NCBI GenBank assembly: GCA_963750185.1
Contig: CAVVPV010000028.1
Location: 57,435-121,434 of the forward strand
Reading direction: 5' to 3'
Source of the DNA: an uncultured Verrucomicrobiae bacterium
GTDB taxonomy: Bacteria > Verrucomicrobiota > Verrucomicrobiia > Chthoniobacterales > JAFAMB01
DNA: 64,000 nucleotides
Positions 1 through 64,000 of this stretch are shown here, piece after piece. The notes beneath the pieces were generated by a model. The model did not search any database. It was not told the origin of the DNA and saw only the letters and a list, made by a program, of their open reading frames with translations. Made by a program: the position numbers and the translations under genes. Positions within the stretch are counted from its first letter, which is position 1, and every line of letters starts with the position of its first letter.

Positions 1-883
1 CGACCCACCACATCCGGGCTAGGCAGGCCTGAATATCGCTGACCGCGGCAGCTCGACCTGAAGCATTGAATACCGGCAGCTCGACGCGTTCACCATCGTA
101 ATAATTGGGGCCACCTAAGCGAACTCCCAGTGCGTATGCCATCGCGGCTTCGGGCCATCCGGCATTCGGGCTCGCATGGAGTGCGGCTTCCCGCCGAACT
201 CTGGCCCAACTCGCAGGAGAACGAAACAAGCACAGGACCAGTGCGCAGATTCGCGCCGGTAACCAGTTCAAGAGGTCATCGGCGCGGGCCGACATTTTAC
301 CAAACTTTTCGTAAGCTTCAGTTCGATGGCCGACGATGGAGTCCAACGTGTTAGCGGTGCGGTAGATTAAAGCTCCCGGCGCGCCGCTAAAGACACTCCA
401 GAATAGCGGTGCCACGATTCCGTCGACGAGACTCTCCGCGACACTTTCGATTGCGGCTCGACTTATTTCGGTTTGATCGAGGGTCTCAGTGTCCCGTCCA
501 ACCATCCGCGAAAGCCGTTTCCGAGCAGCGCCTATATCCCCTGTGGTGAGTGGTTGAAGAACAGCTTTGGCGTGCTCCTGAAGATCTCGCGCCGCGATTG
601 CCTGGTAGATGACAATGACGTCGAAGATATAGGCCGCAACCGGACTAACCAATGAGCAGATGGAGTGAATGATGACATAACCGGCTAACATCGTTCCAAC
701 TACCAGGAGCCAAAATAGGATACCGAGCAAAACCGTCCGGGAGAAATGGCTGGTCAGCCAGCGCTCGTAGGCGGTCGAAAGCGCGCCGGCGGACCTGGCG
801 ATGTGCGGCCATCGGCGCGGATCGCCGATCAAGACGTCGAGTATTACGGCCGCGACTATCTGGGCTGGATTAATCGGCCACAT
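1..883 (-). CDS. cbiB: Adenosylcobinamide-phosphate synthase CbiB (3' end outside window)
   Basis: Absent from the ORF track because it runs off the window edge. My reverse-strand translation from the ATG at 883-881 gives MWPINPAQIVAAVILDVLIGDPRRWPHIARSAG...GRDTETLDQTEISRAAIESVAESLVDGIVAPLFW...GHRTEAYEKFGKMSARADDLLNWLPAR...NAGWPEAAMAYALGVRLGGPNYY. This matches the CbiB/CobD membrane-protein pattern. The ATG overlaps the cobQ stop (ATGTGGCCGATTAA). The frame stays open to base 2. Confidence 0.85.
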   Translation of the reverse strand, partial: MWPINPAQIVAAVILDVLIGDPRRWPHIARSAGALSTAYERWLTSHFSRTVLLGILFWLLVVGTMLAGYVIIHSICSLVSPVAAYIFDVIVIYQAIAARDLQEHAKAVLQPLTTGDIGAARKRLSRMVGRDTETLDQTEISRAAIESVAESLVDGIVAPLFWSVFSGAPGALIYRTANTLDSIVGHRTEAYEKFGKMSARADDLLNWLPARICALVLCLFRSPASWARVRREAALHASPNAGWPEAAMAYALGVRLGGPNYYDGERVELPVFNASGRAAAVSDIQACLARMWWV

Positions 884-2321
884 AGTGCCAGACCTCCTCG
901 AGGTTCAGATGCCTTTGCACTGCTTCGGCCATCCCGTCATAAATTTGCCGGAGATGAGCGCGCCAGGAGACCTTCGCAGGCCGATAATTCTGAAGTCCGG
1001 CAATGACAGCCAATTCCGACCTCACCGCCGGCGACTCGAATAAACCGTGCAGGTAGCTGCCCCAAACATGGTTCCACCGGCATCCCTCGGGCTTATTTCC
1101 CTGACCGTTTACCAGAAGAACTAACTCGTCACAGCGCAGAGTTCGGGTAGTGACACCCATATGGATTTCGTAGGCTGTCCAACGATCAGTGCCCCAACTA
1201 ACCGTGACTTGCGAAAGGGATTTCGTCGGGGAAAACGTCGTCTGGACGGGGAGCATATTGAGCCCAGGCAGAACGCCCCGATCGCCCGCGATGCCCTCCG
1301 GATCCCGAACCGATTCACCTAACATCTGGTAACCGCCGCAGATCCCAACGACCGGGACACCCCGTTTGGCAGCTGCTTGGATGGCCTCGCCCATCTTCGT
1401 CATGCGAAGCCACCCCAGATCGGCGACGGTATTCTTGCTGCCGGGCAAAACCACGATTCTCGCGTCGCCCAACTCACTCGGTTGGTCTACCCATTGCACC
1501 CGAATACCACCATCCAACAACCATGGTTGGCAGTCTTGAGAGTTCGATAGATGGGGCAGGCGAATCCAAGCCATCTTTTCACCGCCGGCTCGTTCCTCGG
1601 CCTCTCGGCAAAGACTGTCTTCGCTCTCTGGTTGGAGATCGGTCAGGTAGGGAATTACACCCAAATAAGGCACCGGGATGCGCTCAGCTAAATACCCGGG
1701 CGCATCCGCAAACAACGATAGGTCGCCTCTGAACTTGTTGACGATCACGCCGAGGAAGCGGGCCTGGTCGGCCGGATTAAGAAGCGTCCAGGTGCCGACG
1801 ATCTGGGCAAAAACGCCGCCGCGCTCGATGTCAGCCACAAGAAGTGATCGTCCATCCAAATAGTTGATCGGCCTCAAGTTCACCAAGTCGCGCGACATGA
1901 GATTAAGTTCAACCGGGCTGCCCGCGCCTTCGATAATCAGAACGTCACATCGATGCTTCCAATACTCCAATGTGTCACGAATAGTCGGCCAGAGCTCGTC
2001 CACTAGACCGTAGTATTCAGCCGCAAGTACATGCTTTTGTGCTTTCCCAAGTAAGACCAACTGCGAACCGAGATCGCCCGAGGGTTTAAGCAGGATCGGA
2101 TTCATTTCGACCGTCGGTATCAAGCCGCTCGCCTCCGCCTGCGCGGCCTGCGCTCGTCCGATCTCGCCACCATCAAGCGTGACGAACGAATTGTTCGACA
2201 TGTTTTGCGCTTTAAAGGGAGCGACTCGTACTCCGCGAAGACGCAGCCAGGCGCAGAGAGCAGTAGCCAACCAACTCTTGCCGCTATTGGACGAGGTACC
2301 CAGAACAGCAAGCGCTTTCAT
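870..2321 (-). CDS. cobQ: Cobyric acid synthase CobQ
   Basis: 483 aa. The N-terminus MKALAVLGTSSNSGKSWLATALC...APFKAQNMSNNS is CobQ-typical, and there is a C-terminal glutamine amidotransferase part (GICGGYQMLG). It lies in a cobalamin operon. Confidence 0.93.
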   Translation of the reverse strand: MKALAVLGTSSNSGKSWLATALCAWLRLRGVRVAPFKAQNMSNNSFVTLDGGEIGRAQAAQAEASGLIPTVEMNPILLKPSGDLGSQLVLLGKAQKHVLAAEYYGLVDELWPTIRDTLEYWKHRCDVLIIEGAGSPVELNLMSRDLVNLRPINYLDGRSLLVADIERGGVFAQIVGTWTLLNPADQARFLGVIVNKFRGDLSLFADAPGYLAERIPVPYLGVIPYLTDLQPESEDSLCREAEERAGGEKMAWIRLPHLSNSQDCQPWLLDGGIRVQWVDQPSELGDARIVVLPGSKNTVADLGWLRMTKMGEAIQAAAKRGVPVVGICGGYQMLGESVRDPEGIAGDRGVLPGLNMLPVQTTFSPTKSLSQVTVSWGTDRWTAYEIHMGVTTRTLRCDELVLLVNGQGNKPEGCRWNHVWGSYLHGLFESPAVRSELAVIAGLQNYRPAKVSWRAHLRQIYDGMAEAVQRHLNLEEVWHYVAD

Positions 2322-3421
2322 GCGGCCCTCCCGATCAGGTTAGCGCAAACCGCAAAAAGCGCGTCCACGAATTGGTAGTTTTCCGACGCACTTCTGACGG
2401 CGACGCGAAGAAACCGGTTCTTCGGCATCCCATAAAAGGAGTCACACACACGCACCAAAAGCCCGCGGCGGCCGAGCTCGGTGTAGATTCGCACAGCATC
2501 CAGAGGTAAGTCTGTTAGTTCCAGCAAAAGAAAGTTGGCAGCGGAAGAATGAACTCTAATCCCGGGAATACTACGGAGGCTCTTTTTGAATTCCTCTCTC
2601 AAATGAGCCAGCATTCGTAGGGACGCCAGATATTCTGCGCGTCGCTCTTCGACCAAGAACTGGTTCGCCCATGCTTGAACGACCCCGTTGATGCTCCATG
2701 GTGGTTGCATTTGTCGTAGCCGTTCAATAGGGCCGGCAGTAGCCAGAAATCCGAGGCGAAGACCCGGAATGCACCAACTCTTCGTTAATGATCGCACCAC
2801 AATCAGAGAAGGATAGTTAGTGAGCTGACCGAGTAGCGATTCTTGCTCGGAATCGGTGACAAATTCGATAAACGCTTCGTCGATAATCCAATGCTTTGCC
2901 CGGACCCAGCGCCTGTCGAACAATCTGACCAGATCATTCAGCGGCCTGAACGATCCGGTCGGATTGTTGGGATTGCCGAGAACAACTACGTCAAATGGCT
3001 CCAACCTGGCGGCCCATAACGTCGCAGAGCGGTTCCACAAATCGGGTTCCAGTAAGGCTCTCTCCAGCGTGCAAGGTAAGGTGCTAAAGGCTCTGCTGTA
3101 GTCGCTAAAGGCCGGTTCCAATACGGCTACCTTGTAGCCCGTAAACAACCGCGCAGCTAGATACAGCGCTTCAATCGCCCCGGCAGTGGGAAGAATGTGA
3201 CCGGCACTAACATGGTAAAACCTGGCAATTTGCTCAGCGAGCCCCTGCGGATCAGGCTCCGGGTAGTGGCTGATCTCCGACCTCCATTGATCCCAATCGC
3301 CCGGCTGGACGCTGGGTGCGAGTACGTTCACATTCGAGCTGAAATCGATAAACGAATCGGCTGGCAACCCAAACTGCTTGACAGCCTGCCTAAGCCCGCC
3401 GCCATGGAATGCCTGCGACAT
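2318..3421 (-). CDS. cobD: L-threonine-O-3-phosphate decarboxylase (class I/II aminotransferase fold)
   Basis: 367 aa. It begins FHGGGL...DFSSNVNVL, and contains NPNNPTG and SLTKSWCIPGLRLG (PLP-lysine region). It aligns by eye along the full length with Salmonella CobD. There is a 4-nt overlap with cobQ. Confidence 0.85.
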   Translation of the reverse strand: MSQAFHGGGLRQAVKQFGLPADSFIDFSSNVNVLAPSVQPGDWDQWRSEISHYPEPDPQGLAEQIARFYHVSAGHILPTAGAIEALYLAARLFTGYKVAVLEPAFSDYSRAFSTLPCTLERALLEPDLWNRSATLWAARLEPFDVVVLGNPNNPTGSFRPLNDLVRLFDRRWVRAKHWIIDEAFIEFVTDSEQESLLGQLTNYPSLIVVRSLTKSWCIPGLRLGFLATAGPIERLRQMQPPWSINGVVQAWANQFLVEERRAEYLASLRMLAHLREEFKKSLRSIPGIRVHSSAANFLLLELTDLPLDAVRIYTELGRRGLLVRVCDSFYGMPKNRFLRVAVRSASENYQFVDALFAVCANLIGRAA

Positions 3422-3424
3422 CTC

Positions 3425-3955
3425 CTAGGTGCCTCCCTTCAACACCAATGGCAATCCAGCGATGACAAATTCTACGACCGTCGCGTGAGTGGCCACTAAC
3501 TGATTTGCCAAACCACACAGGTCCCGAAAGGATCGCCCCTCAGGAGTAAATGGTACGAGACCCGCTCCTACTTCGTTGCTCACGATGATCAAGCACCGCT
3601 CGAGCTCGTGCACGCGCATAAGCGTTTGCTCCAGCTCCGACAAAAGTTGATCCGAAGTGCGTCCGGCCATCATGCGGAAGGAGAGCCACAAAGTCAGGCA
3701 ATCAAGCAGCAGCAGAACGTCACTGCTTTCGCTGACGATATTCTCCAGGTCAAAACGGTTTTCGATCGTTCTCCAATGAAGCGGTCGCTCCCGCTGATGG
3801 CGTTCAACGCGCGCCCGCATTTCTTCATCGGAAGGATCTGCTGCGTACGTTGCAATATAAGCAACCGCCTGGCCCGAAGCGGTGGCCAGAGATTCGGCTC
3901 GACGGGTCTTACCGCTACGGCTGCCGCCGATGACGAAATGAATGAATCCACTCAT
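3425..3955 (-). CDS. cobU: Adenosylcobinamide kinase / adenosylcobinamide-phosphate guanylyltransferase
   Basis: 176 aa with P-loop FVIGGSRSGKTRRAE and YIATY...D.EM..R...H motifs typical of CobU/CobP. Confidence 0.9.
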   Translation of the reverse strand: MSGFIHFVIGGSRSGKTRRAESLATASGQAVAYIATYAADPSDEEMRARVERHQRERPLHWRTIENRFDLENIVSESSDVLLLLDCLTLWLSFRMMAGRTSDQLLSELEQTLMRVHELERCLIIVSNEVGAGLVPFTPEGRSFRDLCGLANQLVATHATVVEFVIAGLPLVLKGGT

Positions 3956-3961
3956 AGCCGT

Positions 3962-4756
3962 TCAAGCATTTGTGGGCCGGAGGACTGCCAAAGAAAGGTA
4001 AGCGCTGAGTTCGACCAGTTGATTCGTCGCGCCGAGACAATCCCCCGTAATTCCCCCGATCTTGCGCTTAAAATAGAAGCCGCAGCCCACTGCGACCGCG
4101 GTTGTCGCCAAAATGCATAAAAGGCCGTCGAGTTGCAAAAGTGCGACCGAGAGGATAGTTGGGAAAACCAGCGCAATCCTGAGCTGGGCATGCGTGACCT
4201 TATTACCGAAAGGACTTGATTTGGATTCTCCCGTTCGGACATAGGGGAGACCGGCGAGTAACGCAACGGTTGAGGCGCGCCCGAGACTTTGAGCAACGAC
4301 AACTGCGAGAACGGCGTTGATGATGCTAACTGCCAAGAGCGACTGAATCAAAATCAGCTTGGCGGTCAGGGAAAACCATAAAGCTAGCGCACCGTAGGCG
4401 CCAATCCGGCTGTCTTTCATAATCTCAAGGCGCCGCTCCGGATCTTGTCCGCCGACAAGTCCGTCGGCGCAGTCTGCCAGACCATCTTCGTGCAGGCCCC
4501 CGGTAATGCAGAGGGTAACCAGCATGCAAATCAGCACAGCCACGAACGACGGCACCACGTACGATGTCAAAAGAGCGATTCCTCCACTGAGACCAACCAA
4601 TGCTCCGACAACCGGGAAATAAATCGCGGACCCGGCCAGATCTTCGAGGCGGAACTCATGCGCGCGGCCAACTGGCACCCGGGTAAGAAACATCACCGCC
4701 GCGCGAAATGTATTCATCTGGCGACGCGCCATGGCGACGAGCGCGGCGTTATTCAT
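3962..4756 (-). CDS. cobS: Adenosylcobinamide-GDP ribazoletransferase (cobalamin synthase)
   Basis: Polytopic membrane protein with FLTRVPVG and GGLHEDGLADCADG motifs. I placed the start at the ATG at 4756 (MNNAALV...), which overlaps the cobT stop by 8 nt. The track's longer start (4819) lies inside cobT. Confidence 0.88.
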   Translation of the reverse strand: MNNAALVAMARRQMNTFRAAVMFLTRVPVGRAHEFRLEDLAGSAIYFPVVGALVGLSGGIALLTSYVVPSFVAVLICMLVTLCITGGLHEDGLADCADGLVGGQDPERRLEIMKDSRIGAYGALALWFSLTAKLILIQSLLAVSIINAVLAVVVAQSLGRASTVALLAGLPYVRTGESKSSPFGNKVTHAQLRIALVFPTILSVALLQLDGLLCILATTAVAVGCGFYFKRKIGGITGDCLGATNQLVELSAYLSLAVLRPTNA

Positions 4757-6557
4757 TCGATTTCTCCTGATCCAAGAGGGCACAAGCGACGTTGGCGGTA
4801 TCAAAGGTGGCCATCTCACAAAGAAGTTTTGCCGACGCTTCCAGGATCGGCATGGCTAGCGCCGCACCGGTACCTTCTCCAAGACGCATTTTTAGATCGA
4901 GAAGCGGCTCAACACTCAAGGCGCGTAACGCTTTCCCGTGCGCCTGTTCGTCTGAGCGATGACTAAAAAAACAGACGTCTCGAGATCTCGGATCCATCTG
5001 AAAGGCGGCAGCCGCTGCGGCCGTTGCGATGAAACCATCGACGACAATGGGGAGGCCTGCCTGCGCAGCGGCGAGGATTGTGCCCGTCATCGCTGCAATC
5101 TCGAATCCGCCGACGACCTGTAGCCAGTAGAAACCGAGTTGCCCGGATGCAGACACCGAATGCCGCTCGATCGCTTCGGCAATCACCTGAGTTTTGCGAA
5201 CCAGGACCGCGTCGCTAACGCCAGTCCCGCGCCCTACCGCTTCGTCGGGACTGAAGCCGCACAATACAGCGAGCAGACACGAAGCCGACGTCGTGTTACC
5301 AATTCCCATCTCACCGATTCCCAGAAGGTGTACACCTTGCTCTCGCGCAATCCGGACTTGCTCGCGTCCTATGTCGATCGCTCGTTCGCACTCCTCCGGC
5401 GTCATCGCGGGTTCGTTTAGAAAATCCCGAGTTCCGTTCCGAATCGGTCTCGAGAAAAAGTTTGGCTCGTTAGCGATCTCGTCTGGCCAGGTTGTGTCCA
5501 CTCCGGTGTCGATGACGTGCAATTCGATCCCTGCGTGCCGGGCAAGAACGTTGATGGCGGCACCGCCCCGCAGAAAATTCAGCACCATCTGGCCGGTGAC
5601 CGTGCTGGGATATGCGCTGACGCCTTCAGCGGTTACCCCGTGCGTCCCGGCATAAACGCAGATTCGCTTGCGGGTGAGCGTAGGCTCTAGTGTCAGCTGC
5701 AGCGATGCTAAACGTACGGCTACCTGTTCCAAGATACCGAGTGAGCCTTTCGGTTTGGTTTTCCGATCGATCTTCTCTTGAGCTGTCCGTACGAACTCGG
5801 TCTCCACCGCGGGACGGGCACCTTCCAGCAAAGAGCACCGCGGCATTGCGAACAATCGCGGGTTGCCCCAACGATTCCCAAACACGAACGCCTGCAGCTT
5901 CTCCCGCCGTTTCCATCCGACTTCTTCGAGAAGTGGCTTCGGACGAAATTCGAGCGGATAGCCGATACATAGATAAGCGACCAGTTCGACCCCGGGCGGC
6001 AGTTCCAAAATCCGCGCAACTGCTTCTGGTTCCAAAATGCTAACCCACCCGACGCCGACCCCTTCCACGCGCGCCGCAAGCCAAAGATTTTCGATCGCGA
6101 GGCAAACACTGTAGGGTGCCGTCTTCGGCATCGGGGCGTGCCCGAGTACAAATGATGACCCGCGGGAATGGTCGCAGGTTACTGCGATGTTCAGCGGCGC
6201 TTCCAGAATGCCCTCCAACTTCAACGAGTCGTAGAGCCCGCTTCGCACGTCACCATCGAGTTTACTTCGTTCCCGTGAATTTACTGATTCGAAACTGCTT
6301 TTAATTTTCCGACGGATATCCAGGGAGTCGATCAGAATAAAATTCCACGGTTGCATGAGCCCAACTGATGGCGCAGCATGGGCCGCTTCAAGGATCCGAC
6401 AGATCGCGGCGTCGCTGATCGTGTCCGGACGAAAATGCCGAATGTCTCTACGAGCAAGAATTAACCGATGGATAATTTCCTGCTCGCTGCTTGAAAATAC
6501 GTCCGCAGCTGTTGCAGCGGGGGCTGCTTCCTCTTGGGTTGTCATTCCATGCTTCAT
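4749..6557 (-). CDS. bluB-cobT: Fusion protein: BluB-like 5,6-dimethylbenzimidazole synthase (N-terminal) + nicotinate-nucleotide--DMB phosphoribosyltransferase CobT (C-terminal)
   Basis: The N-terminal half is nitroreductase/BluB-like (RRDIRHFRPD...AAHAAPSVGLMQPWNFILI). The C-terminal half is CobT (KPKGSLGILEQVAVRLA..., GEMGIGNTTSASCLLAV, PIVVDGFI, LGEGTGAALA). The domain junction is near nt 5830. I placed the start at MKHGMTTQEE (ATG at 6557), because the track's 48-codon extension covers the riboswitch-like leader. Confidence 0.85.
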   Translation of the reverse strand: MKHGMTTQEEAAPAATAADVFSSSEQEIIHRLILARRDIRHFRPDTISDAAICRILEAAHAAPSVGLMQPWNFILIDSLDIRRKIKSSFESVNSRERSKLDGDVRSGLYDSLKLEGILEAPLNIAVTCDHSRGSSFVLGHAPMPKTAPYSVCLAIENLWLAARVEGVGVGWVSILEPEAVARILELPPGVELVAYLCIGYPLEFRPKPLLEEVGWKRREKLQAFVFGNRWGNPRLFAMPRCSLLEGARPAVETEFVRTAQEKIDRKTKPKGSLGILEQVAVRLASLQLTLEPTLTRKRICVYAGTHGVTAEGVSAYPSTVTGQMVLNFLRGGAAINVLARHAGIELHVIDTGVDTTWPDEIANEPNFFSRPIRNGTRDFLNEPAMTPEECERAIDIGREQVRIAREQGVHLLGIGEMGIGNTTSASCLLAVLCGFSPDEAVGRGTGVSDAVLVRKTQVIAEAIERHSVSASGQLGFYWLQVVGGFEIAAMTGTILAAAQAGLPIVVDGFIATAAAAAAFQMDPRSRDVCFFSHRSDEQAHGKALRALSVEPLLDLKMRLGEGTGAALAMPILEASAKLLCEMATFDTANVACALLDQEKSNE

Positions 6558-6654
6558 TAATTGCGATGAAGTTTTCGCGAAATCGCTTGATAGGCGATCC
6601 GAGCGAAAAAACCTGTGGCTAAGTATTCGGACTCCGAGCCTGTCCCTCCGAACG

Positions 6655-6800
6655 AGGACGCCTTTTCCCCAGCCTTCACCAATCTTTCGATTGACTGGCA
6701 TCTGTGATGAAAATCACAGTGGAGAATTGTGACTCGATACCGCAGCGCTACTGTGACCGGTTCTCACGGTCTTCCATGAATCCACGGGTATTTGGGCCTG
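6655..6800 (-). promoter_or_regulatory. Probable cobalamin (B12) riboswitch in the leader of the bluB-cobT...cbiB operon
   Basis: The minus-strand RNA reads UGGAAGACCGUGAGAACCGGUCACAGUAGCGCUGCGGUAUCG. This aligns position-for-position with the E. coli btuB core GGGAAUCCAGUGCGAAUCUGGAGCUGACGCGCAGCGGUAAGG. A CCACUG element and a partial B12-box-like UGCCAGUCAAUC follow. A U-run lies downstream at 6606-6611. This is a by-eye alignment only. Confidence 0.6.
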
Positions 6801-6879
6801 TCAAAAAACTAAGACGCAGTCCACCACGAATTGCTTGGAGTGTCAACTCCCAGTTCATTATAGACAAGAAACGAACGAG

Positions 6880-7752
6880 ATGAACGCGGTTGGAAAGCAG
6901 TGGGTATCTGGAAAGATCGGAGAATGGCTCCAAGGCACGGACAAAAGCGGAGACCCGATCGTTTATCCTCTGACGACAACGTCTTCACCGTTTCGCACAA
7001 TTACCTGCATCGAGCCGGCCTCGAATCTTTCGATCGTCGTTAGATCGCAGCAGTCGGCCGGCTCGAAACGGAAAACGGAATTGGCAGTAAATGAAATGGC
7101 CGACGCCTGCGGATTTCCAACGGAGTGTGGTTACCGGATTACAATTCGGAATTCACCGCCTCGCGCGAAAGGGTTGGGTTCCAGCAGCATCGATATCGCA
7201 TCCGCCCTTCTGTCGATAAAACATTATCGAAAACTGGATTTGAGCGATGCGACACTCTTCCAGGTGATGTGTCGGGTCGAGCGGTCAGATTTTCTATTTA
7301 GGCCGGAATTGATCGTCGCAACTAATCCGGTGGCCGGGAGTTTCTCGATTGTGGGAACCGTACCGGCTTGCATGGTACTTGCGGTGGATACGGCGCCTCT
7401 GGAGCGGGTAGATACCGAGGCCGTTCGGCATCTCGATCTTGCCCGTCGACGTTTCGGTCAAGAGTACGAGGAACTTTGCTCGCTGATTCAAACGGGTGAT
7501 CGGGAGGCGATGTTTTACGCGTCGACCCGGAGCGCTGAAATCAATGACAAGCTGTTACCGAAGCCGGGTTTTTCCAAGGCGCGCAAATTGGCGAACGACT
7601 TCCAAACGCTCGGGTTAGTTGCGGCGCATACTGGCACCTATCTTGGGCTACTGTTTCCCAGCCCTGTGGATACCGAGCTATTAACGCACGTACGCGCAAA
7701 GGTAATTGAAGAATTCTCCGTTGAGCCTTTGCTGTTTCGAGTTGGAGCGTAG
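6880..7752 (+). CDS. pduX: GHMP-family L-threonine kinase, PduX-like
   Basis: Matches Salmonella PduX block by block: GKIGEWLQG vs CGELIQG; PPRAKGLGSSSIDIASA vs IPVAKGMASSTADIAAT; LLPKPGF is identical; GLVAAHTGTYLGLLF vs GLNVAHSGSVVGLML. I used the ATG at 6880 rather than the track's TTG at 6835. Confidence 0.8.
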   Translation: MNAVGKQWVSGKIGEWLQGTDKSGDPIVYPLTTTSSPFRTITCIEPASNLSIVVRSQQSAGSKRKTELAVNEMADACGFPTECGYRITIRNSPPRAKGLGSSSIDIASALLSIKHYRKLDLSDATLFQVMCRVERSDFLFRPELIVATNPVAGSFSIVGTVPACMVLAVDTAPLERVDTEAVRHLDLARRRFGQEYEELCSLIQTGDREAMFYASTRSAEINDKLLPKPGFSKARKLANDFQTLGLVAAHTGTYLGLLFPSPVDTELLTHVRAKVIEEFSVEPLLFRVGA

Positions 7753-7928
7753 TTTGGGTTGTCGCTTGGAACCTGGCCACGCGTTGCAACCTGCTTGCCG
7801 GGCCAGTTCGGAGAAAGCAATATTTTTCGAAAGAGAGGAGAGAACATGGATTCACAAGCTGTATAATCGTTGTGTGACCTTATTCATGCTTCCGCTCCTG
7901 GATCGCGGAATGGAAAGATTTTCGCCGT

Positions 7929-8111
7929 ATGGCTCAGAATGAAACCGAAGTTATGGAAACCGGTCGGGTCCGGAAAGTCGTCCAGATTTCTGCTATGGTC
8001 CACCAAGAGAAGGATTGGGCATTTATCGCCCTATGCGATGATGGATCACTGTGGCTTTATCATGGCTCATGGTCGCGAATTGAGAGTATACCGCAGACTC
8101 CTGATTCGTAG
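7929..8111 (+). CDS. Hypothetical small protein (60 aa)
   Basis: Open frame only. It has a non-repetitive, beta-rich-looking sequence (DGSLWLYHGSWSRIESI) and no recognisable family. Confidence 0.25.
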   Translation: MAQNETEVMETGRVRKVVQISAMVHQEKDWAFIALCDDGSLWLYHGSWSRIESIPQTPDS

Positions 8112-8146
8112 AGCGGATTAGGCGTCGGGAGTGAGGAAAATACGGA

Positions 8147-9556
8147 TTGACTCTCGATTTGGCGGAGAGCAGGATCGGCGCAACTTCCGTGTCGGTTCGC
8201 ATTCTCGTTATCGGGGTCTTGATGAGCGCCGGTGGCATGTCGCACGGTGCCGATGGCGATGTCTGGGAATTGCGCAAGCAGCTTGCTACGGCGCAGGACG
8301 AGACAGACAAACCGGCGATCATTGAATTAAGCCTGAGGATCGTGGAAGCGGACCCGCACGATTCAAAAGCATGGGAAACGCTCGCACGCACCGAGTTGGA
8401 AGCCGGCGAGTATGATCGATGCGCCGCTACGCTGAATTCTTGGGAAAAGAGCCCGTCGGCACGCCCGCCGGTGATCGATGATCTGCGGGGCGATCTGGCC
8501 GAAGCGCGTAAAGATTACGGTGCCGCCGAGCGGTACTGGCGCCTGCACGTCGCTGCGAGTCCGAAGGCGGTAGACAGTCTCGAAAAGCTCGCCGACCTGT
8601 GTGCGAGCGAGGAACGATGGCGTGACGCTCTGGAGTTTCGCTCACAGGCACTCGCTTTGAATGACACTGCGGCCAGCCGGATCCGCCGTGCAAATCTTTA
8701 TCTGGAGTTGCGGGAGTGGGACAAGGCATTTGTCGACGTCGACAAAGCGAACGCGGTCGATCCCTCTGATGCTACGGTCAAAGAGTGGCTGCCCCGGTTC
8801 GAACTTCTGAGAAAACTTCTGCCGCGAATCAAAACGCTGGATGCGCAAATAGGGAAGTCGCAGGGCGCGGCTGCGCTCTGGCTGGACCGCGCGCATCAAT
8901 TCGCGCTGGCCAATTGGCCGAACCTCGCGCTCAGGGATTGCCGGCGGGCGATGAAGCTGGAACCTGGGATGATGCGCGCACGGGTGCAGACGGGCGAGGC
9001 ACTGCAGGACCTTGGCCGTGGAGAGGAAGCGGCGAAGCTGCAGGTGAGCTATAACCTCGCGCGCGATGAGAACAGACATGTGAACGAAGGATTATTACGC
9101 GCTCTGGGCGTTTGCGACGTACAGGTACTACAATACTCCAATCAGGCTGACCCGCTGGTTGCCCGCGCGAAAGCCTTGCGGCGCCTGAATCAGAACGTTC
9201 TTGCGTTTGCGGACGCTCAGGCTGCTCTGGCTCTCGATCCTCAGTTGGCCGGTGCCCATTTTCAGGCGGCACACGCCCTGGACGCTTTGGGTCGCACGAA
9301 GGAAGCAATGTCTCACATCGGCGCAGCAACGGAGCTTGACCCAAATGACCCAGTGTTCTGGTACTATCGCGGTTTGCTTGAGGCGGAGCGCGCTGATTTC
9401 GATGCAGCAATTAAATCTCAAAGCCGGTCACTCGGTATCCGTGAGTCGGCAGTGGCTTTGCTCGAACGCGAGAAATGCGAGCGTCGCACGGGGCGTCTTG
9501 CCGAGGCGGACGGCGACGCGACACGAAGGAAACAGCTCCCTATGGTGCAGGAATGA
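8147..9556 (+). CDS. Secreted tetratricopeptide-repeat protein
   Basis: 469 aa. The N-terminus is hydrophobic (VRILVIGVLMSAGGMSHGA). Many TPR-like A/L/Y-rich helical pairs follow. The true start may be an internal GTG near 8189. Its stop overlaps the A2M start (ATGA). Confidence 0.75.
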   Translation: MTLDLAESRIGATSVSVRILVIGVLMSAGGMSHGADGDVWELRKQLATAQDETDKPAIIELSLRIVEADPHDSKAWETLARTELEAGEYDRCAATLNSWEKSPSARPPVIDDLRGDLAEARKDYGAAERYWRLHVAASPKAVDSLEKLADLCASEERWRDALEFRSQALALNDTAASRIRRANLYLELREWDKAFVDVDKANAVDPSDATVKEWLPRFELLRKLLPRIKTLDAQIGKSQGAAALWLDRAHQFALANWPNLALRDCRRAMKLEPGMMRARVQTGEALQDLGRGEEAAKLQVSYNLARDENRHVNEGLLRALGVCDVQVLQYSNQADPLVARAKALRRLNQNVLAFADAQAALALDPQLAGAHFQAAHALDALGRTKEAMSHIGAATELDPNDPVFWYYRGLLEAERADFDAAIKSQSRSLGIRESAVALLEREKCERRTGRLAEADGDATRRKQLPMVQE

Positions 9557-12500
9557 GATACACGGCATTAATTATCCTCTGTTTCCTCTCATGGATTGTA
9601 CGCGCCGAGACAACGCCGAGTACGAAACCGGACGCCGGAGGAGTGCTCATCGAGCCTCGCGAAGGCGAGATCGAGCCAGGGACTACGCTCACATTCACGT
9701 TTCCTACGGCTATGGTCGGAGCCGATCGCATCGACGTAGCAAATCAGCCGCTCCCGTTTGCGAGCAAGCCACGGCTTGAAGGGGAGTTCCTTTGGAAGAG
9801 CGCTACGGAGTGTGTCTTTACAGTTCAGGAAGTAATCCCTGGAGCTAGCTATAGTCTCACGCTCGTACCTCAACTAGCCGACGCCAGCGGCAAACCAGTG
9901 GAAGCGCCGGATTGGAGCGCAGAATTCACGACACCTCAGTTTTCCCTCACAGCTGATATAGAGGCAAGCGAACATCTGAGCAGTCGTCCGCAGATTCCTC
10001 TCGAGTCGAACTACGGGGTGCGTTTTGCCGAGTTGGCAGAGCACAGTTATTTCCAGGATCGGGACTCCCGCCAGCGGTTTCCGACCGAGGTGATTCAGAT
10101 CGGCGACGAGTCGACCGAGGGGCGCGAATTCCGGGTCGGACCGCGTCAGCCGCTGCCGTTAGACCGAACCTACGATTTAATAGTCGACGGCTTGCTGGAG
10201 GCGAAGAGCCGCCAGCCGCTGCCCTATCTCAAAGTATTCCCCGCGGGTACGACGACGCCTTTAAAAATCGAGTGGGTCGGCGCGTTCAATCATCCGCTCC
10301 AAGAGCCCGAAATCGACATCAAATTTAATGATGAAATTGACCCTGCCGAGGTTACGTCCGGAAAAATCCGGGTGGAACCCTCCGTGCAGGGCATTCAATT
10401 GCATGCAGGCGGTCAGGACGTGGTTGTGAAGGGCGAATTCGATCTTGCGCAGCATTATCAGGTGATAGTTTCGCCCGACTTGAAGGGGGAACGCGGTTAC
10501 GGTCTGCGTGCTGAGTCGAGATGGGGCGCAACGTTTCACGCCAAAGAACCGTGTATTGTGTTTCCGTCGTCGCAGCTCTTTTTGCGTGCGCGCCACGAGC
10601 TGCGCTTTTCCTTCCTGCAGATCAATACTCCTGGCCTGACATGGAAGCTGGCAAAAATCCCGCTCGAAAAGCTCGGGCCGGTAGAGGCAAGGTTATCGGA
10701 GTTTCAACAGCAGGAGATCGATCCGCTGACCGGCAAACCGTTGTTGGACCCTCGAACAGGGTTCGCGAAAGCCCGTCCGACGGATCTGCTCGTCGATGCA
10801 TTCGCTCTCCCCGTAACGAGCAGTGGTGTGCTGGATGCCTCGAGCGGAGACACTGAGACCCTTCGCGAGATCCGGTGCGCAGCTGGCGATGGCAAGCCGC
10901 TTTCAGGAGCTTACCTGCTCGAAGCCAGCGCACCGCTGGGCGATGGACACCTCGTGGGTAACCGATCGATCGTCTTCGTGAGCGATTTCATCCTGTCGGA
11001 AAAGCGGACACGAACGAAGACGGCCGTGAGAGTTGCGAACATGTCCGATGCGCAACCAGTTGCAGGGCTTACTGTGCGCGCGGTGACGGACGAGAACATC
11101 GAGCTGTGCCGCGCAACAACCGACCGCGACGGCATAGCAACCTTTTCGCGCAGCCTGCTGTTTCCCGATAAACAGCCTCATGTCAGCCTGTTCATCGCAG
11201 AGACAGCAAGCGGTCCGGCGCTCCGCCCAGAAGACGCCGGCGCAGCGTATACGTCGGGAAACGACGAGAATCGCCCCGCGGCAAAGCACCGTGCCGTGAT
11301 TGTTACGGATCGCAACCTGTACCGTCCCGGGCAGGTTGTGAAGATGAAGGGTATGATGCGCGACTCGACAGACACCGGCCTCGCGATTCCGGTGGCACGC
11401 GGCGTCCATTGGGAGGTGACGGAGGGCGACGAAGACCGTGTTGCCGGCGAGGGTGATGCAACGCTTGCCGACGATGGTGGTTGGGAGGCCGCCTGGGATG
11501 TGCCGGAGAACGCTCGCAACGGGCACTATCAGCTCCGCTGCGAAATTGGAAACGACATATACGGAGCATCCACCCAAATCGACATTGAGGAATACCGTGT
11601 CCCGCTTTTTTCCGTTATAGTGGACGCCGGTCATGAGATTGGGACCACGGCTCATGCGCGGATTTCGTCGGCCTATTTCCACGGTGCACCGAATGCCGGG
11701 GCGCATGTTCATTGGAAAGCAACCTGGACCGCTTCACCGGAAATTCGCGAGGATGACAGTAAGTGCTATAACGCCTATGAAGAGATCGGTCCGCGCATCG
11801 ATCCGGATGCTGAACAGATCAAATCGATCGAAGGCGACGCGAAACTCGACGACCGTGGCTTTGCGTCGCTGGAGTGCGAATCGCCATTTATAGAAAACCT
11901 AGCAATCGGACGATGCATCGTTTCGTGGCGCGCCGAGGTAACGTCCCTCGATGGCCAGACAATAACCGGTGGAACCTTTGAAGGGATATTTTCCGCCCGT
12001 GCGCGCCTTGGCGTGGCGGCAAGCGAACGCATCGGAACAAACGGAGGCGTGAGTGTCAAAATCGAAGCACTCGATCCGGACGACCGGCCGGTCAATGACA
12101 TCGCGGTCCGCGCCGATCTTTACCACGTGGCGACTAAAACTGTTAAAGAGCAGGTTGGGCCGTTCGTATATCGCTACCGGAATACTGATCTGTTTACGAA
12201 AGTATCCTCGCAGGATGCAAAGACGCCGGCCGAATTGGTCTTCCCGGTTGCGGAAACAGGCCGCTACGTTGTTGCAATAAGCGCCCCTGGAGTAAATACG
12301 CCGCTGGTCAGCGATGAGACGACCGTGACCGGCGAAGAGACCGCGGAGTTGCCGGTTGAAAATGAAACAAGTTTCCAGATCAATCACCGCGGTGAACCCT
12401 TCGCGCCGGGCGAGACGGCACTGCTGACGACGGAAGCTCCTTCGGCCGGAATCGCGTGGGTTTCCATTGAGACCGACGAAATTCTCGACACGTTTCTTGT

Positions 12501-15030
12501 GCCGCTCTCGGGCAACGCTGGGCGCATAGAGTTACCGATCAAAAGGGAGTACGCGCCCAACGTATTCGTGTCGATCTACATCACTCGACCCGGCGGGGAA
12601 AGTAAACTACCTCTCGAGCGTTTCGCTTTCACAGAACTCGCGGTGCGGAGACCGGACCGAGAACTGCAGATCGAGTCGCACCTTTCGGGCGCCTCTGCGC
12701 GTCCCGGGGAAACCGTTCACGGCGATGTGCACGTCACCTGCGATGGGAAACCTGCGCTGAAGGCAGATCTCGCCGTGTTTGTTGTCGACGACGCGGTGCT
12801 GCAGCTTGGGAACTGGCAGTTGCCAGACCTTCTCGCGGCATTCTACTATCGGCGCGAGTTCGGCGTCAAAAGCTTCGAATCCCTGGCTTCTTACCAGGAA
12901 GAGATCTCAAGCCGCAACCTGACACAAAAAGGTTTCGTTATCGGCGACGGCGGCGAGGAACAAATCGGCAATGTTCCGAACGTTCGCAAAGAGTTCCGGA
13001 CCCTGGCCTTCTGGCAGGGCAGCCTGAAGACTGACGACGAGGGTAACGCTTCTTTCGAATTTAGCGCCCCGGACAATCTGACAACATACCGCGTCGTTGC
13101 GGTTGGAGAAACAAAGGAGAGCCAATTTGGAAGTGACGCTAGCGCGACGCTGAAAGTTTCCAAACCGATTCTGGTCGATGCGGCGCTGCCGCGCTTTCTA
13201 CGTGATGGGGACGAGGTCGAACTGCGAGCCGTCGTGCACCAGAGTTTTGCGGATTCGGATGAAGTCCAGATTCGTTGTGTGACCGACGCCAACTGCAAAT
13301 TGACGGGCGCTGCGGAGTCAACGCAGACGGCGGGCCGAAACGTCCCGGTGGTATTCCGATTCAGGGCAAAGGTCACCGACAGCGAATTGCGTCCCGCCAA
13401 GATCGGTTTCGCCGTAACCGCGCAATCGAATCCGAAGATGGCGGACTCGGTCGAACTGACGCTCCCTGTTGAGCCACCAACGATTATTCGCACAGAGAGT
13501 GTCGCGGGCTCATTCACCGGACCAAATTTTGACGTGAAATCAAAGATGCCCGAGCCATGGAGGAATGGTCACGGTAAACTCGACGTCACGGTTTCCAGCT
13601 CGGCGTGGCTGCCGGAAATTGCCGGTCTGCCGGCCATACTCGATTATCCGCATGGTTGTTTCGAGCAGATCTCGAGCCGACTCCTGGCATACGCTCTGTT
13701 AGGGGATTTGTTTGCCTATCTGCCGAATGCCGAAGCGCGCGATGCCGAGTATCGAACAATTATTGAGCGAGGAATGCAGCAATTCGACGATTCGCTGCTG
13801 GAAAACGGGATGCTGCCGTATTGGCCCGGCGGCGAGAGCGGACATGCGTTCGTCACAGCGCAGGCGTTCTGGGCCGTAAACGAAGCGGCCAACGCGGGCT
13901 TCCGAGTTCCGGAGCGTCTGGCGCAACAGCTTCGCGGCGCGCTTACGAAGATCGTTCAGAGGCGAGCGCCCGCATCAGAGTTTGACAGAGTTTTTGCGCT
14001 ATTCGTGTTAAGCCAGTCAGCGATTTCGGAAGACTTCACAAACAGCGCTCAGGAAATATATCTCCGCCGGACCGAGATCGGCGACGAAGGTAGGGCACTG
14101 CTCGCATTGGCCCTCAATCACCTCGACATCATGGGGCAAGAGCAGCAACAATTGCTCCGCGAAATCGACGCACCGATCAAGGAGCGCGCCTTTGATCCGT
14201 TGACTTTGACATCCACCACTCGCGCAGAAGCGATCTGCGCGCTCGCCTTAAAGGCAATCGCGTCAAAGATCTGGACGCCGGAAAAACAGAGGGAGGTCCG
14301 TGATCGGTTGCTTGCGCTGATGAGTTCTTCTGCGTCGCTTTCGACACAGGAGAACTTGTGGCTGTTGCTCGCGTTCAAATCGATCATGGGTAGGGAGAAC
14401 GCGGAGCCTCTGAATGTTGCAGATGTCAAATGTCTCGTTTCCAGGAATCGCTGTTCCGCAGCCTGGCTCGATTGTCCGCTCGGTGAGGTACCGGTCGTGG
14501 AAGGCGTGAACGAAGGCAATCTCACGTATTTGTTGAAGGCCGTATATTCGACCGATGCAGTCGAGACTGACCGCGTGGACCGGGGATTTCGGATTGAACG
14601 CGTTGTGCGGAATCTCACCGATCCGAAGCGTACCGGGGACGCCGCCGCGCCATTCAAACTCGGCGACCAAATCCTCATCACCTACAGGGTCAATACCCGA
14701 AAACTCCAGAATTATGTTGTACTCGAAGACGCGCTTCCCGCCGGACTTGAGACGGTGAACCCTGATCTGGCGATGATCGGTAAGTTTTTTGAGATCCCGC
14801 CAAATGACGTGGGAGACCAGGTGTTATCTCTTTCGCATTCGGAGCTGCGTGACCGTTCGACCCGGCTCTATTTTGACGCAGTCGATCCCGGGTCCGCCAC
14901 ATATTCAGTATTGGCGCGCGCGACAGCAGCCGGAATCTTCCGCTGGCCCGCTACGCAAGTTTTGCCGATGTATGACAGCCGCTTCTCCGGTCTCTCCCCG
15001 TCGAGTGTATGTTTCGTGTCGGGCGAATAG
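9553..15030 (+). CDS. Bacterial alpha-2-macroglobulin family protein with thioester-like CFEQ motif
   Basis: About 1825 aa from MRYTALIILCFLSWIVRAETT (signal peptide). The length and MG-domain-like beta-rich repeats fit the family. It contains YPHGCFEQISSRLLAY (Cys codon at 13657-13659), followed by an alpha-helical TED-like region. It sits immediately upstream of pbpC, as in E. coli yfhM-pbpC. Confidence 0.88.
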   Translation: MRYTALIILCFLSWIVRAETTPSTKPDAGGVLIEPREGEIEPGTTLTFTFPTAMVGADRIDVANQPLPFASKPRLEGEFLWKSATECVFTVQEVIPGASYSLTLVPQLADASGKPVEAPDWSAEFTTPQFSLTADIEASEHLSSRPQIPLESNYGVRFAELAEHSYFQDRDSRQRFPTEVIQIGDESTEGREFRVGPRQPLPLDRTYDLIVDGLLEAKSRQPLPYLKVFPAGTTTPLKIEWVGAFNHPLQEPEIDIKFNDEIDPAEVTSGKIRVEPSVQGIQLHAGGQDVVVKGEFDLAQHYQVIVSPDLKGERGYGLRAESRWGATFHAKEPCIVFPSSQLFLRARHELRFSFLQINTPGLTWKLAKIPLEKLGPVEARLSEFQQQEIDPLTGKPLLDPRTGFAKARPTDLLVDAFALPVTSSGVLDASSGDTETLREIRCAAGDGKPLSGAYLLEASAPLGDGHLVGNRSIVFVSDFILSEKRTRTKTAVRVANMSDAQPVAGLTVRAVTDENIELCRATTDRDGIATFSRSLLFPDKQPHVSLFIAETASGPALRPEDAGAAYTSGNDENRPAAKHRAVIVTDRNLYRPGQVVKMKGMMRDSTDTGLAIPVARGVHWEVTEGDEDRVAGEGDATLADDGGWEAAWDVPENARNGHYQLRCEIGNDIYGASTQIDIEEYRVPLFSVIVDAGHEIGTTAHARISSAYFHGAPNAGAHVHWKATWTASPEIREDDSKCYNAYEEIGPRIDPDAEQIKSIEGDAKLDDRGFASLECESPFIENLAIGRCIVSWRAEVTSLDGQTITGGTFEGIFSARARLGVAASERIGTNGGVSVKIEALDPDDRPVNDIAVRADLYHVATKTVKEQVGPFVYRYRNTDLFTKVSSQDAKTPAELVFPVAETGRYVVAISAPGVNTPLVSDETTVTGEETAELPVENETSFQINHRGEPFAPGETALLTTEAPSAGIAWVSIETDEILDTFLVPLSGNAGRIELPIKREYAPNVFVSIYITRPGGESKLPLERFAFTELAVRRPDRELQIESHLSGASARPGETVHGDVHVTCDGKPALKADLAVFVVDDAVLQLGNWQLPDLLAAFYYRREFGVKSFESLASYQEEISSRNLTQKGFVIGDGGEEQIGNVPNVRKEFRTLAFWQGSLKTDDEGNASFEFSAPDNLTTYRVVAVGETKESQFGSDASATLKVSKPILVDAALPRFLRDGDEVELRAVVHQSFADSDEVQIRCVTDANCKLTGAAESTQTAGRNVPVVFRFRAKVTDSELRPAKIGFAVTAQSNPKMADSVELTLPVEPPTIIRTESVAGSFTGPNFDVKSKMPEPWRNGHGKLDVTVSSSAWLPEIAGLPAILDYPHGCFEQISSRLLAYALLGDLFAYLPNAEARDAEYRTIIERGMQQFDDSLLENGMLPYWPGGESGHAFVTAQAFWAVNEAANAGFRVPERLAQQLRGALTKIVQRRAPASEFDRVFALFVLSQSAISEDFTNSAQEIYLRRTEIGDEGRALLALALNHLDIMGQEQQQLLREIDAPIKERAFDPLTLTSTTRAEAICALALKAIASKIWTPEKQREVRDRLLALMSSSASLSTQENLWLLLAFKSIMGRENAEPLNVADVKCLVSRNRCSAAWLDCPLGEVPVVEGVNEGNLTYLLKAVYSTDAVETDRVDRGFRIERVVRNLTDPKRTGDAAAPFKLGDQILITYRVNTRKLQNYVVLEDALPAGLETVNPDLAMIGKFFEIPPNDVGDQVLSLSHSELRDRSTRLYFDAVDPGSATYSVLARATAAGIFRWPATQVLPMYDSRFSGLSPSSVCFVSGE

Positions 15031-17204
15031 TTCTTCTCGGGATCGCCGTCGCGGTAGGCTCAGTGGCGATCTGGATTGCGTGGCTGCCGCTGCCGAGCGA
15101 ATTGCAGAAACCGCTCGGTGGAACGCTCAGTCTGCTCGATGACCACGGGCGCGAGATCGCCGAGATCGCGACTCCGGAAGCCCGAGCACAGATTCCTGTG
15201 AAGTTGAGCGAGATGGGGGAATGGTTGCCGCGCGTAACGGTGGCCCTTGAGGATCATCGCTTCTATGAGCATACCGGCATCGACTTGCGAGCGACCATTG
15301 CGGCTTGCATCCGGAATATTCGGTCCGGTCGCATTGTCTCTGGCGGCTCGACGATCACGCAGCAGCTTGTAAAGATGGCCTGCGGCCGTCGGAACCGTTC
15401 ATGGCTCGGCAAGCTCTACGAAGCGGTCCTCGCGTGGAAGCTCGAACGGAAATGGACCAAGGAGCGCATCCTGGCAGAATATCTCAACCGCAGCAGCTAT
15501 GGTAACCGCCGGCTCGGACCCGAAGCAGCCGCGCGCGCTTACTACGGCGAGCCGGCGCAAAAATTGACGCTCCCCGAAGCGATTTTCCTCGCGGGTTTGC
15601 CTCAAGCTCCGACCCGACTGAATCCGTGGCGTTACCCGGATCTGGCAATCCGGAAATATGCGCGCTCGTTGGAGCGGCTCACCAAACTGGGCGTGATAAC
15701 GGAGGCGCAACGAACGCTTCTAAGCCAATCGCCACCGAAACCGCAACGGTTTGATCCGCCGCGCCTCGCTGAACATTTTGTTGACACAGTGCGGTTCCTT
15801 TTTCCCGGCCTTCAGGGCAGGGTGGAAACAACTCTCGATCTCGACATGCAGGCGACCGCCGAGCGAATGTTGCGCGCTCATCTCTCCGTGCTGAACCGCA
15901 ACGACATAAGCGAGGCGGCGCTCGTCATACTGGACAACGCCACCAGCGCCGTGCGGGCAATGGCAGGCTCGTCAAACTACGAGACGAGTCAGATTAACGG
16001 CGCGATGCGCCCGCGAAGTTGCGGTTCGACACTGAAACCATTTGTCTATTTGGCGGCGATCGACCGACGGCTGCTCACTGCTGCCTCCCTGCTGCCTGAC
16101 ACGCCCGATGCGATTCGAGGCGAATACAGCGATTACGACCCCCAGAATTTCAGCCATCATTATCTCGGTCCGGTACGCGTGCGCGAGGCTCTCGGCTGTT
16201 CCCTCAACGTGCCGGCGATCATGGCCCTTAGCCGCGTTGGGGCGCGTTCCTGCTTTTATGAATTGGAAAGATGGGGTTTCAATTTCCCGGCAAATCTCGA
16301 CTATTACGGCGCTGGATTCGTTCTGGGCAACGCGGAGATCCGGTTGACCGATCTCGCTGCGGCTTACGCGGGTCTCGCCCGCGGCGGACTCGCGATGCAG
16401 GCTAGGTTTATCGCATCCGAATACCATCCGATCACGCGCATCGCTTCCGTGGAGGCAACGGATATTATCACCGACATATTGTGCGACAATGAAGCGCGTC
16501 GGAAGAGCTTCGGCGCGAATTCCCCCCTCGCATTCGAGGAACGCATAGCAGCGAAAACCGGAACAAGCAGCCGGTTCCGTGACGCGTGGACCGTGGGATT
16601 CGATAAGGAACATACTGTGGCCGTGTGGGCGGGAAATTTTGATGATCGCCCAATGCGCGATACGCTTGCGGTACGCTCGGCGGCACCGCTCTGGGCTTCT
16701 ATCATGCGCGAGTTGCTACGGAATGATCAGCCGCTCAATCCGCCTGGCGCAAAACTCGTGCGCCGCGAAATTTGCTCGATTACCGGATTGCTGCCGTCGC
16801 GTTTCAGTCCCGGGCGAACGACTGAGCTTTTTTTGAAAGGGACCGAGCCTCAGGAAGACTCCGCTTCCTGGTTTTCGGTTGGAGGAAAATTGTTGTTGCC
16901 CGGTGAATATGCCGTCTGGTGCGGCAGCCACGACAATACTCTTGGCGCCGCCGTTATGCCCGAGCCGCGAATCTTAAACCCGGTACCGAATTCGAAGTAT
17001 GAAATTGATCCGGTGTTACCGGGGACCCAGCAGATGATCGAGCTGATAGCGACACTCGGGAGCGACGTGCAGTGGTCCGTAAATGGGGTGCCCGTGTTGC
17101 CTCAGCGAGATGGGCGCTTTTTCTGGCGGCTTGCGCCTGGCGAATGGCAGTTTCAGGCGACCGGCCGAAACGGTGCGGTGCAGGAGAAAATCACGGTTGA
17201 ATAA
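15009..17204 (+). CDS. pbpC: Penicillin-binding protein 1C (bifunctional transglycosylase/transpeptidase)
   Basis: Glycosyltransferase motifs: LEDHRFYEHTGID, GGSTITQQLVK, RKWTKERILAEYLN. Transpeptidase motifs: STLKPF, SLN, KTGTS. A PBP1C-type C-terminal domain is present. It overlaps the A2M gene by 22 nt. Confidence 0.92.
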   Translation: MFRVGRIVLLGIAVAVGSVAIWIAWLPLPSELQKPLGGTLSLLDDHGREIAEIATPEARAQIPVKLSEMGEWLPRVTVALEDHRFYEHTGIDLRATIAACIRNIRSGRIVSGGSTITQQLVKMACGRRNRSWLGKLYEAVLAWKLERKWTKERILAEYLNRSSYGNRRLGPEAAARAYYGEPAQKLTLPEAIFLAGLPQAPTRLNPWRYPDLAIRKYARSLERLTKLGVITEAQRTLLSQSPPKPQRFDPPRLAEHFVDTVRFLFPGLQGRVETTLDLDMQATAERMLRAHLSVLNRNDISEAALVILDNATSAVRAMAGSSNYETSQINGAMRPRSCGSTLKPFVYLAAIDRRLLTAASLLPDTPDAIRGEYSDYDPQNFSHHYLGPVRVREALGCSLNVPAIMALSRVGARSCFYELERWGFNFPANLDYYGAGFVLGNAEIRLTDLAAAYAGLARGGLAMQARFIASEYHPITRIASVEATDIITDILCDNEARRKSFGANSPLAFEERIAAKTGTSSRFRDAWTVGFDKEHTVAVWAGNFDDRPMRDTLAVRSAAPLWASIMRELLRNDQPLNPPGAKLVRREICSITGLLPSRFSPGRTTELFLKGTEPQEDSASWFSVGGKLLLPGEYAVWCGSHDNTLGAAVMPEPRILNPVPNSKYEIDPVLPGTQQMIELIATLGSDVQWSVNGVPVLPQRDGRFFWRLAPGEWQFQATGRNGAVQEKITVE

Positions 17205-17230
17205 GCCTCCTCCTGGTGAGCGCGCGGCGC

Positions 17231-17265
17231 GGTTCCGAGTTCGGGGTTCGGAGTTCCGGGTTGTT
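17231..17265. repeat. Heptamer tandem repeat (about 5 units, RGTTCSG)
   Basis: ggttccg agttcgg ggttcgg agttccg ggttgtt, read directly from the sequence. Intergenic, downstream of pbpC. Confidence 0.7.
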
Positions 17266-17347
17266 TGGGAGGAGCATAGATTTCCAGTCTCAGTCTGGCG
17301 TGCGAGCTTGATGTGCACCCGCTGTGGCTATGAGCCGGCGTCCGAAG

Positions 17348-17465
17348 TAGCATAGGCGTCTCGCCTGTGTCTTCCTCATCCGAGGAGCTTCGTGACGGAG
17401 AACCCGTTAGCTCTCCGGTCAATCGATACCCTTGGTGTCCGACACAGGCGAGACGCCTATGCTAC
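17348..17465. repeat. Perfect 25-bp inverted repeat with structured 68-nt spacer
   Basis: gtagcataggcgtctcgcctgtgtc (17348-17372) is the exact reverse complement of gacacaggcgagacgcctatgctac (17441-17465). The spacer holds two small hairpins (cctc/gagg and cggaga/tctccg). Confidence 0.9.
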
Positions 17466-17707
17466 TCTGTTTTCCCCTTTCCAACCCGCCCTTATCATCG
17501 CGCCATTCTGGTCAGTCAAAAAATAGGCACTTGTTCGTGTTCCCGGTAAACCCAGAACTCTCTCCCATTTGGCCCATTTCAGGCAAAGCGACTTGCCGGT
17601 TGCAGTGAAACCAGAGCCCCTGAAGCAGTTGCCGTTTTCATCGTTTTCTCGTGGGATCCTTGCCGAAAAAGTTGCATTATCGGATGGTTTATCTGCTCTG
17701 ATCAATT

Positions 17708-18661
17708 ATGAGGAGAAGTCCACGCAGGATCCGGGTCCGCTACGGGCAATTCGAATTTGTTAAGCTCAATGCCAAGAAGTTCGATTTGCGAGATACATAC
17801 CATTTGATCCTGACCCTGAGCTGGCCTGGGTTCGCCGGCGTAATTTTCGGCATCTATTTTCTCATCAATCTTATATTTGCCGCGTTGTACATGCTGAGGC
17901 CACATGCCATCGCCGAGATGTCGCCCGGCTCGTTTTCCGACGCTTTTTTCTTCAGCGTGGAAACGCTGGCAACTGTCGGCTACGGCCACATGTATCCTGA
18001 AACTTTGTACGGGCACCTGATTGCCATGCTCGAGATTATGACGGGCATGTTTGGGCTGGCAGTGATCACCGGTCTGATTTTTGTGCGCTTCTCTCGTCCC
18101 ACAGCGCGGATTCAATTCAGCAAAGTCGCGGTCATTTCGCTGTTTGATGGAATACCCAATTTGATGATTCGCGTGGCCAACCTCAGGCACCAAGCCATGG
18201 TCGAGCCAGAGTTCCGCATGATCGTACTTCGAAGCACCATCACTGCGGAAGGAGAGGAAATGCGACGCTTTCGTTCCCTCAAGCTCGACTTCGATCGTTT
18301 GATCGCGTTTCCGACCGTATTGACGGTGCGGCACCAGATTGATGAAACAAGTCCACTTTTCGGGATGACTCCGGAAGATTTTCAGCAACAGGACATCCGC
18401 ATCTTCGCATCCATTGTTGGCGTCGACACCGTCATCGTTGCCCCAGTCCAAAGCTTCGGGATCTACAATTCGGAACAGATTGAGTGGAATCGGCGTTTCG
18501 TCGAGATCTATGAGCAGAATGAAGAAGGCGCATGGACGGTCGATTATGCCAGAATCGACGAAACCGAAGGTGTCCCTCCAATTCAGAACCTCGCAAAAGA
18601 TCGGGAGGAACAAGGGGCGGGCCGGAACACGACATTGGGCGATCGCGAAATGGGTGCGTGA
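17708..18661 (+). CDS. Inward-rectifier-type potassium channel (KirBac family)
   Basis: 317 aa. It has two TM helices around the pore helix and the selectivity filter SVETLATVGYGHMYP. A beta-rich cytoplasmic Kir C-terminal domain follows. Confidence 0.9.
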   Translation: MRRSPRRIRVRYGQFEFVKLNAKKFDLRDTYHLILTLSWPGFAGVIFGIYFLINLIFAALYMLRPHAIAEMSPGSFSDAFFFSVETLATVGYGHMYPETLYGHLIAMLEIMTGMFGLAVITGLIFVRFSRPTARIQFSKVAVISLFDGIPNLMIRVANLRHQAMVEPEFRMIVLRSTITAEGEEMRRFRSLKLDFDRLIAFPTVLTVRHQIDETSPLFGMTPEDFQQQDIRIFASIVGVDTVIVAPVQSFGIYNSEQIEWNRRFVEIYEQNEEGAWTVDYARIDETEGVPPIQNLAKDREEQGAGRNTTLGDREMGA

Positions 18662-18673
18662 GACCGCTTAAAC

Positions 18674-18722
18674 AGGAGTTAGAAGTTAGAAGTTAAAAGT
18701 CAGGAGTCAGGAGTCAGGAGTT
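18674..18722. repeat. Heptamer tandem repeat (7 units, ARRAGTY)
   Basis: aggagtt agaagtt agaagtt aaaagtc aggagtc aggagtc aggagtt, immediately after the Kir stop codon. Confidence 0.8.
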
Positions 18723-18851
18723 GCAGAAATCTGGAAGCGCCCTGGCTTGTGGGTTGCTCGTAAGTCGTTCATCGTAGCCATCCACGACAAATTGTGGTCT
18801 GGTGGATTCTAACCGGAAAACAAGAACACTCGTTTAATTCTCCAACTCCCC

Positions 18852-19928
18852 ATGCACTCGATACCGTTTTCAACCGCTAAGCTCGATACCTTGCTCGATG
18901 AGTCTGGCATTGATGTTCTTTTGGTCTCGTCGAAACACAACGTGCAATATCTGTTGGGCGGGTATCGTTATTATTTTTTCGAGCATTTGGACACGATCGG
19001 ACTGGGACGATATCTACCGGTACTCGGATACGTGAAAGGGCGTGTAGATCAATCCTTTTACGTTGGGAGCGGAGACGAGGCTTGGGGCGTCGAAGTTTTT
19101 CCGTTCTGGCCTCAGCGGATTGCAACTGAAGCATGGACTTCGAGTGAGTCGGCGCGAATCGCAGCCGAATATGTAAAATCCCTCGGCGTTACCGCTCCGA
19201 AGATCGGCTTGGAGTTCGAGTTCTGGACGGCCAACGGCTGGGAGACACTGAGGGCTCAACTTCCGGACGCAAATTTTGCGGATTGCACGGAAATCCTGGA
19301 GGAGCTCCGGGCGGCAAAAAGTCCGGAAGAACTCGATCAGTTGCGAAGGGCGGCTGGCTGCATTGTCGACTCAATGCTGGCCACGTTTCAGTGGGTACGG
19401 GAGGGAATGGCAGAGACAGAAATCGTCGAGCATTTGAGGGTTGAAGAAACATCCAGAGGTCTGGACTACGGTTTTACGCTAATTGCCACCGGGCCGACGT
19501 TTGGCAGAGGACCTTCCGGCCGAAAGATTGGGAACGGCGAGATCTTGTCGATAGACACCGGCGGCAATTATCACGGCTATCTGGCCGATATGGCCAGAAT
19601 GGGTGTGCTGGGGGAGCCAACCGCTTTGATGAAAGAGTTGTTGGAGGAAGTATCTTCCGTGCAGGCGGCCGCCCGGGTGCCGATCAGGCCTGGAACTCCG
19701 GGAGGAGGAATCTATGACTCCGCTCTGAAAGCATTGAAGTCTTGTGCCCACCAAAATGACATGCACTTCGTGGCCCACGGTATGGGACTAATCCCGCATG
19801 AGGCACCCCGGCTTACTGCCACCGGCCCGATTCCGTACCCCGATAAGCACGCGAAGAGACCGCTTGAGACCGGTATGGTTTTGTCGATTGAAACCCACGT
19901 GAAACATCCCGAGGTCGGTTTCGTAAAA
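18852..19928 (+). pseudogene. M24 metallopeptidase (Xaa-Pro peptidase/creatinase-like), 5' portion of an interrupted gene
   Basis: Creatinase_N-like N-terminus, then M24 metal-ligand blocks SIDTGGNYHGYLADMAR, HGMGLIPHE and VLSIETHV. Family-like sequence stops after ...EVGFVK at about 19928. The remaining 42 codons of the track ORF do not look like M24. Confidence 0.8.
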
Positions 19929-21432
19929 CTCGTCAGCGCACAGACCGGGGTGCTGTCGGATACCTTGCGCAAGGCGATCAGTGCGGGACGTCTGCCTGCA
20001 GTAAAAAAAACGGAAACGGAGTCGCTTGGGGGGCTTGCGCTCAAGGCTGCGCAGTAGAGCACGTTGTCTCGCAAGTCGCGGCAGGGCAGCGCGAAGCAGA
20101 GAAGCGCGAGGCAGCGAGCACGCTTAGTGATCGTTCACTGGTCGATAGCCAGGCCGAGATGGGTCACGGCACGACGCGCTCCCTAGAGCGGGTGCTGGCC
20201 TCCTGCGGGCTGCTGATCAGTGCGGAGTTGGAGTTTGTGGCAGCCGATGATGTCCCCAATGGCGGGGTGCTTTGCGCGTTGCCGGCCCTTTTGGCCGAAG
20301 GGCTTTTACGCCACACGCGCACCTTTTACAGGCTGCCGCCGGGATTCTACCCATTGGAGTCGATCTTTTTGGCTCTGGCTCTGCTGGCGCTGGTGCGTTG
20401 TCGTTCGCTGGAGCAGAGCCGCTATCTGTCCCCCGGCGAGTGGGGCAAACTGCTCGGACTGGATCGGTTGCCGGAGATCAAAACTATGCGGCGAAAAATC
20501 TCCCAGCTCTGCGCTCAGGACGGTCAGGCAGCCCAGTGGCAGAGCCGCTTGGCCGGGGAGTGGATGGCCGGTGCCAACAGCGAGAGCGTGGGCCTTTTCT
20601 ACGCCGACGGTCATGTGCGTGTCTATCATGGCAGCCTCACCAATCTGCCGCGGCGCTACGTGGCGCGCGAACGGCTCTGCCTGCGGGGGACCACCGATTA
20701 CTGGGTCAATGGCCTGGGTGGCGCACCGTTTTTCGTTCTCACCCAGCAGGTGAACTCTGGCCTCATCGCTGTGTTGCGCCAGAGCATCGTGCCACGGCTT
20801 TTGGCCGAAGCCCCGCAACCTTCCGCTGAAGCGCTGGCCGCCGATCGACTTCTGCCGCGCTTTACCCTCATCTTCGATCGCGAGGGTTATTCGCCAGATT
20901 TTTTCGCTGAACTTAAAGCCCAACGCATCGCTATTCTGACCTACCACAAATACCCCGGCGACAAATGGCCTGTCACTGAGTTCGCCCGCCACTCGGTGCG
21001 GCTGCACAATGGCGAAATCGTCGAATTGGAGTTAGCCGAACGCGGCACCGGCTCACTAATAACCTGTGGGTGCGCGAAGTCCGACGACTAAACCCCAGCG
21101 ATGCGCAGACTTCGATCCTGAGCACCGACATGCGGCTCGATCTGACCCGGATCGCGGCAGAGATCGCGGCGCGGTGGTCGCAAGAAAATTTTCTCAAGTA
21201 TATGCGCGAACACTATGGGCTGGACCGCTTAATAGAATATGGCACCCAGCCTCTTCCTGAGACCCTGGTGGTCGTCAATCCCGCCTGGCGCCGCCTGGAT
21301 CAAAGCGTGCGCCGTGAGCGTGCACGGCTCTATCGGCTTGAGGCTGAGTTCGGCGCCCGCACCTTGCCCGCCCAACCCAGTGCCGAGCAAATCCAGAACT
21401 TCGAGCGCGACGGCGGCCAGTTACGGGAAAAA
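19929..21432 (+). mobile_element. About 1.5-kb insertion carrying a decayed transposase, splitting the M24 gene
   Basis: The M24 reading resumes at 21433 in another frame (MEDTVAVTDSGWEAFGD). Joining the flanks gives ...PEVGFVK|MEDTVAVTDSGWE, a canonical M24 C-terminus. I could not find terminal inverted repeats. Only an A-run is shared at both junctions. Confidence 0.65.
20159..21432 (+). pseudogene. Transposase-like gene with a frameshift near 21050 (family unresolved, IS4-like C-terminal signature)
   Basis: There are two consecutive ORFs (20159-21091 and 21070-21519). The second frame reads back to RLTNNLWVREVRRLNPSD. The C-terminal block AARWSQENFLKYMREHYGLDRL resembles the Y-R-E-K region of IS4-type DDE transposases. 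A related fragment lies at 35902-36328. Confidence 0.6.
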
Positions 21433-21519
21433 ATGGAAGATACGGTTGCTGTGACCGATTCGGGCTGGGAGGCTTTCGGCGACTGGGGGCGAGGCTGGAA
21501 CGTTCCGAAGGAGAATTAG
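21433..21519 (+). pseudogene. M24 metallopeptidase, displaced 3' end
   Basis: MEDTVAVTDSGWEAFGDWGRGWNVPKEN matches the conserved M24 terminal ED.v.VT..G.E motif. It is fused in frame to the transposase ORF. Confidence 0.7.
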
Positions 21520-21557
21520 GGCTTAGATCTCTTTAAAAACTGCAACCGTAGCCGGTC

Positions 21558-21893
21558 TCATTTCCGAGGCATGCGCGAGGCTACCAGGAAGCAGCCGCCT
21601 GCCGCGAGCATTGAGAGCACAGCGATGGTGATCGCAAGGGGCCTGGGTTCTCGCAGTTTTGCGGCCGCCCGCGACCATTGGTCAATGATCAAACCGAATG
21701 TGCCGACGTACATTTGCACATCCCGCTGATACACGCGGGAATCGTATTGCGAAACGAGCGGTTCTTCGTCGTCGGTCCCCGAACCGGCTTGGAGACTCCG
21801 CCAGTAAATGAACTCGCCAACGCCCGTCCCAGTCAGAAGGATGAAAATGCCGATATAATTGAGCAACGAGCGCCGTGATGTTCGTGACCGCAT
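21558..21893 (-). CDS. Hypothetical membrane protein (2 predicted TM helices)
   Basis: 111 aa with hydrophobic stretches LLNYIGIFILLTGTGVGEFIYW and LAITIAVLSMLAAGGCFLVA. No recognisable family. Confidence 0.45.
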   Translation of the reverse strand: MRSRTSRRSLLNYIGIFILLTGTGVGEFIYWRSLQAGSGTDDEEPLVSQYDSRVYQRDVQMYVGTFGLIIDQWSRAAAKLREPRPLAITIAVLSMLAAGGCFLVASRMPRK

Positions 21894-22280
21894 GATAAGC
21901 TGCTCTCAAAATTTTATCCCTCCCGGGCCGAAAGCAAGCCGCTAAGCCTGCTTTCCACCGAAGTCGCCTCCGCAGAGGAGGGCCTTTGGTCGTACGGCAG
22001 AATGAAACGGGATTGACTTCATTCAATAGAATAACCTAAATTATAAGTGTATATATGTGTGTTGCACAACAAGGTTTGATGTCAAATATAAAACTGATAT
22101 AAAGAATGTTATTATCTTGATAAGAATAGTAAACTTCGGGGCCGTAAGCGGCAGAACTCAATCCTGTCCAGGAAGCGTTCTAATAAGGACTAACGGGAAG
22201 ACCTTTGTTTCTGGTTAGGGCTAAATCGTTGGGAGTGCAACCGCAGAAAAGATAGGACCGAGCCGCTCGGGTGCCGGCGA

Positions 22281-22847
22281 GGTAGGGACGCGCTCCGCGC
22301 GTCCGGCGCTGCATGTCTCGACGCTTCTTTTTACTGCTTCTTCTACATACGCGCTGTTGTGCCTTCAGAGAGGAGGCCCTTTTCAATTAGGTTTCACCAC
22401 TCCTGTCCAAGACAGATTCTAAAAAACTACTAGAGAAGGATTTACACAGAAGACCGCAAAGACCGCAAAGATTCGATTCTGGACAGAATCAATCCTCAAC
22501 ATTCTTCGACTCGAATTATAACCCATGGCGACGCCAGCAAAAGTTATTGAGCTTGACTTAGCTGGGTTTCACACCCGGTCCGTGCACGGTTTATGCCTAA
22601 ACTCTTTGCGATCTTTGCGGTCTTTTGTGCAATTGGCTTTTCGTTGCCCATCGAGCCGGATACCAACAAGAGCCTGAGCGGGGTTTTTCTCGAGCAACAA
22701 CCTCCAACGCAAGCCAAACCGCCTAAAATCAGCACTCCTATCTCCAGCTACAATTTATCTTGGACAGCAGTGAGGTTTCACCTTTTCCCAGGTTCGCACC
22801 TTCTTTGGATGCGAGGCCGGACCGCGCGGGAGCGCGTCCCTACCATC
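22281..22847. repeat. Nested inverted-repeat region bounded by REP-variant hairpins
   Basis: Outer pair: ggtagggacgcgctccgcgcgtcc (22281-) versus its reverse complement ending at 22847. Middle pair: cactcctgtccaaga (about 22398) versus cttggacagcagtg (about 22759). Inner pair: gaccgcaaagaccgcaaag (22452-22470) versus ctttgcgatctttgcggtc (22604-22622). Confidence 0.75.
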
Positions 22848-22857
22848 GGCTAGAATA

Positions 22858-23871
22858 TTAGGGTGACGATTTTGCCGGAGCCTCAGGCGGAATAGAGCCC
22901 GTTGTTTTTGCGGCGGCGTGTTTTATGAGGGCAAATATGTCGCTGTCTGTGGAGAGCACGAGCGTGGAATCTTTGGTAAATATTTTGTGATAAATCTCGA
23001 GGGTCTTGACGAAGGCGTAGAACTCGGCGGCTTGCGGATCTTGCGTATAGGCACGGGCGTATATTTCCGAGGCCTTGGCGTCAGACTCGCCCCGAATCTG
23101 CTGGACCTGCCGATAGGCGTTGGACTGAATTTCATTGATATCGCGGTCGCGCTGGCCCGCAATGCGTGCGGATTCACCTTCACCCTCGGAACGAAAGCGC
23201 TGTGCGATCTGGAGTCGCTCGCTAATCATGCGCTGATAGATGCGGTCGAGGACATCGGGATTGTAATTTACTCGCTTGATCCGGAAATCGAGCACGGTGA
23301 TGCCAAACTCTCCCAGTTTTTGCGCGGCGGCTGTTTTGATTTCTTCTTCAATCTTCTGCCGGCCGAAGTTGATCGGTGGAAGGACGCCAAGGGTGCCGGT
23401 GGCACCGCCTTTGAGCGTCTCGTCGCGCATTGGTTGGCGGTTCTTGTCGGTGCGCACGATTTCGATAAGGTCGTGTTTGGCGATTGAGTTGCGTGTTTCG
23501 CTGCCGAGTATGTCTTCGAGGCGCGACTGGGCACTGCGCTCATCGTGCAAACGAACGAAATAGGTCTTCGGGTCTTCAATGCGCCAACGGGCGAATGTGT
23601 CAACGTGGATGTAAGTCTTGTCTCTTGTGGGTATAGCTACCGGAGGGCCGTCCCACTCCAGGAAGCGCTTGTCGAGAACGTTCACGTTTTGCACGAATGG
23701 GATCTTGAAGTGCAGACCCGGCTCTGTGATCGGGTTCCCGACCGATTGCCCAAACTGCGTGACGATCACCTGCTCGGTCTGGTCAACCGTATAGAACGCA
23801 CCGGACAGAACAAGGAACAAGACAACGGCGACCGCGATAAGTGCTGCTAGTATGGCGGTGTTCTTTATCAT
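22858..23871 (-). CDS. hflC: Protease modulator HflC (SPFH/band-7)
   Basis: 337 aa with an N-terminal TM helix, an SPFH domain, and the HflC-type coiled-coil block RMISERLQIAQRFRSEGEGESARI. It overlaps hflK by 4 nt. Confidence 0.88.
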   Translation of the reverse strand: MIKNTAILAALIAVAVVLFLVLSGAFYTVDQTEQVIVTQFGQSVGNPITEPGLHFKIPFVQNVNVLDKRFLEWDGPPVAIPTRDKTYIHVDTFARWRIEDPKTYFVRLHDERSAQSRLEDILGSETRNSIAKHDLIEIVRTDKNRQPMRDETLKGGATGTLGVLPPINFGRQKIEEEIKTAAAQKLGEFGITVLDFRIKRVNYNPDVLDRIYQRMISERLQIAQRFRSEGEGESARIAGQRDRDINEIQSNAYRQVQQIRGESDAKASEIYARAYTQDPQAAEFYAFVKTLEIYHKIFTKDSTLVLSTDSDIFALIKHAAAKTTGSIPPEAPAKSSP

Positions 23872-24857
23872 CGCGGTACCTCTCCGGGTTTGGTCGAGAG
23901 TGGCAGGATCGGAAGCAGTTGCCGCAGCGATTCGTCAACAATGATCTTTTGCCCCGTCTGAGGCAGAATTTGACTCATCGTCTCGAGGTAAAGGCGGGTG
24001 CGGGTGATCTCTGGCGCCTTGATATATTGTTGTAGCACGGCGCCAAAAGCCGCGACGTCGCCCTCGGCCTCGTTGACGCGCTTGAAGCGATAGCCCTCCG
24101 CCTCGCGTATTGACTGGTCGGCTTCACCTTTGGCTTTCGGCACTACCTTGTTGTACTCGCCGTTGGCTATATTGATCGCGTTTTCGCGGTCCTGCTGGGC
24201 TTTGTTTACCTCGTTAAACGAGGCTTGCACCTGACTGGGCGGGTTCACGTTTTTCAACTGCACCTGATCCACGCGAATGCCGAGATGGTACAACTTGGAC
24301 AATTCCTGCATCCGGGCGAGCGCCTCGATCTCAATGTCTTGCCGGCCAACGGTGATCAGTTCGTCCACTGTGCGATCTCCGACCACTTCACGCATTGCGG
24401 CCTCCGACAAATCGCGGAGGGTTTCCGCGGGATTTCGTACTTCGAAAAGATACTGCCTCGGGTCTTCAATGCGATATTGCACGACCCATTCCACAAGTGC
24501 CGCATTCAGGTCGCCGGTGACCATTGACTTTTCCTCATCCGGCTCCTCGCCGGCCTGATCGGGATTCGTGAGCGGGCCCGGCGTGGAAAAGCCGAACTCG
24601 AGCTTCAACTGCCTCCTTGTCGGCAAGACGGTTACCCTGTCGATCCCAAATGGGAGTTTGAAGTGCAACCCCGGTTCGACAGTCGTTAGAAACTTCCCGA
24701 AACGCAGAACCACACCCTCCGAATCGGCTCCCACTGTGTAGTAAGAGGTCAAGCACAGTACCGCGATCAGCAGGACACCGATGAAAAGCAAGGCGATCCG
24801 ACCGACCGACCGGGGATCCAAATTGACGTTGATTGAGCGCGGCGGATAATCAGTCAC
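23868..24857 (-). CDS. hflK: Protease modulator HflK (SPFH/band-7)
   Basis: 329 aa with a TM helix, an SPFH domain, and HflK-typical VNPPSQVQASFNEVNKAQQDRE. Confidence 0.88.
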   Translation of the reverse strand: MTDYPPRSINVNLDPRSVGRIALLFIGVLLIAVLCLTSYYTVGADSEGVVLRFGKFLTTVEPGLHFKLPFGIDRVTVLPTRRQLKLEFGFSTPGPLTNPDQAGEEPDEEKSMVTGDLNAALVEWVVQYRIEDPRQYLFEVRNPAETLRDLSEAAMREVVGDRTVDELITVGRQDIEIEALARMQELSKLYHLGIRVDQVQLKNVNPPSQVQASFNEVNKAQQDRENAINIANGEYNKVVPKAKGEADQSIREAEGYRFKRVNEAEGDVAAFGAVLQQYIKAPEITRTRLYLETMSQILPQTGQKIIVDESLRQLLPILPLSTKPGEVPR

Positions 24858-25458
24858 GGGAGTAACGCTATTGGAAAGGAGCTTCGTCGAGAAGAATAAA
24901 AGCGGGGACGGTCACAAACAAGCGGCTTACCGGTGTGACCTGCAGAAGGCCGACTCCGATCCACAGTCGAGATCAGCATTATTCGTGAGCAATGTAAGGG
25001 CATTCGCTCATCGCTTCCGATCCGGTTCCGAAGAATCCACAAGCTCTTTCGATGTGATTATTCGTGCCAGAAACTCCTATGGTGAGTATTTGTTAAGTCT
25101 ATTCAGTCATAAGAAGGGGAGGGCATATTTGGTTTATACCGCGCTAACCATATACGAAACTCTAGGCTAAGTCCTATTGCCGGTTCCGGGCACAAATTAT
25201 CCCAAACGCCTTATCTTAATGCCGTTCGGGTCAGTAACCGGCTGGGACGATAAAAATGCTGAGGGCGACGAAAACCAATTAATAGCATGCATAGTATTCG
25301 TTGATCTGCTTTGTGACGAATATTTAACACTGAGTATCTTGTGATTTAAAGTTTTGGTTGGAAAGCTTGATTTTGCACCGGTAATCCTCCAAACGCTCGC
25401 CTGACGAGCCAGCGAAGACAGGCAACATCAGGAAAGCAAAGAGAAAGGCACCCCTTCA

Positions 25459-26826
25459 ATGAGCAGCCAAGCATCGCATCGGCACAAGCGCAAACCGCAA
25501 CCGGCGACAGCCCCTCCAGAGGGCAACGCAGATCCCATTCAAACAGGCGGACCTCAATTTGCCGAGACGCCGGCCACGCCGGATCCGAGTCAATTCAGGG
25601 TCAAACACGGTTCAGACAAACAGGCTTACACGATACTCGATAGTCAGAGAGGGGTGCTGGAACCGCGCCCTTTCCCGGTGGTCGAGGGAGTCGCTGAGCC
25701 TTTAGTAACGCTCGAACAGTCATTGGGTGATCGCGGCAAGGATGTGTTGAAATCTATCGTGAGCGCAAAGCAAATCATTTTCCATGCGGTGGGCGACACG
25801 GGGAACACGCGGGGACCAAAGGACCAGGCTGCTGTGGCGGACAAAATGGTGGCGGATTACGATGATCCAGACCCGCGATCGGTTCCGTCTTTTTTCTATC
25901 ACCTTGGCGATGTTGTCTATAGTTTCGGTGAAGCGCAATATTACTACGATCAGTTCTACGATGCATACAGGGACTATCCGGCTCCTATTTTTGCTATTCC
26001 CGGGAACCACGACGGCATGGTTTCGCCCCTGACCTCGACCCCGACTTTGCAAGCGTTTCTGAGTAATTTTTGCACGGCTGGACAGGCTCCGCATCGCACT
26101 CCCGAGGCAGGAGAGCTTGTGCGGACTGCGCAAATCCAGCCAGGGGTCTACTTTACATTGGAGGCCCCATTTGTGCGCATACTTGGCCTCTACAGCAATT
26201 GCCTTGAGGATCCTGGGATAATATCCTCGCAGGGCGATGAATTTCCTTACCTTGGGCAGACGCAGATAGACTTCCTAAAAACCGCGCTAAAACGGGTAAA
26301 GACTGACAAATTTGACGGAGCGGTGATTATAGCGGTCCATCATCCTCCTTTTGTTGCCCAGATTAGCGACAACGGGGATGGATCGCGGAACGTCGGCAGA
26401 CACGGGGGTAGCGCGCGCATGCTGGCGGATATCGACTCGGCTTGCACCGCAGAGGATGTCTGGCCGCACGCGGTGATTTCGGGTCATGCCCACAACTACC
26501 AGCGTTTCACACGCCGACTGGATGGACGCGAAACGCCGTTTATTGTCGCTGGCAATGGTGGCCACGCCGTTGCGCAACTGACGCGTAAGGGTATGCCGAC
26601 GCTCCGCGCCCCGGTAGCGCAGAAAGCACTCTCTAACGGCAAAGATAGTGTGACGTTTGAAAGCTATGACGACCGGGACTTCGGCTACCTGCGAATTCTC
26701 GTTAACGGCGCCCAGTTGCACATCGAGTATCATCCCGCTTCTGACGGCCAGGATGCGAAGACACCTGATGACTTCGTCACTGTAGAACTCGCCTCCCGCA
26801 AGCTGGTGCATTTCGTCACGCACTGA
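25459..26826 (+). CDS. Calcineurin-like metallophosphoesterase
   Basis: The motifs appear in order: GDTGN, GDVVY, GNHD, HHPP, GHAHNYQRF. Confidence 0.85.
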   Translation: MSSQASHRHKRKPQPATAPPEGNADPIQTGGPQFAETPATPDPSQFRVKHGSDKQAYTILDSQRGVLEPRPFPVVEGVAEPLVTLEQSLGDRGKDVLKSIVSAKQIIFHAVGDTGNTRGPKDQAAVADKMVADYDDPDPRSVPSFFYHLGDVVYSFGEAQYYYDQFYDAYRDYPAPIFAIPGNHDGMVSPLTSTPTLQAFLSNFCTAGQAPHRTPEAGELVRTAQIQPGVYFTLEAPFVRILGLYSNCLEDPGIISSQGDEFPYLGQTQIDFLKTALKRVKTDKFDGAVIIAVHHPPFVAQISDNGDGSRNVGRHGGSARMLADIDSACTAEDVWPHAVISGHAHNYQRFTRRLDGRETPFIVAGNGGHAVAQLTRKGMPTLRAPVAQKALSNGKDSVTFESYDDRDFGYLRILVNGAQLHIEYHPASDGQDAKTPDDFVTVELASRKLVHFVTH

Positions 26827-26847
26827 GTCGCAAGATAGAAGAACGTC

Positions 26848-26917
26848 ATGGTAGCCGGTCACGCTCCCGCGTGACCGGCGCCGCACGATGGTAGGGTCAC
26901 GCTCCCGCGTGACCGGG
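26848..26917. repeat. Two tandem REP hairpins (GGTAG-N-GGTCACGCTCCCGCGTGACC), 3' flank of the RAYT gene
   Basis: tggtagccggtcacgctcccgcgtgaccgg and gatggtagggtcacgctcccgcgtgaccggg. Each contains the palindrome ggtcacgc/gcgtgacc. Confidence 0.9.
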
Positions 26918-26934
26918 CCCGCATAGCTCAGGCT

Positions 26935-27333
26935 CTACCACCAAAACCCCGGTTTGAATACCTCACCTGTGTAAGGCCAGTCGCACGCCCTTTGTACAAG
27001 ACCCGCCCGAACCGGATTCTCGATCATATAGGCACGGCGTTCTTCAGCGCTTTCGTCGGAGCGGATGCGATGATGAAACGAAGCCCGTTGCCATCGGCAA
27101 TCCGGCTTGCGCAAGCGTTTTGTAAAAATAGATTTCCAATATTGCACCCAGTCATCAACGTCGGCGTGCAGGCGCCCAGGCCACGCAAAAAAATGTAAAT
27201 GATTTGGCATGACGATGTAGGTTCCGACTTTCCAGTAGGTAGCCTCCGTCCAGATCGTCCGTAGGAGACAATGGTTTGTGTCCGTCGCTAGCCACGGTTT
27301 ATACCCTTTTGTGCAGATGGTAACGAAGACCAA
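26935..27333 (-). CDS. REP-associated tyrosine transposase (RAYT, IS200/IS605-like Y1 HUH enzyme)
   Basis: 132 aa. HUH motif VMPNHLHFF; catalytic-Tyr region RRAYMIENPVRAGLV; N-terminal VFVTICT strand. It starts on TTG, and an in-frame TAA lies 2 codons upstream, so the 5' end may be truncated. Confidence 0.85.
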   Translation of the reverse strand: MVFVTICTKGYKPWLATDTNHCLLRTIWTEATYWKVGTYIVMPNHLHFFAWPGRLHADVDDWVQYWKSIFTKRLRKPDCRWQRASFHHRIRSDESAEERRAYMIENPVRAGLVQRACDWPYTGEVFKPGFWW

Positions 27334-27504
27334 TGTCGGTTAGTGGTCTTTGATCAGAACGCCCTTGTCGGGTCGGTTTCGCTGTGGGAAGGGGCTGTCT
27401 TCATAACACATTATAACTGTGTATAGTTATTTTCGATTAAGTCAACGGCGTAGCTCGAAAGATTGAGTCGCGACGTTGATCAAGCCGGGCCTCGGGGTAT
27501 CACC

Positions 27505-27580
27505 GGCCCGGTCACGCGAGAGCGTGACCCTACCATAACGTCACACCCGGTCACGCGAGAGCGACGCTTCCTGCGTGACC
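27505..27580. repeat. REP hairpins in inverted orientation, 5' flank of the RAYT gene
   Basis: ggcccggtcacgcgagagcgtgaccctaccat is the reverse complement of the left-flank REP. A degenerate second copy follows (ccggtcacgcgagagcgacgcttcctgcgtgacc). Confidence 0.85.
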
Positions 27581-27597
27581 GTGTGGCAATACCCCAA

Positions 27598-27690
27598 AAG
27601 CCCTAGCACGAGAACCCCGATTTGAACACCTGGCCTCGGTCGGGTCAGTCGCACGCCGTTTTTACATGAACCGCCTGGATTGGTTGTGGA
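27598..27690 (-). pseudogene. Remnant of a second RAYT copy (last ~28 codons joined to the 5' leader; internal deletion)
   Basis: 27598-27685 aligns at about 75% identity by eye with 26935-27020 (the RAYT 3' end). The next about 150 bp (27691-27840) parallels 27381-27540 (leader plus REP). Confidence 0.65.
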
Positions 27691-27807
27691 AGGAGCTGTA
27701 CCCAAAATAAACTAAAAATATGAATAAATTATTTTCAATTAAGTCAACGCGTGGTTCCGAAAGATCGACTGGCAATGTTGATCAAGTCTGCTTTGGGGGC
27801 ATCGCCA

Positions 27808-27838
27808 CGCCGGTTACGCGCAAGCGTGACCCTACCAT
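27808..27838. repeat. REP hairpin (inverted orientation)
   Basis: cgccggttacgcgcaagcgtgaccctaccat. It lies between the RAYT remnant and the clpC stop. Confidence 0.8.
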
Positions 27839-27872
27839 GACGTCACAAAGGTCGATTCGGCGTGCCGCTGCA

Positions 27873-30377
27873 TCACGCCCCGCTTCGGAGCGAATTCCCG
27901 TTTGCCGGTTCACCTTGTTCCGGCTGAGTCACCTTGAACGCAAGTTGTTCACCGGCCGCGTGCACCTCCAGCGAGTCGCCCTGCTTGAAGTTCCCTCGGA
28001 GGAACCCTTCTGCCAGCGGATCTTCCAGGTGTTTTTCCACAGCACGGCGCATCGGTCGAGCGCCGTAGCTTGGATCGTATCCCTTATCAATCAGAAACTC
28101 GACTGCGGTTGTATCCAGGCGAATCTGGATATCCTTGGCGCGTACCCGCTCGATGACTTTTGCCACCTCGAGATCCACAATCTTGATCAGGTCGTTCCGT
28201 TCAAGCTGGTGGAAGACGATCATGTCATCCAATCGGTTCAAGAATTCCGGTTTAAAAACCCGTTTTGATTCGTCCTGAACCTTGTCGCGCATTACCTCGT
28301 ACGATCCGTGGCCGGCGCTCGCGCCAAAGCCCATCGTCGTTTGGCGTTTGATCAGCTCCGCGCCCACATTCGAGGTCATGATGATAATCGTGTTTCGAAA
28401 ATCGATCCTTTGTCCGAGGCTGTCGGTGATTTTGCCCTCCTCCAGAATCTGGAGCAGGAGATGCATGACATCCGGATGAGCCTTTTCGATCTCATCGAAT
28501 AGCACAACAGAGTAGGGGCGCCGTCGAACCGCTTCGGAAAGCTGACCGCCTTCTTCGTAGCCCACATAGCCAGGAGGCGAACCGATCAGACGCGACGCGG
28601 TGAATTTCTCCGTGTACTCAGACATGTCGATCTGAATCAGAGCGTCAGCGTCACCGAACATGAACTCCGCCAGCGAACGTGCCAGAAACGTTTTTCCCAC
28701 GCCGGTCGGACCCATAAAGAGGAATGACCCAATTGGCCGACGTGGATCTTTCAAATCGGCGCCGGAGCGTCTTAACGCCTTGCTGATGGCAATCACCGCC
28801 TCGTCTTGGCCGATGACTTGCTTTTTCAGCTCCTCCTCCATTTTGAGCAATTTCTGCGCTTCTTTTTGCTCCATGCGGTTCAGCGGCACCCCGGTCCACT
28901 TCGACACGATGTACATGATATCGTCGCCCGTGACGATGGTTTCGCGCTCATCGCCCTGTTTCTGCCACTCGTTTAATATTCGTGCCAGGTCATCTTTGGT
29001 ATGCTGTTCGGAATCTCGCAACGCCGCTGCCTTTTCATAATCTTGTGCTTTGATCGCCGCTTCTTTCTCGTCGCGGATCGTCTCGATTTTTTTCTCGATC
29101 TCTTTTACATCCGGCGGCCGAGTCCTGGCGTTGATGCGCGCCCGCGCGCCCGCTTCATCCATGACATCGATGGCCTTATCCGGCAGGAAACGGCCAGTAA
29201 TATATCGATCGGAAAGCCGAACGGCTGCTTCGAGCGCCTCGTCGGTAAGCTTGGCTTTGTGATGGCTCTCGTACTTCGGGCGCAAGCCTTTCAAAATCTG
29301 AATCGCTTCTTCTACGGTGGGCGCTTCGACCTTGACTGCCTGGAATCGGCGTTCGAGCGCGGCATCTTTTTCGATGTACTTCCGGTACTCGTCGAGGGTG
29401 GTGGCTCCAACGCACTGCAGTTCGCCCCGGCTGAGTGCCGGTTTGATAATGTTTGAGGCATCCAGAGCACCCTCCGCTGAACCCGCACCGACGATCGTGT
29501 GCAGCTCATCGATGAAGAGGATGACGTCCTTCGAGCGACGAATCTCATCCATCACGGCCTTGATTCGCTCTTCGAACTGCCCACGATATTTTGTTCCGGC
29601 CACCATGAGCGCGAGATCGAGCGTCACGACGCGTCTATCGCGCAACAATTCCGGCACATTCCCAGCGGCGGTTTCTTGAGCCAAACCTTCGACGATGGCG
29701 GTTTTTCCAACTCCTGCTTCGCCGAGCAGCACCGGGTTGTTTTTGGTGCGTCGGCACAGTACCTGAATCACACGTTCGATCTCGTTCTTGCGACCGATGA
29801 CAGGATCCAACTCCCCTTTCTTCGCCATCTCGGTCAGATCGCGGCCGAATGCGCGCAGCGCGGGCGTCTTGGCATCTTTCTTACCCCCCTCCTGCGGGGA
29901 CTCAGCCTCGCCTTCAGGCGGTGAAAAGTTCGGGTCCAATTCTTTTAGAATTTCGTTTCGCGTTCGTACGGGATCGACTTCCAGACTCTTTAATACCCTT
30001 GCGGCGACTCCCTCACCTTCCCGCAAGAGGCCCAGTAAAATGTGCTCGGTACCTACGTAAGAGTGATTCAACGCTTTGGCTTCTTTGCCTGCCAATGCCA
30101 ATACCTTTTTGACTCGGGGCGTGTACGGAATGTTCCCAATCATGTTCGTCTCGGGACGCGAACCGATATGCTTCTCCAGTTCTGTGCGAACTCTCTCCAG
30201 ATCGAGCCCCATCTTTAGCAGCACATTGACTGCTACGCCCTGTCCAAGTTTGATCAGCCCGAGCAACAGGTGTTCCGTTCCCACGTAGTTGTGGTTGAGC
30301 CGCTCGGCCTCCGTGCGCGCAAGCGCCAAGACCTGTTGGGCACGTGGAGTAAAATCATTCATTATTGCGTTTCCCAT
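27873..30377 (-). CDS. clpC: ATP-dependent Clp protease ATP-binding subunit ClpC
   Basis: 834 aa. It has a duplicated Clp_N repeat and two AAA+ modules ([16 protein letters not shown]). A UVR-like linker is present ([22 protein letters not shown]). Confidence 0.93.
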
Positions 30378-30965
30378 GCCGGGCCCGCTGCCTGACGCAG
30401 TCGAAATCGACAGAACACCGGCACCTCAACATTTAACATCAAAGCTAAAAGAAATCGAATATCCCGATGAGTAACAATCGAGATATTTTTACGCGAAATC
30501 TGACCGCAGAACCTGAACTTAATTGCCCACCGAAATGCACGGCAGGTGTTTATGTATCCGACAATCTTGCCAGGACGAAGATTAATTGACCCGGAAGCTA
30601 GCAATTGGAACCGCTTTCAAGCTGAGACAAACCTGGTGGTTCAGGTCAAAAAGCTTGACTCGATGAAACCGTGGCTGGTTTGATTTCGATTGGTGATACA
30701 AAAATGGGCTCTGAGCAAAAGATGTGCTGCGAAGTATGTATTATTTGGGGCGTCCATTGAAGCCCGTCGCCGTGCGCAAGCACCCGAAGAGCCGCTCTGG
30801 CAAAGGCCAAAGCGGCGGCCTCGGCCCTGCGGGCGCATTTTTCGTGAAAAATGCGGGCTAAAGTTCCCTTCCCACTTCTTCAGGGATCGGGTAGAGTTTT
30901 TGTGCCGCGTCGAGCGAATCAACCGCTCAAAAGCCTTTCGAAATTTGAAAACTAAAGGCAACTCT

Positions 30966-33900
30966 TTAGCGATCTGAACTCTCGGGCGGGGAAAGATGAT
31001 AGGGCTTCCCTTCCTGGTAAAGCTTCAGCCGGATGTTCATTCCCGAAATTTCATTGGTGTCGGAAGAATCGATTAGCTTTAATGCCGCCTGCTGGTCGGC
31101 GATAGCTTGCGCGAAGTTTCCAGCCTCGGCATCAGCCGCCGCCAGCGTATCGAGATCTTCCCAGTACTGTCCTTCTGTTAGAATACAGGCCTGTTTAGCA
31201 TCCCGAACGGCCTGGGTCCCATTGCGCACTTCCGCAGACGGGCAGGTCGCCATGAGCCACGCCCTGCCGCTGTAATTGACCGGGTCCTTCTGGTTGAATT
31301 GAATCGCCGCACCATAAGCGTCGACAGCCTTACGGTAGTTGTCTTGCGCCTCCTGAGTCTTACCTTGGCGATAGAGAATGTAGCCAATCCTTGCGTAAGT
31401 GAGCGACAAATTGTGCCGCCAATCGGTACCGGGGGAATTCTTTTGCACGAACATCGAAAAGCTTTTCAGGGCTGATTGATATTGCCCCGCGGCAGGCTCT
31501 AAGTCGCCCAACATGGTCATGGCATCACCCAAATCTAGATAGCCTAAACCAAGCAAATTTTCCGAGAGAAGATTGCTTCCGTCGTGCTCGCTCAGCGCTT
31601 GGAAGGTGAGGCTTTGCTTGAAATTTTCGCGCGCACTCTCCCATTTGCCCTGGGCACGATAATAGTTCCCGAGGAAGACGTACCCAAAGGCTAACTCCCG
31701 TTGCAGGTCGGTATTGGCGGGGTTTTGTACTGCAAGATTTTTCTCCTTATCCAGTCCACTTGTCAGATAGAACAAGGCGCCGTTTTCGCCGTCGAGTTTA
31801 CCTTTCTGCAAGAGCAGGCGCCCCAGAGTGAGATAACTATAGAAGAGAGAGCGCTGCCAGTTCACATCGTCCTGATGTAATTGGGCATATTTACTTCGAA
31901 TTTGCTTCGCTTGTTCATACGCCTGTCGCGCCTCCTCAAAATGGCCGAGGATATTGTTCGCAATACCGATGCGGCTGTAGGCATTGGCCAGATCGAGTTG
32001 GTATCGTTCATTGTTTTTATCCTGACTGGCGAGCCTCTTCCGAAGATCGAGACTCTGCAGGTAGAAGTTGGTAATAGCCTCGTCTGGGCTGCCCTCCTGC
32101 CTAATAATATCTCCTTTTCGGCTGTAAATGTTGGCGAGTTGCTGGTCGACCCAGATTGCCTGGTCGCCTTCCTGCGATAGCGCGCCCACTTTCTTGGTGA
32201 TTTGCAGGCTCTCATCATAGAGGCGGGAGGCGTCCTCATATTTTCTCTCTAGGAACAGCGCATCGGCCTTACTACCTCCGCTCATAGGATTTGCCGGTCC
32301 GCTGAGTTGTTCGGCCAACTCGCGTTGGTATTTGATTCCGGGAATTCCCGGATTATTATCCGCTAGTTGGCGAGCGATAGAGATGCTTCGGTCATAGCAA
32401 TCCATGGCTTTGGGGAGATTTGCTTCGGCCTTTAGCACGTCTCCCAGGGTCCGGTAGACCGATTCCTGAAAATGGAGCTGGGTATTGCTCATCCCGCCTT
32501 CGTCGATTCTCTGCAGGTCAAGCATTTGCAAAGCTCTGTTGGCCGCTTTGTCCAGCAGCGAAACCCGCCCAAGGCCGCTGAGCTGATGTTGGAGGTCCGA
32601 GAGCATGAAGTCAATCAGATGATCTGCGCTGTCGTTGGAGTGTATGATCTTCTTCTTATAGGCAAAGGCCACCCTCCATTGCCAAATGCTGACCACCAGG
32701 CAGACAAGGGCCAAAAGACAGACGAACTTCAATTGCAGGTTCCGGCGTCGCGTGCTGCGCAATTCGCGATCCTTCGCACGAATCTCCGCATCTGCCTGCG
32801 CGGTCCGTGCTTTGGCTTCCAAGGCCGCTTCTTTGGCTTTTCTCTCGTCGCGGCTTTTCTTGATCACGTCGGTCAGGACATCGTGAGTCAATTCAACGCG
32901 TGGCATCCGGGCGCTGTCTTCGATCCGAATCAAGCGCCGGTCGATAAGTTTTGAAATAGCATCGTGTGAAACCCCCGGTATTGTCAGGGCATCTTGCAGG
33001 TCCACGCTGTTGCGGTAGCCGGAACCCGTGAGGAGCTTGTCCTCAATGAAGTACCGCAATCGCTCGTCGAATCCGCTCAGCGCGCGATCGTAAAAGCCGG
33101 TCAGTATGACCTCTTTGGACCCGGAAATGAGTTGGGGCGTTATTTTGGAATCCCAGCGAGCGATACGGGTGCTGTTTAATTCTCGGCAAAAAACGCTCAG
33201 TAACGTGGGCTCCACCTCGAGATTCGTCAACGGTACGTTCGCGAGCGCATCCCGTCCTGCAACGATCTTGACGATTTTCTCCCCGACTTCCTCGTCAACC
33301 AGCGCGCCGCCGGCATTAACGACGACTTCTAAGGCCTGCCCACCAGTCATCTTTTGAAGACGAAATCGGTTATGGGTGATCGAGGGGAGTTGATTGGAAA
33401 AACCTTCGAGGTTGGCCAGGAAATCTTCGCGAAGTGCAAAAACAACCTTGTAGTCATTTCTATAAAACGAAAATGTCTCCTCGCCGTCAGACTCCAATTG
33501 TATTTCGACGGCTTCGGGTGGACGGTTTTCGATTAGGTCTCCCAATTCCGTAAAAAGGGCGGTTATGCGCCGGTGGCATTTATCCCTGTTTGATCCCAGC
33601 GTAAAAATCTCTTCCAACTGGTCAAAAACGAGGACAGGTGTGATCACTCGCCCTTCTTGCGTCTTGAACTCATTGGTCGCACGATGAAAATAGGCCCAAA
33701 GGGTATCGCCCGGACGAATCAGCGGGGAGGAAATACGGGCCGTGGTGCCGGCATCACGAAGCGTTTCTTGCACCTGCGAGACTAAGTCCGGCGCCGCTTC
33801 GGCATAGTTCAACCGGACGTAAACTGGGAGGAAGTGTTCCCGACGCAACAAGGGAAAAATCCCCGCCTGCAGAAGGGATGTTTTGCCCAAGCCTGACAGC

Positions 33901-34118
33901 CCAAACATTATGGTCAACGTTTCACGCTTGATCAGCCGGAACAGCTCGGCTGCCTCCTTGTCGCGACCATGGAAAAAGGAGGCATTATCCTCGGTGAACG
34001 CGCTTAACCCCGGCCAAGGGTTCTCCTCGTTGACCTGTTTATCGTTCTTTTCGAGTGCCCTGGTATCAGTATGCATTCTCGAACCTTTCGACTTGGCCAT
34101 GAACCGTGCCGAGGACAC
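30966..34118 (-). CDS. nSTAND-type (STAND superfamily) P-loop NTPase with a central hydrophobic helix and C-terminal TPR array
   Basis: The N-terminus NPWPGLSAFTEDNASFFHGRDKE, then Walker A GLSGLGKTS (K79) and Walker B VLVFDQLEE, follow the pattern of nSTAND1-like NTPases. A basic coiled coil covers residues 420-460, and a hydrophobic helix LQLKFVCLLALVCLVVSIWQW spans nt 32676-32738. About 560 aa of TPR-like repeats follow. Alternative starts at 34100 and 34076 all overlap the upstream gene's stop at 34066. Confidence 0.8.
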   Translation of the reverse strand: MSSARFMAKSKGSRMHTDTRALEKNDKQVNEENPWPGLSAFTEDNASFFHGRDKEAAELFRLIKRETLTIMFGLSGLGKTSLLQAGIFPLLRREHFLPVYVRLNYAEAAPDLVSQVQETLRDAGTTARISSPLIRPGDTLWAYFHRATNEFKTQEGRVITPVLVFDQLEEIFTLGSNRDKCHRRITALFTELGDLIENRPPEAVEIQLESDGEETFSFYRNDYKVVFALREDFLANLEGFSNQLPSITHNRFRLQKMTGGQALEVVVNAGGALVDEEVGEKIVKIVAGRDALANVPLTNLEVEPTLLSVFCRELNSTRIARWDSKITPQLISGSKEVILTGFYDRALSGFDERLRYFIEDKLLTGSGYRNSVDLQDALTIPGVSHDAISKLIDRRLIRIEDSARMPRVELTHDVLTDVIKKSRDERKAKEAALEAKARTAQADAEIRAKDRELRSTRRRNLQLKFVCLLALVCLVVSIWQWRVAFAYKKKIIHSNDSADHLIDFMLSDLQHQLSGLGRVSLLDKAANRALQMLDLQRIDEGGMSNTQLHFQESVYRTLGDVLKAEANLPKAMDCYDRSISIARQLADNNPGIPGIKYQRELAEQLSGPANPMSGGSKADALFLERKYEDASRLYDESLQITKKVGALSQEGDQAIWVDQQLANIYSRKGDIIRQEGSPDEAITNFYLQSLDLRKRLASQDKNNERYQLDLANAYSRIGIANNILGHFEEARQAYEQAKQIRSKYAQLHQDDVNWQRSLFYSYLTLGRLLLQKGKLDGENGALFYLTSGLDKEKNLAVQNPANTDLQRELAFGYVFLGNYYRAQGKWESARENFKQSLTFQALSEHDGSNLLSENLLGLGYLDLGDAMTMLGDLEPAAGQYQSALKSFSMFVQKNSPGTDWRHNLSLTYARIGYILYRQGKTQEAQDNYRKAVDAYGAAIQFNQKDPVNYSGRAWLMATCPSAEVRNGTQAVRDAKQACILTEGQYWEDLDTLAAADAEAGNFAQAIADQQAALKLIDSSDTNEISGMNIRLKLYQEGKPYHLSPPESSDR

Positions 34119-35442
34119 TCTTAATCCAGTTCAAAAATTCAGCCGTCAGGTGACCTCCCGGAAAAATTTCGTAATGCTTGTTTCCGAACCGCAGCGGTAC
34201 CGCGGCATCATCAATCGGTATCGGAATCAAAAACAGTTCCTCGGCATTCATCCGGCGGGCCCGCTCTTCAGCGCACTTCCATTCCTCGTAGAAGACGCCT
34301 TCCCGACGGCGTTGCGTGTTGCGTGAGACTATTGGGAAAAAGAGAAAACAGCTGAGTATAGTTTGATGAATCTTCTCTGACCACTCTTCGCCGTGCCGAA
34401 TCCGGCTGCGGTCCAGCCAGACATTCAATCCGGCCGCTTCCAGGGATTCCGCAATTCGGAAAGCCGCGTCGAAATCCTCGCGGGCATAGCTCAAAAATAT
34501 GACCTCTTCTTCCGGGTCTGGCTTGATAGTTCGGAAAGAACTATCAACGGTCGCGTTGTCCTCTGCTGTATCGTCCGGATAGCGTTCCTGCCAGCGTTCG
34601 AGAAGTTGATCGACAAATTCAATCGGGCCGCTTTCAGTGTAAACCTCCGCCTGATTCCGGCCGAAGCTCTCGAGGAAGAAAATGAAATTCGAGTCCTTCC
34701 GCACCTGCTCGTCAGCCAGGTACTGCATCATGTAGCTGCTTCCAGCCGAAAATCGTTCTCCCCTGGCCAAGCGAACGAAAAATCGGGCAAGCCAGTCCGG
34801 AAAGCTATTTCCAATAAAAAGAAGATGATTATTTCTTAGTTCGTCGAAGAGTCGATTCGGTCGGCGTTCCTTCGATTGCAGCGATGAGATAAATTCCAGG
34901 GTATCCTCGTCCGTTACAGCATAGTCCGGAATAGCCGATACCTTGCCAAAGAGCCTGAAAACAAGAGGCTGTCTCAAATGATGATAATCGGTTGGCAGGT
35001 CCGACTCATCCCGCAATTGGTTTGGCACGTAGACCCGGCTGATTGTCCGCGGAGCGCCGGCGAAACGTTCTGCGTTCAGGGCTTGTTCGAGAAGAGAATC
35101 GAATGTGGTGCTGACAAAGAGCTTTAGCGGCTTTATTCGGGCGAGCTTTCTCAAAGGATCAGGGATGTCTATCGAGATTTTTTCCAGGATGGATCTAATT
35201 TTCCGGTAGATCGTCGAAGGCGGCTTCCCCGTTTTTAGATGTTTGCACACAACATCATTGATGTTGTAGTCACTTCGCAATGTCCCCGGATCAATTCCCA
35301 GTTCGGCTGCAAGCAAGGTAGCGATATGATGATAAAGAAGAACATCCCGGCCGCCGACTTGAATATTCAGAAGCTCGGGACCAAGGACGGGAACGACTCT
35401 CTCGTCCTTAATAAAATCGATCAGATCATCCCAGAATTCCAT
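34066..35442 (-). CDS. SIR2-like (SIR2_2-type) domain fused to a C-terminal TIR domain
   Basis: N-terminal blocks: VVPVLGPELL, LFVSTTFDSLLEQAL, VFRLFGKV, AVTDEDTLEF, LLFIGNSFPDWLARFF. By eye these align with the SIR2_2 motifs (G.G.S / TTNYD.LLE / KLHGS / T..DY / F.GYS..D). C-terminal residues 313-440 look like TIR: VIFLSYAREDFDAAFRIAESLEAAGLNVWLDRSRI..GEEW...FFPIVSRNT...FYEEWKCA. Confidence 0.75.
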   Translation of the reverse strand: MEFWDDLIDFIKDERVVPVLGPELLNIQVGGRDVLLYHHIATLLAAELGIDPGTLRSDYNINDVVCKHLKTGKPPSTIYRKIRSILEKISIDIPDPLRKLARIKPLKLFVSTTFDSLLEQALNAERFAGAPRTISRVYVPNQLRDESDLPTDYHHLRQPLVFRLFGKVSAIPDYAVTDEDTLEFISSLQSKERRPNRLFDELRNNHLLFIGNSFPDWLARFFVRLARGERFSAGSSYMMQYLADEQVRKDSNFIFFLESFGRNQAEVYTESGPIEFVDQLLERWQERYPDDTAEDNATVDSSFRTIKPDPEEEVIFLSYAREDFDAAFRIAESLEAAGLNVWLDRSRIRHGEEWSEKIHQTILSCFLFFPIVSRNTQRRREGVFYEEWKCAEERARRMNAEELFLIPIPIDDAAVPLRFGNKHYEIFPGGHLTAEFLNWIKSVLGTVHGQVERFENAY

Positions 35443-35901
35443 ACGGTCGGCCTAATTATGAGAACACGACATTTTGTTTAAGCATCGGCGAATTGCCGCC
35501 GATTACTGTCTCCGCTAAAGGTTAATACAGTTTTTTCCGTTTCCAGGTTTCGAAAATGGGAAGAAAGCTTTTCTTAAAGCTTCAAAAAGTGAAATTCAGT
35601 CAATCGCCAGACGCTCAGTCGTCGTTCTCGCATTGGCGGCGGACTAACCAAAGTGCCTCGTGCGAAACTATTGGAAAGGGTGCAGCCAACGAATCTTGAC
35701 TGACTCCAAGCAGCTCTGGACATGCGGATAATGCTTTCCGAGTGGCTTGCAACGGGCGAAGCTTTAACAAGTTTGTAAATTGCGAAATCTTGAGGCTAGC
35801 CTCAAAACTCCAGATCCGCCCCTGGCGGCAGATAGGCAGGAAGAGGAACCGAGATGAGATGGTTTTGCTCTGGTAGAAGAGGGTGAAGAAGGCTGCTTTT
35901 T

Positions 35902-36328
35902 TTGCCCGAATGTGGCAACAATTTCGGCATGCCACAGGTACAATTACCGATCTTTCCGGCAGGAGTCACGCACATCAATTCGGAGGTCGCCTTTGAGGGG
36001 CGGGATGGAAAGGTGTACTACTTTAATGGCCATCTGCCGGTGTTTGTCCATGAGAAGAGTGCTCTGGGGACTTTCCGGCTTTTTAGTACCCAATTGGTCA
36101 TCAATGGCAATGCGACTCAAGCGGAGATCTGATCCCGGATTACTGAGTGTGTTGGGTGAGCAGATTGTGCCACGGCTCAAAGCCGATGTGCCAAACCAGC
36201 CCACTGAAAAGCAACCGGAAGCAGACCCGCTCTTAAGCCGCTTTACCATCGTCTTCGACCGCGAAGGCTACTCGCCACGCTTCTTCGCCCAGATGAAAGA
36301 GGAGCGCATCGCGAGCCTTCGATTTTAG
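35902..36328 (+). pseudogene. Internally deleted, frameshifted fragment of the same transposase family as 20159-21432
   Basis: An N-terminal 75 aa (MPQVQLPIFPAGVTHINSEVAFEGRDGKVYYFNGHLPVFVHEKS...) ends in a stop. Another frame then gives GEQIVPRLKADVP...RFTIVFDREGYSPRFFAQMKEERIA. This matches RQSIVPRLLAEAP...RFTLIFDREGYSPDFFAELKAQRIA of the 20-kb copy. Confidence 0.7.
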
Positions 36329-36393
36329 CCGTGAATCAGTCCGTTACGCGGTCGGGCTTGAAACGGACTGACAGAAACTTCGGGAGATAGTCA

Positions 36394-36427
36394 GCGGTCG
36401 GCTTATGCCCGACCGCAGTAATTTTTT
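36394..36427 (+). terminator. Putative intrinsic terminator (plus-strand sense)
   Basis: An 8-bp GC stem gcggtcgg/ccgaccgc (36394-36401 / 36409-36416) is followed by aattttttg (T-run at 36422-36427). Confidence 0.45.
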
Positions 36428-36446
36428 GTCACCGCTGCCGTGGCAT

Positions 36447-37241
36447 CTACTTGGTCTCCATTTCCTGGTCCCACGGTTTTGCCAGCTGGTGGAGGAGCGC
36501 TTTGGCCTGTAATGGCGGCAATTGTGGAAAAACTGAAAGGATTCGTGCGAGTAGCGCCGTCACGTGAGGGGCGGCGAAACTGCTACCTGAGGTCGATTTT
36601 CGCCTTCTGTTGCGCCACGGAACATCGACTTTTTCGCCATTCGCCACAAACTCCACAAGCGCCCCCGGTCGATAATACAACTCTTCCGAGTGAAGCTGGC
36701 GAAAGTCGACGGTAATCACCGAAGCAAAGGACCCCGGCCACTCCGGTTGACGAAAATCTACATTGCTGCAAGCGGCAACGATGTGGGTCCCTTTAAGGTA
36801 CGCTTCGTCCACCCAGCTCTTATATCGAAGGATATGATCCGGCAAGCCACACCCAAAACTGCAATTCAGTATTTCGTAGTTGCGCGCCAACGCTTGGCGC
36901 GCGCCTTCGCGCACTATATCGGTCTTCGACATGTTAAATGCATCTAAGATGCGGAAACTGCCGATTTCAGCCTCGGGTGCCAGGCGATGAATGATTCCGG
37001 CGATGGCTGTACCGTGGCCAAATACGTCCGTATTTTCCCCCTGCTTGACCTCAGGTTGCACTCCGGACTCTGCGATCTGTAGATCGTCTGCGGACTTGAG
37101 CCCGGCCAGGTCTGGATGATCGAACTCGATGCCGCTGTCGAGAACCGCTATGCGCACGCCTTTGCCGGAGCCGTGCAGCATCGCTTGCCGGGCTCTATCC
37201 AGGTCGATCCACATGGGTGTCGAATCTAAGCTGCGTTCCAT
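36447..37241 (-). CDS. Subtilisin-like S8 serine peptidase, no signal peptide or prodomain
   Basis: 264 aa. Catalytic triad contexts: AVLDSGIEFDHPDL (Asp), FGHGTAIAGII (His), TSGSSFAAPHVTA (Ser). It overlaps the upstream GAF gene by 16 nt. Confidence 0.88.
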   Translation of the reverse strand: MERSLDSTPMWIDLDRARQAMLHGSGKGVRIAVLDSGIEFDHPDLAGLKSADDLQIAESGVQPEVKQGENTDVFGHGTAIAGIIHRLAPEAEIGSFRILDAFNMSKTDIVREGARQALARNYEILNCSFGCGLPDHILRYKSWVDEAYLKGTHIVAACSNVDFRQPEWPGSFASVITVDFRQLHSEELYYRPGALVEFVANGEKVDVPWRNRRRKSTSGSSFAAPHVTALLARILSVFPQLPPLQAKALLHQLAKPWDQEMETK

Positions 37242-37834
37242 CCCAACGCCTCGCGCAACATTTGGAAGTCGATGAGATCGCGCATGATCGATGCGCCGTC
37301 CTTCAATGCGAGCAAGTCCTTTCGAGCGAAGCCGGGAGGAATAGGTCCGACCGGGACGGCTTGCCCTGCCGCAAGGTAAGCGTCGATCAGCTGTACGCAG
37401 GTAATGACACCTCGCCGCTGATTGAGAAAATAGAACGGAACTACGATCATCGCATAGGTTGTTTGATTTAGCAGGCGATTGAGTTCATGATCGTGCTCGA
37501 CGTTCTTGTAGACTTCGTTTTCGACCAGGCCCTGCTCAGTCGCGAATGTTGCGCTAACGAGACCCTTGGAAAGCGATTGCGCGAAGCCGATTACCTTCTG
37601 TGCGTTTGGACCGCTATTATAAGCAATGACCAGATTCTTTTTTTCTGTGTCCAGAAGCCAGATGCTGCCTTCCGCTGCGCCGACGGCGCCAAAGGTCCGT
37701 TCCAGAAACCGAAAAATGATAGGATCGCAGAAATCCACGAAGTTTCGGTGATCGATCAGTCGGGCCATTTTTGCCAGTTGGTCCTGCAGCGCTGGTTTTA
37801 GATCAAGAAAAACTTCGCTTGGAATAAAATTCAT
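37226..37834 (-). CDS. GAF-domain protein
   Basis: 202 aa with a GAF-like pattern: GAAEGSIWLLDTEKKNLVIAYNSGPNA...GLVSATF...VVPFYFLNQRRGVITCVQLID. Confidence 0.7.
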   Translation of the reverse strand: MNFIPSEVFLDLKPALQDQLAKMARLIDHRNFVDFCDPIIFRFLERTFGAVGAAEGSIWLLDTEKKNLVIAYNSGPNAQKVIGFAQSLSKGLVSATFATEQGLVENEVYKNVEHDHELNRLLNQTTYAMIVVPFYFLNQRRGVITCVQLIDAYLAAGQAVPVGPIPPGFARKDLLALKDGASIMRDLIDFQMLREALGWNAA

Positions 37835-37908
37835 GGTGGTATATCAAAAAACAAGCGCACGGCTTCCTTTCCGCGCGCTTGAACGATAGATGGATGCTGG
37901 TTGCCCTA

Positions 37909-38085
37909 CTATATGTAGTTCACGGCTTGGCAGTTCCAACAGACAAAATAGTTCCAGGAGTCCGGCGCGTAATTTACTAAGTGGCAGTTCCAGCAAATGT
38001 AGTTGCTACGCCCTCCGGCTTCTGCTTCCTTCTTGGCAACGCCGCCTTCTTTATCTGGTTTCTTTCCCGTTTTTTCTTCTGGCAT
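37909..38085 (-). CDS. Small zinc-ribbon-like protein (58 aa), below the ORF-track cutoff
   Basis: My translation is MPEEKTGKKPDKEGGVAKKEAEAGGRSNYICWNCHLVNYAPDSWNYFVCWNCQAVNYI. It has two CWNC knuckles 16 residues apart inside a duplicated NY..CWNC..VNY unit. A Shine-Dalgarno-like gaaaggaaagtt precedes the ATG. The ORF lies 74 nt upstream of the GAF gene on the same strand. Confidence 0.5.
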   Translation of the reverse strand: MPEEKTGKKPDKEGGVAKKEAEAGGRSNYICWNCHLVNYAPDSWNYFVCWNCQAVNYI

Positions 38086-38258
38086 AACTTTCCTTTCGTT
38101 CTGTTTTGGGTTTGAACCGGAGCAAATCCGGCATACAGACTTTCATTTAAAGGACGAAGATTATTTGAGATTTTGCATGAAAATTTTACCGGCGAGCGGT
38201 CGCGCGATTAGGTTCAAGGTACTTTGTTGCGATTAAAATGGGCCGCCGGCAAGGCGGC

Positions 38259-38320
38259 GTAGGCGAAGCGTCCCCGCTTTGCTTCTTCCCGAGAGTGCAA
38301 AGCGAGGACGCTTCGCCTAC
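38259..38320. repeat. 62-bp palindromic element, family GTAGGCGAAGCGTCCCCGCTTTGC (copy 1)
   Basis: gtaggcgaagcgtccccgctttgc - 14 nt - gcaaagcgaggacgcttcgcctac. Intergenic. Confidence 0.9.
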
Positions 38321-38492
38321 ATCGCATGGCCGTCGGCCAATTTTCATCGCAACCCTCTGGGCCGGAGCCAGTTGGCTGTTTTTCTGCGTTGCTCTCTCGA
38401 CCCGTATCAGTAAGATATGGGTCTTCGTTCGCGCCTTGAAAAAACAGCCAACTGACTTCGGGCAAAGTACCTCCTATTTCGGGGACAGGACA

Positions 38493-38978
38493 CTAGAGTT
38501 CGTATCTGACAGGCTTCGTCTCACGCGGGACGTAGAGAGGGTGGTATGGATAGCCGGCTTTCGTTCTTTTAAGACAATACAAATCAATTTGCGATAGGAT
38601 CTTTAATACGCGCGTGCATCGATCCTGATGGCGACCAAGAGTCCCCCATGCTGCGATCACCAGTTCAGTGTCGCAGACCGCTTGGAGGATGCACCGATCA
38701 TTCTCCGGTCCGACCGGATCCGGCTCTGTGTAAAGCCGGGTCGGGTCGGTCGAGACCAGCGCAAACAGGTTGGTCATGATGAATCCGTTGCATCCCCAGG
38801 CAGTGGAAAACTCGCGGATGCGCCGAAGCGTGGGGTCGAGCCGGGTCTCATCGGCAACACTGGGATTTAGCCCTATCCATGTACATAGCATTGGGGCAAA
38901 TAGAGATTCCCAGGTATGCTTGAGCAAATATCGGTACCTGCGATCAGGACTAAAAACAGAGTCGTTCTGCATCACCAA
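38493..38978 (-). CDS. DUF1643 family protein
   Basis: 161 aa. The blocks RYRYLLKHTW...WIGLNPSVADETRLDPTLRRI...GFIMTNLFA...VIAAWG...HPLY match my memory of the DUF1643 pattern. Confidence 0.7.
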   Translation of the reverse strand: MVMQNDSVFSPDRRYRYLLKHTWESLFAPMLCTWIGLNPSVADETRLDPTLRRIREFSTAWGCNGFIMTNLFALVSTDPTRLYTEPDPVGPENDRCILQAVCDTELVIAAWGTLGRHQDRCTRVLKILSQIDLYCLKRTKAGYPYHPLYVPRETKPVRYEL

Positions 38979-39001
38979 GCCTTCTACTGTTCTGCGCCCC
39001 G

Positions 39002-39403
39002 TTACTGTATAAGGCTTTGAAGGAACTCTCGGCGCTCGTTGATGAGTCGGATGAGGTTAGAATGCACATCCTCCATCAGCGCGCTGCCGCCGACTGCACC
39101 ATCGCTGTATGCTCGCATCACGGCTTCTGCGTCGCGCCACTTTATCCAAGCACGTTCGGCCCCAACCAATGCATTTTTGAAGTTACTGGCGCCGGGCTCT
39201 CCTGCTTTGATACGACCGTCCAGGATAGCGAGGATCCTTTGATAATCGAGATCGAGATCGGCATTCGCTTCTTCAATTCGCTTGTTCTGAACTCTCAGGT
39301 CGTCATTCTCTGAAGCGTTGCTTTGAGCGGCGCTCATGCAAATGCCTACCGCCGCTAGGACAGCGATGAGGCGCATCAGTCTGATAGCTTCATAGTCCAA
39401 CAT
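39002..39403 (-). CDS. DUF1311 / LprI-like (lysozyme-inhibitor family) secreted protein
   Basis: Signal peptide MRLIAVLAAVGICMSAAQS. DUF1311-type helices are present (LDLDYQRILAIL...AERAWIKWRDAEA...GGSA...LINERREFL). It overlaps the upstream SLT-like gene by 14 nt. Confidence 0.65.
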   Translation of the reverse strand: MLDYEAIRLMRLIAVLAAVGICMSAAQSNASENDDLRVQNKRIEEANADLDLDYQRILAILDGRIKAGEPGASNFKNALVGAERAWIKWRDAEAVMRAYSDGAVGGSALMEDVHSNLIRLINERREFLQSLIQ

Positions 39404-40298
39404 TTTTCTTCGTCAATGCTACGATTTGGTCCAATTTGTGCCCGGCTCTGAGCGTCGACCAATACCTTGCCGCTCCACGAAATTTGCCGCTAGCGCTGTT
39501 TGCGACCGTTTTGTCTCGCTCGACAAGTGTGGCAAAGATTATCACGGCGCACCTAAGGTTCACCAGTGGGTCATCCAAGCTCCCCGCCGCTTGGCTGAGA
39601 GGCTCCAGTTTGTAGCTCTCTTGATCCTGGTAGCTGAGTTGTAAAAGTCCTATAGAGTCCACGCCGAGAGGAGGCGGTTCGTGGTAAACATCACGCGGAT
39701 TCCAGCTCGACTCAAATTTGGCGACTGCGATGAGCAGCTCGGCCCAGAACTTGATACGAAGAGCAGGTGACAGCGTGCTGTAGCCGTCAATGAACGCATT
39801 GGGATTGCCAAGCTCTAGCTGGGCGATGCGGTCTGTGACAGAGGCGATAAGCTGAGCAGACCAAGCTTTTCGCAGTAGCACGGTATCCCAACTCAGGTTA
39901 GTTGGTTTGAGCGGATCGCCCGCATCCGGTTTCGGAGCCTCGACTAACCTGGCGACGGCGAGAGAAGTGTCGCTCCCTTTGATTGAGACAATAGGACAAT
40001 AAAGGATGACAGACTGGCCGTTGTCTGCCATCTGCTTGACGAAGCCGGCGCTTTTTGCGGAGTCGACCGAGTAGGTGTCGCCGGTTTGCGCAAATAGGCC
40101 GTTGGGTGTCGGAACAAGTCGAATATCTTGTAGCTTCTCAGTACGGGGTTGAAAGGAGGCTAAATTCACCGGCACTCCAGCCTTCGTACCTTTGCTTAGA
40201 TCAACTAGCTCAGATCCTGCATCTTCCTGGCTTTGTATGCCGGTGTGAAGATCTTCTAATGAGATGGTTAGAGGTGCATCGAGTATCTTTAAGGCCAT
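39390..40298 (-). CDS. Protein with a C-terminal SLT-like lytic transglycosylase/lysozyme-like domain and an unknown N-terminal domain
   Basis: 302 aa. AVAKFESSWNPRDV...VDSIGLLQLSY resembles the SLT catalytic E-S and GLMQ motifs. No signal peptide is visible. Confidence 0.6.
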   Translation of the reverse strand: MALKILDAPLTISLEDLHTGIQSQEDAGSELVDLSKGTKAGVPVNLASFQPRTEKLQDIRLVPTPNGLFAQTGDTYSVDSAKSAGFVKQMADNGQSVILYCPIVSIKGSDTSLAVARLVEAPKPDAGDPLKPTNLSWDTVLLRKAWSAQLIASVTDRIAQLELGNPNAFIDGYSTLSPALRIKFWAELLIAVAKFESSWNPRDVYHEPPPLGVDSIGLLQLSYQDQESYKLEPLSQAAGSLDDPLVNLRCAVIIFATLVERDKTVANSASGKFRGAARYWSTLRAGHKLDQIVALTKKNVGL

Positions 40299-40367
40299 GT
40301 GATTCTTCCTCTCTTCGAGCCGAAACTCGTGCTTGCTTGGGTTTTGGTTGAATACTTTCTTTGGCTG

Positions 40368-41561
40368 TCAAATGGTGCCGGCCGTATCGGGAACATCTTT
40401 TGGCGTACAAATTGGTACGGAGCTCAGAGCGGGTGAGAGAAGCGCGCCGTTTGTACTCGGAACACTTTTTGGGGTGGAAATCGGTACAGAGGTAATTGCG
40501 GGCGGTAATTTAGACGCGCCATTTCCCTGCGACAATGCCGGTTTCTGATCGACGACGGTGACCGTGGCTTTATTGCTGTCCTCCGAATCGACAGTGACTG
40601 CAATTGCCGTCTGTCCCACGGAAAACGGCGGAGCGGACACCGTCAGTACGATCGAAGTGTCGCTCCAACTCTTGACGACCACGGGTTGATCCGGGGCGAT
40701 TCCCTGCAATGTTATGACACTGCCAAGTTGAGTGGCACCGAAGGAGCTCCCGGTAAGAGCTACGTCGGCACCGATCGACACGTACGTCGGAGTCACCTTC
40801 GAAATCGTAGGCGTGGTCGTAACAATAAGTTTCTTGCCAAGATAGGCGCCATGGCCCAATCCCATCAACACCATCAGAGCAGGATCGATATCTGGCAGAC
40901 TCTTGAAATTATAGATGTCATGAATAGTCCTTGCGACACTTGCGAGATAAGCGCCGATCGCAATGATCGTCCAGCCAATCACCTGGATCTTGGTCAAATC
41001 AATCGCTCCACTGTCATCTTTAACGAGATCACCGGATCGCGCATCGTCCGGGTTAATATGGTCCTTCGTACCCGTTCCGTTGTTCAGTTGGTTAACGGTA
41101 ATGCCCTTAGCCGCTACTGCCGAAGCAATGCTGAAGCCCATCGCAAGGAGCAAATTGCCGGGTATATCAGGTCCAGGAGAAACGGCATTTCCGGTGCCTA
41201 TCCGCGCGGCGTACAGGCTCGCGTACGCGAAGAGTGCGGTGAGCGTCCATAAAAAGAATTGAAACTTTGAAGTGCTCAAGCGGTTATCAGCACCTCGTAT
41301 AATCTCCAGTGCGTTCCAACTCCCGGCCAGAAAGCGATAAAACGCCCACAACAGCAACAAAACTGCGATCCCTACGAGAAACGAAGAGCTTCGGCACAGC
41401 GTAAGAATCGACTGTGAAAGCGACCACACGCAAGCCCCTAGCGCCTTTTGCTGCCAAAAAAATACAACCGTCAGGATCACGAGCAACCAGAACACGTACT
41501 TTGCTACGGAGTTCCCGTTAGCCGAGATCTTGGCGAACCGCCTTTTAATCTGATCATTCAT
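40368..41561 (-). CDS. Polytopic membrane protein with a C-terminal IPT/TIG-like domain
   Basis: 397 aa with several hydrophobic helices. It then has TPTISKVTPTYVSIGADVALTGSSFG...VVVKSWSDTSIVLTVSA (IPT/TIG-like beta sandwich). The tail is an 18-aa duplication (ITSVPISTPKSVPSTNGA / LSSVPICTPKDVPDTAGT). Confidence 0.6.
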   Translation of the reverse strand: MNDQIKRRFAKISANGNSVAKYVFWLLVILTVVFFWQQKALGACVWSLSQSILTLCRSSSFLVGIAVLLLLWAFYRFLAGSWNALEIIRGADNRLSTSKFQFFLWTLTALFAYASLYAARIGTGNAVSPGPDIPGNLLLAMGFSIASAVAAKGITVNQLNNGTGTKDHINPDDARSGDLVKDDSGAIDLTKIQVIGWTIIAIGAYLASVARTIHDIYNFKSLPDIDPALMVLMGLGHGAYLGKKLIVTTTPTISKVTPTYVSIGADVALTGSSFGATQLGSVITLQGIAPDQPVVVKSWSDTSIVLTVSAPPFSVGQTAIAVTVDSEDSNKATVTVVDQKPALSQGNGASKLPPAITSVPISTPKSVPSTNGALLSPALSSVPICTPKDVPDTAGTI

Positions 41562-42055
41562 GGGATTCAGGAAATTTGACTAGAACCGTAAATTGCATCT
41601 GAAAACATCAAGCCAGCTCAGGGATTTGAATTCATACTCATACGACCAGCAGATCCCACGCGGAGAACATAGCCCGAACCTCATTTTGTGACGGCTAACT
41701 CCCTCGAGGATACGGGGCTCTTCCCATGAGCGTACAGAATGTACCTCCTGCATCCGCCGGTTATGTAATCACGAGATATGGCTATTGCCAAGATTAATTC
41801 GAGCATGATTGGCTCATCGAATTGTCTGGCCGGCCGAATAGCCGCTTGAGGTGTCGAGAGGGCTGCGAGCGGTGGTAAACGTGACGTGTTATCAAAAGTC
41901 TGCAGCAAATTGCGAAAATGAGGGTTCAAACTGTTCAGATGGAACGCCGCGTGCTCAATTGTGAATGATTTTTAAATAAGCTGGCCAAAGCACGGAAACA
42001 GAAGGTCATCATTCCGCATATCCACTTTCAATACCACATTTGCTAGTTGTGATTG

Positions 42056-43063
42056 CTAGGCGGAATCGATCGCTACCGGTTGCCCGGTGCGGGCGGATTC
42101 GTATGCTGCCAGTGCCACGCGCATCGCCTGGTAGCCATCATTCCAGGTAACGGAAGAATCCCGGTTCTCCCGGATGCTTCCGACAAACTCCTCCAACATT
42201 GCCTGGTTGGGATCAGGACCAAACCCGATCCAGCTCGGGTCGCGTGTGGCTCCGCGCGAATACAGCGTCAAATGCTGGGCAAAGGCATCCAGAACGACAG
42301 TACCTTTTTCACCCACAAGTTCCATCTTTACATGCCCCCATCGCGGGTAGGATCTCGGACGGCTCCAGCTGCAGTCAATGCTTGCCTGCACACCGTTGGA
42401 AAGCGTCAACAGGATGAGCCCGGCCGTATCCACATCGAGCTCATTCCGAAGAAACGGGTTCTCCACTTCGGCGTACACGTCTGCGACTTCGGCGTCGAAG
42501 AACCAGCGAAGCAGATCGACGAGGTGGACAGTATGATCCATGATTGCCCCGCCTCCAGCGAGTTGCTTGTCGGCGAACCAGGTCCTGTGACCTTTGGGGA
42601 TCTCGCTATGGTTGATCCCGCTGATTCCCAGGACCCGTCCGAGCTCTCCATTCTTGAGTATGGTTCGTGCAACGCGAGTCGATGGAGCAAAACGCATCGG
42701 AAACGCGGTCATGAACCGAACACGCTTATCCTGGCAGATTCTCCTCATCGCTTCAGCGTCGGCAACATTGGTGGCGATCGGTTTCTCGCATAGAATTTCG
42801 CATTTAGCCTCGGCCGCGAGTTTCACCAGCTCCAGGTGATTGGCGTTCTCCGAGCAGACTACGACCCCGTCGAGTCGTTCGGCCAGCAGCGCCCGATGGT
42901 CCGGGAACCAGTGCACATCGAATTCTTGAGAGAAACGCCGGCCTTCTTCCGGATTTTCGTGGGAGAACCCCACGAGGTCCACACCCGGGATGCTCTTTAG
43001 ATTGGCCTGGTATCCCTCCGCATGACCGTGCGCGAAGCTCAAAATTCCAATTCGTGTGGTCAT
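42056..43063 (-). CDS. Gfo/Idh/MocA family oxidoreductase
   Basis: I placed the start at MTTRIGILSFAHGHAEGY (ATG at 43063). It has a Rossmann N-terminus and an EKP motif (CEKPIA). The track's 99-codon extension overlaps the upstream gene. Confidence 0.85.
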   Translation of the reverse strand: MTTRIGILSFAHGHAEGYQANLKSIPGVDLVGFSHENPEEGRRFSQEFDVHWFPDHRALLAERLDGVVVCSENANHLELVKLAAEAKCEILCEKPIATNVADAEAMRRICQDKRVRFMTAFPMRFAPSTRVARTILKNGELGRVLGISGINHSEIPKGHRTWFADKQLAGGGAIMDHTVHLVDLLRWFFDAEVADVYAEVENPFLRNELDVDTAGLILLTLSNGVQASIDCSWSRPRSYPRWGHVKMELVGEKGTVVLDAFAQHLTLYSRGATRDPSWIGFGPDPNQAMLEEFVGSIRENRDSSVTWNDGYQAMRVALAAYESARTGQPVAIDSA

Positions 43064-43101
43064 TTCTATGTCCGAAAATGCTGAATCTGCTAATTTAAAT
43101 C

Positions 43102-44097
43102 TTAGGTCTCCCTCCGAAACGAAACTGGTTTGCCTGTTACCAATGAATCTCGGACAGCCAGACTGATGCGGAGCGCCTCGAGCGCATCGACTGCGGTGAC
43201 CTCGAACGGTGACCCCGTGGAGATTGCCTCGTAAGCGTGTCGGATTTCGAAGGCATATGGATCTTCCGAAAGCGCCGCAACTGGCAAACCGACGGATTCC
43301 GCCTTGTTTCGCGCTTGGGGAAAGTGAGTCTGAATTGGGAGAGGTTGATCGGAATTCCACTCGATCAGGCCATCGGTTCCAGAAATATCGAATCCGGTGC
43401 GGAATAGCCCAGGCGGGTAAGCCCAGCCCCCTTCAACGAGTGCCAGCGCACCGCTTCTGAAGCGGATAACTGCCTGGACATATCGGACCGGGCCGGAGTT
43501 CCCTTGGTTTCCTCGCGCGAAGATCCGCTCCACATCGCCACCCACCCACCGAGCGTAATCGAAGTCATGAATCATCAGGTCCAGAACTACCCCGCCCGAT
43601 CTGGACTCATCGGTATACCAGTTATCGACTGATTTCACCGGCTGGTAGGCCATCCGCTTCAGTCGGAGCACACCGAGCTGTCCAATTCGACCCTGGGCCA
43701 CGAGTTCTTTAGCCGCGCGGTACTGAGGGAAAAACCGCACAACCATCCCAACGAAGAGACGCACGCCGCCAGCGGCGCAAGCGTCGATCATGGCTTGCGC
43801 GTCTGGGAGCGTCAGAGCGACCGGTTTTTCGCAGATCACATGTTTTCCTGCCCGGGCCGCCTCGATGGCCATTACCTTGTGCAGGTGCGTTGGCGTGCAG
43901 ATGTCGACAATATCGACATGATTGATCAGCTCCTGGTAGCTACCAAATCCAATGATCCCATATTGCTGAGCCAGCGCCGCGCTTTGCGACGGGTGTGCGG
44001 AGGTGCAACAGACTAGCTCGGCCCCCGCCGTCCGCCAAGCGGCCGCGTGAACTGCGCCCATCGTTCCGGTTCCAGCGATTCCGACGCGCATGGACAT
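43102..44097 (-). CDS. Gfo/Idh/MocA family oxidoreductase
   Basis: 331 aa with MRVGIAGTGTMGAVHA and CEKPVALT motifs. Confidence 0.87.
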   Translation of the reverse strand: MSMRVGIAGTGTMGAVHAAAWRTAGAELVCCTSAHPSQSAALAQQYGIIGFGSYQELINHVDIVDICTPTHLHKVMAIEAARAGKHVICEKPVALTLPDAQAMIDACAAGGVRLFVGMVVRFFPQYRAAKELVAQGRIGQLGVLRLKRMAYQPVKSVDNWYTDESRSGGVVLDLMIHDFDYARWVGGDVERIFARGNQGNSGPVRYVQAVIRFRSGALALVEGGWAYPPGLFRTGFDISGTDGLIEWNSDQPLPIQTHFPQARNKAESVGLPVAALSEDPYAFEIRHAYEAISTGSPFEVTAVDALEALRISLAVRDSLVTGKPVSFRRET

Positions 44098-44102
44098 GGT
44101 CT

Positions 44103-44939
44103 TTACTTCACCGCTCCGGAAGTTATGCCGCGAATGAGTTGCCGGGAAAACACCACGTAGAGAAGCACTGGCGGCAGAATGGCAAGGGTCAATGCGGCGA
44201 GCACTGCGTTGTAGTCATTCACGAATTCGCCCAGAAAAGCCTGCGCTCCCAGTACCAGAGTTTTGGTGGATTCGCCAGGTGCGAGAATGAGCGGAAACCA
44301 GAGATCATTCCAGATCGGGATCATGGAGATCGCAAGAACAGAACCGAGCGCCGGTCGCACAAGGGGAAGGATCAGCCAGTAAATTCGATATTCGCTGGCC
44401 CCGTCAATGCGAGCGGCGTCCGTGAGATCCTTGGGCAATTGCCGCATAAAGACTGTCAGCACAAAGACGGCAAGCGGAATCCCTTGAGCGGTATAGACCA
44501 GAATCAGTGACCAGAGAGTGTTGACCAGGTGAAGGTCCACCATGATGCGCAGAATGCCCACCGTACCGAGGCGGATCGGTACCATGATCCCGATTGCCAG
44601 ATAAAGTCCGGTTAAAGAATTGAATCTGAATTTATATTCTGCCAGTGCGAAGGCAGCCATGGAGCTGACGAAAAGGATCAAGACCAGGGACCCGGCTGTC
44701 ACCAGGAAGCTATTGAGAAAAAACAAGTCGAAACGCGCCGTCGTTCCAAGCGTTCTATAGCCATCGAGCGTAAAGGTAGTTGCGTTCGGCAATTCAAACG
44801 GCGCCGTAAAGATCGTCAACCTGTCTTTGAACGAATTCAGGATAATCAGCACCACCGGGAACAGCGCCAGCGCGGAATAAAGCAAGAGCGTGGCGTGCGC
44901 GGCCAAACCTCTCGAGACCCTGAGGAATGATTTCTCCAT
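44103..44939 (-). CDS. Carbohydrate ABC transporter permease (MalG-like)
   Basis: Six-TM permease with the EAA-loop region DAARIDGASEYRIYWLILPLVRPAL. I placed the start at MEKSFLR (44939). Confidence 0.87.
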   Translation of the reverse strand: MEKSFLRVSRGLAAHATLLLYSALALFPVVLIILNSFKDRLTIFTAPFELPNATTFTLDGYRTLGTTARFDLFFLNSFLVTAGSLVLILFVSSMAAFALAEYKFRFNSLTGLYLAIGIMVPIRLGTVGILRIMVDLHLVNTLWSLILVYTAQGIPLAVFVLTVFMRQLPKDLTDAARIDGASEYRIYWLILPLVRPALGSVLAISMIPIWNDLWFPLILAPGESTKTLVLGAQAFLGEFVNDYNAVLAALTLAILPPVLLYVVFSRQLIRGITSGAVK

Positions 44940-44943
44940 TGAA

Positions 44944-45861
44944 CTAATAACGAATCGCCTGCACCCGGCGTTGCCACCCAAACAGGTAAATCAATACGCC
45001 GGTGAGGATAATGATGAACATGATGCCCGCGACCGCAGAACCCAAATAAGGATCCGCGGGTTGAAGCTGGTATCCGAAAAAGGTGCGAAAGAAAAACGTC
45101 CCAAGGAGATCGGAGGCGAAATTCGGGCCAGCCAACGCACCTTGTGTGGCGTAGATGATTTCGAATGCATTGAAGTTGCCCACAAATGTCAGGACCGAGA
45201 CGATGCCTACTGTCGGCAGTATCAAGGGAAACTGGATACCCCAGAAAGTTCTCCAGGGACCTGCTCCATCCACCCGGGCGGCTTCCATCAATTCCTCCGG
45301 AATACGGATTAGAGCCGCGAGGAAAAGCATCATCGGGATGCCGACATTTTGCCAGACCGAGATCAGCGAGAGCGTGACGAGGGCCGTGGATTCGAGTCCC
45401 AACCAGGGCATATCGAGGTTTCCCAATCCGATCGTTTGCAAGACGGTACGCGAGATTCCCCAAGCCGGGTTCAAGATCAATTTCCAGACAAACCCGATGA
45501 TGACGACCGACAAGATGGTGGGCGTAAAAATGATGGTTCGATAGATTGCGGTTCCTCTGATCCGGGCTCCGAGAAGAGCTGCGAGAAGCAGCCCGACAGG
45601 ATTCTGCACCAGCATATGAATCACAAAAAAGAGCGCGTTATTTCGCAATGCGTTCCAAAACGGGTTCGCCCACCGCGCCTGGCTGAACAGTGTTTGATAG
45701 TTCTCGGCACCGACAAAAACAGGTGTCCCAGCCAGCCCTGCATTGCTTAGGGAAAGCCAGAAAGAATCAAGAAGCGGAAAAATCATGAATGCCGTGTAAA
45801 TCAGCAGCGCCGGCGCCAGGAAAATCAGAATATGAAGTGGAAACGAACGACTATTTGGCAT
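44944..45861 (-). CDS. Carbohydrate ABC transporter permease (MalF/UgpA-like)
   Basis: 305 aa with the EAA loop EAARVDGAGPWRTFWGIQFPLILP. Confidence 0.87.
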   Translation of the reverse strand: MPNSRSFPLHILIFLAPALLIYTAFMIFPLLDSFWLSLSNAGLAGTPVFVGAENYQTLFSQARWANPFWNALRNNALFFVIHMLVQNPVGLLLAALLGARIRGTAIYRTIIFTPTILSVVIIGFVWKLILNPAWGISRTVLQTIGLGNLDMPWLGLESTALVTLSLISVWQNVGIPMMLFLAALIRIPEELMEAARVDGAGPWRTFWGIQFPLILPTVGIVSVLTFVGNFNAFEIIYATQGALAGPNFASDLLGTFFFRTFFGYQLQPADPYLGSAVAGIMFIIILTGVLIYLFGWQRRVQAIRY

Positions 45862-46022
45862 TTTTGGGATTCATTCCCGAGCGAATAAACCATCGGCCGC
45901 CGGCGGGAGGCCTGCGATCAAAATGGAGCGGTGGTCGTCCCGCAACCGCGGTCGTCTAGTGCATCATCGTCTCCTAAGTAGGAGGCATTAGCGACTCCGG
46001 AAGTAGTTTTGCCGGGGATTTT

Positions 46023-47294
46023 CTAACTGCCTTGCTGCGGCTTGTACCAGGAGGCAAGATTCTTTTGCACCGTGTCGGCTGCCTGTTCGGGCGTTTCGGT
46101 GCCGTTCAGAATCTGAGCGCACACGTTCCAGAGGTCGTTTTCGTTGTTCGGGTTGGCGTTCCGGGAGAGAATTTGATACGAGCAACGGAAAGAGGACTTA
46201 TTGTCTTTGCGCCAGTTTACGAATTCCTGAGCCACCGGGTCGTCGAGCGTGTATGGCACGTTGGCGAGCGGGAAGAAGCCGGGGAGTGCATTAGCGTATA
46301 GCTGCGCGAATTCGGCGGAGGCGACCCAGGAGAGAAAAGTGCGCGCAGCTTCTTTATTCTTGCTGGCAGCATTGATTCCCATGGCGATATCGGGATGGTC
46401 GTCGATAACCACCTCACTCTTACCCTCGAAAGAGTACGGTTTGAACGCGCCGAGATCGAGCTTGGGATTCATCTGCCGGAATATTCCGATATCCCATGAA
46501 CCGGCCGGATAAATCGCTCCGCGTCCCTGGGCAAAAAGATTCTGGGAATCAGGATAAGCCAAAGCCTGATAACCCGGAGGTAAATATGGCTTCCACTTTG
46601 CCAAGGCTTCGAACGCAGCGAGGAACCCGCCCTGGTTGTATTTTGCGGTCCCGCTGATGAGGGCTTTGCGACCGGTCTCTCCGTCCCAAAGCGTCGGTCC
46701 GATATTCTGGAAACCCATCGTTGCCGATTCCCATTGGTCCTTCGTGCCCATGACAAGCGGAATATATTTTCCGTTAGCTTTGATCTTATCGAGCACCGCG
46801 AGGAACTCCTTTTCCGTGGCAGGAACGCTTAACCCCAATTCTTTGAAGATCGCTTTGTTGTAGAGGAAGCCGTGGATCACGGACGCCATCGGAACAGCAA
46901 ACGTTGTCTTGCCGTCGTCCGTCGACCACGCGGCTTTTGCGACTTCTGAAAAATTCTCCATTCCGGGCAGATCATTCAATGCAACGATCTGGCCTGCGTT
47001 GTAAATCTCTAGAGATTTGTCAAACGGGCGACAGGCGATCAGGTCGCCTGCTGTACCAGCCTTCAGTTTCGCTTCCAGAACCGCGTTGTACTCCGTCGGC
47101 GCAGTCGGCGAAAACACTAACTCGATATCCGGGTGTTTTTTCGTGAAGGCTGGCAAGATGGTATTCTGCCAGATCTTCAAGTCATCGTTGCGCCAACTCT
47201 CAATCGTGAGTTGTACTTTTCCTTCCGCCCAAACGCTCCCTATGCTTGTCAGAGAGACGAGCCCTAACAGAAACGTCACAAATCTTTTCGACAT
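46023..47294 (-). CDS. ABC transporter extracellular solute-binding protein (sugar family)
   Basis: I placed the start at MSKRFVTFLLGLVSLTSIGSVWA (signal peptide, ATG at 47294). The upstream part of the track ORF is translated from a palindromic repeat. Confidence 0.85.
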   Translation of the reverse strand: MSKRFVTFLLGLVSLTSIGSVWAEGKVQLTIESWRNDDLKIWQNTILPAFTKKHPDIELVFSPTAPTEYNAVLEAKLKAGTAGDLIACRPFDKSLEIYNAGQIVALNDLPGMENFSEVAKAAWSTDDGKTTFAVPMASVIHGFLYNKAIFKELGLSVPATEKEFLAVLDKIKANGKYIPLVMGTKDQWESATMGFQNIGPTLWDGETGRKALISGTAKYNQGGFLAAFEALAKWKPYLPPGYQALAYPDSQNLFAQGRGAIYPAGSWDIGIFRQMNPKLDLGAFKPYSFEGKSEVVIDDHPDIAMGINAASKNKEAARTFLSWVASAEFAQLYANALPGFFPLANVPYTLDDPVAQEFVNWRKDNKSSFRCSYQILSRNANPNNENDLWNVCAQILNGTETPEQAADTVQKNLASWYKPQQGS

Positions 47295-47414
47295 GGGACC
47301 TCCCATCATAGAGAACGCTCCTGGCAAAACAATCTTCAAATTTTTGAATGGTTGTTTAACGGGTGGCAGGCCCGTGAATGACCCGTTAAAGGCGCGGTAT
47401 CTCGGCATCAAAAT

Positions 47415-47477
47415 GTAGGCGAACCGTCTCGGTTTGCTGGCCTTTCGAGAGGTGCAAAGCGGGGACGCTTCGCCTAC
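47415..47477. repeat. Palindromic element, same family as 38259-38320 (copy 2)
   Basis: gtaggcgaaccgtctcggtttgc - 15 nt - tgcaaagcggggacgcttcgcctac. It lies in the divergent promoter region between the SBP gene and nagB. Confidence 0.9.
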
Positions 47478-47540
47478 TCTCGTGCAGACAACAAATCGAC
47501 TCTGTGTAATCGTTTCTAGCATCGATTTAACCCCCTCCAC

Positions 47541-49466
47541 ATGGACTCTCCCGGCATTGAATCTGAACAGTTTGAGCGAATCAAAACGAAGGTTTTTAAA
47601 ACCTCGGATGAGGCGGTCCGCAACGTAGCGGCTTCGATTTCGGCCCTGATCCGTAAGCGCCAGTCGGAACGCAAAAATGTCGTTCTCGGTCTCGCAACCG
47701 GTTCGACTCCAGTCAAGCTCTACAAGGAATTAATCAGGCTTCACCGAGATGAAAATCTTTCGTTTGCAAACGTTGTCAGCTTTAACCTTGATGAGTATTA
47801 TGGCCTCGCACCGGATCATCCGGAGAGTTACCGCCGATTCATGGCGGTGCAGCTATTCGAACACGTCAATATACCGCCCGAAAACGTGCATGTGCCCGAT
47901 GGATTGATCGATCGATCGAAAGTTTTTCAATTCTGCCTCGATTACGAACGAGAAATCCGGGCGGTCGGTGGAATTGACATCCAGATTTTGGGAATCGGCC
48001 GCACCGGGCACATCGGGTTTAACGAGCCCGGTTCCGGCATAGATTCCCGGACTCGGATGGTTGCGCTGGATCGAATCACGCGACGCGACGCTGCTCGGGA
48101 TTTTCGCGGTGAAGCCAATGTTCCGGAACATGCGATCACGATGGGCGTCGGCACAATTCTCGAAGCGCGCGAGATTCATCTCCTTGCCTGGGGTGACTCG
48201 AAAGCGGGGATTCTTCGAATGGCAATTGAGGGGCCGCAGCTGGATTCCGTTCCCGCAAGCTATCTGCAACGGCACCCGAATTGCACCTGTTCTGTCGACG
48301 TAGCTGCGGCGGCCGAATTAACACGGTTCCGCACACCCTGGCTCGTCGGACAGGTGGACTGGGATTCGTCGCTCACCCGGAAAGCGGTCGTCTGGGTCGC
48401 AGGCGAGCTGCGAAAACCGGTTCTCCGATTGCGGGATGACGACTATGCAGAGAACGGCCTGACGTCTCTATTAATTGAGATGGGATCCGCTTATCGCTTG
48501 AATCTTAGAATCTTCAACGAGCTGCAGCATACGATTACAGGCTGGCCCGGAGGTAAACCGAATTCCGATGATTCAAATCGGCCGGTGCCTGCTGAACCGC
48601 CCCAGAAATGTGTTCTCGTGTTTGGTCCTGAACCGCTCGACGCCGAAATCGGCATGGGTGGAACACTGAATCGATTGGTGAGCCATGGTCACGACCTGAC
48701 ATTTGTTTACCTGACGTCTGGAAACTTGAGCGTACCGGATAATGAAGCGCGGATGGCAATTAGCTTACTCAACGAAATCCGTATGTCGCATTCGGAGAAG
48801 AATCTGCTGGAGCCGCTCGCGACGGAACTTGACCGCAAGGCGGCGTACGATGAGGACAGCGCTGCTTTGCGGCAATTCAAGGGGTTAATCAGAAAGGCGG
48901 AGGCTCGCGCCTCATGCCAGATTTTGGGTTTGGATCTTCAAAAGATCCTGTTCCTGGATCTGCCTTTTTATGAGAGCGGTCGGTATCGGCAGTTTCAGCC
49001 GACGGAAATAGATATCGAACGAATCGAGGCTTTGTTCAGAACAATTCGCCCCAATCAGGTTTACTTAACCGGCTCCGGTGCCGATCCGAGCAGTGTCGCC
49101 GGCATCGTATACCGATTAGTTACCAGCGCCATGGCGCGGTGTCGCGGTGAAGGATGGACCAACAAATGCCAGACCTGGCTATATGCGTTGAGCGACCGCG
49201 CGTGGCTTTCGCACGAGATCGACATGGCCGTCCCGTTGAGCCCGGCAGAGCTGACGCTCAAACTGGACTGCCTTTACCATCATCGTTCTCAGCGCAACCA
49301 GACACCGTTTATCGAACATGGCTCGGGGGAAAACTGGCAACAGGCGGAGAACACAAATCGAGCGACCGCGCACGACTACGATCAGTTGGGATTGGCTGAA
49401 TACGAGGCCATTGAAGCTTTTCGGCAACTCAAAACGGATGGCTCAACTGCCACGGGAAAGCTGTGA
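47541..49466 (+). CDS. nagB: Long-form glucosamine-6-phosphate deaminase: NagB domain fused to a LmbE/PIG-L-like domain
   Basis: NagB motifs: LGLATGSTP, SFNLDEYYGL, LGIGRTGHIGFNEPGS. The C-terminal approximately 300 aa resemble the PIG-L/LmbE fold (VLVFGPEPLDAEIGMGGT...LTFVYLTSG). The usual HPDD motif is degenerate here. Confidence 0.82.
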   Translation: MDSPGIESEQFERIKTKVFKTSDEAVRNVAASISALIRKRQSERKNVVLGLATGSTPVKLYKELIRLHRDENLSFANVVSFNLDEYYGLAPDHPESYRRFMAVQLFEHVNIPPENVHVPDGLIDRSKVFQFCLDYEREIRAVGGIDIQILGIGRTGHIGFNEPGSGIDSRTRMVALDRITRRDAARDFRGEANVPEHAITMGVGTILEAREIHLLAWGDSKAGILRMAIEGPQLDSVPASYLQRHPNCTCSVDVAAAAELTRFRTPWLVGQVDWDSSLTRKAVVWVAGELRKPVLRLRDDDYAENGLTSLLIEMGSAYRLNLRIFNELQHTITGWPGGKPNSDDSNRPVPAEPPQKCVLVFGPEPLDAEIGMGGTLNRLVSHGHDLTFVYLTSGNLSVPDNEARMAISLLNEIRMSHSEKNLLEPLATELDRKAAYDEDSAALRQFKGLIRKAEARASCQILGLDLQKILFLDLPFYESGRYRQFQPTEIDIERIEALFRTIRPNQVYLTGSGADPSSVAGIVYRLVTSAMARCRGEGWTNKCQTWLYALSDRAWLSHEIDMAVPLSPAELTLKLDCLYHHRSQRNQTPFIEHGSGENWQQAENTNRATAHDYDQLGLAEYEAIEAFRQLKTDGSTATGKL

Positions 49467-49877
49467 GAGCGGTTTGACCTGGCGAATACCGGTCGCGCGA
49501 CAGTGCCACCACAACCAGAAATCCGACGCATTGTTCTTGTCGCGCCTTCAGCGCCGCCGGGTTATTAAACTGGCGCTTATGGCGCGGGCCGCCTACGATC
49601 TGCGAGTCATTTGCAAAATCTTCAGCTCATGCTAATTGCATCCGATCCGGATGTCTTTATTGAAATAACACCATGGGCTTCGGATCTCCGTATTGATTCA
49701 ACTCATGGCTTTTAAGTTAGCTGCTCACTCTTTTCGGATTGCCGGTATTCCGCTCCAAATGCCCGCCGCTGCATTTTCGTTTTGACCGCGATCTGCGTCC
49801 CATATTCACCGCTTATTCGCACCGTTCAGCTTTGTTCTACTTCAAGTCAGTATGCGGGTGAGCGTCTTATTTGAGCC

Positions 49878-50867
49878 GTGAAAAAATTTACGTCAATCCA
49901 ACCCATCATCTATCTCCTCGGATTTGCCGGAGGCGCGCTGTTGATTGTTCTCGTTGCACGTGAAGGCGCCGGACAAGTTGGCTTGGCGATCGCCCGCGCA
50001 GGCTGGGGTTTACTCGCCATAACGATCTATCATCTTGCGCAGACGCTGAGCGATTCGGCCGGCTGGTTGGTACTAATCCCGAAAGAAAATAGAGTACGTT
50101 TGAGCCGGGGCTTTATCCTGAATTGGATTGGTGAATCAATAAATAATCTTCTGCCGACGGCGCGCGTAGGTGGAGATATCGTCGTCGCGCGGCTTGCTGC
50201 GATGTGGGGAATGCCGTTGCGGACGGCAACCGCCGCAATCATTGTCGATGTTACGATCGGCATCGTTACCAAAGTCTTTTATATCGTAGCGGCTGCCATT
50301 TTGCTTGTCGCTGCGACGGGTCGATCGGATCTTGCCCGCCCTGCGCTCGTTGCAGTGGTGACCGGGACGCTCGCCGTCTCGGGATTCTACGCGGCGCAGC
50401 GGGTGGGCATGTTCAGATTGAGCGCTAGTTTGGCGTCTCGCCTCGCCAAGTCACCCGGCTGGAATTCTCTCGTGCAAGGAGGCGAAGCGATTGATCAGAC
50501 AATTCGAGCTCTCTACGCGAGGCGGGGCGGGGTGACGGGGTGTTACCTGTTCTGGATATTGTCGTGGATCATCGCTTCAGGTGAAATCTGGATCGCGCTT
50601 CGCGTGCTTGGGTTGCGGCCAAGCTTCAGCACAGCCGTAATTTTGGAAAGCGGCTCGCTAGCGATTCGTGGGGCGGCGTTTTTGGTGCCAGGAGCCTTAG
50701 GCGTGCAGGAAGGCGGCTACATCCTGCTTGGCAATTTGCTCGGAATATCTGGCGATATAGCGCTGGCGCTGTCGCTGCTTCGACGCGTACGGGAGCTGGC
50801 TTTGGGGATTCCGGGGTTGGTTGTCTGGCAACTCATCGAGGCTGGTCGCCTCTGGCGAGGCTGGTGA
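49878..50867 (+). CDS. Flippase-like / lysylphosphatidylglycerol-synthase-TM-region family membrane protein (UPF0104)
   Basis: 329 aa, GTG start, about 8 TM helices. The conserved P..R.GGD block is present (LLPTARVGGDIVVARL). Confidence 0.7.
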   Translation: MKKFTSIQPIIYLLGFAGGALLIVLVAREGAGQVGLAIARAGWGLLAITIYHLAQTLSDSAGWLVLIPKENRVRLSRGFILNWIGESINNLLPTARVGGDIVVARLAAMWGMPLRTATAAIIVDVTIGIVTKVFYIVAAAILLVAATGRSDLARPALVAVVTGTLAVSGFYAAQRVGMFRLSASLASRLAKSPGWNSLVQGGEAIDQTIRALYARRGGVTGCYLFWILSWIIASGEIWIALRVLGLRPSFSTAVILESGSLAIRGAAFLVPGALGVQEGGYILLGNLLGISGDIALALSLLRRVRELALGIPGLVVWQLIEAGRLWRGW

Positions 50868-50982
50868 GTTTTTACGCTGGCATGTGGCAGCATTTAATAT
50901 GGGGAGGTCGTGTGTAAGAGGCATGTGCGGCGCTGTCCTTTTCGCTTAGCCTGACATTCACACAAGCCGTGTGAATTGCGGG

Positions 50983-51537
50983 TTAGAACCTCCACTCCGT
51001 CGTCAGCCGCTTCCGCAACTGTTCGATTTCGGCAACGGCTTTTCTGATTTGCGGTTGCGCCAGGTTTTTGTGCAACTCGGCAGAAAGTCTGACCAGTTCC
51101 TCGTTCATGCCCATAACCCGGTGTCCGAGCTCCTGAGCGGTGCCGAATAAAAAGTTCGTTGCCCACGCGTCGCCGCGTTGCAAGGCTTCGTGAAAGGCGT
51201 CCGAAGAGACTCGCCATAGAAGGCTTTCGGCGCTGGCAATCGCGGTCGCAGTACGTGGTGTATTTAGCAATGGACCCAACTCACCAAGGATCGCGCCCGG
51301 CCCCAGCGTGGCCAATGTTCGGTCGTCCGGCGCTGACCCGGCCAGCTTGATAACGATTTGGCCAGATAGCAACAGGTAGATCGAATCCCCAGGGTCACCC
51401 TGTCTGAACAACGCCTTTTCGGGTGCAAGGCGCACCTCTGCCAAATGGGTGGCAAACGCGTCAATCTGCTCGGTGTTAAGCGACTGCAGGCAACTGAAGC
51501 GGTGAACGAGGGTGGAATCGATAGCGTTCTTCATCAC
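50983..51537 (-). CDS. Cyclic-nucleotide-binding domain protein
   Basis: cNMP-binding pattern: ALFRQGDPGDSIYLLLSGQIVI...GPGAILGELGPLLNTPRTATAIA. Confidence 0.8.
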   Translation of the reverse strand: MMKNAIDSTLVHRFSCLQSLNTEQIDAFATHLAEVRLAPEKALFRQGDPGDSIYLLLSGQIVIKLAGSAPDDRTLATLGPGAILGELGPLLNTPRTATAIASAESLLWRVSSDAFHEALQRGDAWATNFLFGTAQELGHRVMGMNEELVRLSAELHKNLAQPQIRKAVAEIEQLRKRLTTEWRF

Positions 51538-51545
51538 TTGTCTCC

Positions 51546-52781
51546 CTACACGCCGCGCAGCATGGCGGCTTTGGCCACGCGCCCTAGCGCTACGATGTAT
51601 GCGGCTGTGCGCCAGTCGAGTTTTCGCGATTGCACGACTCCGCGGATCGTGGCGTAGGCCGCAGTCATGACCTCCCGAAGTCGATCATTTACTTGCTTCT
51701 CGGTCCAGCGCAGACACTGGAGGTTTTGCGTCCATTCGAAATAGCTAACTGTGACTCCGCCAGCGTTGGCGAGGATATCCGGAATGACCGTGATGCCGCG
51801 CTGTTCGAAAACTTCGTCGGCTTCCGGAAAAGTCGGTGCGTTTGCCGCTTCGATGATCACCTTGGCTCGAACTTCCCGGGCCACGTCCCGGGTTAACACA
51901 CCGCCGAGTGCGGCTGGAATTAGCACGTCCGTCTCGCAAGTCAACAGTGCGTCGTTCGTGATGCGCGCCACCCCGCTAGCTTGGTATTCTGCGAGAAGAC
52001 GGCGGCTGCGCGCGAACTCGACGACTGCGGGAATATCCAGACCGGCCCGATTGGAAACGCCACCGGAGAGGTCGCTGACTGCAACGACTTTCGCGCCAAG
52101 CTCGTGGGCGAAAAGTGCAGCGAAAAGGCCAACGTTGCCAAACCCTTGGATCGCGACAGTTGCCCCTTTGAGGCTGTCTCCGACGTCGTTCAGGAAATTT
52201 TCCGTTACACAAATAACGCCGTAGCCGGTTGCTGCCTCGCGACCTTCGCTGCCGTGCAATTCGACCGGCTTGCCCGTGACCACCGCCGGTGCGAAGCCGT
52301 GCAACCTCGAATACTGATCCATGATCCACGCCATCACTTGAGCGTTAGTATTAACGTCGGGCGCAGGGATGTCACGCTGCGGACCGATTTCCTGGCTGAT
52401 CCGCTCGACGAACTTGCGTGTGATGCGTTCCAGTTCGCCCTGCGAGAGTTCCGACGGTTCGCAGGCGATACCACCTTTGGCACCGCCAAAAGGGACGTTT
52501 ACGACCGCGGTTTTCCAAGTCATCAGCGTCGCCAGTGCCCTCACGTCATCGGCATCCAACGTTGGATGAAAACGCAGGCCGCCTTTGGTTGGTCCGCGCG
52601 CGGAATTGTGTTGGAAGCGGTATCCGCTGAAGACCGCCAGTTCGCCGTTGTCACGCTCGATCGGAACCGTGACATGATGCTCGGCCTCAAGCGACAGCAA
52701 CAATCGCTCGACGCGCGGCCCCAGGTCCATGATCCGCGAAGCCTTGCTGATGTAGTGATTGGCGGCTTCAAAGGGATTCAT
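51546..52781 (-). CDS. gdhA: Glutamate dehydrogenase (Glu/Leu/Phe/Val dehydrogenase family)
   Basis: 411 aa with TKGGLRFHP, the catalytic-Lys block PFGGAKGG, and the dinucleotide fold IQGFGNVG. Confidence 0.9.
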   Translation of the reverse strand: MNPFEAANHYISKASRIMDLGPRVERLLLSLEAEHHVTVPIERDNGELAVFSGYRFQHNSARGPTKGGLRFHPTLDADDVRALATLMTWKTAVVNVPFGGAKGGIACEPSELSQGELERITRKFVERISQEIGPQRDIPAPDVNTNAQVMAWIMDQYSRLHGFAPAVVTGKPVELHGSEGREAATGYGVICVTENFLNDVGDSLKGATVAIQGFGNVGLFAALFAHELGAKVVAVSDLSGGVSNRAGLDIPAVVEFARSRRLLAEYQASGVARITNDALLTCETDVLIPAALGGVLTRDVAREVRAKVIIEAANAPTFPEADEVFEQRGITVIPDILANAGGVTVSYFEWTQNLQCLRWTEKQVNDRLREVMTAAYATIRGVVQSRKLDWRTAAYIVALGRVAKAAMLRGV

Positions 52782-52926
52782 AGCGAGGCTCAGATCAGTT
52801 GTGGGTTGTTCCGTCAGACAATGTCAATGCATTCGGTCGTCGCCCCAATTGAAGCAGCGTCATAAGGCTGACAGGTCTTGCATATTTCCCGAGCGATGCT
52901 GCGCAGATTGAACTATAACTGGAAAC

Positions 52927-53484
52927 TTGAAGGCTATCTTAACGAAAGTTCTGGCTGCTTACGTGATTTGCTTAACCGGTTGTGCGGCTGATCAGTACGC
53001 CTCGATTGGTCCGGATGAATACAACGAAAACGGCGTTTCGTATTGGAACGGCGATGAAATTTTGGGGCGACCAAGAATTGAAATAGATATCCTTAACCAG
53101 CGCGCGTACTTTTACAAGGGCGTGCAATTAGTTGGCGTTTCACTGGTGTCGACCGGACGAGAGGGCCACGATACTTTTCCCGGTAACTATCGCATTCAGG
53201 AGAAGGATATTGACCACGCATCAAGCCTTTACGGCGATTACGTCGACCAAACCGGCCGCGTTGTCGTTCAAAATGTGGAAAACAAAAAAGATCCGCGGCC
53301 CCCAGGGACAATATTCCGAGGAGCTCCAATGCCGTATTTCCTCAGAATCCAAGGCGCCATCGGCATGCATGCCGGGTATTTGCCCGGGTATCCAGCTTCA
53401 CACGGTTGTATTCGGTTGCCGGAGCAGATGGCCGTCAAGTTTTTCCAGAATGCGCCTGTGGGTACTCCAGTGGAGATTCGTTAG
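52927..53484 (+). CDS. L,D-transpeptidase (YkuD) lipoprotein
   Basis: Lipobox VICLTGC. YkuD active site: IGMHAGYLPGYPASHGCIRLP. Confidence 0.85.
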   Translation: MKAILTKVLAAYVICLTGCAADQYASIGPDEYNENGVSYWNGDEILGRPRIEIDILNQRAYFYKGVQLVGVSLVSTGREGHDTFPGNYRIQEKDIDHASSLYGDYVDQTGRVVVQNVENKKDPRPPGTIFRGAPMPYFLRIQGAIGMHAGYLPGYPASHGCIRLPEQMAVKFFQNAPVGTPVEIR

Positions 53485-53569
53485 CCGGCGGGTTCTGGCT
53501 GAGCGTAACGACAACTCGAATTAAACCAAGCTTCAAAACGTCAAAGAAAACACCAAAAGGAGTCTAATC

Positions 53570-54085
53570 ATGAATCGAAGAGAAGCCATTGCCACAGGGA
53601 TGGCAGGTCTTGCGGCGACAGTTACGGTCCCGATCGCTGCGAATGCCGAATCCTCGGAAACGGCCAACCCCGAATTGGACCAGATTCGCGCGCTTTTAAA
53701 GGCGCACGACGAGGCGTTTACAAATCAGGATCTGGATGGAGTCATGGCTTGCTTTGCTGAAAAAGCCGCGATCATGGGTTCCGGTCCAGGAGAGTACTGG
53801 GTGGGCCCAGACGAAATCAAAGTTGCCTACCAGCATTTCTTTGAAGGTTTCGATAAGGGAAAACAGAAGTTTGAATATCAGTTCCGGATCGGTGGATTGT
53901 CGCCGGAGATGGGCTGGTTGATGACGGCCGGAAACGTGACTGGTGAAAAGGATGGCAAAGCGGTCGCATTTCCCTTGAACCTTTCGTTAACGGTCTCGAA
54001 AAAATCAGGGAAGTGGCTCATCGCCGCCATGCATTTTTCAACGCTAACAGGCGGTCCGGAGGCGGGAAGCAAAGATTCTCAGTAA
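53570..54085 (+). CDS. SnoaL-like / DUF4440 (NTF2 fold) protein with a Tat-type signal
   Basis: MNRREAIATGMAGLAATVTVPIAANA, then an NTF2-like core (AFTNQDLDGVMACFAE...WLIAAMHFS). Confidence 0.7.
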   Translation: MNRREAIATGMAGLAATVTVPIAANAESSETANPELDQIRALLKAHDEAFTNQDLDGVMACFAEKAAIMGSGPGEYWVGPDEIKVAYQHFFEGFDKGKQKFEYQFRIGGLSPEMGWLMTAGNVTGEKDGKAVAFPLNLSLTVSKKSGKWLIAAMHFSTLTGGPEAGSKDSQ

Positions 54086-54113
54086 CGCGCTATCGACGTT
54101 CCCGTTTACGATT

Positions 54114-54431
54114 ATGAAAGACGAAACCGAGATAGCAGGTGACGCGGAAGGACAAGAGTTAGTGGGCCGGCGGTCGTTTCTGCAGAGCTTGGGAAAATGG
54201 TCCGGGGCGGCAGTTGCGGCTGTGCTTGGGAGTGGGTGGATCGCCCATCCACCGGAGGCCGACGCGGGTGCCTGGGTCAATCGGCGAGGTGGTTGGGGAG
54301 GTGGCGGTTGGGTAAACGGGCGCGGCTACGGCGGTGGCGGTGGATGGATCAATCGCGCAGGCTCTGGAGGTGGCGGATGGATCAATCGCCGAGGCTATGG
54401 GGGCGGAGGCGGCTGGATTAATCGGTGGTAA
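54114..54431 (+). CDS. Tat-signal Gly/Trp-rich repeat peptide (105 aa)
   Basis: Twin-arginine signal: GRRSFLQSLGKWSGAAVAAVLG...ADA. The mature part is GAWVNRRGGWGGGGWVNGRGYGGGGGWINRAGSGGGGWINRRGYGGGGGWINRW, with five GGGGW(V/I)N units after an initial WVNRRG. The DNA repeat spans 54270-54428. Confidence 0.6.
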   Translation: MKDETEIAGDAEGQELVGRRSFLQSLGKWSGAAVAAVLGSGWIAHPPEADAGAWVNRRGGWGGGGWVNGRGYGGGGGWINRAGSGGGGWINRRGYGGGGGWINRW

Positions 54432-54516
54432 TGTTTGCCCTGGGCAGAGAAGCGGCTCCCGGAAAATATTTCCCGCACGGATCGAAAGCGTAGGCTCCCT
54501 CTTCAAAGTCCTCAAC

Positions 54517-55374
54517 TCACTGGCTGTGAGGAGTCGTCATCGTCGGGCTGGCCGAAGGGCCGATCGACGGGGTGGGCGTGGGATTTGGTGCGGTGAGGTC
54601 GACTCGATTATAGCCGGCGTCGGATCCACCTTCCGTGTTATAAATTGGACCGGCCGCTTGAACTTCCTGACTGCCCGGGGTGTTTGGGTTTGCTGTCGTT
54701 ACATACCATCCCACCCCTGGATTTACACCCCAGGCGTCCGCCTGAATCCGCTGATTGCCGTGACCAGAGAGGTCAAAATCTCCATATTTGCGTCCCCCAA
54801 ACATCAGTGTCGCCCTCAGAGGCCCGTCGCTTTGATTTTGAAAGAAGAATGAGCCCGTTGCATGAGAGTCAAGATTGCTTCCGGCCAGGCAATTGAGTGG
54901 TCGAGGTTCGACCTTTGCCCCGGGTTGTCCGTCTTCGACTGAACCGACTTGCCATGAGGCCTCTGTAATCAGCACTTTGCCGGCGTCTACGCTATCGTCC
55001 AGAACCGCTTGAATGAAGATCTGAAAACTTGTCGGTCCATTTTGCCTGAGATCGGTACCCGGGCAATAAATGGTCATTATGCTGCCCTTCCCGCGCGCTC
55101 CGGCTCGATTTGGTTCTCCCTTTTCGATGTTGATCCGCGTGGCGGTTCCGATCTGTTTGTCGCCTGACCAGATAGTAATTTCATACACGCCGTCCTGAGT
55201 TTTCGAAAAGTCGACCTGCACTGGAATCGGCAGGCCAGTGTCCAACCCGGTTCTTGTATGGCCGTTGCGCGCCGTGTGCACGTTCAGAGTACCGACGACA
55301 TCGGCGCCGGCCAGTTTCGCGGAAGCAAATATCAACAACAGGACGAGCCTTGTGCGGTACATGGCAGTAGGCAA
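54517..55374 (-). CDS. Secreted hypothetical protein
   Basis: 285 aa, signal peptide MYRTRLVLLLIFASAKLAGA, beta-rich. No recognisable family. Confidence 0.6.
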   Translation of the reverse strand: MPTAMYRTRLVLLLIFASAKLAGADVVGTLNVHTARNGHTRTGLDTGLPIPVQVDFSKTQDGVYEITIWSGDKQIGTATRINIEKGEPNRAGARGKGSIMTIYCPGTDLRQNGPTSFQIFIQAVLDDSVDAGKVLITEASWQVGSVEDGQPGAKVEPRPLNCLAGSNLDSHATGSFFFQNQSDGPLRATLMFGGRKYGDFDLSGHGNQRIQADAWGVNPGVGWYVTTANPNTPGSQEVQAAGPIYNTEGGSDAGYNRVDLTAPNPTPTPSIGPSASPTMTTPHSQ

Positions 55375-55420
55375 AAATCTGTCAAAACTGCCTGTTCAGC
55401 AAGCCAAACACCAAAACCCA

Positions 55421-55483
55421 GTAGGCGAAGCGTCCCCGCTTTGCACCTCTTCAAAGGCGCGCAAACCGAGACGGTTCGCCTAC
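55421..55483. repeat. Palindromic element, same family as 38259-38320 (copy 3, opposite orientation to copy 2)
   Basis: gtaggcgaagcgtccccgctttgca - 15 nt - gcaaaccgagacggttcgcctac. Confidence 0.9.
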
Positions 55484-55536
55484 ATTTTGACGCCTCCGCG
55501 AGCAACCGGACTCACGTGTGTCACTTTACCGAAATT

Positions 55537-55878
55537 TTAGCTTCCGCCGTGCATGGCGTTCCAGATCTGCAAGCCGATCAAGAGCACCATCACAGTAACG
55601 TAAACCCGCAAAGCCCACAGAATTACGAGCGTTCCACGGCTGAGTGCGCGCCGGCCAAAGCGGGGTTTGGCTGTTGAAAGTTGATCGGGCTCCAGTGATT
55701 CATGCACCCATGTTTCCGCGCGCTCCGAGGAGACGTGCACCGGTTTTGCGGTTTGTGCCGTTGGTATCACTTCATTGCTCCTTTTGATTTTCGCCGTTCG
55801 TTTAGTCTGTTCATTTAATTTGATTCCAGCCCCTCTCCTATGACGGAACCAAGTGAGGGAAGACCGTGGTGATTCCAA
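55537..55878 (-). CDS. Hypothetical small protein with a C-terminal TM helix
   Basis: Open frame downstream of, and overlapping, the NRAMP gene. The C-terminal helix is LVILWALRVYVTVMVLLIGLQIW. The true start is probably internal. Confidence 0.3.
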   Translation of the reverse strand: MESPRSSLTWFRHRRGAGIKLNEQTKRTAKIKRSNEVIPTAQTAKPVHVSSERAETWVHESLEPDQLSTAKPRFGRRALSRGTLVILWALRVYVTVMVLLIGLQIWNAMHGGS

Positions 55879-57187
55879 AAATGATTCCGGCGAGGACGAG
55901 AAAAATCGTCACGGTGATCCCGAGGAAATTGGTCAGACGTCCGTTCGCATGTTCCCCCATGATCTCGCGATCGTTGACGAGCAACATCAGGAAGACGATC
56001 GCCGGAGGCATCGCCAGGGTGGCGATAACATTTACGATGAGGGAGATGAAGACCAGCGGGGCGTTCGGTATGAGGACCAGGACCGCTGCTATGCCCGCCG
56101 CTGCAACCAGAACGGAATAAAACAGCCACCCGTCACGCAACGAGCTGTTCAAGCTGTGCGACTTTCCCGTTACCTCACCGAACGCGTACGCTGAGGAGGT
56201 GGAGATTGTGAGGGCTGCCACTAAGCCGGCTTCAAATATTCCGATAGCAAAGAGGGTCGCCCCGACGTCTCCCACATACGGCACAAGAGCCTGGGCAAAC
56301 TCTGCGCCCTGGAAGCTTGAGGCGTTGATATGATGGATAAATAGCGGCGTCGTCGCGATGACCGTCGCGATGGCTGCAATCGCCGCAAGGACCGCTCCAA
56401 TAGCGGTATCGATTCGGCCATGGCGAATGTCGGCGGGGGTCAAACCCTTATCGACGACCGCACTTTGCTGGAAGAAGAGCATCCAGGGCGTCACGGTTGC
56501 ACCAATGTTCGACATGACTAGCAATATGAACCCGGTAGTGATTCCGCCAGGAAGGGGACCCCACGTAAAGAATGCCCGGACGACGTGCATACTCACGGGA
56601 TGTGCCATCAACGCAACAGGCACGAAAATAAGATTGAAGATCGCGAAGCTGAGGGCGATGCGCTCCCAGGTCCAGTACCGTCGGGTAAGTACCACGGCAA
56701 TCACCAGCAGAAAGGCTCCCAGTACGGCGATGGCCGGAGGCACGCCGAAGAAACCCAAACCTGCACGGACCGCAATGAACTCGGTTACGAGGGTCAGGAG
56801 GTTGCCAAAGACCAGGTCACCCATCGCGAAGAATCCCCAGAATGAGCCGAAGCGGGTGTAAATCAACTCGGCATGCCCCCTTTTCGTCGCGGCGCCAAGC
56901 CGGACGGTCATCTCCTGGACGATGTAGGCCATCAAGAATGTAAGCGCGATGAAGGGCAGGAAGAATCCGATGCCGAAGGCCGCACCCGTCGTCGCGTAGG
57001 AAATCATGCTTGGCCCGTCGTTTTCCCCGAGCATGACGAGGATGCCCGGACCGATCAGCAGCCAGAAAAGGCGCAACGCACGGTTTGGTCTATGGCCAGT
57101 CCGCAAGAAGTGGACCCGCCGACGATCATGGGCCCGTTTGATATCTTCGATCGCGATCTCTGCTGAGGGATTGAAAGACTGATCCAT
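55838..57187 (-). CDS. mntH: NRAMP-family divalent metal transporter (MntH-like)
   Basis: 449 aa, about 11 TM helices, with N-terminal LLIGPGILVMLGENDGPSMISYATTGAAFG (a DPGN-like motif region). Confidence 0.85.
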   Translation of the reverse strand: MDQSFNPSAEIAIEDIKRAHDRRRVHFLRTGHRPNRALRLFWLLIGPGILVMLGENDGPSMISYATTGAAFGIGFFLPFIALTFLMAYIVQEMTVRLGAATKRGHAELIYTRFGSFWGFFAMGDLVFGNLLTLVTEFIAVRAGLGFFGVPPAIAVLGAFLLVIAVVLTRRYWTWERIALSFAIFNLIFVPVALMAHPVSMHVVRAFFTWGPLPGGITTGFILLVMSNIGATVTPWMLFFQQSAVVDKGLTPADIRHGRIDTAIGAVLAAIAAIATVIATTPLFIHHINASSFQGAEFAQALVPYVGDVGATLFAIGIFEAGLVAALTISTSSAYAFGEVTGKSHSLNSSLRDGWLFYSVLVAAAGIAAVLVLIPNAPLVFISLIVNVIATLAMPPAIVFLMLLVNDREIMGEHANGRLTNFLGITVTIFLVLAGIIFGITTVFPHLVPS

Positions 57188-57369
57188 AAAAAACTGGTAG
57201 CGTACTTAGATTCTATTGAGATATTTGTCACCGCCTAATGCAATTAGCGCAACCTAAATTTTCTTTATTTTGAAATCTTTTTCGATATCGAAGACGAGGC
57301 TCGCTAAAGGCTGTAGAGCAAAGCTGCGTCCGTGCGGAGGAAGGTCATTGCGATTGAGTCCCGACAGCC

Positions 57370-57726
57370 TCAGAGGCGATGCAAATGGGTGTCGTGGAAC
57401 TTTGTCGGATACTTGAGACCGTACCCGAATAGGCGATCGACGCCGATGTGGGCGCTCCAGATCAACCCATAAGGTAGCAACCAGAGTTGCTTGGAAACGA
57501 CAGATACCCCAATGAGAAGCAGAGGGACCACAAGCGTATGAAAGAAATTGTAAATGGCCGCCCCGAGGCGCACGCCCAAAAAGTAGCCTAATACTGCGAC
57601 ATCTGGCGCCAGTACCAGCACGACAAAAAGGAGCCAATTGCCTCCTAATTCTCCGTAAAGAAGAAGACTTGCGCCAAAAATAAGGCCCCCTTCGGCACGA
57701 AGAAGCAAACTCGGACGCGTTAGCAC
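57370..57726 (-). CDS. DUF4260 family membrane protein
   Basis: 118 aa. The blocks LLRAEGGLIF...LAPDVAVLGY...YNFFHT...HIGVDRLFGYGLKY match my memory of DUF4260. Confidence 0.65.
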   Translation of the reverse strand: MLTRPSLLLRAEGGLIFGASLLLYGELGGNWLLFVVLVLAPDVAVLGYFLGVRLGAAIYNFFHTLVVPLLLIGVSVVSKQLWLLPYGLIWSAHIGVDRLFGYGLKYPTKFHDTHLHRL

Positions 57727-58044
57727 GATCCACTACTAGCACAATGCGGCGCGCTGCCGCGACCTGGAAATTCATACCAGGTGGCAACCATCGAGCGGTA
57801 GAAGGAACTGGTTGAGTGGGCGCAGGAGGCGATGCAAACAGGAGTCGAGAAGGCACTGAAAGAGGTAGCGTTGCACGGGCGATAATCTGTTGCTCCGCAG
57901 ATCCAGTTTGTCGGGCTATTCCGAATTAAATGGGCCGGGTTCTGTTTCCTAGCGGAGGACGGATCCAACAATGGAGCCGAACAGACTAAACGTGCTCACC
58001 GGGTGCAAAGCGGTAGAGCGCGCGTGCGGGGTGACGCACAACCC

Positions 58045-59028
58045 ATGTTTACTATGCTTGCCCGAATCCTTCTTTTTTCTCTCTCGTTGGTAGTGATTGC
58101 AAACCTTGGGTACACGCAGTCCGGCGCCGCGCCGGGCGTGCCACCCACGCAAGACCAGGACACGGTGACTCGCTTGCAGATCTACCTGGATGAGCAGTCG
58201 TTTGGCCCCGGAAAGATCGACGGACATTGGGGCGAGTTTGTCGGAAAGGCGCTGCAACGTTTCCAAGCTGCACACGGCCAACAACCCACAGGCCAGATCG
58301 ATCCGGCGTTGCAGCAGGAATTGCAAAAGATCTCACCGCCCTATACGACTTACACGTTTACGAAAGATGATCTCGATTGGGTAGGGAAGGTTCCTTCGAA
58401 GCCTGCCGAAATGGCGCGACTGAAGAAAATTTTGTATCCCTCTTTATTGGATTTTGTCTCCGAGCGGTATCACGCAGATCCGGTCTTCATCGAAAAATTG
58501 AATCCTGGTCAGGACCTGAAAAGATTGAAAGTTGGCAGCGCGGTGCAGGTGCCCAACGTACAGGCGTTCCAGATCGAAACGATTCAGCCAAAGCCGGATC
58601 TACCGCCAAGACCGGAGTTCGCTCAACGCCTCATCAGAGTTGACACAAAAGATTGCATGCTCGAACTGGTGGACGCGAACCGCATCATTGCTTCGTTTCC
58701 GATCACTCCCGGATCAAAAAGTTTGCCGGCGCCGATCGGCACTTGGAAAATCATGAAAGTCACGACGATGCCAATTTTCCGTTGGGACGAAGCAATGCTC
58801 AAGCGCGGACGACGGAGCAGTAATTTTTACACGCTCCCACCCGGCCCCCGCAATCCGGTTGGAATCGTGTGGATTGGATTGAACAAGAAGGGCATCGGCA
58901 TTCATGGCACCAACAGTCCGGAGACGATTGGTCGTTCCGCCAGTCACGGGTGCATCCGGCTGGCAAATTGGGACGCCGCTCGAGTCGTTAATCAAGTGAC
59001 CGTAGGAATGACCGTCGAGATTCACTGA
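58045..59028 (+). CDS. L,D-transpeptidase with a peptidoglycan-binding domain
   Basis: I placed the start at MFTMLARILLFSLSLVVIA (signal peptide). PG_binding_1-like block: LQIYLDEQSFGPGKIDGHWG...ALQRFQAAHG. YkuD site: IGIHGTNSPETIGRSASHGCIRLANWD. Confidence 0.85.
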   Translation: MFTMLARILLFSLSLVVIANLGYTQSGAAPGVPPTQDQDTVTRLQIYLDEQSFGPGKIDGHWGEFVGKALQRFQAAHGQQPTGQIDPALQQELQKISPPYTTYTFTKDDLDWVGKVPSKPAEMARLKKILYPSLLDFVSERYHADPVFIEKLNPGQDLKRLKVGSAVQVPNVQAFQIETIQPKPDLPPRPEFAQRLIRVDTKDCMLELVDANRIIASFPITPGSKSLPAPIGTWKIMKVTTMPIFRWDEAMLKRGRRSSNFYTLPPGPRNPVGIVWIGLNKKGIGIHGTNSPETIGRSASHGCIRLANWDAARVVNQVTVGMTVEIH

Positions 59029-59182
59029 GGAGAACCAACCCGGTGGCCGGACTGGCCGTGGCGATTTCTTCGACCGCATTTGTTGCTTCCGATCGCAACT
59101 TTATGGTGAACTGTAAGTCAGTGCGATCGGGATCGTACGTTTCACCCTTCCAGAGACGTCACAGTAAACAGAGAATGATTCA

Positions 59183-60235
59183 ATGACAGCGATTCCTCAC
59201 CGTTTCCTATCTACCACGGCGCCTCAGCTGCCGACGGTCTACAATGCACTGACGACGCGCTACGACAATATGCCTTTTCGGCGCGCAGGTCGCAGCGGCT
59301 TGTTGTTGCCCGCAATATCGCTCGGCCTTTGGCAGAATTTTGGAGAGGCCGACCCGATCGCTAACAGCCAGGCGATCCTCCGGCGGGCATTCGACCTCGG
59401 CATAACGCATATTGATCTTGCGAATAACTACGGCCCTCCGCAAGGTGCGGCGGAACGCACGTTCGGGCTGATTCTAAAATCCGATTTCCGGGCTTATCGG
59501 GACGAGATGGTCATCTCGACGAAAGCAGGCTACGACATGTGGCCCGGTCCCTACGGAGAGTGGGGTTCGCGAAAATATCTGATCGCCAGTCTCGACCAGA
59601 GCTTGATCCGGATGGGTCTCGACTATGTGGACCTCTTTTATTCGCATCGGCCGGATCCGGAGACACCACTTGAGGAGACTATGGGAGCGCTCGACCAGAT
59701 TGTCCGCAGCGGCAAAGCACTCTATGTGGGCATCTCAAATTATTCTCCGGAACAGACCCGCGAATCCTCACGAATCCTGCGCGCCTTGGGCACTCCCTGC
59801 CTCCTTCATCAACCGCGCTACAATATGTTTGATCGCCATATCGAAGGTGGCCTCCTTGACGTACTCAAAGAGGAAGGCATCGGCTGTATCGTTTTCTCAC
59901 CGCTCGCACAGGGACTTCTGACGGAGCGATATTTAGGTGGGATCCCGACCGATTCGCGCGCGGGCAAAGGGAGTCGGTTTTTGAAACCGGAGAGCATTAG
60001 CGATCATGCGCTTGCGCGCGCTCGGAAATTGGCTGCTTTAGCCCGGCAACGGGGCCAGACATTGGCGCAACTGGCCGTGACCTGGATCCTGCGCCAGCCA
60101 CAGATTACCTCGGTCCTGATCGGTGCCAGTCGCACCACGCAGATCGATGAACTGGTCGCCGGACTTTCTTTTCCATCACTGACAGATGCCGAACTGGAAG
60201 AAATCGAGAAGTGTCTCGATAGTAGTCGTGTTTGA
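59183..60235 (+). CDS. Aldo/keto reductase (YghZ / Kv-beta-like)
   Basis: RYDNMPFRRAGRSGLLLPAISLGLWQNFG aligns with the E. coli YghZ N-terminus. It also has GITHIDLANNYG and LDYVDLFYSHRPD. Confidence 0.88.
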   Translation: MTAIPHRFLSTTAPQLPTVYNALTTRYDNMPFRRAGRSGLLLPAISLGLWQNFGEADPIANSQAILRRAFDLGITHIDLANNYGPPQGAAERTFGLILKSDFRAYRDEMVISTKAGYDMWPGPYGEWGSRKYLIASLDQSLIRMGLDYVDLFYSHRPDPETPLEETMGALDQIVRSGKALYVGISNYSPEQTRESSRILRALGTPCLLHQPRYNMFDRHIEGGLLDVLKEEGIGCIVFSPLAQGLLTERYLGGIPTDSRAGKGSRFLKPESISDHALARARKLAALARQRGQTLAQLAVTWILRQPQITSVLIGASRTTQIDELVAGLSFPSLTDAELEEIEKCLDSSRV

Positions 60236-61082
60236 TTTCGAATGAGGCCCGCCGATATCAAAAGGAATCTTAGCTTCCGCTTTATTGTTTAAGGTTAACT
60301 CGATGAACACGGAGCACCTGTTTTTCTCCGAAGGTGCGAGCGGACTACAGCCTGGTCGCACCTTCGGCGCTCAAAAACGGGTCGCGCGAACCTCCTATCA
60401 ACTCACGACGCTGCCGCACCCGCCTGTGCTTCGTCGAGACGGAGATCCATTACCCGTTTGGATTATATTTATTCTTTACAGTTGCAAACGTTGGAAATTT
60501 CGTGTTTTATGTGGCCACCACTAAAAACTTCGTAGCACTTCTTCTGAAGAAAGGAGGTAACTACTCAATGAAATCCATTCGTCTCATTCTCGGCAAGCCA
60601 ATCGTCGCCGTTACGGGTTACCTCGACATGCGCGAGATTCTCTGACGAGTCACGTAAGTGGCTCACACGGCGGAGTCACGCCGGAATCATCTAAGTCCGA
60701 TTTTAACCGTTTTCGGTATCGGATTCGCATAGGCATAACACAATAATAATCAGTTCTATACTGATTGTTATACGGGTCCTTCTGTCCACTGAACTCGATT
60801 GCGAAGAATAATATCATGAAAATACTCTTTTTTATTTTATTTAAATACCGACCGCCGAATCGTTCACGATTTCATCCAGTCCTTTTGGGCGCGGATAATT
60901 CGCTGAAGCAGGCGCCGGCGGCGATAGAACGCTTATTTTTGCCGCTGCTTCGGTCGCCGAATGATCAACTCCAGGTTGTGGTGATCTATCCATGGCACTC
61001 GGATTGGAGCGCGTGGTCAGACCGCCAGTCATTACAATAACAATTACCGAAAAGGCACCTTTTGGAATCGAGGCAGAACACT

Positions 61083-61499
61083 ATGGCAAGAGATCTGAAA
61101 CACTTATATGCACGGATCAGTTTACTGATTCTTGCGTCAGGATTTTCTCTGCTTGGAGCTCTGTCCTTGATTAGCCGTGCGCAAAAGAGTTGGGCGTTTG
61201 GCTCTGATATAGAGAGTGACTGTTGTTATCTGGGAAGCGGTATTAGCATTTTCGCCGGCCTGATCTTCCTCGCAACTGCGTGTGTGTACTGGCGGAGACG
61301 CGGCGGCGCGTCGCGGCTCGCTGCGTTGGATGCGCGAGGTTTTGCACCGGAAGCGAAGCTGGCGGAAGTGCGTATACCGACCAAAGAGGAATATGCTCGC
61401 GATGACTCTGTCTTGGACGACATTCCGGCCAATCGACCGCTCACATGTGGATCGAGTCGCGAATCCGAAAAGAGCCGTAACGTAAGCGCGAGATTCTGA
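61083..61499 (+). CDS. Hypothetical membrane protein (2 TM)
   Basis: From the ATG at 61083: MARDLKHLYARISLLILASGFSLLGALSLI...GISIFAGLIFLATACVYW. No recognisable family. Confidence 0.35.
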   Translation: MARDLKHLYARISLLILASGFSLLGALSLISRAQKSWAFGSDIESDCCYLGSGISIFAGLIFLATACVYWRRRGGASRLAALDARGFAPEAKLAEVRIPTKEEYARDDSVLDDIPANRPLTCGSSRESEKSRNVSARF

Positions 61500-61516
61500 T
61501 TTGGACGATGGTGACC

Positions 61517-61631
61517 CGCATTTCTCACGGCCCCGTGAGAAATGCGCATGGAGTGCCGATCCGGCGCCCGCCGGATCGGGGTTCCCCGAAAGCTTGCGGG
61601 GTTGGGCGCGGCAAGCCGCTTTCCAAGCGGC
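61517..61631. repeat. Array of four consecutive GC-rich hairpins
   Basis: Perfect palindromes cgcatttctcacgg/ccgtgagaaatgcg (61517-61546) and ccgatccggcg/cgccggatcgg (61556-61579). Shorter stems ccccg/cgggg (61584-61601) and gccgctt/aagcggc (61615-61631). Confidence 0.85.
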
Positions 61632-61697
61632 GTGCAACGGGCGACCTTTTCAGAAATTTTGGGCCGGACAGGTGAGGCGCCTAACATAGTTTCCACC

Positions 61698-62089
61698 TTA
61701 GCTAGAGCCTGTTGCGAAATAGCTGCAAGCCGCGTCCCGTAGGGACACACCGATTGTAGCCTGGCACGCAGTGCCTGGGAAGCGTGTCTAGAAAGAAGCC
61801 GTCCCGTAGGGTACGGTATGATCGGGCGGGACGGCTCGTTTAGGGCGCGCTGTACCAGGCACTTCGTGCCAGGCTACGATCATGCAGTCCCTCCGGGACA
61901 TTTGGCCGGTAGCTCTCACGCCGCCACATGCCCACGGCACCGCGCTAATCACATATCAGACCGTATCCCTAGACCTGCGGGGCGGCGACTCTTCGGGCAT
62001 GCATTCCAGGAGTTCGTACCGGGTTACCATCGTTCACCACCCGGCGTCTCTTTCGATCTCCGGCACATTTCGCAACAGGCTCTAGCTAA
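61698..62089. mobile_element. MITE-like non-coding element bounded by perfect 23-bp terminal inverted repeats
   Basis: ttagctagagcctgttgcgaaat (61698-61720) is the exact reverse complement of atttcgcaacaggctctagctaa (62067-62089). The interior holds inverted copies of tagcctggcacg(c/a)agtgcctgg and gtcccgtagggac-type hairpins. No coding capacity is evident. Confidence 0.6.
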
Positions 62090-64000
62090 ACGATTTTCCG
62101 GAGCCTGAATCCCGATTTTTCAATCAGCGGCCCCAGATTTCTGACCGTGTCGCGGTCCTTTTCTTTCTCGGGTTCCGACAATTGCGTCCACGGAACGAGC
62201 AGGGGATGATGCTTACGGGAATTGTCTCTCGAAGGTGCAAAGGTCCAGCCGTTTTGACGGCGCTCGTCCATCCAGCGGTCATGCTCGCGGATGGCGAGGT
62301 CTTCGATCTCGTGTGCGGCGAGCTGGAGCTTTGAAGGGCTAAGTCCGTGACTTGGCGAGAGCTCGTAGCCGAGCCGGTTTAACTTGTTAGGAATGTCAGC
62401 GGCTTGAGCGCGATTAGCGTCCTTGACGTCTTCTGATAATTCTTCCCAGGGCCGCAGCGCGCTGTTATTCGCCGGCGTCTTCCCTGCGGCTTGGGCTTTC
62501 GCACAATAAAACGAGTGGATCGCCTTTGCTAGCTCTTCGATATCCAAAGAACGTTTAGGGATGATGCGATAAATGCGATATTGGCCTGGGAAATCTTTTG
62601 CCAATTTCATGCTGCCGGCATATTCGCAGATGAAGCGTGATTCCTGCTGACTTTGGCCGCTGTTGATTCGCCGCTGGATTTCCGAACCTAATTCGGCCAT
62701 GGCCGCAAACTCTTCGCTCGCATAGACCTCTCCCGGTCTGGTTACCGGCTCGATCCTTGCCGCACGACTGACGTGTGCGCCGGTGAAACCAAGTTGGCGA
62801 ACAACAGGATTATAGTGCATGAATACCGGGCCGCTATGGAGTCCGATCCGAATGTTAAGCGGTGTCTGGACTTTTTCGCCGTCACCCGGGGAAGGTGCCT
62901 CGTAATAAAGACCGCGGCTTATCCAAGTTTCTTCGCCCTCTTTGATCAACTTTGTTAATTCGAGAGCAAAGCAGCCTGCGTCGTGCGCAAGGTCGAACAC
63001 CGCGTACACAGCGTCTCCCCAAGTACTGACGCTTATCGGCGCGTGTTTACTGGAAGCGAGCAATTGAGAGACTTGCTCCAGGAATACCCCTACAAATTCA
63101 GGAATTACCTTCTCGGTTAGTTTGCTGTATCCAACGATATCTGCGAATAACATGCTCTTCACTTCCTGGTGAAGTGTGGCTCGCTCGCTTCGGTTCTTTA
63201 GAGGCCGGAAATAGGTTACGGGATCCGGTGCCTCGGGCATTCGGACGATGATCGGTTCCTGTTTCAGCTCATGTCTCCAAAAGTGGACAAACGAAGCGGT
63301 CCCGCCTTCTCCGGCGCCAGGCAAGCCGTCCCAAAGCACCATTGGTTGAACATCCAATCGGGAAGCTCGCGCCGTATGGAGCGCGAGACCGGCGGTTACT
63401 TCGAGGGCAAATTGCCAGCTGACATCGCTCCCCGGCTCATACAGTTGACCGATTTCACGGACGGTTGCCGCATCGCGAATAGCCTGGTCGAACAGGGGAG
63501 TCCAAATCGCTGGACCATGCTCCGGCTCAAATTGAGTGACGCTAGTTTGGCGAAACTCGGCCTTGGACCACGGAAGCACAACGTGAACTTCTGCCCCGCG
63601 CTCTCGCAGTGCTTCAATGAAAAGAAGATCAGCACCGGCAGCTGCGTTTACGAGGCCCACTCGCACGTCCGCATCAATGACTTGCGCGCTCAAACGCTTA
63701 CGGACCAGATCGAGTATTTCAATTGGGAAACGGCCTCTTTGTCCGGGTGGATCCGGCAAATGCCCGGAAAAAACAACCAGCTGTAGCGGGGGAAAGGCTG
63801 ACTTAAAGAAGCTTCGTGGTTGACCGACCGCTTCTGCCAAAAATTGAGCGTCGTACCTGGCACCGGCCAGATCTGCGACCTTGACGCCATGCAGCCCTGC
63901 CATGTCGTGATAATTGGCAAAGGCAATGTCCAGCTCACCGAGGATGGTATGCGCGATCGCGCGAGCGTGCACGACAGCAACTCCAGGACCCTCGTCCTGT
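62086..64000 (-). CDS. Multidomain signalling protein: unassigned Rossmann-like N-terminal domain + class III nucleotidyl cyclase + RyR-domain repeats (5' end outside window)
   Basis: Cyclase blocks: SMLFADIVGYSKL, TWGDAVYAVF, RIGLHSGPV, FTGAHVSRAARIE. C-terminal RyR-like blocks: LAKAIHSFY...PWEELSEDVKDANRAQAADIPNKL and IREHDRWMDERRQNGWTF...HPLLVPWTQLSEPEKEKDRDTVRNL. The frame upstream of the track's GTG (63972) stays open to base 63999, so the gene is probably 5'-truncated by the window. Confidence 0.75.
   Translation of the reverse strand, partial: QDEGPGVAVVHARAIAHTILGELDIAFANYHDMAGLHGVKVADLAGARYDAQFLAEAVGQPRSFFKSAFPPLQLVVFSGHLPDPPGQRGRFPIEILDLVRKRLSAQVIDADVRVGLVNAAAGADLLFIEALRERGAEVHVVLPWSKAEFRQTSVTQFEPEHGPAIWTPLFDQAIRDAATVREIGQLYEPGSDVSWQFALEVTAGLALHTARASRLDVQPMVLWDGLPGAGEGGTASFVHFWRHELKQEPIIVRMPEAPDPVTYFRPLKNRSERATLHQEVKSMLFADIVGYSKLTEKVIPEFVGVFLEQVSQLLASSKHAPISVSTWGDAVYAVFDLAHDAGCFALELTKLIKEGEETWISRGLYYEAPSPGDGEKVQTPLNIRIGLHSGPVFMHYNPVVRQLGFTGAHVSRAARIEPVTRPGEVYASEEFAAMAELGSEIQRRINSGQSQQESRFICEYAGSMKLAKDFPGQYRIYRIIPKRSLDIEELAKAIHSFYCAKAQAAGKTPANNSALRPWEELSEDVKDANRAQAADIPNKLNRLGYELSPSHGLSPSKLQLAAHEIEDLAIREHDRWMDERRQNGWTFAPSRDNSRKHHPLLVPWTQLSEPEKEKDRDTVRNLGPLIEKSGFRLRKIV

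What the first reader, a model, noticed from the sequence alone, without database searches (positions are those of the whole stretch)
30966..35442. Coupled gene pair, SIR2-like/TIR fusion + nSTAND NTPase-helix-TPR: a candidate NAD-targeting defence module I cannot match to a named system
Seen in sequence: two minus-strand genes overlap (stop of the first at 34066; possible starts of the second at 34118, 34100 or 34076). This implies co-transcription and translational coupling.

Gene 1 (458 aa) carries a SIR2_2-like Rossmann domain directly fused to a TIR domain. Gene 2 (about 1040 aa) has the NPWPGLxxFxxxDAxxFFGR lead-in, Walker A GLSGLGKTS and Walker B LVFDQLEE of nSTAND1-like STAND NTPases. 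A basic coiled coil, one hydrophobic helix and a long TPR array follow.

Established knowledge: SIR2 and TIR domains are the NAD+-degrading effectors of Thoeris, DSR1/2, SPARSA/SPARTA and several Avs/bNACHT proteins. STAND NTPases with repeat arrays are the ligand-sensing switches of Avs-type systems.

Inference: this is a sensor (STAND-TPR) plus effector (SIR2-like/TIR) conflict system. Both NADase folds are placed on a separate polypeptide instead of being fused to the STAND N-terminus. It is not Thoeris, because there is no SLOG domain and TIR and SIR2 sit on one chain. It is not DSR, because there is no giant C-terminal sensor on the SIR2 protein. It is not a canonical Avs, because the effector is not fused. 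It sits in an AT-richer island next to transposase debris, which fits a defence-island context.
Basis: partly seen in the sequence, partly recalled or inferred. Interest (0 to 1): 0.85.

Follow-up and report, generated by a model that had tools for sequence, protein, structure and literature searches.

The report
Membrane-anchored STAND switch with TIR partner
This is a real, widespread but unnamed two-gene module in which a membrane-spanning ATPase switch, whose sensor probably faces outside the cytoplasm, is paired with a TIR enzyme carrying a dead SIR2-like domain; it looks like an immune or signalling device but does not sit in defence islands.

Summary
Two overlapping minus-strand genes encode a 458-aa SIR2_2+TIR_2 protein and a 1036-aa nSTAND1 NTPase followed by a stalk, one transmembrane (TM) helix and TPRs.

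The pair is a conserved unit. All 78 related loci with room downstream, from several phyla, keep the nSTAND1 gene directly 3', most often with a 4-nt overlap. The two genes co-vary (r=0.97), and one natural fusion exists. The family has about 2,900 clusters at 50% identity. No PADLOC or NCBIfam model, and no paper I could search, names it.

- The SIR2-like domain lacks both ThsA catalytic residues family-wide (Asn→T113, His→F165), so only the TIR, with invariant E387, is a plausible NAD+-cleaving enzyme.
- The single TM helix is conserved and obeys the positive-inside rule. This predicts an extracytoplasmic sensor, which swaps between TPR, WD40 and other classes.
- Neighbours are mostly housekeeping genes, with no phage hit and one chromid hit, so the defence-island context is not supported.

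New finding: a TPR-S/nucleotide-cyclase gene lies within 7 kb in 29 of 80 loci and about 27 kb away in this window.

Verdict: a new variant of STAND/TIR conflict or signalling systems. Its function is untested.

The parts
34066..35442 (-). Gene 1: a 458-aa protein with an N-terminal SIR2-like domain, a disordered linker and a C-terminal TIR domain.
   Evidence: The ORF is and Pfam finds SIR2_2 plus TIR_2. The AF2 model has mean pLDDT 80. Its best fold matches are ThsA, KomC, Avs5 and DSR2. The family comprises 2,872 clusters at 50% identity with E<=1e-30.
34573..35442 (-). SIR2-like Rossmann domain (about aa 1-290), predicted catalytically dead. It carries TTFD (T113) where ThsA has TTNYD, and LFG (F165) where ThsA has LHG.
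   Evidence: An HMM alignment to SeThsA 7uxt (E=0.034) and an hhalign run (E=4.3e-6) give the same register. Across the family the positions are T113 and F/L/M/Y at 165. ThsA N112A and H152A abolish NAD+ cleavage and binding (PMC7272460).
34144..34509 (-). TIR domain (about aa 312-433) with the invariant glutamate E387 in the catalytic position.
   Evidence: Pfam TIR_2 scores E=3.8e-16. The closest solved sequences are the SPARTA TIR-APAZ chains, and E387 aligns to their Glu77. Invariant residues are F316, S318, Y319, W342, D344 and E387.
34066..34076 (-). An 11-nt overlap between the gene 1 stop codon and the gene 2 start codon (ATGCATACTGA), consistent with translational coupling.
   Evidence: The junction sequence is and an independent gene call agrees. 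Across the family the commonest junction is a 4-nt overlap, seen in 28 of 77 loci.
30966..34076 (-). Gene 2: a 1036-aa protein made of an nSTAND1 NTPase, a basic helical stalk, a single TM helix and a TPR array.
   Evidence: Pfam nSTAND1 scores E=1.5e-29 together with TPR families. In the AF2 model residues 10-470 have pLDDT mostly above 90.
32883..34034 (-). nSTAND1 NTPase module (about aa 15-398), consisting of a P-loop, a helical lid and a winged helix. It includes NPWPGL, Walker A with K65, and Walker B D152/E155/E156.
   Evidence: Invariant columns are listed. The nearest folds are Cdc6/Orc1 and the archaeal Arch_ATPase proteins, with NLR resistosomes and Avs5 lower in the list.
32658..32882 (-). 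Basic coiled-coil stalk (aa 399-450) that continues into the single TM helix (aa 451-473).
   Evidence: AF2 predicts one continuous helix over residues 399-475. The TM segment is conserved at about aa 440-480 in nearly all full-length partners. The N-side flank has more K+R than the C-side flank in 54 of 57 partners.
31014..32624 (-). C-terminal TPR array (about aa 485-1021), the predicted extracytoplasmic sensor. This region evolves fast and is swappable.
   Evidence: Pfam TPR hits are. The region is all-helical in the AF2 model but at low confidence. Among related loci the window's array is a singleton sensor class; other classes are WD40 (15 loci), a roughly 600-aa helical class (40 loci) and two further singletons. 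Only 23 weak homologs were found.
62086..64000 (-). Candidate third component, not adjacent to the pair: a class III nucleotide cyclase plus RyR-domain protein whose N-terminus is cut by the window end. It is homologous to the TPR-S/cyclase gene that flanks the pair in other genomes.
   Evidence: tblastn shows 49.5% identity over 644 aa to the L088 gene that sits directly 5' of a 59%-identical pair. Pfam finds Guanylate_cyc plus RyR. Homologs lie within +-7 kb of the pair in 29 of 80 loci, and TPR-S plus Guanylate_cyc is confirmed in L046, L047, L008 and L054.

Best explanation
The locus encodes a two-protein switch-and-enzyme module.

Gene 2 is an inner-membrane-anchored STAND (nSTAND1) NTPase. 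Its NTPase faces the cytoplasm. A long basic helix runs into a single TM span, and the variable repeat domain (TPR here; WD40 or other domains elsewhere) lies on the far side of the membrane.

Gene 1 is translated in a coupled fashion. It is a cytoplasmic protein built like ThsA, with a SIR2 fold followed by a Rossmann-like domain. Its SIR2 fold has lost the catalytic Asn and His, and its C-terminal domain is a TIR that keeps the catalytic Glu.

Proposed mechanism (inferred):
1. A ligand binds the repeat sensor.
2. The signal crosses the membrane through the stalk and TM helix.
3. The STAND exchanges nucleotide and oligomerises.
4. The oligomer recruits or clusters the SIR2-like/TIR protein. 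The dead SIR2-like domain serves as a docking or oligomerisation scaffold.
5. Clustering assembles composite TIR active sites that cleave NAD+.
6. The output is NAD+ depletion and/or an ADPR-derived signal. In lineages that carry the adjacent TPR-S/cyclase gene, that protein may read the signal.

Shown here: the domain identities, the catalytic-residue status, the conserved operon, the conserved TM helix, the sensor swapping and the cyclase association.

Inferred: the membrane topology, the direction of signalling, TIR enzymatic activity and the biological role (immunity or envelope surveillance).
For: - Domains are confirmed by Pfam.
- All 78 loci with room downstream keep the nSTAND1 gene 3' on the same strand. 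They come from Beta- and Gammaproteobacteria, Verrucomicrobiota, Acidobacteriota and Thermodesulfobacteriota. Junctions are mostly overlapping.
- Pairwise identities of the two genes correlate at r=0.97, and 0 of 999 Mantel permutations reach that value.
- A natural fusion of an nSTAND1 NTPase plus stalk to a SIR2-like/TIR module exists (P0353).
- The TIR Glu E387 is invariant and aligns with SPARTA Glu77.
- The SIR2-like domain adopts a ThsA-like fold but has Asn→T113 and His→F165. The equivalent ThsA mutants are inactive.
- Walker A and B motifs are invariant.
- The TM helix is conserved, follows the positive-inside rule in 54 of 57 partners, and is modelled as one continuous helix with the stalk.
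- At least five sensor classes exist, including WD40.
- A TPR-S/cyclase gene lies near the pair in 29 of 80 loci and a homolog is in the window.
- TPR-S was previously predicted to sense TIR-derived signals, as cited in 10.64898/2025.12.03.692087.
Against: - There is no experimental evidence of any kind.
- No adaptor domain (EAD or Death-like) that would explain recruitment was detected.
- The topology rests on hydrophobicity and charge bias alone. The C-side flank is also fairly basic (3.4 K+R per 15 residues).
- The family is not enriched next to defence genes and is absent from phages and true plasmids. This weakens an anti-phage role.
- The cyclase is missing from most loci and lies 27 kb away in this window, so it may be unrelated here.
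- The alignment that establishes loss of the SIR2 catalytic residues is remote (E=0.034 and 4.3e-6), although two methods agree on the register.
- The TPR region of the model is low confidence.
Confidence: 0.55

Rival explanations
1. This is a cytoplasmic Avs-like abortive-infection system in which a STAND-TPR sensor detects a phage protein and unleashes two active NADases (SIR2 and TIR) supplied in trans.
For: STAND, TPR, TIR and SIR2-fold parts are all typical of Avs, Thoeris and DSR systems. The operon is conserved. In the window a transposase remnant and a PADLOC 'subtilase' hit lie nearby.
Against: The SIR2 catalytic Asn and His are absent family-wide. A conserved TM helix separates the NTPase from the sensor. 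Neighbourhoods are mostly housekeeping. No PADLOC Avs model hits gene 2. There are no phage hits and only one plasmid-collection hit.
Confidence: 0.12
2. A Toll-like-receptor-style transmembrane signalling pathway rather than a suicide system. The extracytoplasmic repeat sensor reports an envelope or periplasmic cue. The TIR then makes an ADPR-derived second messenger, not bulk NAD+ depletion. A TPR-S/cyclase protein decodes that messenger into cAMP or cGMP.
For: The topology is predicted to be N-in, C-out. TPR-S plus Guanylate_cyc genes lie directly 3', or divergently 5', of the pair in many loci, and a homolog is present in the window. TPR-S is a predicted sensor of TIR products, and ThsI uses such a TPR with canonical cADPR. 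The family has a housekeeping-type chromosomal context and stable vertical co-inheritance.
Against: By sequence the TIR is closest to NAD+-depleting effector TIRs, namely SPARTA TIR-APAZ and CBASS TIR-SAVED, and only weakly similar to ThsB. The cyclase is absent from about 64% of loci. No ligand-binding assignment could be made for the cyclase's middle domain.
Confidence: 0.28
3. The hydrophobic segment does not span the membrane. It is instead a peripheral anchor or an oligomerisation helix, and the whole STAND, including its repeats, is cytoplasmic as in canonical Avs proteins.
For: Avs sensors characterised so far act in the cytoplasm (PMC13581612). The C-side flank of the helix is still rich in K and R. 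No topology experiment exists.
Against: The segment has 21-27 consecutive hydrophobic residues with a Kyte-Doolittle mean of 2.0-2.8. Its position is conserved but its sequence is not. The charge bias holds in 54 of 57 partners. AF2 models it as an exposed continuation of the stalk helix, not packed against a domain.
Confidence: 0.12
4. The TIR domain acts only as a protein-protein adaptor, as in animal TLR signalling, and the module has no NAD-directed chemistry.
For: The partner SIR2-like domain has already lost catalysis, which shows that this family tolerates non-enzymatic use of enzyme folds.
Against: The catalytic Glu (E387) and surrounding motifs are invariant across 31 diverse members. 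They align with the active sites of enzymatically active TIRs, including SPARTA, AbTIR and SARM1.
Confidence: 0.08

Closest known systems
Type I Thoeris effector ThsA (SIR2-SLOG)
   Same: ThsA is the best structural match for gene 1 over its whole length: a SIR2 fold followed by a Rossmann-like C-terminal domain. The SIR2_2 motifs align in register.
   Different: The catalytic Asn and His are replaced by Thr113 and Phe165. The C-terminal domain is a TIR rather than a SLOG. There is no separate ThsB gene, and the partner is a STAND NTPase. NCBIfam and PADLOC Thoeris models score far below their cut-offs.
Avs/AVAST antiviral STANDs (for example Avs5 SIR2-STAND, and TIR-Avs)
   Same: Both combine a STAND NTPase with a C-terminal repeat sensor and a NAD-targeting effector fold. 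Oligomerisation-driven activation is the expected logic in both.
   Different: Here the effector is a separate, translationally coupled polypeptide. A TM helix separates the NTPase from the sensor. The NTPase belongs to the nSTAND1 clade and has no close solved relative. No PADLOC Avs model hits it. The family is not in defence islands.
nSTAND1 conflict systems of Kaur, Iyer, Burroughs and Aravind (eLife 2021, PMC8195603), and the DGR-diversified STAND sensors (PMC10907252)
   Same: The NTPase clade is the same (Pfam PF20703). The repertoire of TIR-type effectors and repeat sensors is also shared. The DGR paper also predicts periplasmic placement for some STAND sensor domains.
   Different: Those descriptions involve effectors that are fused or linked through EAD or Death-like adaptors. 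Neither paper mentions a SIR2-like/TIR partner protein or a conserved stalk-TM architecture.
SPARTA TIR-APAZ (short pAgo systems)
   Same: These are the closest solved TIR sequences. The REG...E motif is shared and the catalytic Glu77 aligns with E387. The top PADLOC TIR hit is also of this type.
   Different: There is no Argonaute or APAZ domain. The activator here is a STAND NTPase rather than guide-target nucleic acid.
Animal Toll-like receptors (analogy only)
   Same: The logic is similar: an extracytoplasmic solenoid repeat sensor, a single TM helix and cytoplasmic TIR-based output.
   Different: There is no homology beyond the TIR fold. Here the TIR is on a separate protein, a STAND NTPase intervenes, and the TIR is predicted to be enzymatic.

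Membership tests
Thoeris (type I) | A ThsA effector with a catalytically competent SIR2 domain (Asn112/His152 in BcThsA). | tested here: not met
   The equivalent positions are T113 and F165, conserved as non-catalytic residues across 31 members. The role of these residues in ThsA is documented in PMC7272460.
Thoeris (type I) | A SLOG/STALD signal-binding domain on the effector, and a separate ThsB TIR gene. | tested here: not met
   No SLOG or STALD Pfam hit was found, and the C-terminal domain is TIR_2. The TIR and the SIR2-like domain are on one chain, and no ThsB-like neighbour is present. NCBIfam Thoeris ThcB4 scores 24 bits against a cut-off of 220.
Avs/AVAST | A single polypeptide combining an N-terminal effector, a STAND NTPase and a C-terminal sensor. 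| tested here: not met
   The effector is a separate gene in 78 of 78 loci and in nearly all of the top 150 family representatives. Only about 18 residues precede the NTPase lead-in motif in gene 2. One fusion exists, but in the reverse order.
Avs/AVAST | A STAND NTPase with intact Walker motifs and a repeat sensor. | tested here: met
   Pfam finds nSTAND1 and TPR families. Walker A and B residues are invariant.
Avs/AVAST | Anti-phage activity triggered by recognition of a cytoplasmic phage protein. | not testable with these tools
   This needs phage challenge experiments. The predicted extracytoplasmic sensor argues against a cytoplasmic trigger.
DSR1/DSR2 | An active N-terminal SIR2 domain fused to a large C-terminal sensor on the same chain. 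| tested here: not met
   Gene 1 is 458 aa with no sensor domain. DSR2 matches only through the SIR2 fold, and the catalytic His (H171 in DSR2) has no equivalent here.
SPARTA/SPARSA | A short pAgo partner and an APAZ domain. | tested here: not met
   The PADLOC Aga_TIR model hit covers only the TIR portion (profile positions 3-113 of 443). No Argonaute gene is in the neighbourhood.
nSTAND1-centred conflict systems (Kaur et al. 2021) | An NTPase of the nSTAND1 clade. | tested here: met
   PF20703 scores 104 bits against a cut-off of 27.1. All 34 aligned partners match the model.
nSTAND1-centred conflict systems (Kaur et al. 2021) | An effector that is fused, or coupled through an effector-associated or Death-like adaptor domain. 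| tested here: inconclusive
   No EAD or Death-like Pfam hit was found in either protein. Coupling appears to be by operon only, and the dead SIR2-like domain may play the adaptor role (inference).
Defence-island-resident anti-phage systems (operational definition) | Enrichment next to known defence genes or on mobile elements. | tested here: not met
   Of the 137 nearest neighbours from 47 loci, only isolated PADLOC hits were found and the rest are housekeeping Pfam families. There are no phage hits and one chromid hit.

The most novel reading that the evidence does not exclude
This family may be a bacterial counterpart of Toll-like-receptor logic. A repeat sensor outside the cytoplasm (TPR, WD40 or other) would signal across the inner membrane through a STAND NTPase to a cytoplasmic TIR enzyme. 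The NAD-derived product of that enzyme would be read by a TPR-S/nucleotide-cyclase protein. The result would be a transmembrane TIR-to-cNMP signalling cascade used for envelope or periplasm surveillance, rather than a classical cytoplasmic abortive-infection system.
Probability: 0.22. Interest if true: 0.9.

Novelty: new variant of a known kind. Interest (0 to 1): 0.68.

Why it matters
STAND/NLR-type sensors characterised in bacteria so far are soluble cytoplasmic proteins that recognise phage proteins. A large family whose STAND sensor domain is predicted to sit outside the cytoplasm would extend NLR-like sensing to the envelope. This family has about 2,900 clusters at 50% identity and occurs in more than 500 species-level genomes.

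It would also supply a bacterial system with TLR-like topology that uses a TIR output.

The dead SIR2 domain shows an NADase fold reused as a non-catalytic module. It could explain how effectors supplied in trans are coupled to a STAND without the known adaptor domains.

The recurrent TPR-S/cyclase partner suggests a testable link between TIR products and cyclic-nucleotide signalling.

Because the family is not in defence islands, guilt-by-association screens would miss it. At least one cultured carrier exists, Paraburkholderia caribensis MBA4, so experiments are feasible.

Tried and rejected
- The SIR2-like domain alone (a 12-sequence profile) found nothing in the PDB by sequence. A 24-sequence profile and hhalign were needed to obtain the ThsA register.
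- From motif resemblance (FSGH..., AAGADLLFIE) I suspected that the middle domain of the cyclase partner is a SLOG-type sensor. Neither a PDB profile search nor Pfam supports this.
- I suspected that P0353's N-terminal extension was the cyclase. It is an nSTAND1 NTPase.
- P0224 (TIR_2+nSTAND1) next to a 287-aa SIR2_2 gene looks like a frameshift or assembly artefact in a normal pair, so I did not count it as a fusion.
- Promoter and terminator scans of 30300-36000 were at chance level and are uninformative.
- Literature searches found no description of this architecture. They covered 'nSTAND1', 'SIR2-TIR', 'TIR-SIR2', inactive SIR2 plus TIR plus STAND, and membrane-anchored or periplasmic STAND. 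I also checked the text and supplements of the Sorek-lab TIR survey. The searchable corpus is incomplete.
- The homolog search with the TPR sensor gave only 23 weak, generic TPR hits, some of them Ser/Thr-kinase-TPR proteins. This is not informative about the ligand.
- The mirror-tree correlation shows co-inheritance only. It is not evidence of physical contact.

Full report
**Observation.** Gene 1 (34066..35442, 458 aa) ends with TGA at 34068-34066. Gene 2 can start at GTG 34118, ATG 34100 or ATG 34076. ATG 34076 follows a GAAAGG motif and gives an 11-nt overlap. It is also the start chosen by an independent gene caller on the source contig, ENA metagenome ERZ25039491 contig_45549, giving 1036 aa.

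Pfam supports every domain call above its gathering threshold. SIR2_2 covers residues 108-239 and TIR_2 covers residues 315-423 of gene 1. nSTAND1 and a long series of TPR families cover gene 2. The region is slightly AT-richer than the window, at 0.524 against 0.549, but 7.9% of equal-size windows are as low or lower. A Transposase_29 fragment lies upstream.

**Is the pair a unit?** Gene 1 belongs to a large family. A profile search of 1.84 billion representatives gives 2,872 clusters at 50% identity with E<=1e-30. Nearly all of the top 150 are stand-alone proteins of 440-480 aa. A scan of one genome per species found relatives in at least 507 genomes. I fetched 80 loci from Beta- and Gammaproteobacteria, Verrucomicrobiota (Opitutaceae, Chthoniobacterales), Acidobacteriota (Thermoanaerobaculia), Thermodesulfobacteriota and others.

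In 78 of the 80 loci a homolog of the gene 2 NTPase (43-52% identity) lies on the same strand immediately 3'. The other two have fewer than 200 nt of contig left. The commonest junction is a 4-nt overlap, in 28 of 77 loci. Pairwise identities of the two genes correlate at r=0.97, and 0 of 999 Mantel permutations reach that value. This shows co-inheritance as one unit.

Short partners of about 650 aa are also preceded by the SIR2_2/TIR_2 gene. So are the closer TPR-bearing relatives of the window's pair. One natural fusion exists. P0353 (1006 aa) is an nSTAND1 NTPase plus stalk (36% identical to gene 2, E=1e-54) joined to a SIR2-like/TIR module. It sits inside a tandem array of such genes.

**Gene 1.** The AF2 model has mean pLDDT 80. 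It matches ThsA best, over its whole length, followed by KomC, Avs5 and DSR2. The protein is therefore ThsA-like in plan: a SIR2 fold followed by a Rossmann-like domain.

Two independent profile alignments to Streptococcus equi ThsA give the same register (HMMER; hhalign, E=4.3e-6). The Asn of TTNYD falls on T113 (TTFD). The His of LHG falls on F165 (LFG, with F, L, M or Y across the family). In ThsA, N112A and H152A abolish both NAD+ cleavage and NAD+ binding (PMC7272460). The same substitutions appear in a 30%-identical copy in Paraburkholderia caribensis (MTCD and MFG). I conclude that the SIR2-like domain is not an NADase.

The TIR, by contrast, keeps an invariant Glu (E387). It aligns with Glu77 of the SPARTA TIR-APAZ chains, which from memory is their catalytic residue, and those chains are its closest solved relatives. 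The best PADLOC hits are also effector-type TIRs, while ThsB models score weakly.

**Gene 2.** Walker A and B and many other NTPase positions are invariant. The AF2 model is confident for residues 10-470. It shows a P-loop, a lid and a winged helix, followed by one continuous 77-residue helix (399-475) that runs into the hydrophobic segment. The nearest solved folds are Cdc6/Orc1 and archaeal Arch_ATPases, with NLR resistosomes and Avs5 lower down. nSTAND1 therefore has no close structural precedent.

The hydrophobic segment is conserved in position in essentially every full-length partner. The N-side flank carries more K+R than the C-side flank in 54 of 57 partners, with means of 5.8 and 3.4. 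Because the NTPase must be cytoplasmic, a single span predicts that the C-terminal repeats lie outside the cytoplasm.

That C-terminal region is not conserved. Among 58 partners, 40 share a helical domain of about 600 aa, 15 carry WD40 propellers, and the window's TPR array and two others are singletons. The window's TPR array has only 23 weak homologs in 5.8 billion proteins.

**Context.** The defence-island idea fails at family level. Of the 137 nearest flanking ORFs from 47 loci, PADLOC at 1e-5 finds only isolated hits (one each of mad3, REase_II, a QatD/TatD-like protein and SoFic, plus a few candidate families). Pfam shows ordinary metabolic and envelope genes. Individual look-ups show fumarate reductase, acetyl-CoA synthetase, threonine biosynthesis and glycosidases. 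Gene 1 has no tblastn hit in 50,697 phage records. It has one hit in 72,556 plasmid records, on a 2.5-Mb chromid. In the window itself there is IS debris, which is polymorphic: a 910-bp indel at 36130/36131 separates the window from a 99.8%-identical contig. There is also an S8 peptidase that hits a PADLOC 'subtilase' model. This is thin evidence for a defence island.

**A third component.** Clustering of neighbours revealed a gene of about 600-660 aa directly 3' of the nSTAND1 gene in many betaproteobacterial loci. It encodes TPR-S (PF20308) plus a class III nucleotide cyclase domain. Homologs lie within +-7 kb of the pair in 29 of 80 loci, either 3' on the same strand or divergently 5'. In a 59%-identical relative of the window's pair, a homolog with an added RyR domain sits directly 5'.

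The window encodes a 49.5%-identical copy at 62086..>64000, on the same strand and about 27 kb away, cut by the window end. [quoted passage not shown] The Sorek-lab survey assigns such a TPR to the cADPR-responsive effector ThsI (10.64898/2025.12.03.692087). This suggests, but does not show, that the TIR product can act as a signal in this family.

**Known or new?** PADLOC-DB v2 and NCBIfam have no system-level match. nSTAND1 was named by Kaur et al. 2021 (PMC8195603) in systems with fused or adaptor-linked effectors. Neither that paper nor Kaur et al. 2020 mentions a SIR2-like/TIR partner. The 2025 TIR survey and the 2026 STAND survey are guided by defence islands or defence scores. They do not describe this architecture in their text or in the supplements held. 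Targeted searches returned nothing. The corpus is incomplete, so prior description elsewhere cannot be excluded.

**Verdict.** It is a STAND-sensor plus TIR-effector module with the effector supplied in trans. It carries only one plausible NAD-cleaving domain, a predicted membrane-spanning architecture with an external, swappable sensor, no defence-island signature, and a recurrent cyclase partner. I rate it a new variant of a known kind, of considerable interest, with all functional statements still inferential.

Noticed in passing
window 62086-64000 (-): This is a partial gene for a class III nucleotide cyclase plus RyR-domain protein. It is homologous to the TPR-S/cyclase genes that flank SIR2-like/TIR + nSTAND1 pairs in other genomes. 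From my own knowledge, cADPR acts via ryanodine receptors in animals, so a RyR domain on a partner associated with a TIR system is a curious coincidence.
   Followed up: partly
window 36447-37834 (-): A 264-aa S8 peptidase hits the PADLOC 'subtilase' model at E=1.3e-20, with weak IetS hits. It overlaps by 16 nt with an upstream 202-aa ORF that has no hit in Pfam or PADLOC. This may be a small two-gene module of its own.
   Followed up: partly
window 35912-36328 (+) and position 36130/36131: This is a Transposase_29 fragment. A 99.8%-identical metagenome contig (L081) carries an extra 910 bp at this point, with a longer transposase ORF and an HTH ORF. The IS remnant about 690 bp upstream of gene 1 is therefore polymorphic in the population.
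   Followed up: yes
L094 1-5404: This locus holds a tandem array of three genes. The first is a SIR2-like/TIR gene. The second is an nSTAND1 NTPase plus stalk fused in frame to a second SIR2-like/TIR (P0353). The third is another nSTAND1 gene. All junctions overlap by 4 nt. In the fused protein the TM helix and sensor are missing.
   Followed up: partly
L001 4903-6765, L005 4870-6786, L014 4865-6787: In three WD40-class loci, an ankyrin-repeat protein of about 620-640 aa lies directly 5' of the pair on the same strand. It hits the PADLOC candidate family PDC-M72A.
   Followed up: no
L002, L017, L038; and L021/L028/L034 (one Opitutaceae MAG): Some loci carry a second tandem nSTAND1 paralog after the first. 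One MAG has three separate copies of the pair. This points to paralog expansion.
   Followed up: no
Alignment A6, short partners of about 650 aa (for example P0220 in L084, P0176 in L086): The short partner forms have, after the TM helix, a C-terminal domain of about 180 aa with conserved cysteines (consensus ...GxGCL...FxxC...) and no Pfam hit. This would fit an extracytoplasmic globular sensor.
   Followed up: no
L093 7725-11344 (Paraburkholderia caribensis MBA4, NZ_CP012748.1): A cultured soil strain carries a distant copy of the pair (30% and 35% identity) with a 4-nt overlap. The stretch is unannotated in the gene table held for the plasmid collection. It is a possible experimental host.
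   Followed up: partly
window 22858-24857 (-): Two tandem overlapping SPFH/Band_7 genes of 337 and 329 aa lie downstream of the ClpC-like gene region.
   Followed up: no
window 38493-38978 (-): A DUF1643 protein of 161 aa lies here, next to an LprI-domain gene and an SLT-like transglycosylase gene according to the gene calls on L081.
   Followed up: no
window 9475-15030 (+): A very long ORF of 1851 aa lies here. I did not examine it.
   Followed up: no

What the first reader, a model, noticed from the sequence alone, without database searches (positions are those of the whole stretch)
34123..35442. The SIR2-like domain seems to lack both canonical catalytic residues while the fused TIR keeps its glutamate
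I aligned the N-terminal domain by eye to the SIR2_2 motifs used by ThsA/DSR-type enzymes. The TTNYD block reads STTFD (Phe114, nt 35101-35103) and the KLHGS block reads RLFGK (Phe165, nt 34948-34950). So the Asn and His normally needed for NAD+ cleavage are both Phe.

The TIR half retains the W/F-x-x-E context (FYEEWKCA, E385/E386, about nt 34285-34290), where TIR NADases place their catalytic Glu.

Inference: the SIR2-like module may have become a non-catalytic nucleotide-binding or oligomerisation domain. It could, for example, sense a TIR-made NAD-derived signal, or recruit the STAND partner. That arrangement would be a Thoeris-like signal/receiver logic collapsed into a single polypeptide.
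Basis: partly seen in the sequence, partly recalled or inferred. Interest (0 to 1): 0.6.

Follow-up and report, generated by a model that had tools for sequence, protein, structure and literature searches.

The report
Dead SIR2 domain fused to TIR
This gene encodes a two-domain protein whose SIR2-type half has lost the residues needed to cleave NAD+ while its TIR half keeps its catalytic glutamate. It belongs to a large, unstudied bacterial family that always sits next to a membrane-anchored STAND ATPase, which makes the pair a likely new immune or conflict system.

Summary
The ORF at 34066..35442 (-) encodes 458 aa: an N-terminal SIR2_2-like domain and a C-terminal TIR_2 domain.

Profile alignments to ThsA confirm that both canonical SIR2 catalytic residues are missing. 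TTNYD aligns to S111-T112-T113-F114-D115, so Asn becomes Thr113 and Phe114 replaces the Tyr. The Gly-rich GAGxS loop is also lost (G21-P22-E23-L24-L25).

The TIR glutamate that matches SPARTA E77 is E387. It was present in every family member checked. E386 varies.

The pattern holds across the family, which has at least 951 clusters at 50% identity and is found in at least 561 species genomes. The His position is never His, and the SIR2-like half is as conserved as the TIR half.

In 83 of 83 fetched loci the gene is followed directly by an nSTAND1 NTPase. That partner usually carries one conserved hydrophobic helix before a variable C-terminal sensor, which is TPR in this window.

Most likely reading: the TIR is the NADase effector. 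The degenerate SIR2 domain is a scaffold or coupling module for the STAND sensor. The Thoeris-in-one-polypeptide idea has no support. I class this as a new variant of known STAND/TIR conflict systems; it is uncharacterised.

The parts
34066..35442 (-). Gene for the 458-aa SIR2-like/TIR fusion protein (stop codon at 34066-34068)
   Evidence: ORF listed. Pfam SIR2_2 plus TIR_2. More than 1559 homologs with the same architecture. AF2 model with mean pLDDT 84.
34558..35442 (-). Degenerate SIR2-like domain (aa 1-295), Rossmann-type fold
   Evidence: The best Foldseek PDB hits are BcThsA, SeThsA and EcThsA (E 6e-13 to 1e-11), then KomC, Avs5 and DSR2. hhalign against the ThsA family gives 95.8% probability. 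The domain is as conserved as the TIR: mean pairwise identity 66.5% against 67.4%.
35374..35382 (-). G21-P22-E23, in place of the GAG NAD-phosphate loop
   Evidence: hhalign aligns GAGLS with G21-P22-E23-L24-L25. Position 23 is E or D in 83/84 sequences.
35098..35112 (-). S111-T112-T113-F114-D115, in place of TTNYD. The catalytic Asn is replaced by Thr113.
   Evidence: Alignments. T113 and D115 are each 84/84. Among 150 representatives, position 113 is T in 129 and N in only 5.
34942..34956 (-). R163-L164-F165-G166-K167, in place of K-L/M-H-G. The catalytic His is replaced by Phe165.
   Evidence: Alignments. Position 165 is F, L or M and never His in 84 and in 150 sequences. Position 163 is His in 77/84 family members but Arg in this window.
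34123..34506 (-). TIR_2 domain (aa 313-440)
   Evidence: Pfam TIR_2, E 3.8e-16. The closest solved relatives are the SPARTA TIR-APAZ proteins. The best PADLOC hits are Argonaute-associated TIR models.
34282..34284 (-). E387, the equivalent of the catalytic Glu of TIR NADases
   Evidence: The family profile aligns E387 with E77 of TIR-APAZ. E77A abolishes NADase activity (PMC9097488). E387 is present in 55/55, 84/84 and 125/125 aligned sequences.
30966..34118 (-). Partner gene: nSTAND1 NTPase, hydrophobic helix, then TPR array. The start codon is ambiguous (GTG 34118, ATG 34100 or ATG 34076). The gene overlaps the upstream gene by 11-53 nt.
   Evidence: Pfam nSTAND1 at aa 34-284 (E 1.6e-29) and TPR families at aa 661-1021. 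Public gene calls give 1036 or 1044 aa. A homolog lies directly downstream in 83/83 loci.
32661..32741 (-). Predicted single transmembrane helix of the partner (aa 460-486 of the 1050-aa ORF)
   Evidence: Kyte-Doolittle window score 2.35. The helix is conserved in 67 partners, with more K/R on the NTPase side (5.4 against 2.8). It is present in 91/102 further nSTAND1 homologs, whatever their C-terminal domain.
31056..32138 (-). C-terminal TPR array of the partner (aa 661-1021), the presumed sensor
   Evidence: Pfam TPR_12, TPR_2, TPR_1 and TPR_10 hits.

Best explanation
The gene encodes the effector subunit of a conserved two-gene STAND system.

The C-terminal TIR domain is the working enzyme, an NAD+-consuming NADase of the SPARTA-like TIR_2 type. 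The N-terminal domain keeps the ThsA/DSR2-type SIR2 fold but has lost every canonical NAD-handling motif: the Gly-rich loop, the Asn and the His. It therefore cannot act as a sirtuin-type NADase. It is nonetheless under selection as strong as the TIR.

Its most likely role is a non-catalytic scaffold or coupling module. It would dock on, or co-polymerise with, the cytoplasmic nSTAND1 NTPase of the neighbouring protein. That would bring TIR domains together into the oligomeric state that TIR NADases need for activity.

The partner is predicted to be a single-pass membrane protein. Its NTPase would face the cytoplasm and its TPR array would lie outside. The trigger would then be sensed at the envelope, and the output would be NAD+ depletion, growth arrest or cell death.

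Shown: the domain identities, the motif losses, their conservation across the family, and the gene linkage. Inferred: TIR activity, the scaffold role, the membrane topology and the biological trigger.
For: - **Domains and fold:**
- **Motif losses, by two independent profile alignments:**. The catalytic roles of ThsA N112 and H152 come from PMC7272460 and from bioRxiv 10.1101/2024.09.18.613514.
- **Loss across the whole family:** no His at position 165 in 84 genomes or in 150 representatives of 50%-identity clusters. T113 is 84/84 and E/D23 is 83/84.
- **The SIR2-like half is not decaying:** mean pairwise identity is 66.5% against 67.4% for the TIR. Columns conserved at 95% or more make up 25% against 28%.
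- **TIR:** E387 is present in every aligned sequence and aligns to catalytic E77 of TIR-APAZ.
- **Strict linkage:** an nSTAND1 homolog (44-67% identity) lies directly downstream in 83/83 loci. The genes overlap or abut. Searching from the STAND side again finds the SIR2-like/TIR gene upstream even when the sensor is WD40 or short.
- **Relatives without either module:** related TIR-TM-TPR single-chain proteins have a TIR 42-46% identical to this one and lack both the SIR2-like domain and the STAND. In the loci examined, the SIR2-like domain therefore goes together with the STAND partner.
- **One fused example:** a single nSTAND1::SIR2-like::TIR chain exists (P0287).
- **Precedent for SIR2 domains as polymerising modules:** ThsA, KomC, Avs5 and FAM118B are all solved as helical filaments (PDB titles; PMC12700824).
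- **Membrane helix and K/R bias:**
Against: - No biochemical data exist for any family member.
- The former pocket residues T113, D115, E179, D180 and E183 are invariant. That fits a ligand-binding or new catalytic site at least as well as a pure scaffold.
- Most family members, though not this window, have a His two residues upstream (H163, 77/84). It could reach the pocket.
- No physical SIR2-STAND contact has been shown. The single fused protein could be an assembly or tandem-duplication accident.
- PADLOC has no model for the system. The window is not an obvious defence island. An anti-phage role is therefore an assumption.
- The family is absent from phages and nearly absent from plasmids.
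Confidence: 0.55

Rival explanations
1. The SIR2-like domain is an allosteric ligand sensor. It would bind NAD+, ADPR or a TIR-made NAD derivative without cleaving it, and gate or amplify TIR activity. This covers the reader's Thoeris-in-one-chain or feed-forward idea, and is analogous to the NAD+/NMN-sensing ARM domain of SARM1.
For: Polar residues at the former active-site loops are invariant: T113, D115, E179, D180 and E183 are each 84/84, and G21 and G166 are also invariant. The whole domain is as constrained as the TIR. The parallel with SARM1's regulatory NAD-binding domain rests on established knowledge and was not tested here.
Against: In BcThsA, N112A or H152A alone abolishes NAD+ binding (PMC7272460). 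Here both residues are lost and GAG has become GPE. No known signal-binding domain such as SLOG, Macro, SAVED or CARF was detected. The TIR is closest to NAD-depleting SPARTA TIRs, not to ThsB-type signal producers. No downstream effector gene is conserved that would need a signal.
Confidence: 0.2
2. The SIR2-like domain is still an enzyme with a rewired active site. It might use H163 in most members, or the invariant Thr/Asp/Glu cluster, and act on NAD+ or another nucleotide. The protein would then be a dual-enzyme effector.
For: H163 is present in 77/84 genomes and 103/150 representatives, two residues before the canonical His position. Five of the 150 representatives still have the Asn, for example P0248 with TTNYD. 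Acidic residues in the pocket are strongly conserved.
Against: Position 163 is Arg in this window and varies elsewhere (Q, G, S, A, Y). It is therefore not essential to the family. Every characterised SIR2 NADase matched here depends on the Asn/His pair or on the His. That is shown for ThsA N112/H152 and FAM118B N163/H206, and is implied by the mutant PDB entry titles DSR2 H171A and KomC H146N. The phosphate-binding Gly loop is lost.
Confidence: 0.1
3. The TIR is mainly a homotypic adaptor rather than the executing enzyme. It would bridge to other TIR proteins, such as the TIR-TM-TPR receptors encoded next to the pair in some genomes. The pair would then be a signalling hub, not a suicide effector.
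For: Tandem TIR-TM-TPR genes with a closely related TIR (42-46% identity) flank the pair in loci L059, L063, L077 and L042. A variant carries a Death-like adaptor domain (bDLD3) inserted between the SIR2-like and TIR domains (P0168).
Against: The catalytic Glu is present in every aligned family member. Such complete conservation would not be expected if it had no catalytic role. Most loci, including this window, have no neighbouring TIR protein.
Confidence: 0.1

Closest known systems
Thoeris type I effector ThsA (SIR2-SLOG), e.g. BcThsA 6LHX/8BTO and SeThsA 7UXT
   Same: It is the best structural and sequence match for the N-terminal domain (Foldseek E 6e-13; hhalign 95.8%). Both are two-domain proteins of about 460-480 aa with SIR2 first and a Rossmann-like second domain. 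ThsA-type SIR2 domains assemble into filaments.
   Different: ThsA has GAGxS, N112 and H152 and is the NADase. This protein has GPE, Thr113 and Phe165. ThsA's second domain is a SLOG signal receptor, whereas this one is a TIR with a catalytic Glu. There is no ThsB partner here; the partner is an nSTAND1 NTPase.
SPARTA TIR-APAZ (short pAgo-associated TIR NADase), e.g. 8FEX and 8ISY
   Same: It is the closest solved relative of the TIR domain (profile E about 1e-10). The catalytic Glu aligns (E77 with E387). TIR-APAZ is an NAD+-depleting effector activated by oligomerisation of a sensor partner.
   Different: In SPARTA the sensor is an Argonaute bound through APAZ. Here the non-TIR part is a degenerate SIR2 domain and the sensor is a STAND NTPase.
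Avs5 / AVAST type 5 (SIR2-STAND single chain), e.g. 9JAP and 9NC9
   Same: Both combine a SIR2-fold domain with a STAND NTPase, and Avs5 acts through filament assembly.
   Different: In Avs5 the SIR2 domain is the active NADase and is fused to the NTPase. Here the SIR2 domain is inactive, sits on a separate polypeptide with a TIR, and the STAND belongs to the nSTAND1 clade with a predicted membrane helix. No PADLOC Avs model matches.
nSTAND1-centred conflict systems from comparative genomics (Kaur, Burroughs, Iyer, Aravind 2021, PMC8195603)
   Same: Both have an nSTAND1 NTPase with C-terminal repeat or lectin-type sensors and with TIR among the associated effectors. One family variant carries bDLD3, the adaptor used in those systems.
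   Different: The section read describes effectors fused to the NTPase or linked through paired EADs. It does not mention a constant degenerate SIR2-like/TIR protein in an adjacent gene or a membrane helix in the NTPase protein.
Vertebrate FAM118B/FAM118A (SIRanc) sirtuins linked to TIRAP/TLR signalling
   Same: Both are SIR2 domains of the same immune ('SIRim') type (Foldseek hit 9R0P). Both are associated with a TIR protein and a repeat-containing transmembrane receptor pathway. The FAM118B gene is syntenic with TIRAP in 73% of metazoans.
   Different: FAM118B keeps N163 and H206 and is an active NADase. The link to the TIR is by synteny and pathway, not by fusion. Any evolutionary connection to this family is untested.

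Membership tests
SIR2_2 / ThsA-DSR2-type SIR2 NADases | SIR2 Rossmann-type fold recognisable by profile and by structure | tested here: met
   Pfam SIR2_2, E 1.6e-10. Foldseek against ThsA, KomC, Avs5 and DSR2 gives E 6e-13 to 1e-6, with TM-score on the target up to 0.70. hhalign gives 95.8% probability.
SIR2_2 / ThsA-DSR2-type SIR2 NADases | Catalytic Asn of the TTNYD motif (ThsA N112) | tested here: not met
   The aligned residue is Thr113. It is T in 84/84 genomes. Only 5 of 150 representatives have N.
SIR2_2 / ThsA-DSR2-type SIR2 NADases | Catalytic His of the K-L/M-H-G motif (ThsA H152) | tested here: not met
   The aligned residue is Phe165. It is F, L or M and never His in 84 and in 150 sequences.
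SIR2_2 / ThsA-DSR2-type SIR2 NADases | Gly-rich GAGxS loop after strand 1 | tested here: not met
   The aligned residues are G21-P22-E23-L24-L25. Position 23 is E or D in 83/84 sequences.
SIR2_2 / ThsA-DSR2-type SIR2 NADases | NAD+ binding and hydrolysis | not testable with these tools
   This needs an enzyme assay.
TIR-domain NADases (TIR_2, SPARTA-like) | TIR domain profile match | tested here: met
   Pfam TIR_2, E 3.8e-16. The family profile against TIR-APAZ chains gives E 2e-10.
TIR-domain NADases (TIR_2, SPARTA-like) | Catalytic Glu | tested here: met
   E387 aligns to E77 of TIR-APAZ and is present in all aligned sequences. E77A abolishes activity.
TIR-domain NADases (TIR_2, SPARTA-like) | Oligomerisation-dependent NADase activity | not testable with these tools
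   This needs biochemistry.
Thoeris (ThsA + ThsB) | Effector with a signal-binding domain (SLOG, Macro or TM) and an active SIR2 or equivalent | tested here: not met
   No SLOG or Macro domain was found. The only PADLOC ThsA matches are weak and confined to the SIR2 region (E 2e-4). The SIR2 catalytic residues are absent.
Thoeris (ThsA + ThsB) | Separate ThsB TIR sensor gene in the operon | tested here: not met
   The conserved neighbour is an nSTAND1 NTPase in 83/83 loci. There is no ThsB-like gene in the window.
STAND/NLR-type conflict systems with an nSTAND1 NTPase | nSTAND1 NTPase with an intact P-loop plus a C-terminal repeat sensor | tested here: met
   Pfam nSTAND1, E 1.6e-29, plus TPR families. 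The Walker A motif GLSGLGKTS can be read directly in the translation.
STAND/NLR-type conflict systems with an nSTAND1 NTPase | Effector fused to the NTPase or tethered through paired effector-associated domains | tested here: not met
   The effector is a separate adjacent gene. Pfam, PADLOC and NCBIfam detected no effector-associated domain on either protein. Exceptions are one fused representative (P0287) and one variant with bDLD3 (P0168).
Avs / AVAST | Match to known Avs models | tested here: not met
   PADLOC returns no Avs or NLR model for the partner, only a weak TPR hit.

The most novel reading that the evidence does not exclude
The pair is a bacterial outside-in surveillance receptor with Toll-like logic. 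An extracytoplasmic repeat sensor (TPR here; WD40 or lectin-like FGS in relatives) is linked through a single membrane helix to a cytoplasmic STAND NTPase. The NTPase recruits a soluble TIR enzyme through a SIR2 domain that has been converted from an NADase into an assembly adaptor. Single-chain TIR-TM-TPR relatives would be the simpler form of the same design. The SIR2/TIR/transmembrane-receptor association would echo the FAM118B-TIRAP-TLR link in animals.
Probability: 0.2. Interest if true: 0.8.

Novelty: new variant of a known kind. Interest (0 to 1): 0.58.

Why it matters
SIR2 and TIR are the two main NAD+-destroying effector domains of prokaryotic immunity, and both have counterparts in animal and plant immunity.

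This is a very large family: at least 951 clusters at 50% identity, found in at least 561 species genomes. Carriers include Beta- and Gammaproteobacteria, Opitutaceae and Acidobacteria-type lineages such as Thermoanaerobaculia and Holophagae. In this family one of the two domains has been retired as an enzyme, yet it is kept under strong selection beside an intact copy of the other. To my knowledge from the papers searched, this would be the first clear case of a SIR2 domain repurposed as a structural or regulatory module.

The family's obligatory partner is a STAND NTPase that appears to be membrane-anchored with an external sensor. That would extend NLR-like sensing to the cell envelope.

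Cultured or fully sequenced carriers exist, so the predictions can be tested directly. Examples are the Paraburkholderia caribensis MBA4 chromid and the complete genome CP058931.1.

Tried and rejected
- **PADLOC and NCBIfam** hold no model for either protein as a system.
- **Literature searches** found no description of the family. Terms tried were SIR2-TIR, TIR-SIR2, inactive SIR2, nSTAND1, SIR2_2 with TIR_2, and PF13289 with PF13676.
- **Phage records** gave no hit. **Plasmid records** gave one full-length hit, on a 2.5-Mb chromid.
- **The apparent 'TIR-only + nSTAND1-WD40' locus L092** was rejected. tblastn shows the SIR2-like/TIR reading frame is continuous there.
- **The apparent 'SIR2 alone + TIR::nSTAND1 fusion' locus L093** was also rejected. 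The match hops between three frames, which points to frameshift errors in a long-read assembly.
- **Single-linkage clustering of flanking ORFs** was contaminated by long antisense ORFs in these GC-rich loci. Only the cyclase/TPR-S cluster and the TIR-TM-TPR genes were taken further.
- **H206 (81/84)** was considered as a substitute catalytic His and rejected on topology. It lies at the N-terminal end of a strand, on the side of the sheet away from the pocket.
- **The promoter/terminator scan** of the operon region gave nothing above the shuffled expectation for promoters.
Full report
**What is at the coordinates**

The minus strand carries an ATG-to-stop ORF at 34066..35442, encoding 458 aa. 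Pfam finds SIR2_2 at aa 108-239 (E 1.6e-10) and TIR_2 at aa 315-423 (E 3.8e-16). PADLOC matches only domain pieces: Argonaute-associated TIR models, and weak ThsA hits over the SIR2 region. NCBIfam has no family-level model.

The quoted strings are all present:
- STTFD is aa 111-115.
- RLFGK is aa 163-167.
- FYEEWKCA is aa 384-391.
- F114 is nt 35101-35103 and F165 is nt 34948-34950.

**Is the N-terminal domain a SIR2 fold, and which residues sit at the catalytic positions?**

An AlphaFold2 model was built on 55 homologs. It has mean pLDDT 84, and above 90 for most of residues 1-140. Foldseek against the PDB puts ThsA structures first: BcThsA 8BTP/8BTO, SeThsA 7UXT, EcThsA 8WC0 and 6LHX, at E 6e-13 to 3e-11. 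KomC, Avs5 SIR2-STAND, DSR2, SPARSA and human FAM118B follow. TM-scores normalised to the target reach 0.70 for isolated SIR2 domains. The fold assignment is therefore sound.

For the register I used two independent profile methods.
1. An HMM of the N-terminal 300 residues of 18 family members was searched against PDB sequences. It aligns to SeThsA 7UXT.
2. hhalign was run against a 22-sequence alignment of ThsA-type SIR2 domains. That alignment shows the canonical FAGAGLS, WTTNYD, YKMHGD and GFSFxDPN blocks. The comparison gives probability 95.8%, E 7.7e-9, over 193 columns.

Both methods give the same answer:
- TTNYD aligns to S111-T112-T113-F114-D115.
- K-M/L-H-G aligns to R163-L164-F165-G166.
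- GAGLS aligns to G21-P22-E23-L24-L25 (hhalign only).

These three segments follow predicted strands 16-20, 108-111 and 160-163. That is the C-terminal edge of the parallel sheet, where SIR2 enzymes bind NAD+.

The Asn, however, is replaced by Thr113, and Phe114 replaces the Tyr.

In BcThsA, N112A and H152A each abolish both NAD+ cleavage and NAD+ binding (PMC7272460). The equivalent N163A and H206A mutants inactivate human FAM118B.

**Is this one odd sequence or a family property?**

The protein has more than 1559 homologs with the same two-domain architecture and a length of about 460 aa. A profile of the SIR2-like domain alone finds 951 clusters (50% identity) at E<=1e-30, and 4776 at E<=1e-3. 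A scan of one genome per species finds relatives in at least 561 genomes. The 80 best loci come mainly from Beta- and Gammaproteobacteria and Opitutaceae. A few come from Thermoanaerobaculia, Holophagae, Thermodesulfobacteriota, Chitinophagaceae, Acidimicrobiia and others.

Residue counts in 84 genome-derived sequences:

| Position | Residues observed |
|---|---|
| 113 | T 84/84 |
| 115 | D 84/84 |
| 165 | L 50, F 33, M 1 (never His) |
| 21 | G 84/84 |
| 23 | E 73, D 10, N 1 |

In 150 more diverse cluster representatives, position 165 is again only F, L or M. Position 113 is T in 129 and N in 5 (for example P0248, which reads TTNYD).

Most members have a His two residues upstream (H163: 77/84 and 103/150). 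This window has Arg there, and other members have Q, G, S, A or Y. That His is therefore not a family requirement.

The SIR2-like half is not decaying. Its mean pairwise identity is 66.5%, against 67.4% for the TIR. Columns conserved at 95% or more make up 25%, against 28% for the TIR. Several polar residues around the former pocket are invariant: T113, D115, E179, D180 and E183.

**The TIR half**

The closest solved relatives are the TIR-APAZ subunits of SPARTA. The family profile aligns the E of the motif EG[YV]F-x-x-E-W with E77 of TIR-APAZ. The E77A mutant has no NADase activity (PMC9097488). In this protein that residue is E387. It is present in 55/55, 84/84 and 125/125 aligned sequences. 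E386 is usually Arg. The claim that the TIR keeps its glutamate is confirmed, with corrected numbering.

**Surroundings**

The next ORF downstream on the same strand (30966..34118, 1050 aa from the GTG start) overlaps the first gene by 11-53 nt, depending on the start codon chosen. It encodes an nSTAND1 NTPase (E 1.6e-29) with a P-loop reading GLSGLGKTS, followed by TPR repeats at aa 661-1021.

A tblastn search with its NTPase domain finds a homolog (44-67% identity) immediately downstream, on the same strand, in all 83 loci fetched through the SIR2-like/TIR protein. Starting instead from the NTPase, three further contexts again show the SIR2-like/TIR gene directly upstream. This holds even where the STAND protein ends in WD40 repeats or in a short C-terminal domain. 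Two apparent exceptions turned out to be gene-calling or frameshift artefacts.

One cluster representative is a single nSTAND1::SIR2-like::TIR chain, found in a tandem array of the system (P0287). Another carries a bacterial Death-like domain (bDLD3) between the SIR2-like and TIR domains and is also followed by an nSTAND1 gene (P0168).

nSTAND1 systems with TIR and other effectors were outlined by comparative genomics (PMC8195603). I found no description of this effector architecture.

**A conserved membrane helix in the partner**

The partner has one strongly hydrophobic segment, aa 460-486, between a coiled-coil stretch and the TPR array. The same feature lies about 430 residues after the NTPase start in 67 of the fetched partners. 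There are more Lys/Arg residues on the NTPase side (5.4 against 2.8 per 15 residues).

The helix is present in 91 of 102 further nSTAND1 homologs of sufficient length, whether the C-terminal domain is TPR, WD40, FGS or short. The NTPase needs ATP and the TIR needs NAD+, so both must be cytoplasmic. A single helix then implies that the sensor domain lies outside the cytoplasm, as in the PknB- or ToxR-type topology. This is an inference from hydropathy only.

In some Opitutaceae loci the pair is flanked by tandem genes for TIR-helix-TPR proteins. Their TIR is 42-46% identical to this one, and they lack both the SIR2-like domain and a STAND. In the loci examined, the SIR2-like domain therefore appears together with the STAND partner.

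**How it most likely works**

The shown facts are:
- a SIR2 fold without its NAD machinery but under strong constraint;
- an intact SPARTA-like TIR;
- obligatory coupling to an nSTAND1 NTPase.

From established knowledge, TIR NADases need ordered self-association. STAND NTPases oligomerise on ligand recognition. ThsA, Avs5, KomC and FAM118 SIR2 domains all work as helical filaments (PMC12700824).

I infer that sensor activation causes the STAND to oligomerise. This would recruit or nucleate the effector through its SIR2-like domain and so assemble the TIR domains into an active NADase that depletes NAD+. My confidence in this overall picture is about 0.55. Confidence is higher for the parts: roughly 0.85 that the SIR2-like domain is not a canonical NADase, and at least 0.9 that the two genes form one system.

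**Rivals**

1. The invariant pocket residues favour this. The loss of all NAD-binding determinants and the absence of any signal-dependent second effector count against it.
2. The domain has a rewired catalytic site using H163. This is unlikely, because H163 is absent here and variable elsewhere.
3. The TIR acts mainly as an adaptor. The universally conserved catalytic Glu counts against this.

**Comparison with known systems**

- The N-terminal domain resembles ThsA most, but it fails three of the four sequence features that define active SIR2 NADases. The operon also lacks the defining Thoeris parts.
- The TIR resembles SPARTA's TIR-APAZ, but there is no Argonaute or APAZ.
- The SIR2-plus-STAND combination recalls Avs5. 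There, however, the SIR2 is active and fused to the NTPase.
- The best filing is a new variant within the nSTAND1/STAND-TIR conflict systems. Its distinguishing features are a constant degenerate SIR2 module and a membrane-anchored NTPase.

**Context and caveats**

The window is metagenomic. An ENA contig carries the identical genes. The neighbourhood is chromosomal: ClpC-type ATPase, SPFH proteins and oxidoreductases, and it is not an evident defence island. The family is absent from phage records and almost absent from plasmids. An anti-phage role is therefore assumed by analogy, not shown. No residue-level 3D superposition could be run.

Noticed in passing
window 32661-32741 (-), within the partner gene 30966-34118: The nSTAND1 partner has one strongly hydrophobic helix between the NTPase/coiled-coil part and the TPR array. 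It is conserved in 67 fetched partners and in 91/102 further nSTAND1 homologs, whatever their C-terminal sensor (TPR, WD40, FGS or short). K/R residues are enriched on the NTPase side. This suggests a membrane-anchored STAND with an extracytoplasmic sensor.
   Followed up: partly
loci L059 3439-5844, L063 134-5919 and 10569-12614, L077 3640-5928, L042 8909-10615: Tandem genes for TIR_2 / hydrophobic helix / TPR proteins flank the pair, mainly in Opitutaceae. The helix was detected in five of the seven proteins checked (not in L063 4783-5919 or L042). Their TIR is 42-46% identical to the window TIR and shares the EGYFRxEW motif. Their layout resembles Toll-like receptors, and they lack both the SIR2-like domain and a STAND.
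   Followed up: partly
window 62086-63972 (-); loci L001 5049-7655, L016 10654-12561, L007 3921-5822, L094 3831-5273: In 25 of 83 loci a protein of about 600 aa lies next to the pair. In the two examples scanned it carries TPR-S (with or without MAP3K_TRAF_bd) plus a class III nucleotide cyclase domain. In Paraburkholderia caribensis the neighbour has TPR-S/MAP3K_TRAF_bd without a cyclase. The window has a cyclase+RyR homolog, but it is 28 kb away. This may be a facultative third component or an independent neighbouring system.
   Followed up: partly
window 35600-36400; junction at 36130/36131: An IS remnant lies directly upstream of the SIR2-like/TIR gene. The otherwise identical ENA contig (L084) has 910 extra bases at window position 36130/36131. 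Those bases complete a Transposase_29 gene and an HTH gene.
   Followed up: partly
window 36447-37241 (-) and 37226-37834 (-): A 264-aa subtilase (Peptidase_S8) matches the PADLOC 'subtilase' model (E 1.3e-20) and IetS models (best E 3.8e-9). It overlaps by 16 nt with an upstream 202-aa ORF that has no Pfam match. This may be a separate two-gene defence-like module.
   Followed up: no
proteins P0168 (locus L089), P0287 (locus L090), P0182, P0238: Four architectural variants of the family were seen. P0168 is SIR2-like + bDLD3 (Death-like adaptor) + TIR. P0287 is an nSTAND1::SIR2-like::TIR single chain inside a tandem array. P0182 is a Ser/Thr kinase + SIR2-like domain, possibly truncated. P0238 is a partial TIR + SIR2-like + TIR.
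   Followed up: partly
window 34954-34956 (-), residue R163: Most family members have His at position 163, two residues before the canonical catalytic His position (77/84 genomes). The window's clade has Arg, and others have Q, G, S, A or Y. Five of the 150 representatives still keep the Asn of TTNxD. The family seems to record a stepwise loss of the SIR2 active site.
   Followed up: partly
window 34066-34118: The two genes overlap by 11-53 nt, depending on whether the partner starts at GTG 34118, ATG 34100 or ATG 34076. Public gene calls use the latter two. In orthologous loci the genes abut or overlap by 4 nt, which suggests translational coupling.
   Followed up: partly
window 38493-41561 (-): A run of small envelope-related genes lies upstream: DUF1643, an LprI-like lysozyme inhibitor, an SLT transglycosylase-domain protein, and a membrane protein with an IPT/TIG domain. 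Any relation to the system is unknown.
   Followed up: no

Follow-up and report, generated by a model that had tools for sequence, protein, structure and literature searches.

Typical secreted S8 (subtilisin-like) proteases carry a signal peptide and an I9-type prodomain. Site-1 cleavage of anti-sigma factors is, in the known cases, the work of enzymes from other families that reside in the membrane or periplasm. The ietAS pair, which contains an S8 domain, is reportedly a defense pair, an assignment said to come from PADLOC and Gao et al. QhpE removes a leader of ∼28 residues from the small Cys-containing protein QhpC, which is exported by the efflux-type ABC protein QhpF (PMC7876137). PopC from Myxococcus xanthus is a signal-less subtilisin-like protease that co-encoded PopD keeps in check until a physiological signal releases it (PMC6434023). 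The earlier note on this DNA knew of no described system that combines a GAF protein, an S8 protease, and a small protein, and no published description was found in the literature searched.

The window (the whole 64,000-nucleotide stretch of DNA that was analyzed) contains three such genes, which are real and part of an uncharacterized gene set. They lie among the following features.

35912..36328, plus strand: transposase fragment (Transposase_29, E = 9.4e-19, profile positions 192–257 of 562)
36394..36416, no strand assigned: G+C-rich hairpin, 30 nt after the S8 stop, with a T-run on the plus-strand side only
36447–37241, minus strand: S8 subtilase, 264 aa (ORF positions, Pfam, motifs)
37226–37834, minus strand: stand-alone GAF-fold protein, 202 aa, partner of the S8 protease (AF2 and Foldseek)
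37845..37881, minus strand: hairpin resembling an intrinsic terminator (37881..37852; G+C-rich stem of 11 bp, 8 of them G-C) and T6, between the micro-protein and GAF genes
37909–38085, minus strand: micro-protein, 58 aa, with two CWNC knuckles (conserved ORF)
38116..38132, minus strand: small 5'-UTR hairpin GCCGGATTTGCTCCGGT, upstream of the micro-protein gene (read from sequence)
38153..38177, minus strand: promoter-like TGCAAA-N15-CGTC of ECF-sigma type, 67 nt upstream of the micro-protein ATG
38226..38353, no strand assigned: palindromic repeat element, 128 nt with 57-nt arms, the upstream boundary

The S8 protein matches the Pfam family Peptidase_S8 (PF00082) with E = 1.5e-25 and 90.6 bits, against a cut-off of 21.8. 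The intact catalytic triad that the earlier note had described consists of D35 (DSGI), H76 (HGT), and S221 (GSSFAAP), with the oxyanion residue N160 in AACSN; all three catalytic motif strings are kept in 111 of 120 homologues. Residues 8–254 align to residues 4–249 of subtilisin, which is the mature domain only, end to end. The catalytic Asp is at residue 35 in the window protein (median 33, maximum 40 in the 120 homologues), and a hydrophobic N-terminal stretch is absent from all of these sequences. The protein therefore has no signal peptide or prodomain, as had been proposed, and departs from the architecture of the typical secreted form. The same holds for its orthologues: none of the 120 has a cryptic secretion signal, and the family is of cytoplasmic type. 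The best NCBIfam match is QhpE (NF049966), but the score of 84.5 bits is under the equivalog cut-off of 165 and no member of the qhp operon context (QhpA, B, C, D, or G) is found among the neighboring genes, so an identity as QhpE proper was rejected.

The GAF assignment of the 202-aa protein turned out to be correct at the level of fold, though the window sequence has no Pfam or NCBIfam match even at E ≤ 10. Among its 196 homologues (E ≤ 0.001), which are ∼207 aa long in the 120 listed, many have weak matches to GAF_2; the L005 homologue, for example, scores 25.8 bits, below the cut-off of 28.6. The GAF fold is a six-stranded antiparallel sheet flanked by helices. The AF2 model (pLDDT 88.4, pTM 0.85) gave 257 Foldseek matches in the PDB at E ≤ 0.001 (best E = 3.5e-8, probability 1.0), and most of the 50 listed are annotated GAF domains or GAF-containing proteins, which confirms the predicted fold. 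These matches include Lcd1, CyaB2, and PDE2/5/6/10, among them cAMP- and cGMP-binding GAF domains. Compared with L009, the gene has 17 synonymous and 5 non-synonymous codon changes, a ratio that points to purifying selection. A cyclic-nucleotide ligand, raised previously, is plausible to the extent that a cyclase is co-encoded in 31 of the 67 GAF–S8 loci. Against it, the cyclic-nucleotide signature NKFDE (NK-x(5,24)-F-x3-DE) is absent from every one of the 120 homologues listed, and for this reason the link to the cyclase remains circumstantial.

The two genes overlap by 16 nt (37226–37241), the S8 start lying inside the end of the GAF gene. The same overlap recurs in L001, L004, and L005, and a similar short overlap is usual elsewhere, which suggests that translation of the two proteins may be coupled. 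The adjacency proposed in the earlier note is kept in other genomes: the S8 gene lies directly 3' of the GAF gene in 64 of 65 informative Verrucomicrobiota loci (those with room for it). Among the collections searched, the gene set is almost confined to this phylum. The usual context comprises an ECF sigma factor, a 77-aa anti-sigma-like protein, GAF, S8, a CobW-like protein (CobW_C/ZigA-like, 35 of 67 loci), and the TPR-cyclase. Most GAF–S8 loci have the sigma factor and the 77-aa protein and no micro-protein. In other genomes, the operon is stable and vertically conserved beside a tRNA, not in defense islands. The GAF protein and an S8 protease lacking both prodomain and signal peptide thus form the invariant core of a modular system, of which the window holds a trimmed copy.

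The trimming is visible at both ends of the unit. The DNA is 94% identical to its closest relatives, L008 and L009, up to position 38214, where both relatives have an ABC exporter and the window has the palindromic repeat (further copies at 47404–47485 and 55420–55503, and in L007). Rfam returned only sub-threshold miRNA-hairpin matches to this repeat across 35400–39100. At the other end, the hairpin at 36394..36416 marks the end of the unit, and the transposase fragment forms the downstream boundary at the place where L001–L004 and L010 carry an ABC exporter directly after S8. No homologue or pseudogene of the ABC exporter, the sigma factor, the 77-aa protein, or DUF4190 is present in the window. 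The exporter gene was either lost here or never present, and with the exporter, sigma, and 77-aa genes absent, local function in the window may differ or be decaying.

The micro-protein gene lies upstream of the GAF gene, separated from it by 74 nt (37835–37908); its position, like those of the other ORFs, the 16-nt overlap, and this gap, is exactly as first reported. Both CWNC knuckles are present (C31/C34 and C49/C52), as is the Shine-Dalgarno-like sequence, AAAGGAAAG, 2 nt ahead of the ATG. The protein divides into a Lys/Glu/Gly-rich "leader" (residues 1–26, ending in EAGGR) and a 32-aa CWNC...CWNC domain. In the AF2 model, residues 1–22 are disordered and residues 26–57 form four strands (pLDDT 85–91). 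Foldseek neighbors of this model are all zinc-ribbon-like, none of them significant (E ≥ 0.76), and Pfam matches are below threshold; the domain is thus predicted to be zinc-ribbon-like without statistical support. Distant members of the family, which has at least 55 clusters at 50% identity, carry classic CPxCG...CxxCG zinc-ribbon knuckles, and many members have CxxD in place of CxxC in one knuckle.

The micro-protein is conserved as a protein, with 91–64% identity to its relatives, many synonymous differences, and residues 14–26 invariant. Codon differences number 10 against L009 (5 synonymous, 5 non-synonymous) and 33 against L002 (12 and 21, respectively). These changes are concentrated in the core, the leader being conserved and the core fast-evolving, and the share of synonymous changes is lower than in GAF (17 to 5). 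A conserved leader with a variable core is typical of exported peptides. The commonest neighbor of micro-protein genes in the recovered loci is an ABC exporter, beside which they often occur as tandem paralogues (L078, L079, L080, L062, and L036). Micro-protein and ABC genes have repeatedly been recruited beside GAF–S8 in varied order (L001–4, L008–10, L036, L046, and L062); the L036 array combines the sigma factor, the 77-aa protein, GAF, S8, and ABC genes with four micro-protein paralogues. The micro-protein is not an obligatory third member of the system. It is lineage-restricted, being found in 6 of 67 GAF–S8 genome loci, and occurs in L007, L078, and L080 with no GAF–S8 pair nearby.

The micro-protein and 77-aa families share the motif [ED]-V-x-G-[RH]. 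The strict form is found in 60 of 65 members of the 77-aa family and in 32 of 56 micro-family representatives (44 of 56 with a looser pattern), compared with 0.95% of the 50–120-aa ORFs in the same loci. Few positions of the 77-aa family are as well conserved as V19 and G21, which are invariant, and R22, which is nearly so. In micro-family proteins, 4–10 residues separate the motif from the first knuckle, which puts it precisely where the disordered part gives way to the folded one. Furthermore, both genes take the same slot directly upstream of GAF, occupied by the micro-protein in the window, L001–3, and L046 and by the 77-aa protein in L005 and others. The 77-aa protein is a putative soluble anti-sigma factor, identified from its gene position and one weak match (E = 0.0011); the family profile gave no significant match to the PDB. 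The last motif residue (R or H) covaries with S8 pocket residues at 15 discriminating alignment columns, one of which adjoins the oxyanion Asn. All five loci with an "H" motif belong to one Prosthecobacter clade, and this lead was dropped as confounded by phylogeny.

The promoter-like TGCAAA-N15-CGTC is the sole exact match in the window (0.43 expected) and is not significant individually. Its half-sites and 15-nt spacing (TGCAAR-N15-CGTC) are kept, with a diverged spacer, at the micro-protein genes of L001–4, L008–10, and L050. The motif also occurs upstream of the second GAF–S8 pair in L046 and, in about 25 sigma-type operons, 11–12 nt ahead of the closing gene, which encodes a ∼96-aa DUF4190 protein. 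These operons themselves follow the tRNA and a TTGACG −35 box, and a search ahead of the sigma genes for a copy of the motif that would indicate autoregulation found none. S8, GAF, cyclase, and Verrucomicrobia all go unmentioned in the main text of the paper that reclassified ECF sigma factors (PMC7826278). Transcription of the micro-protein gene probably starts at this predicted promoter. The small 5'-UTR hairpin is conserved in L007, L008, and L009 and replaced by a different hairpin in L002.

The three genes and their order stand as described in the earlier note, but the proposed three-gene operon is interrupted by the terminator-like hairpin between the micro-protein and GAF genes (−24.8 kcal/mol, z = −2.3). 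A hairpin follows the micro-protein genes of L002, L004, L008, and L009 as well, with a compensatory change in L004 (CGG/CCG to CGA/TCG). The stem ends 17 nt before the GAF ATG, which leaves no room for a promoter. The element is a probable attenuator or leaky terminator.

The system looks like one of regulated protein processing or signaling, not phage defense. We tentatively favor a reading, to which we give somewhat less than an even chance, in which small proteins bearing the motif are processed by a cytoplasmic subtilase under GAF control; in the window, this would remove the micro-protein leader, much as QhpE trims QhpC ahead of its export by QhpF. S8 would be a site-specific cytoplasmic processing protease, and GAF would control its activity or substrate access via some ligand or by binding the substrate leader. 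The substrates would be the small proteins with [ED]-V-x-G-[RH] that are encoded beside the pair. In most genomes, the 77-aa anti-sigma-like protein would be cleaved and the ECF sigma factor thereby switched. In the window lineage, a cut at or near EAGGR (residue 26) would take the disordered leader off the zinc-ribbon-like domain, and in relatives the leaderless domain would then probably be exported by the adjacent ABC exporter. Transcription would begin at the ECF-type promoter upstream of the micro-protein gene, and the hairpin would pass only part of the transcripts into GAF–S8, yielding much substrate and little enzyme.

Of the roles that had been suggested for the micro-protein, that of candidate substrate gains support because the motif is common to the small proteins beside GAF–S8. 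The window motif counts against the substrate model, since EAGGR is a loose variant with Ala in place of Val. Five Verrucomicrobiaceae GAF–S8 loci (L063, L065–L067, and L071) have no motif-bearing ORF nearby. As there are also micro-protein genes away from GAF–S8, the model needs action in trans. The motif could alternatively be a binding site for GAF, for the sigma factor, or for the exporter. A more ambitious version, which we consider rather unlikely, is a self-contained circuit in which a GAF-gated, prodomain-less cytoplasmic subtilase, cutting at a short [ED]-V-x-G-[RH] tag, both inactivates a minimal soluble anti-sigma factor, so that the ECF sigma factor is switched on, and matures a diversifying family of leader-bearing zinc-ribbon mini-proteins for ABC export; the mini-proteins would in turn be transcribed from the promoter of that sigma factor. 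If true, this would be an undescribed signaling route widespread in Verrucomicrobiota, serving as a peptide-signaling or competition circuit.

The rival that survives best, although we doubt it, is that GAF–S8 acts only on the ECF sigma/anti-sigma switch (here outside the window), the micro-protein being an unprocessed, ABC-exported, co-regulated neighbor. GAF would then be mainly a trans-acting foldase or inhibitor that replaces the prodomain, not a ligand sensor. The occurrence of micro-protein and ABC genes together away from GAF–S8 (L078 and L080), the predominance of loci with sigma factor and 77-aa protein but no micro-protein, and the hairpin that parts the micro-protein gene from GAF all fit this proposal. 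A foldase or inhibitor role is also consistent with the missing S8 prodomain and with the 16 nt that the S8 gene shares with its partner, which hint at coupled translation, and has a precedent in the Myxococcus PopC/PopD pair, in which a signal-less subtilase is held by a co-encoded partner (PMC6434023). It does not sit well with two unrelated small-protein families sharing [ED]VxG[RH] directly upstream of GAF, with the repeated recruitment of micro-protein and ABC genes beside GAF–S8 in varied orders, or with a hairpin–GAF interval too short to hold a promoter for GAF itself.

Less probable again is that the micro-protein is an intracellular zinc-binding regulator that is not exported (a sigma-, RNA-polymerase- or nucleic-acid-binder, or a zinc-status sensor tied to the CobW-like protein), its abundance being set by GAF–S8 proteolysis. 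The CPxCG...CxxCG knuckles of distant members, the zinc ribbons among the AF2 core's non-significant Foldseek neighbors, the CobW_C/ZigA-like protein in 35 of 67 loci, and the missing exporter in the window speak for such a role. The consistent ABC pairing, the tandem fast-diverging paralogues, the conserved leader with a variable core, the CxxD knuckle in many members, and the lack of any DNA- or RNA-binding family match speak against it.

The anti-phage or programmed-death module of the earlier note, with a ligand-gated cytoplasmic subtilase as toxic effector, is very improbable: PADLOC, run on the three proteins and six neighbors, gave generic S8-domain matches only ("subtilase," 1.3e-20; none for GAF or the micro-protein) and thus no defense system, and the pair forms a stable sigma/anti-sigma/cyclase operon by a tRNA in 64 other genomes, not a variable island. 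Matches to IetS are weak and partial (the best covers residues 20–83, E = 3.8e-9; two very weak ones cover residues 214–256, E ∼5e-3), and neither an IetA ATPase nor another system partner is found in the unit; membership in ietAS was rejected for want of a full-length IetS and an adjacent IetA. In the window, the genes do have two defense-like neighbors, a SIR2-TIR protein and an nSTAND1-TPR NTPase, and remnants of mobile elements are close by, but the defense-like neighbors lie beyond the transposase fragment and are not conserved. The result corrects a defense reading that was based only on a signal-less S8 protease near defense-like genes.

If the processing model is true, it would add a new form of ECF sigma control, by a soluble subtilase with a sensor partner and not by membrane or periplasmic site-1/site-2 proteases, as well as a new class of leader-tagged exported mini-proteins. 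Verrucomicrobiota are a soil phylum whose regulation is almost unstudied experimentally. Because the [ED]VxG[RH] motif is shared, a few purified proteins would be enough to test the idea directly, and the system may yield a sequence-specific intracellular protease and tag pair.

The system resembles several described ones in part. The likeness to regulated anti-sigma proteolysis (DegS/RseP, PrsW, Prc/CtpA, and similar) is one of gene position: in most relatives, the pair comes immediately after the genes for an ECF sigma factor and a small anti-sigma-like protein, which suggests protease-triggered sigma release. The window itself, by contrast, has no sigma or anti-sigma gene, and the literature searched describes no soluble S8 protease that works with a GAF partner on a soluble anti-sigma factor of 77 aa. 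The likeness to PopC is one of description. PopC, at 50.8 kDa, has additional N-terminal sequence and is itself a secreted protein, and nothing in the literature searched identifies PopD as a GAF protein. IetS shares an S8 domain without a secretion signal, but its models are 750–800 aa long compared with 264 aa for the window protease. With LanP/NisP-type and other RiPP or bacteriocin S8 peptidases, the relatives share an S8 protease, an ABC exporter, and a small putative precursor in which a conserved leader precedes a variable core containing Cys; the relatives also have tandem paralogues. The hairpin that follows the precursor gene could set the precursor:enzyme stoichiometry. They differ in having no modification enzyme in the neighborhood, a cytoplasmic protease without a prodomain, a charged, Gly-rich leader with an [ED]VxG[RH] junction, and a core that resembles a folded zinc ribbon. 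Compared with the Qhp system, the window lacks QhpA, QhpB, QhpD (radical SAM), QhpG, and an ABC gene, the putative substrate is a mini-protein with two CxxC knuckles, and a GAF partner is present. QhpE, the best NCBIfam match of the window S8 protein, is itself a minimal cytoplasmic subtilisin-like protease without signal peptide or prodomain, and the QhpC leader, at ∼28 residues, compares with 26 in the micro-protein.

The three-gene unit on the minus strand is one lineage-specific, here truncated, configuration of a larger modular system. All three open reading frames (ORFs) are intact; their coordinates agree with those claimed in the earlier note, and the sequence features it described for them are present. 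The GAF and S8 ORFs overlap by 16 nt, the micro gene is spaced 74 nt from the GAF gene, and AAAGGAAAG is read immediately 5′ of the micro ATG.

Features of the unit and its borders
37909-38085, minus: micro ORF, 58 aa, intact
37226-37834, minus: GAF ORF, 202 aa, intact
36447-37241, minus: S8 ORF, 264 aa, intact
37881..37852, minus: terminator-like hairpin between micro gene and GAF, 11 bp with 8 G-C pairs, then T6
38177..38153, minus: promoter-like motif TGCAAA-N15-CGTC, 67 nt upstream of the micro ATG
38226-38353, also 47404-47485 and 55420-55503, and 3652-3735 in the related locus L007: palindromic repeat element, ~84-128 nt, 57-nt arms, 86% complementary
35912-36328, plus: Transposase_29 fragment, profile positions 192-257 of 562 matched

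Pfam identifies the 264-aa protein as a subtilase (S8, E = 1.5e-25), and the catalytic and oxyanion residues D35, H76, N160 and S221 are in place. Its alignment to subtilisin runs end to end over the mature catalytic domain; the protein therefore has neither a signal peptide nor a prodomain. The earlier description of an intact triad in a protein lacking both thus holds for the window, and their absence extends to 120 homologues, none of which has a hydrophobic N-terminus and whose catalytic Asp has a median position of residue 33. The best curated match is QhpE; membership of that family was rejected, since the score of 84.5 bits falls short of the 165 cut-off and qhp genes are absent. The 202-aa protein gave no Pfam or NCBIfam match whatever the threshold. 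It was correctly called GAF, because many of its homologues (196 at E ≤ 0.001; ~207 aa among the 120 listed) have weak GAF_2 matches, its AlphaFold model, with 27 homologues as input, is confident (pLDDT 88.4), and Foldseek groups that model with GAF domains of Lcd1, CyaB2 and PDE2/5/6/10 (lowest E 3.5e-8). None of 120 GAF homologues has the NKFDE signature that marks GAFs binding cyclic nucleotides.

Direct homologues of the micro-protein, which has two CWNC knuckles, are few (four clusters, 91-66% identity). They do not vary in residues 14-26 or in the Cys/Trp scaffold, and the synonymous share of differing codons is substantial: 5 of 10 against the related locus L009 (5 non-synonymous) and 12 of 33 against L002 (21 non-synonymous, clustered between the conserved Cys/Trp positions). 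The GAF gene differs from that of L009 by 17 synonymous and 5 non-synonymous changes. Conservation of the micro-ORF as an amino-acid sequence is borne out by these comparisons, and the gene is real. Exported peptides typically combine a conserved leader with a core that evolves fast. When 1.84 billion representative sequences were searched with a profile, 55 micro-family proteins scored E ≤ 0.001, and 52 of these are 41-160 aa long. The small members share the start M-[AP]-[ED]-E-K-x-G-K-K-P, followed by a stretch rich in Gly and acidic residues, the junction [ED]-V-x-G-[RH] and a ~32-aa domain with two CxxC knuckles; in more distant members near GAF-S8 the knuckles read CPHCG...CGNCG. AF2 models residues 1-22 as disordered and residues 26-57 as four strands (pLDDT 85-91), and the Foldseek neighbours are zinc ribbons, 0 of them significant. 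Many members (proteins P0247-P0250, P0282 and P0285, and those of loci L078-L080) have Asp for the second Cys of one knuckle, either one (CWNDG or CWRDG), which suggests either that a metal is bound by Cys3-Asp or that these proteins have no metal site.

Scanning one genome per species with the GAF profile gave 68 loci spread over Chthoniobacterales, Methylacidiphilales and Verrucomicrobiaceae; 67 come from assemblies labelled Verrucomicrobiota or member lineages, the sole exception being a 3-kb contig in an assembly labelled Nitrospirales. The GAF-S8 adjacency, which the earlier note had proposed to check, is strongly conserved: of the 65 loci whose flanking DNA is long enough, 64 have S8 directly 3′ of GAF, and L001, L004 and L005 show the 16-nt overlap as well. 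The dominant order is tRNA, ECF sigma, 77-aa ORF, GAF, S8, CobW_C/ZigA-like, TPR-S + class III cyclase and a ~96-aa DUF4190 membrane protein. Within a few kb of GAF (n = 67 loci), the anti-sigma-like 77-aa family occurs in 57, an ECF sigma factor in 51, a CobW-like protein in 35, a cyclase in 31, and an ABC exporter and the micro family in 6 each.

Several further observations concern these operons. The "CobW" neighbour (L005 6518-7729 and homologues) has matches confined to CobW_C and to residues 143-363, the C-terminal half, of ZigA; because its N-terminal GTPase half is unrecognised, it may be a degenerate COG0523 protein, and a zinc link to the putative zinc-ribbon micro-proteins is conceivable. 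The system is prone to paralogous expansion: L046 (8001-9379, 13259-14628) carries two GAF-S8 pairs, each with an ABC gene nearby, and L050 (5705-7050) has three tandem 77-aa paralogues behind a single sigma gene. In the window, a 628-aa ORF (62086-63972, minus) 24 kb from the pair shares 39% identity with the TPR-S + class III cyclase closing the sigma-type operons of relatives.

The suggestion of a phage-defence role is not supported. PADLOC recognises only a generic S8 domain in the window protease, with partial and weak IetS matches and IetA absent, and the usual context of the pair in relatives is signalling, not defence. Downstream SIR2-TIR and nSTAND1-TPR genes are cut off from the unit by the transposase fragment and are not conserved neighbours of GAF-S8. 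The SIR2_2+TIR_2 protein (34066-35442, 458 aa) and the nSTAND1 NTPase with TPR repeats (30966-34118, 1050 aa), both on the minus strand, overlap by 53 nt and look like a two-gene STAND/TIR-SIR2 defence-type pair, for which PADLOC gave partial TIR and ThsA-like matches only.

The micro gene proved a joined but not obligatory third member. It accompanies GAF-S8 in the window lineage, stands alone in L007, and follows an ABC exporter, sometimes in tandem, with no GAF-S8 nearby in L078, L079 and L080. The order is micro, GAF, S8, ABC in L001-3; GAF, S8, ABC, micro in L004 and L010; and ABC, micro, GAF in L008 and L009, which are 94% identical to the window in DNA. L036 unites sigma, 77-aa protein, GAF, S8, ABC and four micro paralogues in a single array. 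A called 54-aa ORF 5′ of the micro gene (L002 1567-1731, also L001 and L003) has no family match and no counterpart in the window; its three carriers encode the same GAF protein (P0002) and do not represent independent conservation, and a 54-aa call in L006 is instead the cut 3′ end of a sigma gene. Neither a homologue nor a remnant of the ABC gene is present in the window. The place of the ABC gene in L001-4 is occupied by the Transposase_29 fragment, which is apparently frameshifted with an overlapping ORF (35902-36132) and looks like an IS remnant. On the other side, homology to L008/L009 stops at 38214, beside a 128-nt palindromic repeat (38226-38353) that marks the upstream breakpoint of the locus. 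This probably REP- or MITE-like element has at least three copies in the window, one of which matches a metagenome contig at 100% identity over 84 nt; Rfam yielded nothing beyond spurious sub-threshold miRNA-hairpin matches. Upstream on the same strand (38493-41561) lie genes for DUF1643 (161 aa), an LprI-like lysozyme-inhibitor-domain protein, an SLT-like transglycosylase and a TIG-domain membrane protein, which are not conserved beside GAF-S8 elsewhere.

The hairpin stem ends only 17 nt before the GAF ATG, too close for a promoter to fit in between. The hairpin accompanies the micro gene in relatives, even where that gene is the last of its array (L004), and shows a compensatory change there (CGG/CCG to CGA/TCG). 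We infer a leaky terminator that would make micro mRNA abundant and GAF-S8 mRNA scarce. ECF-type promoters have AAC-like −35 and CGT-like −10 elements, which TGCAAA-N15-CGTC resembles. A single match in the window alone is not significant; the half-sites and spacing are kept 5′ of micro genes in L001-4, L008-10 and L050, with a diverging spacer, and TGCAAR-N15-CGTC precedes the second GAF-S8 pair of L046. This likeness and recurrence suggest that the micro-GAF-S8 unit is part of this sigma family's regulon; the window itself has no sigma gene. In ~25 sigma-type operons the DUF4190 gene (L012 13692, L021 13407, L040 12692 and others) has the motif 11-12 nt ahead of its ATG, implying a leaderless or near-leaderless mRNA; the gene, encoding a conserved ~96-aa protein with two TM segments, is likely a direct target of the sigma factor. 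Ahead of the sigma/77-aa/GAF/S8 operon of Chthoniobacterales (L021, L024, L040 and L058, ~6760-6840) no ECF-type motif copy was found, which suggests constitutive rather than autoregulated expression; a TTGACG −35-like box and an apparent tRNA gene, recognised by eye, also lie 5′ of it.

The 77-aa and micro families are otherwise dissimilar, yet both are encoded immediately upstream of GAF and share the motif [ED]V.G[RH]. It occurs in 60 of 65 members of the 77-aa family, ~20 residues from the N-terminus and among the best-conserved positions (V19 and G21 invariant, R22 nearly so), and at the leader/core junction of the micro family (strict form in 32 and looser form in 44 of 56 representatives; EAGGR in the window). 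The strict form has a background of 0.95% among all 50-120-aa ORFs in these loci. Most simply, the motif would be a site that GAF-S8 recognises or cleaves in both families. S8 would then cleave the small proteins as directed by the motif, GAF would gate S8, and the micro-protein would be exported, a combined scheme that we put forward tentatively and think somewhat more apt to fail than to hold. Of the module first proposed, the part that fits the data is an intracellular protease that has GAF as partner and, as its likely substrate, the micro-protein; defence does not fit. In keeping with the earlier note, the literature searched held no description of a GAF + S8 system with ECF or zinc-ribbon partners. 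QhpE is a cytoplasmic subtilisin that cuts a 28-residue leader off the small Cys-containing QhpC before its export via the ABC transporter QhpF (PMC7876137), and the 26-residue putative leader, S8 protease and ABC exporter of the present system form a close parallel.
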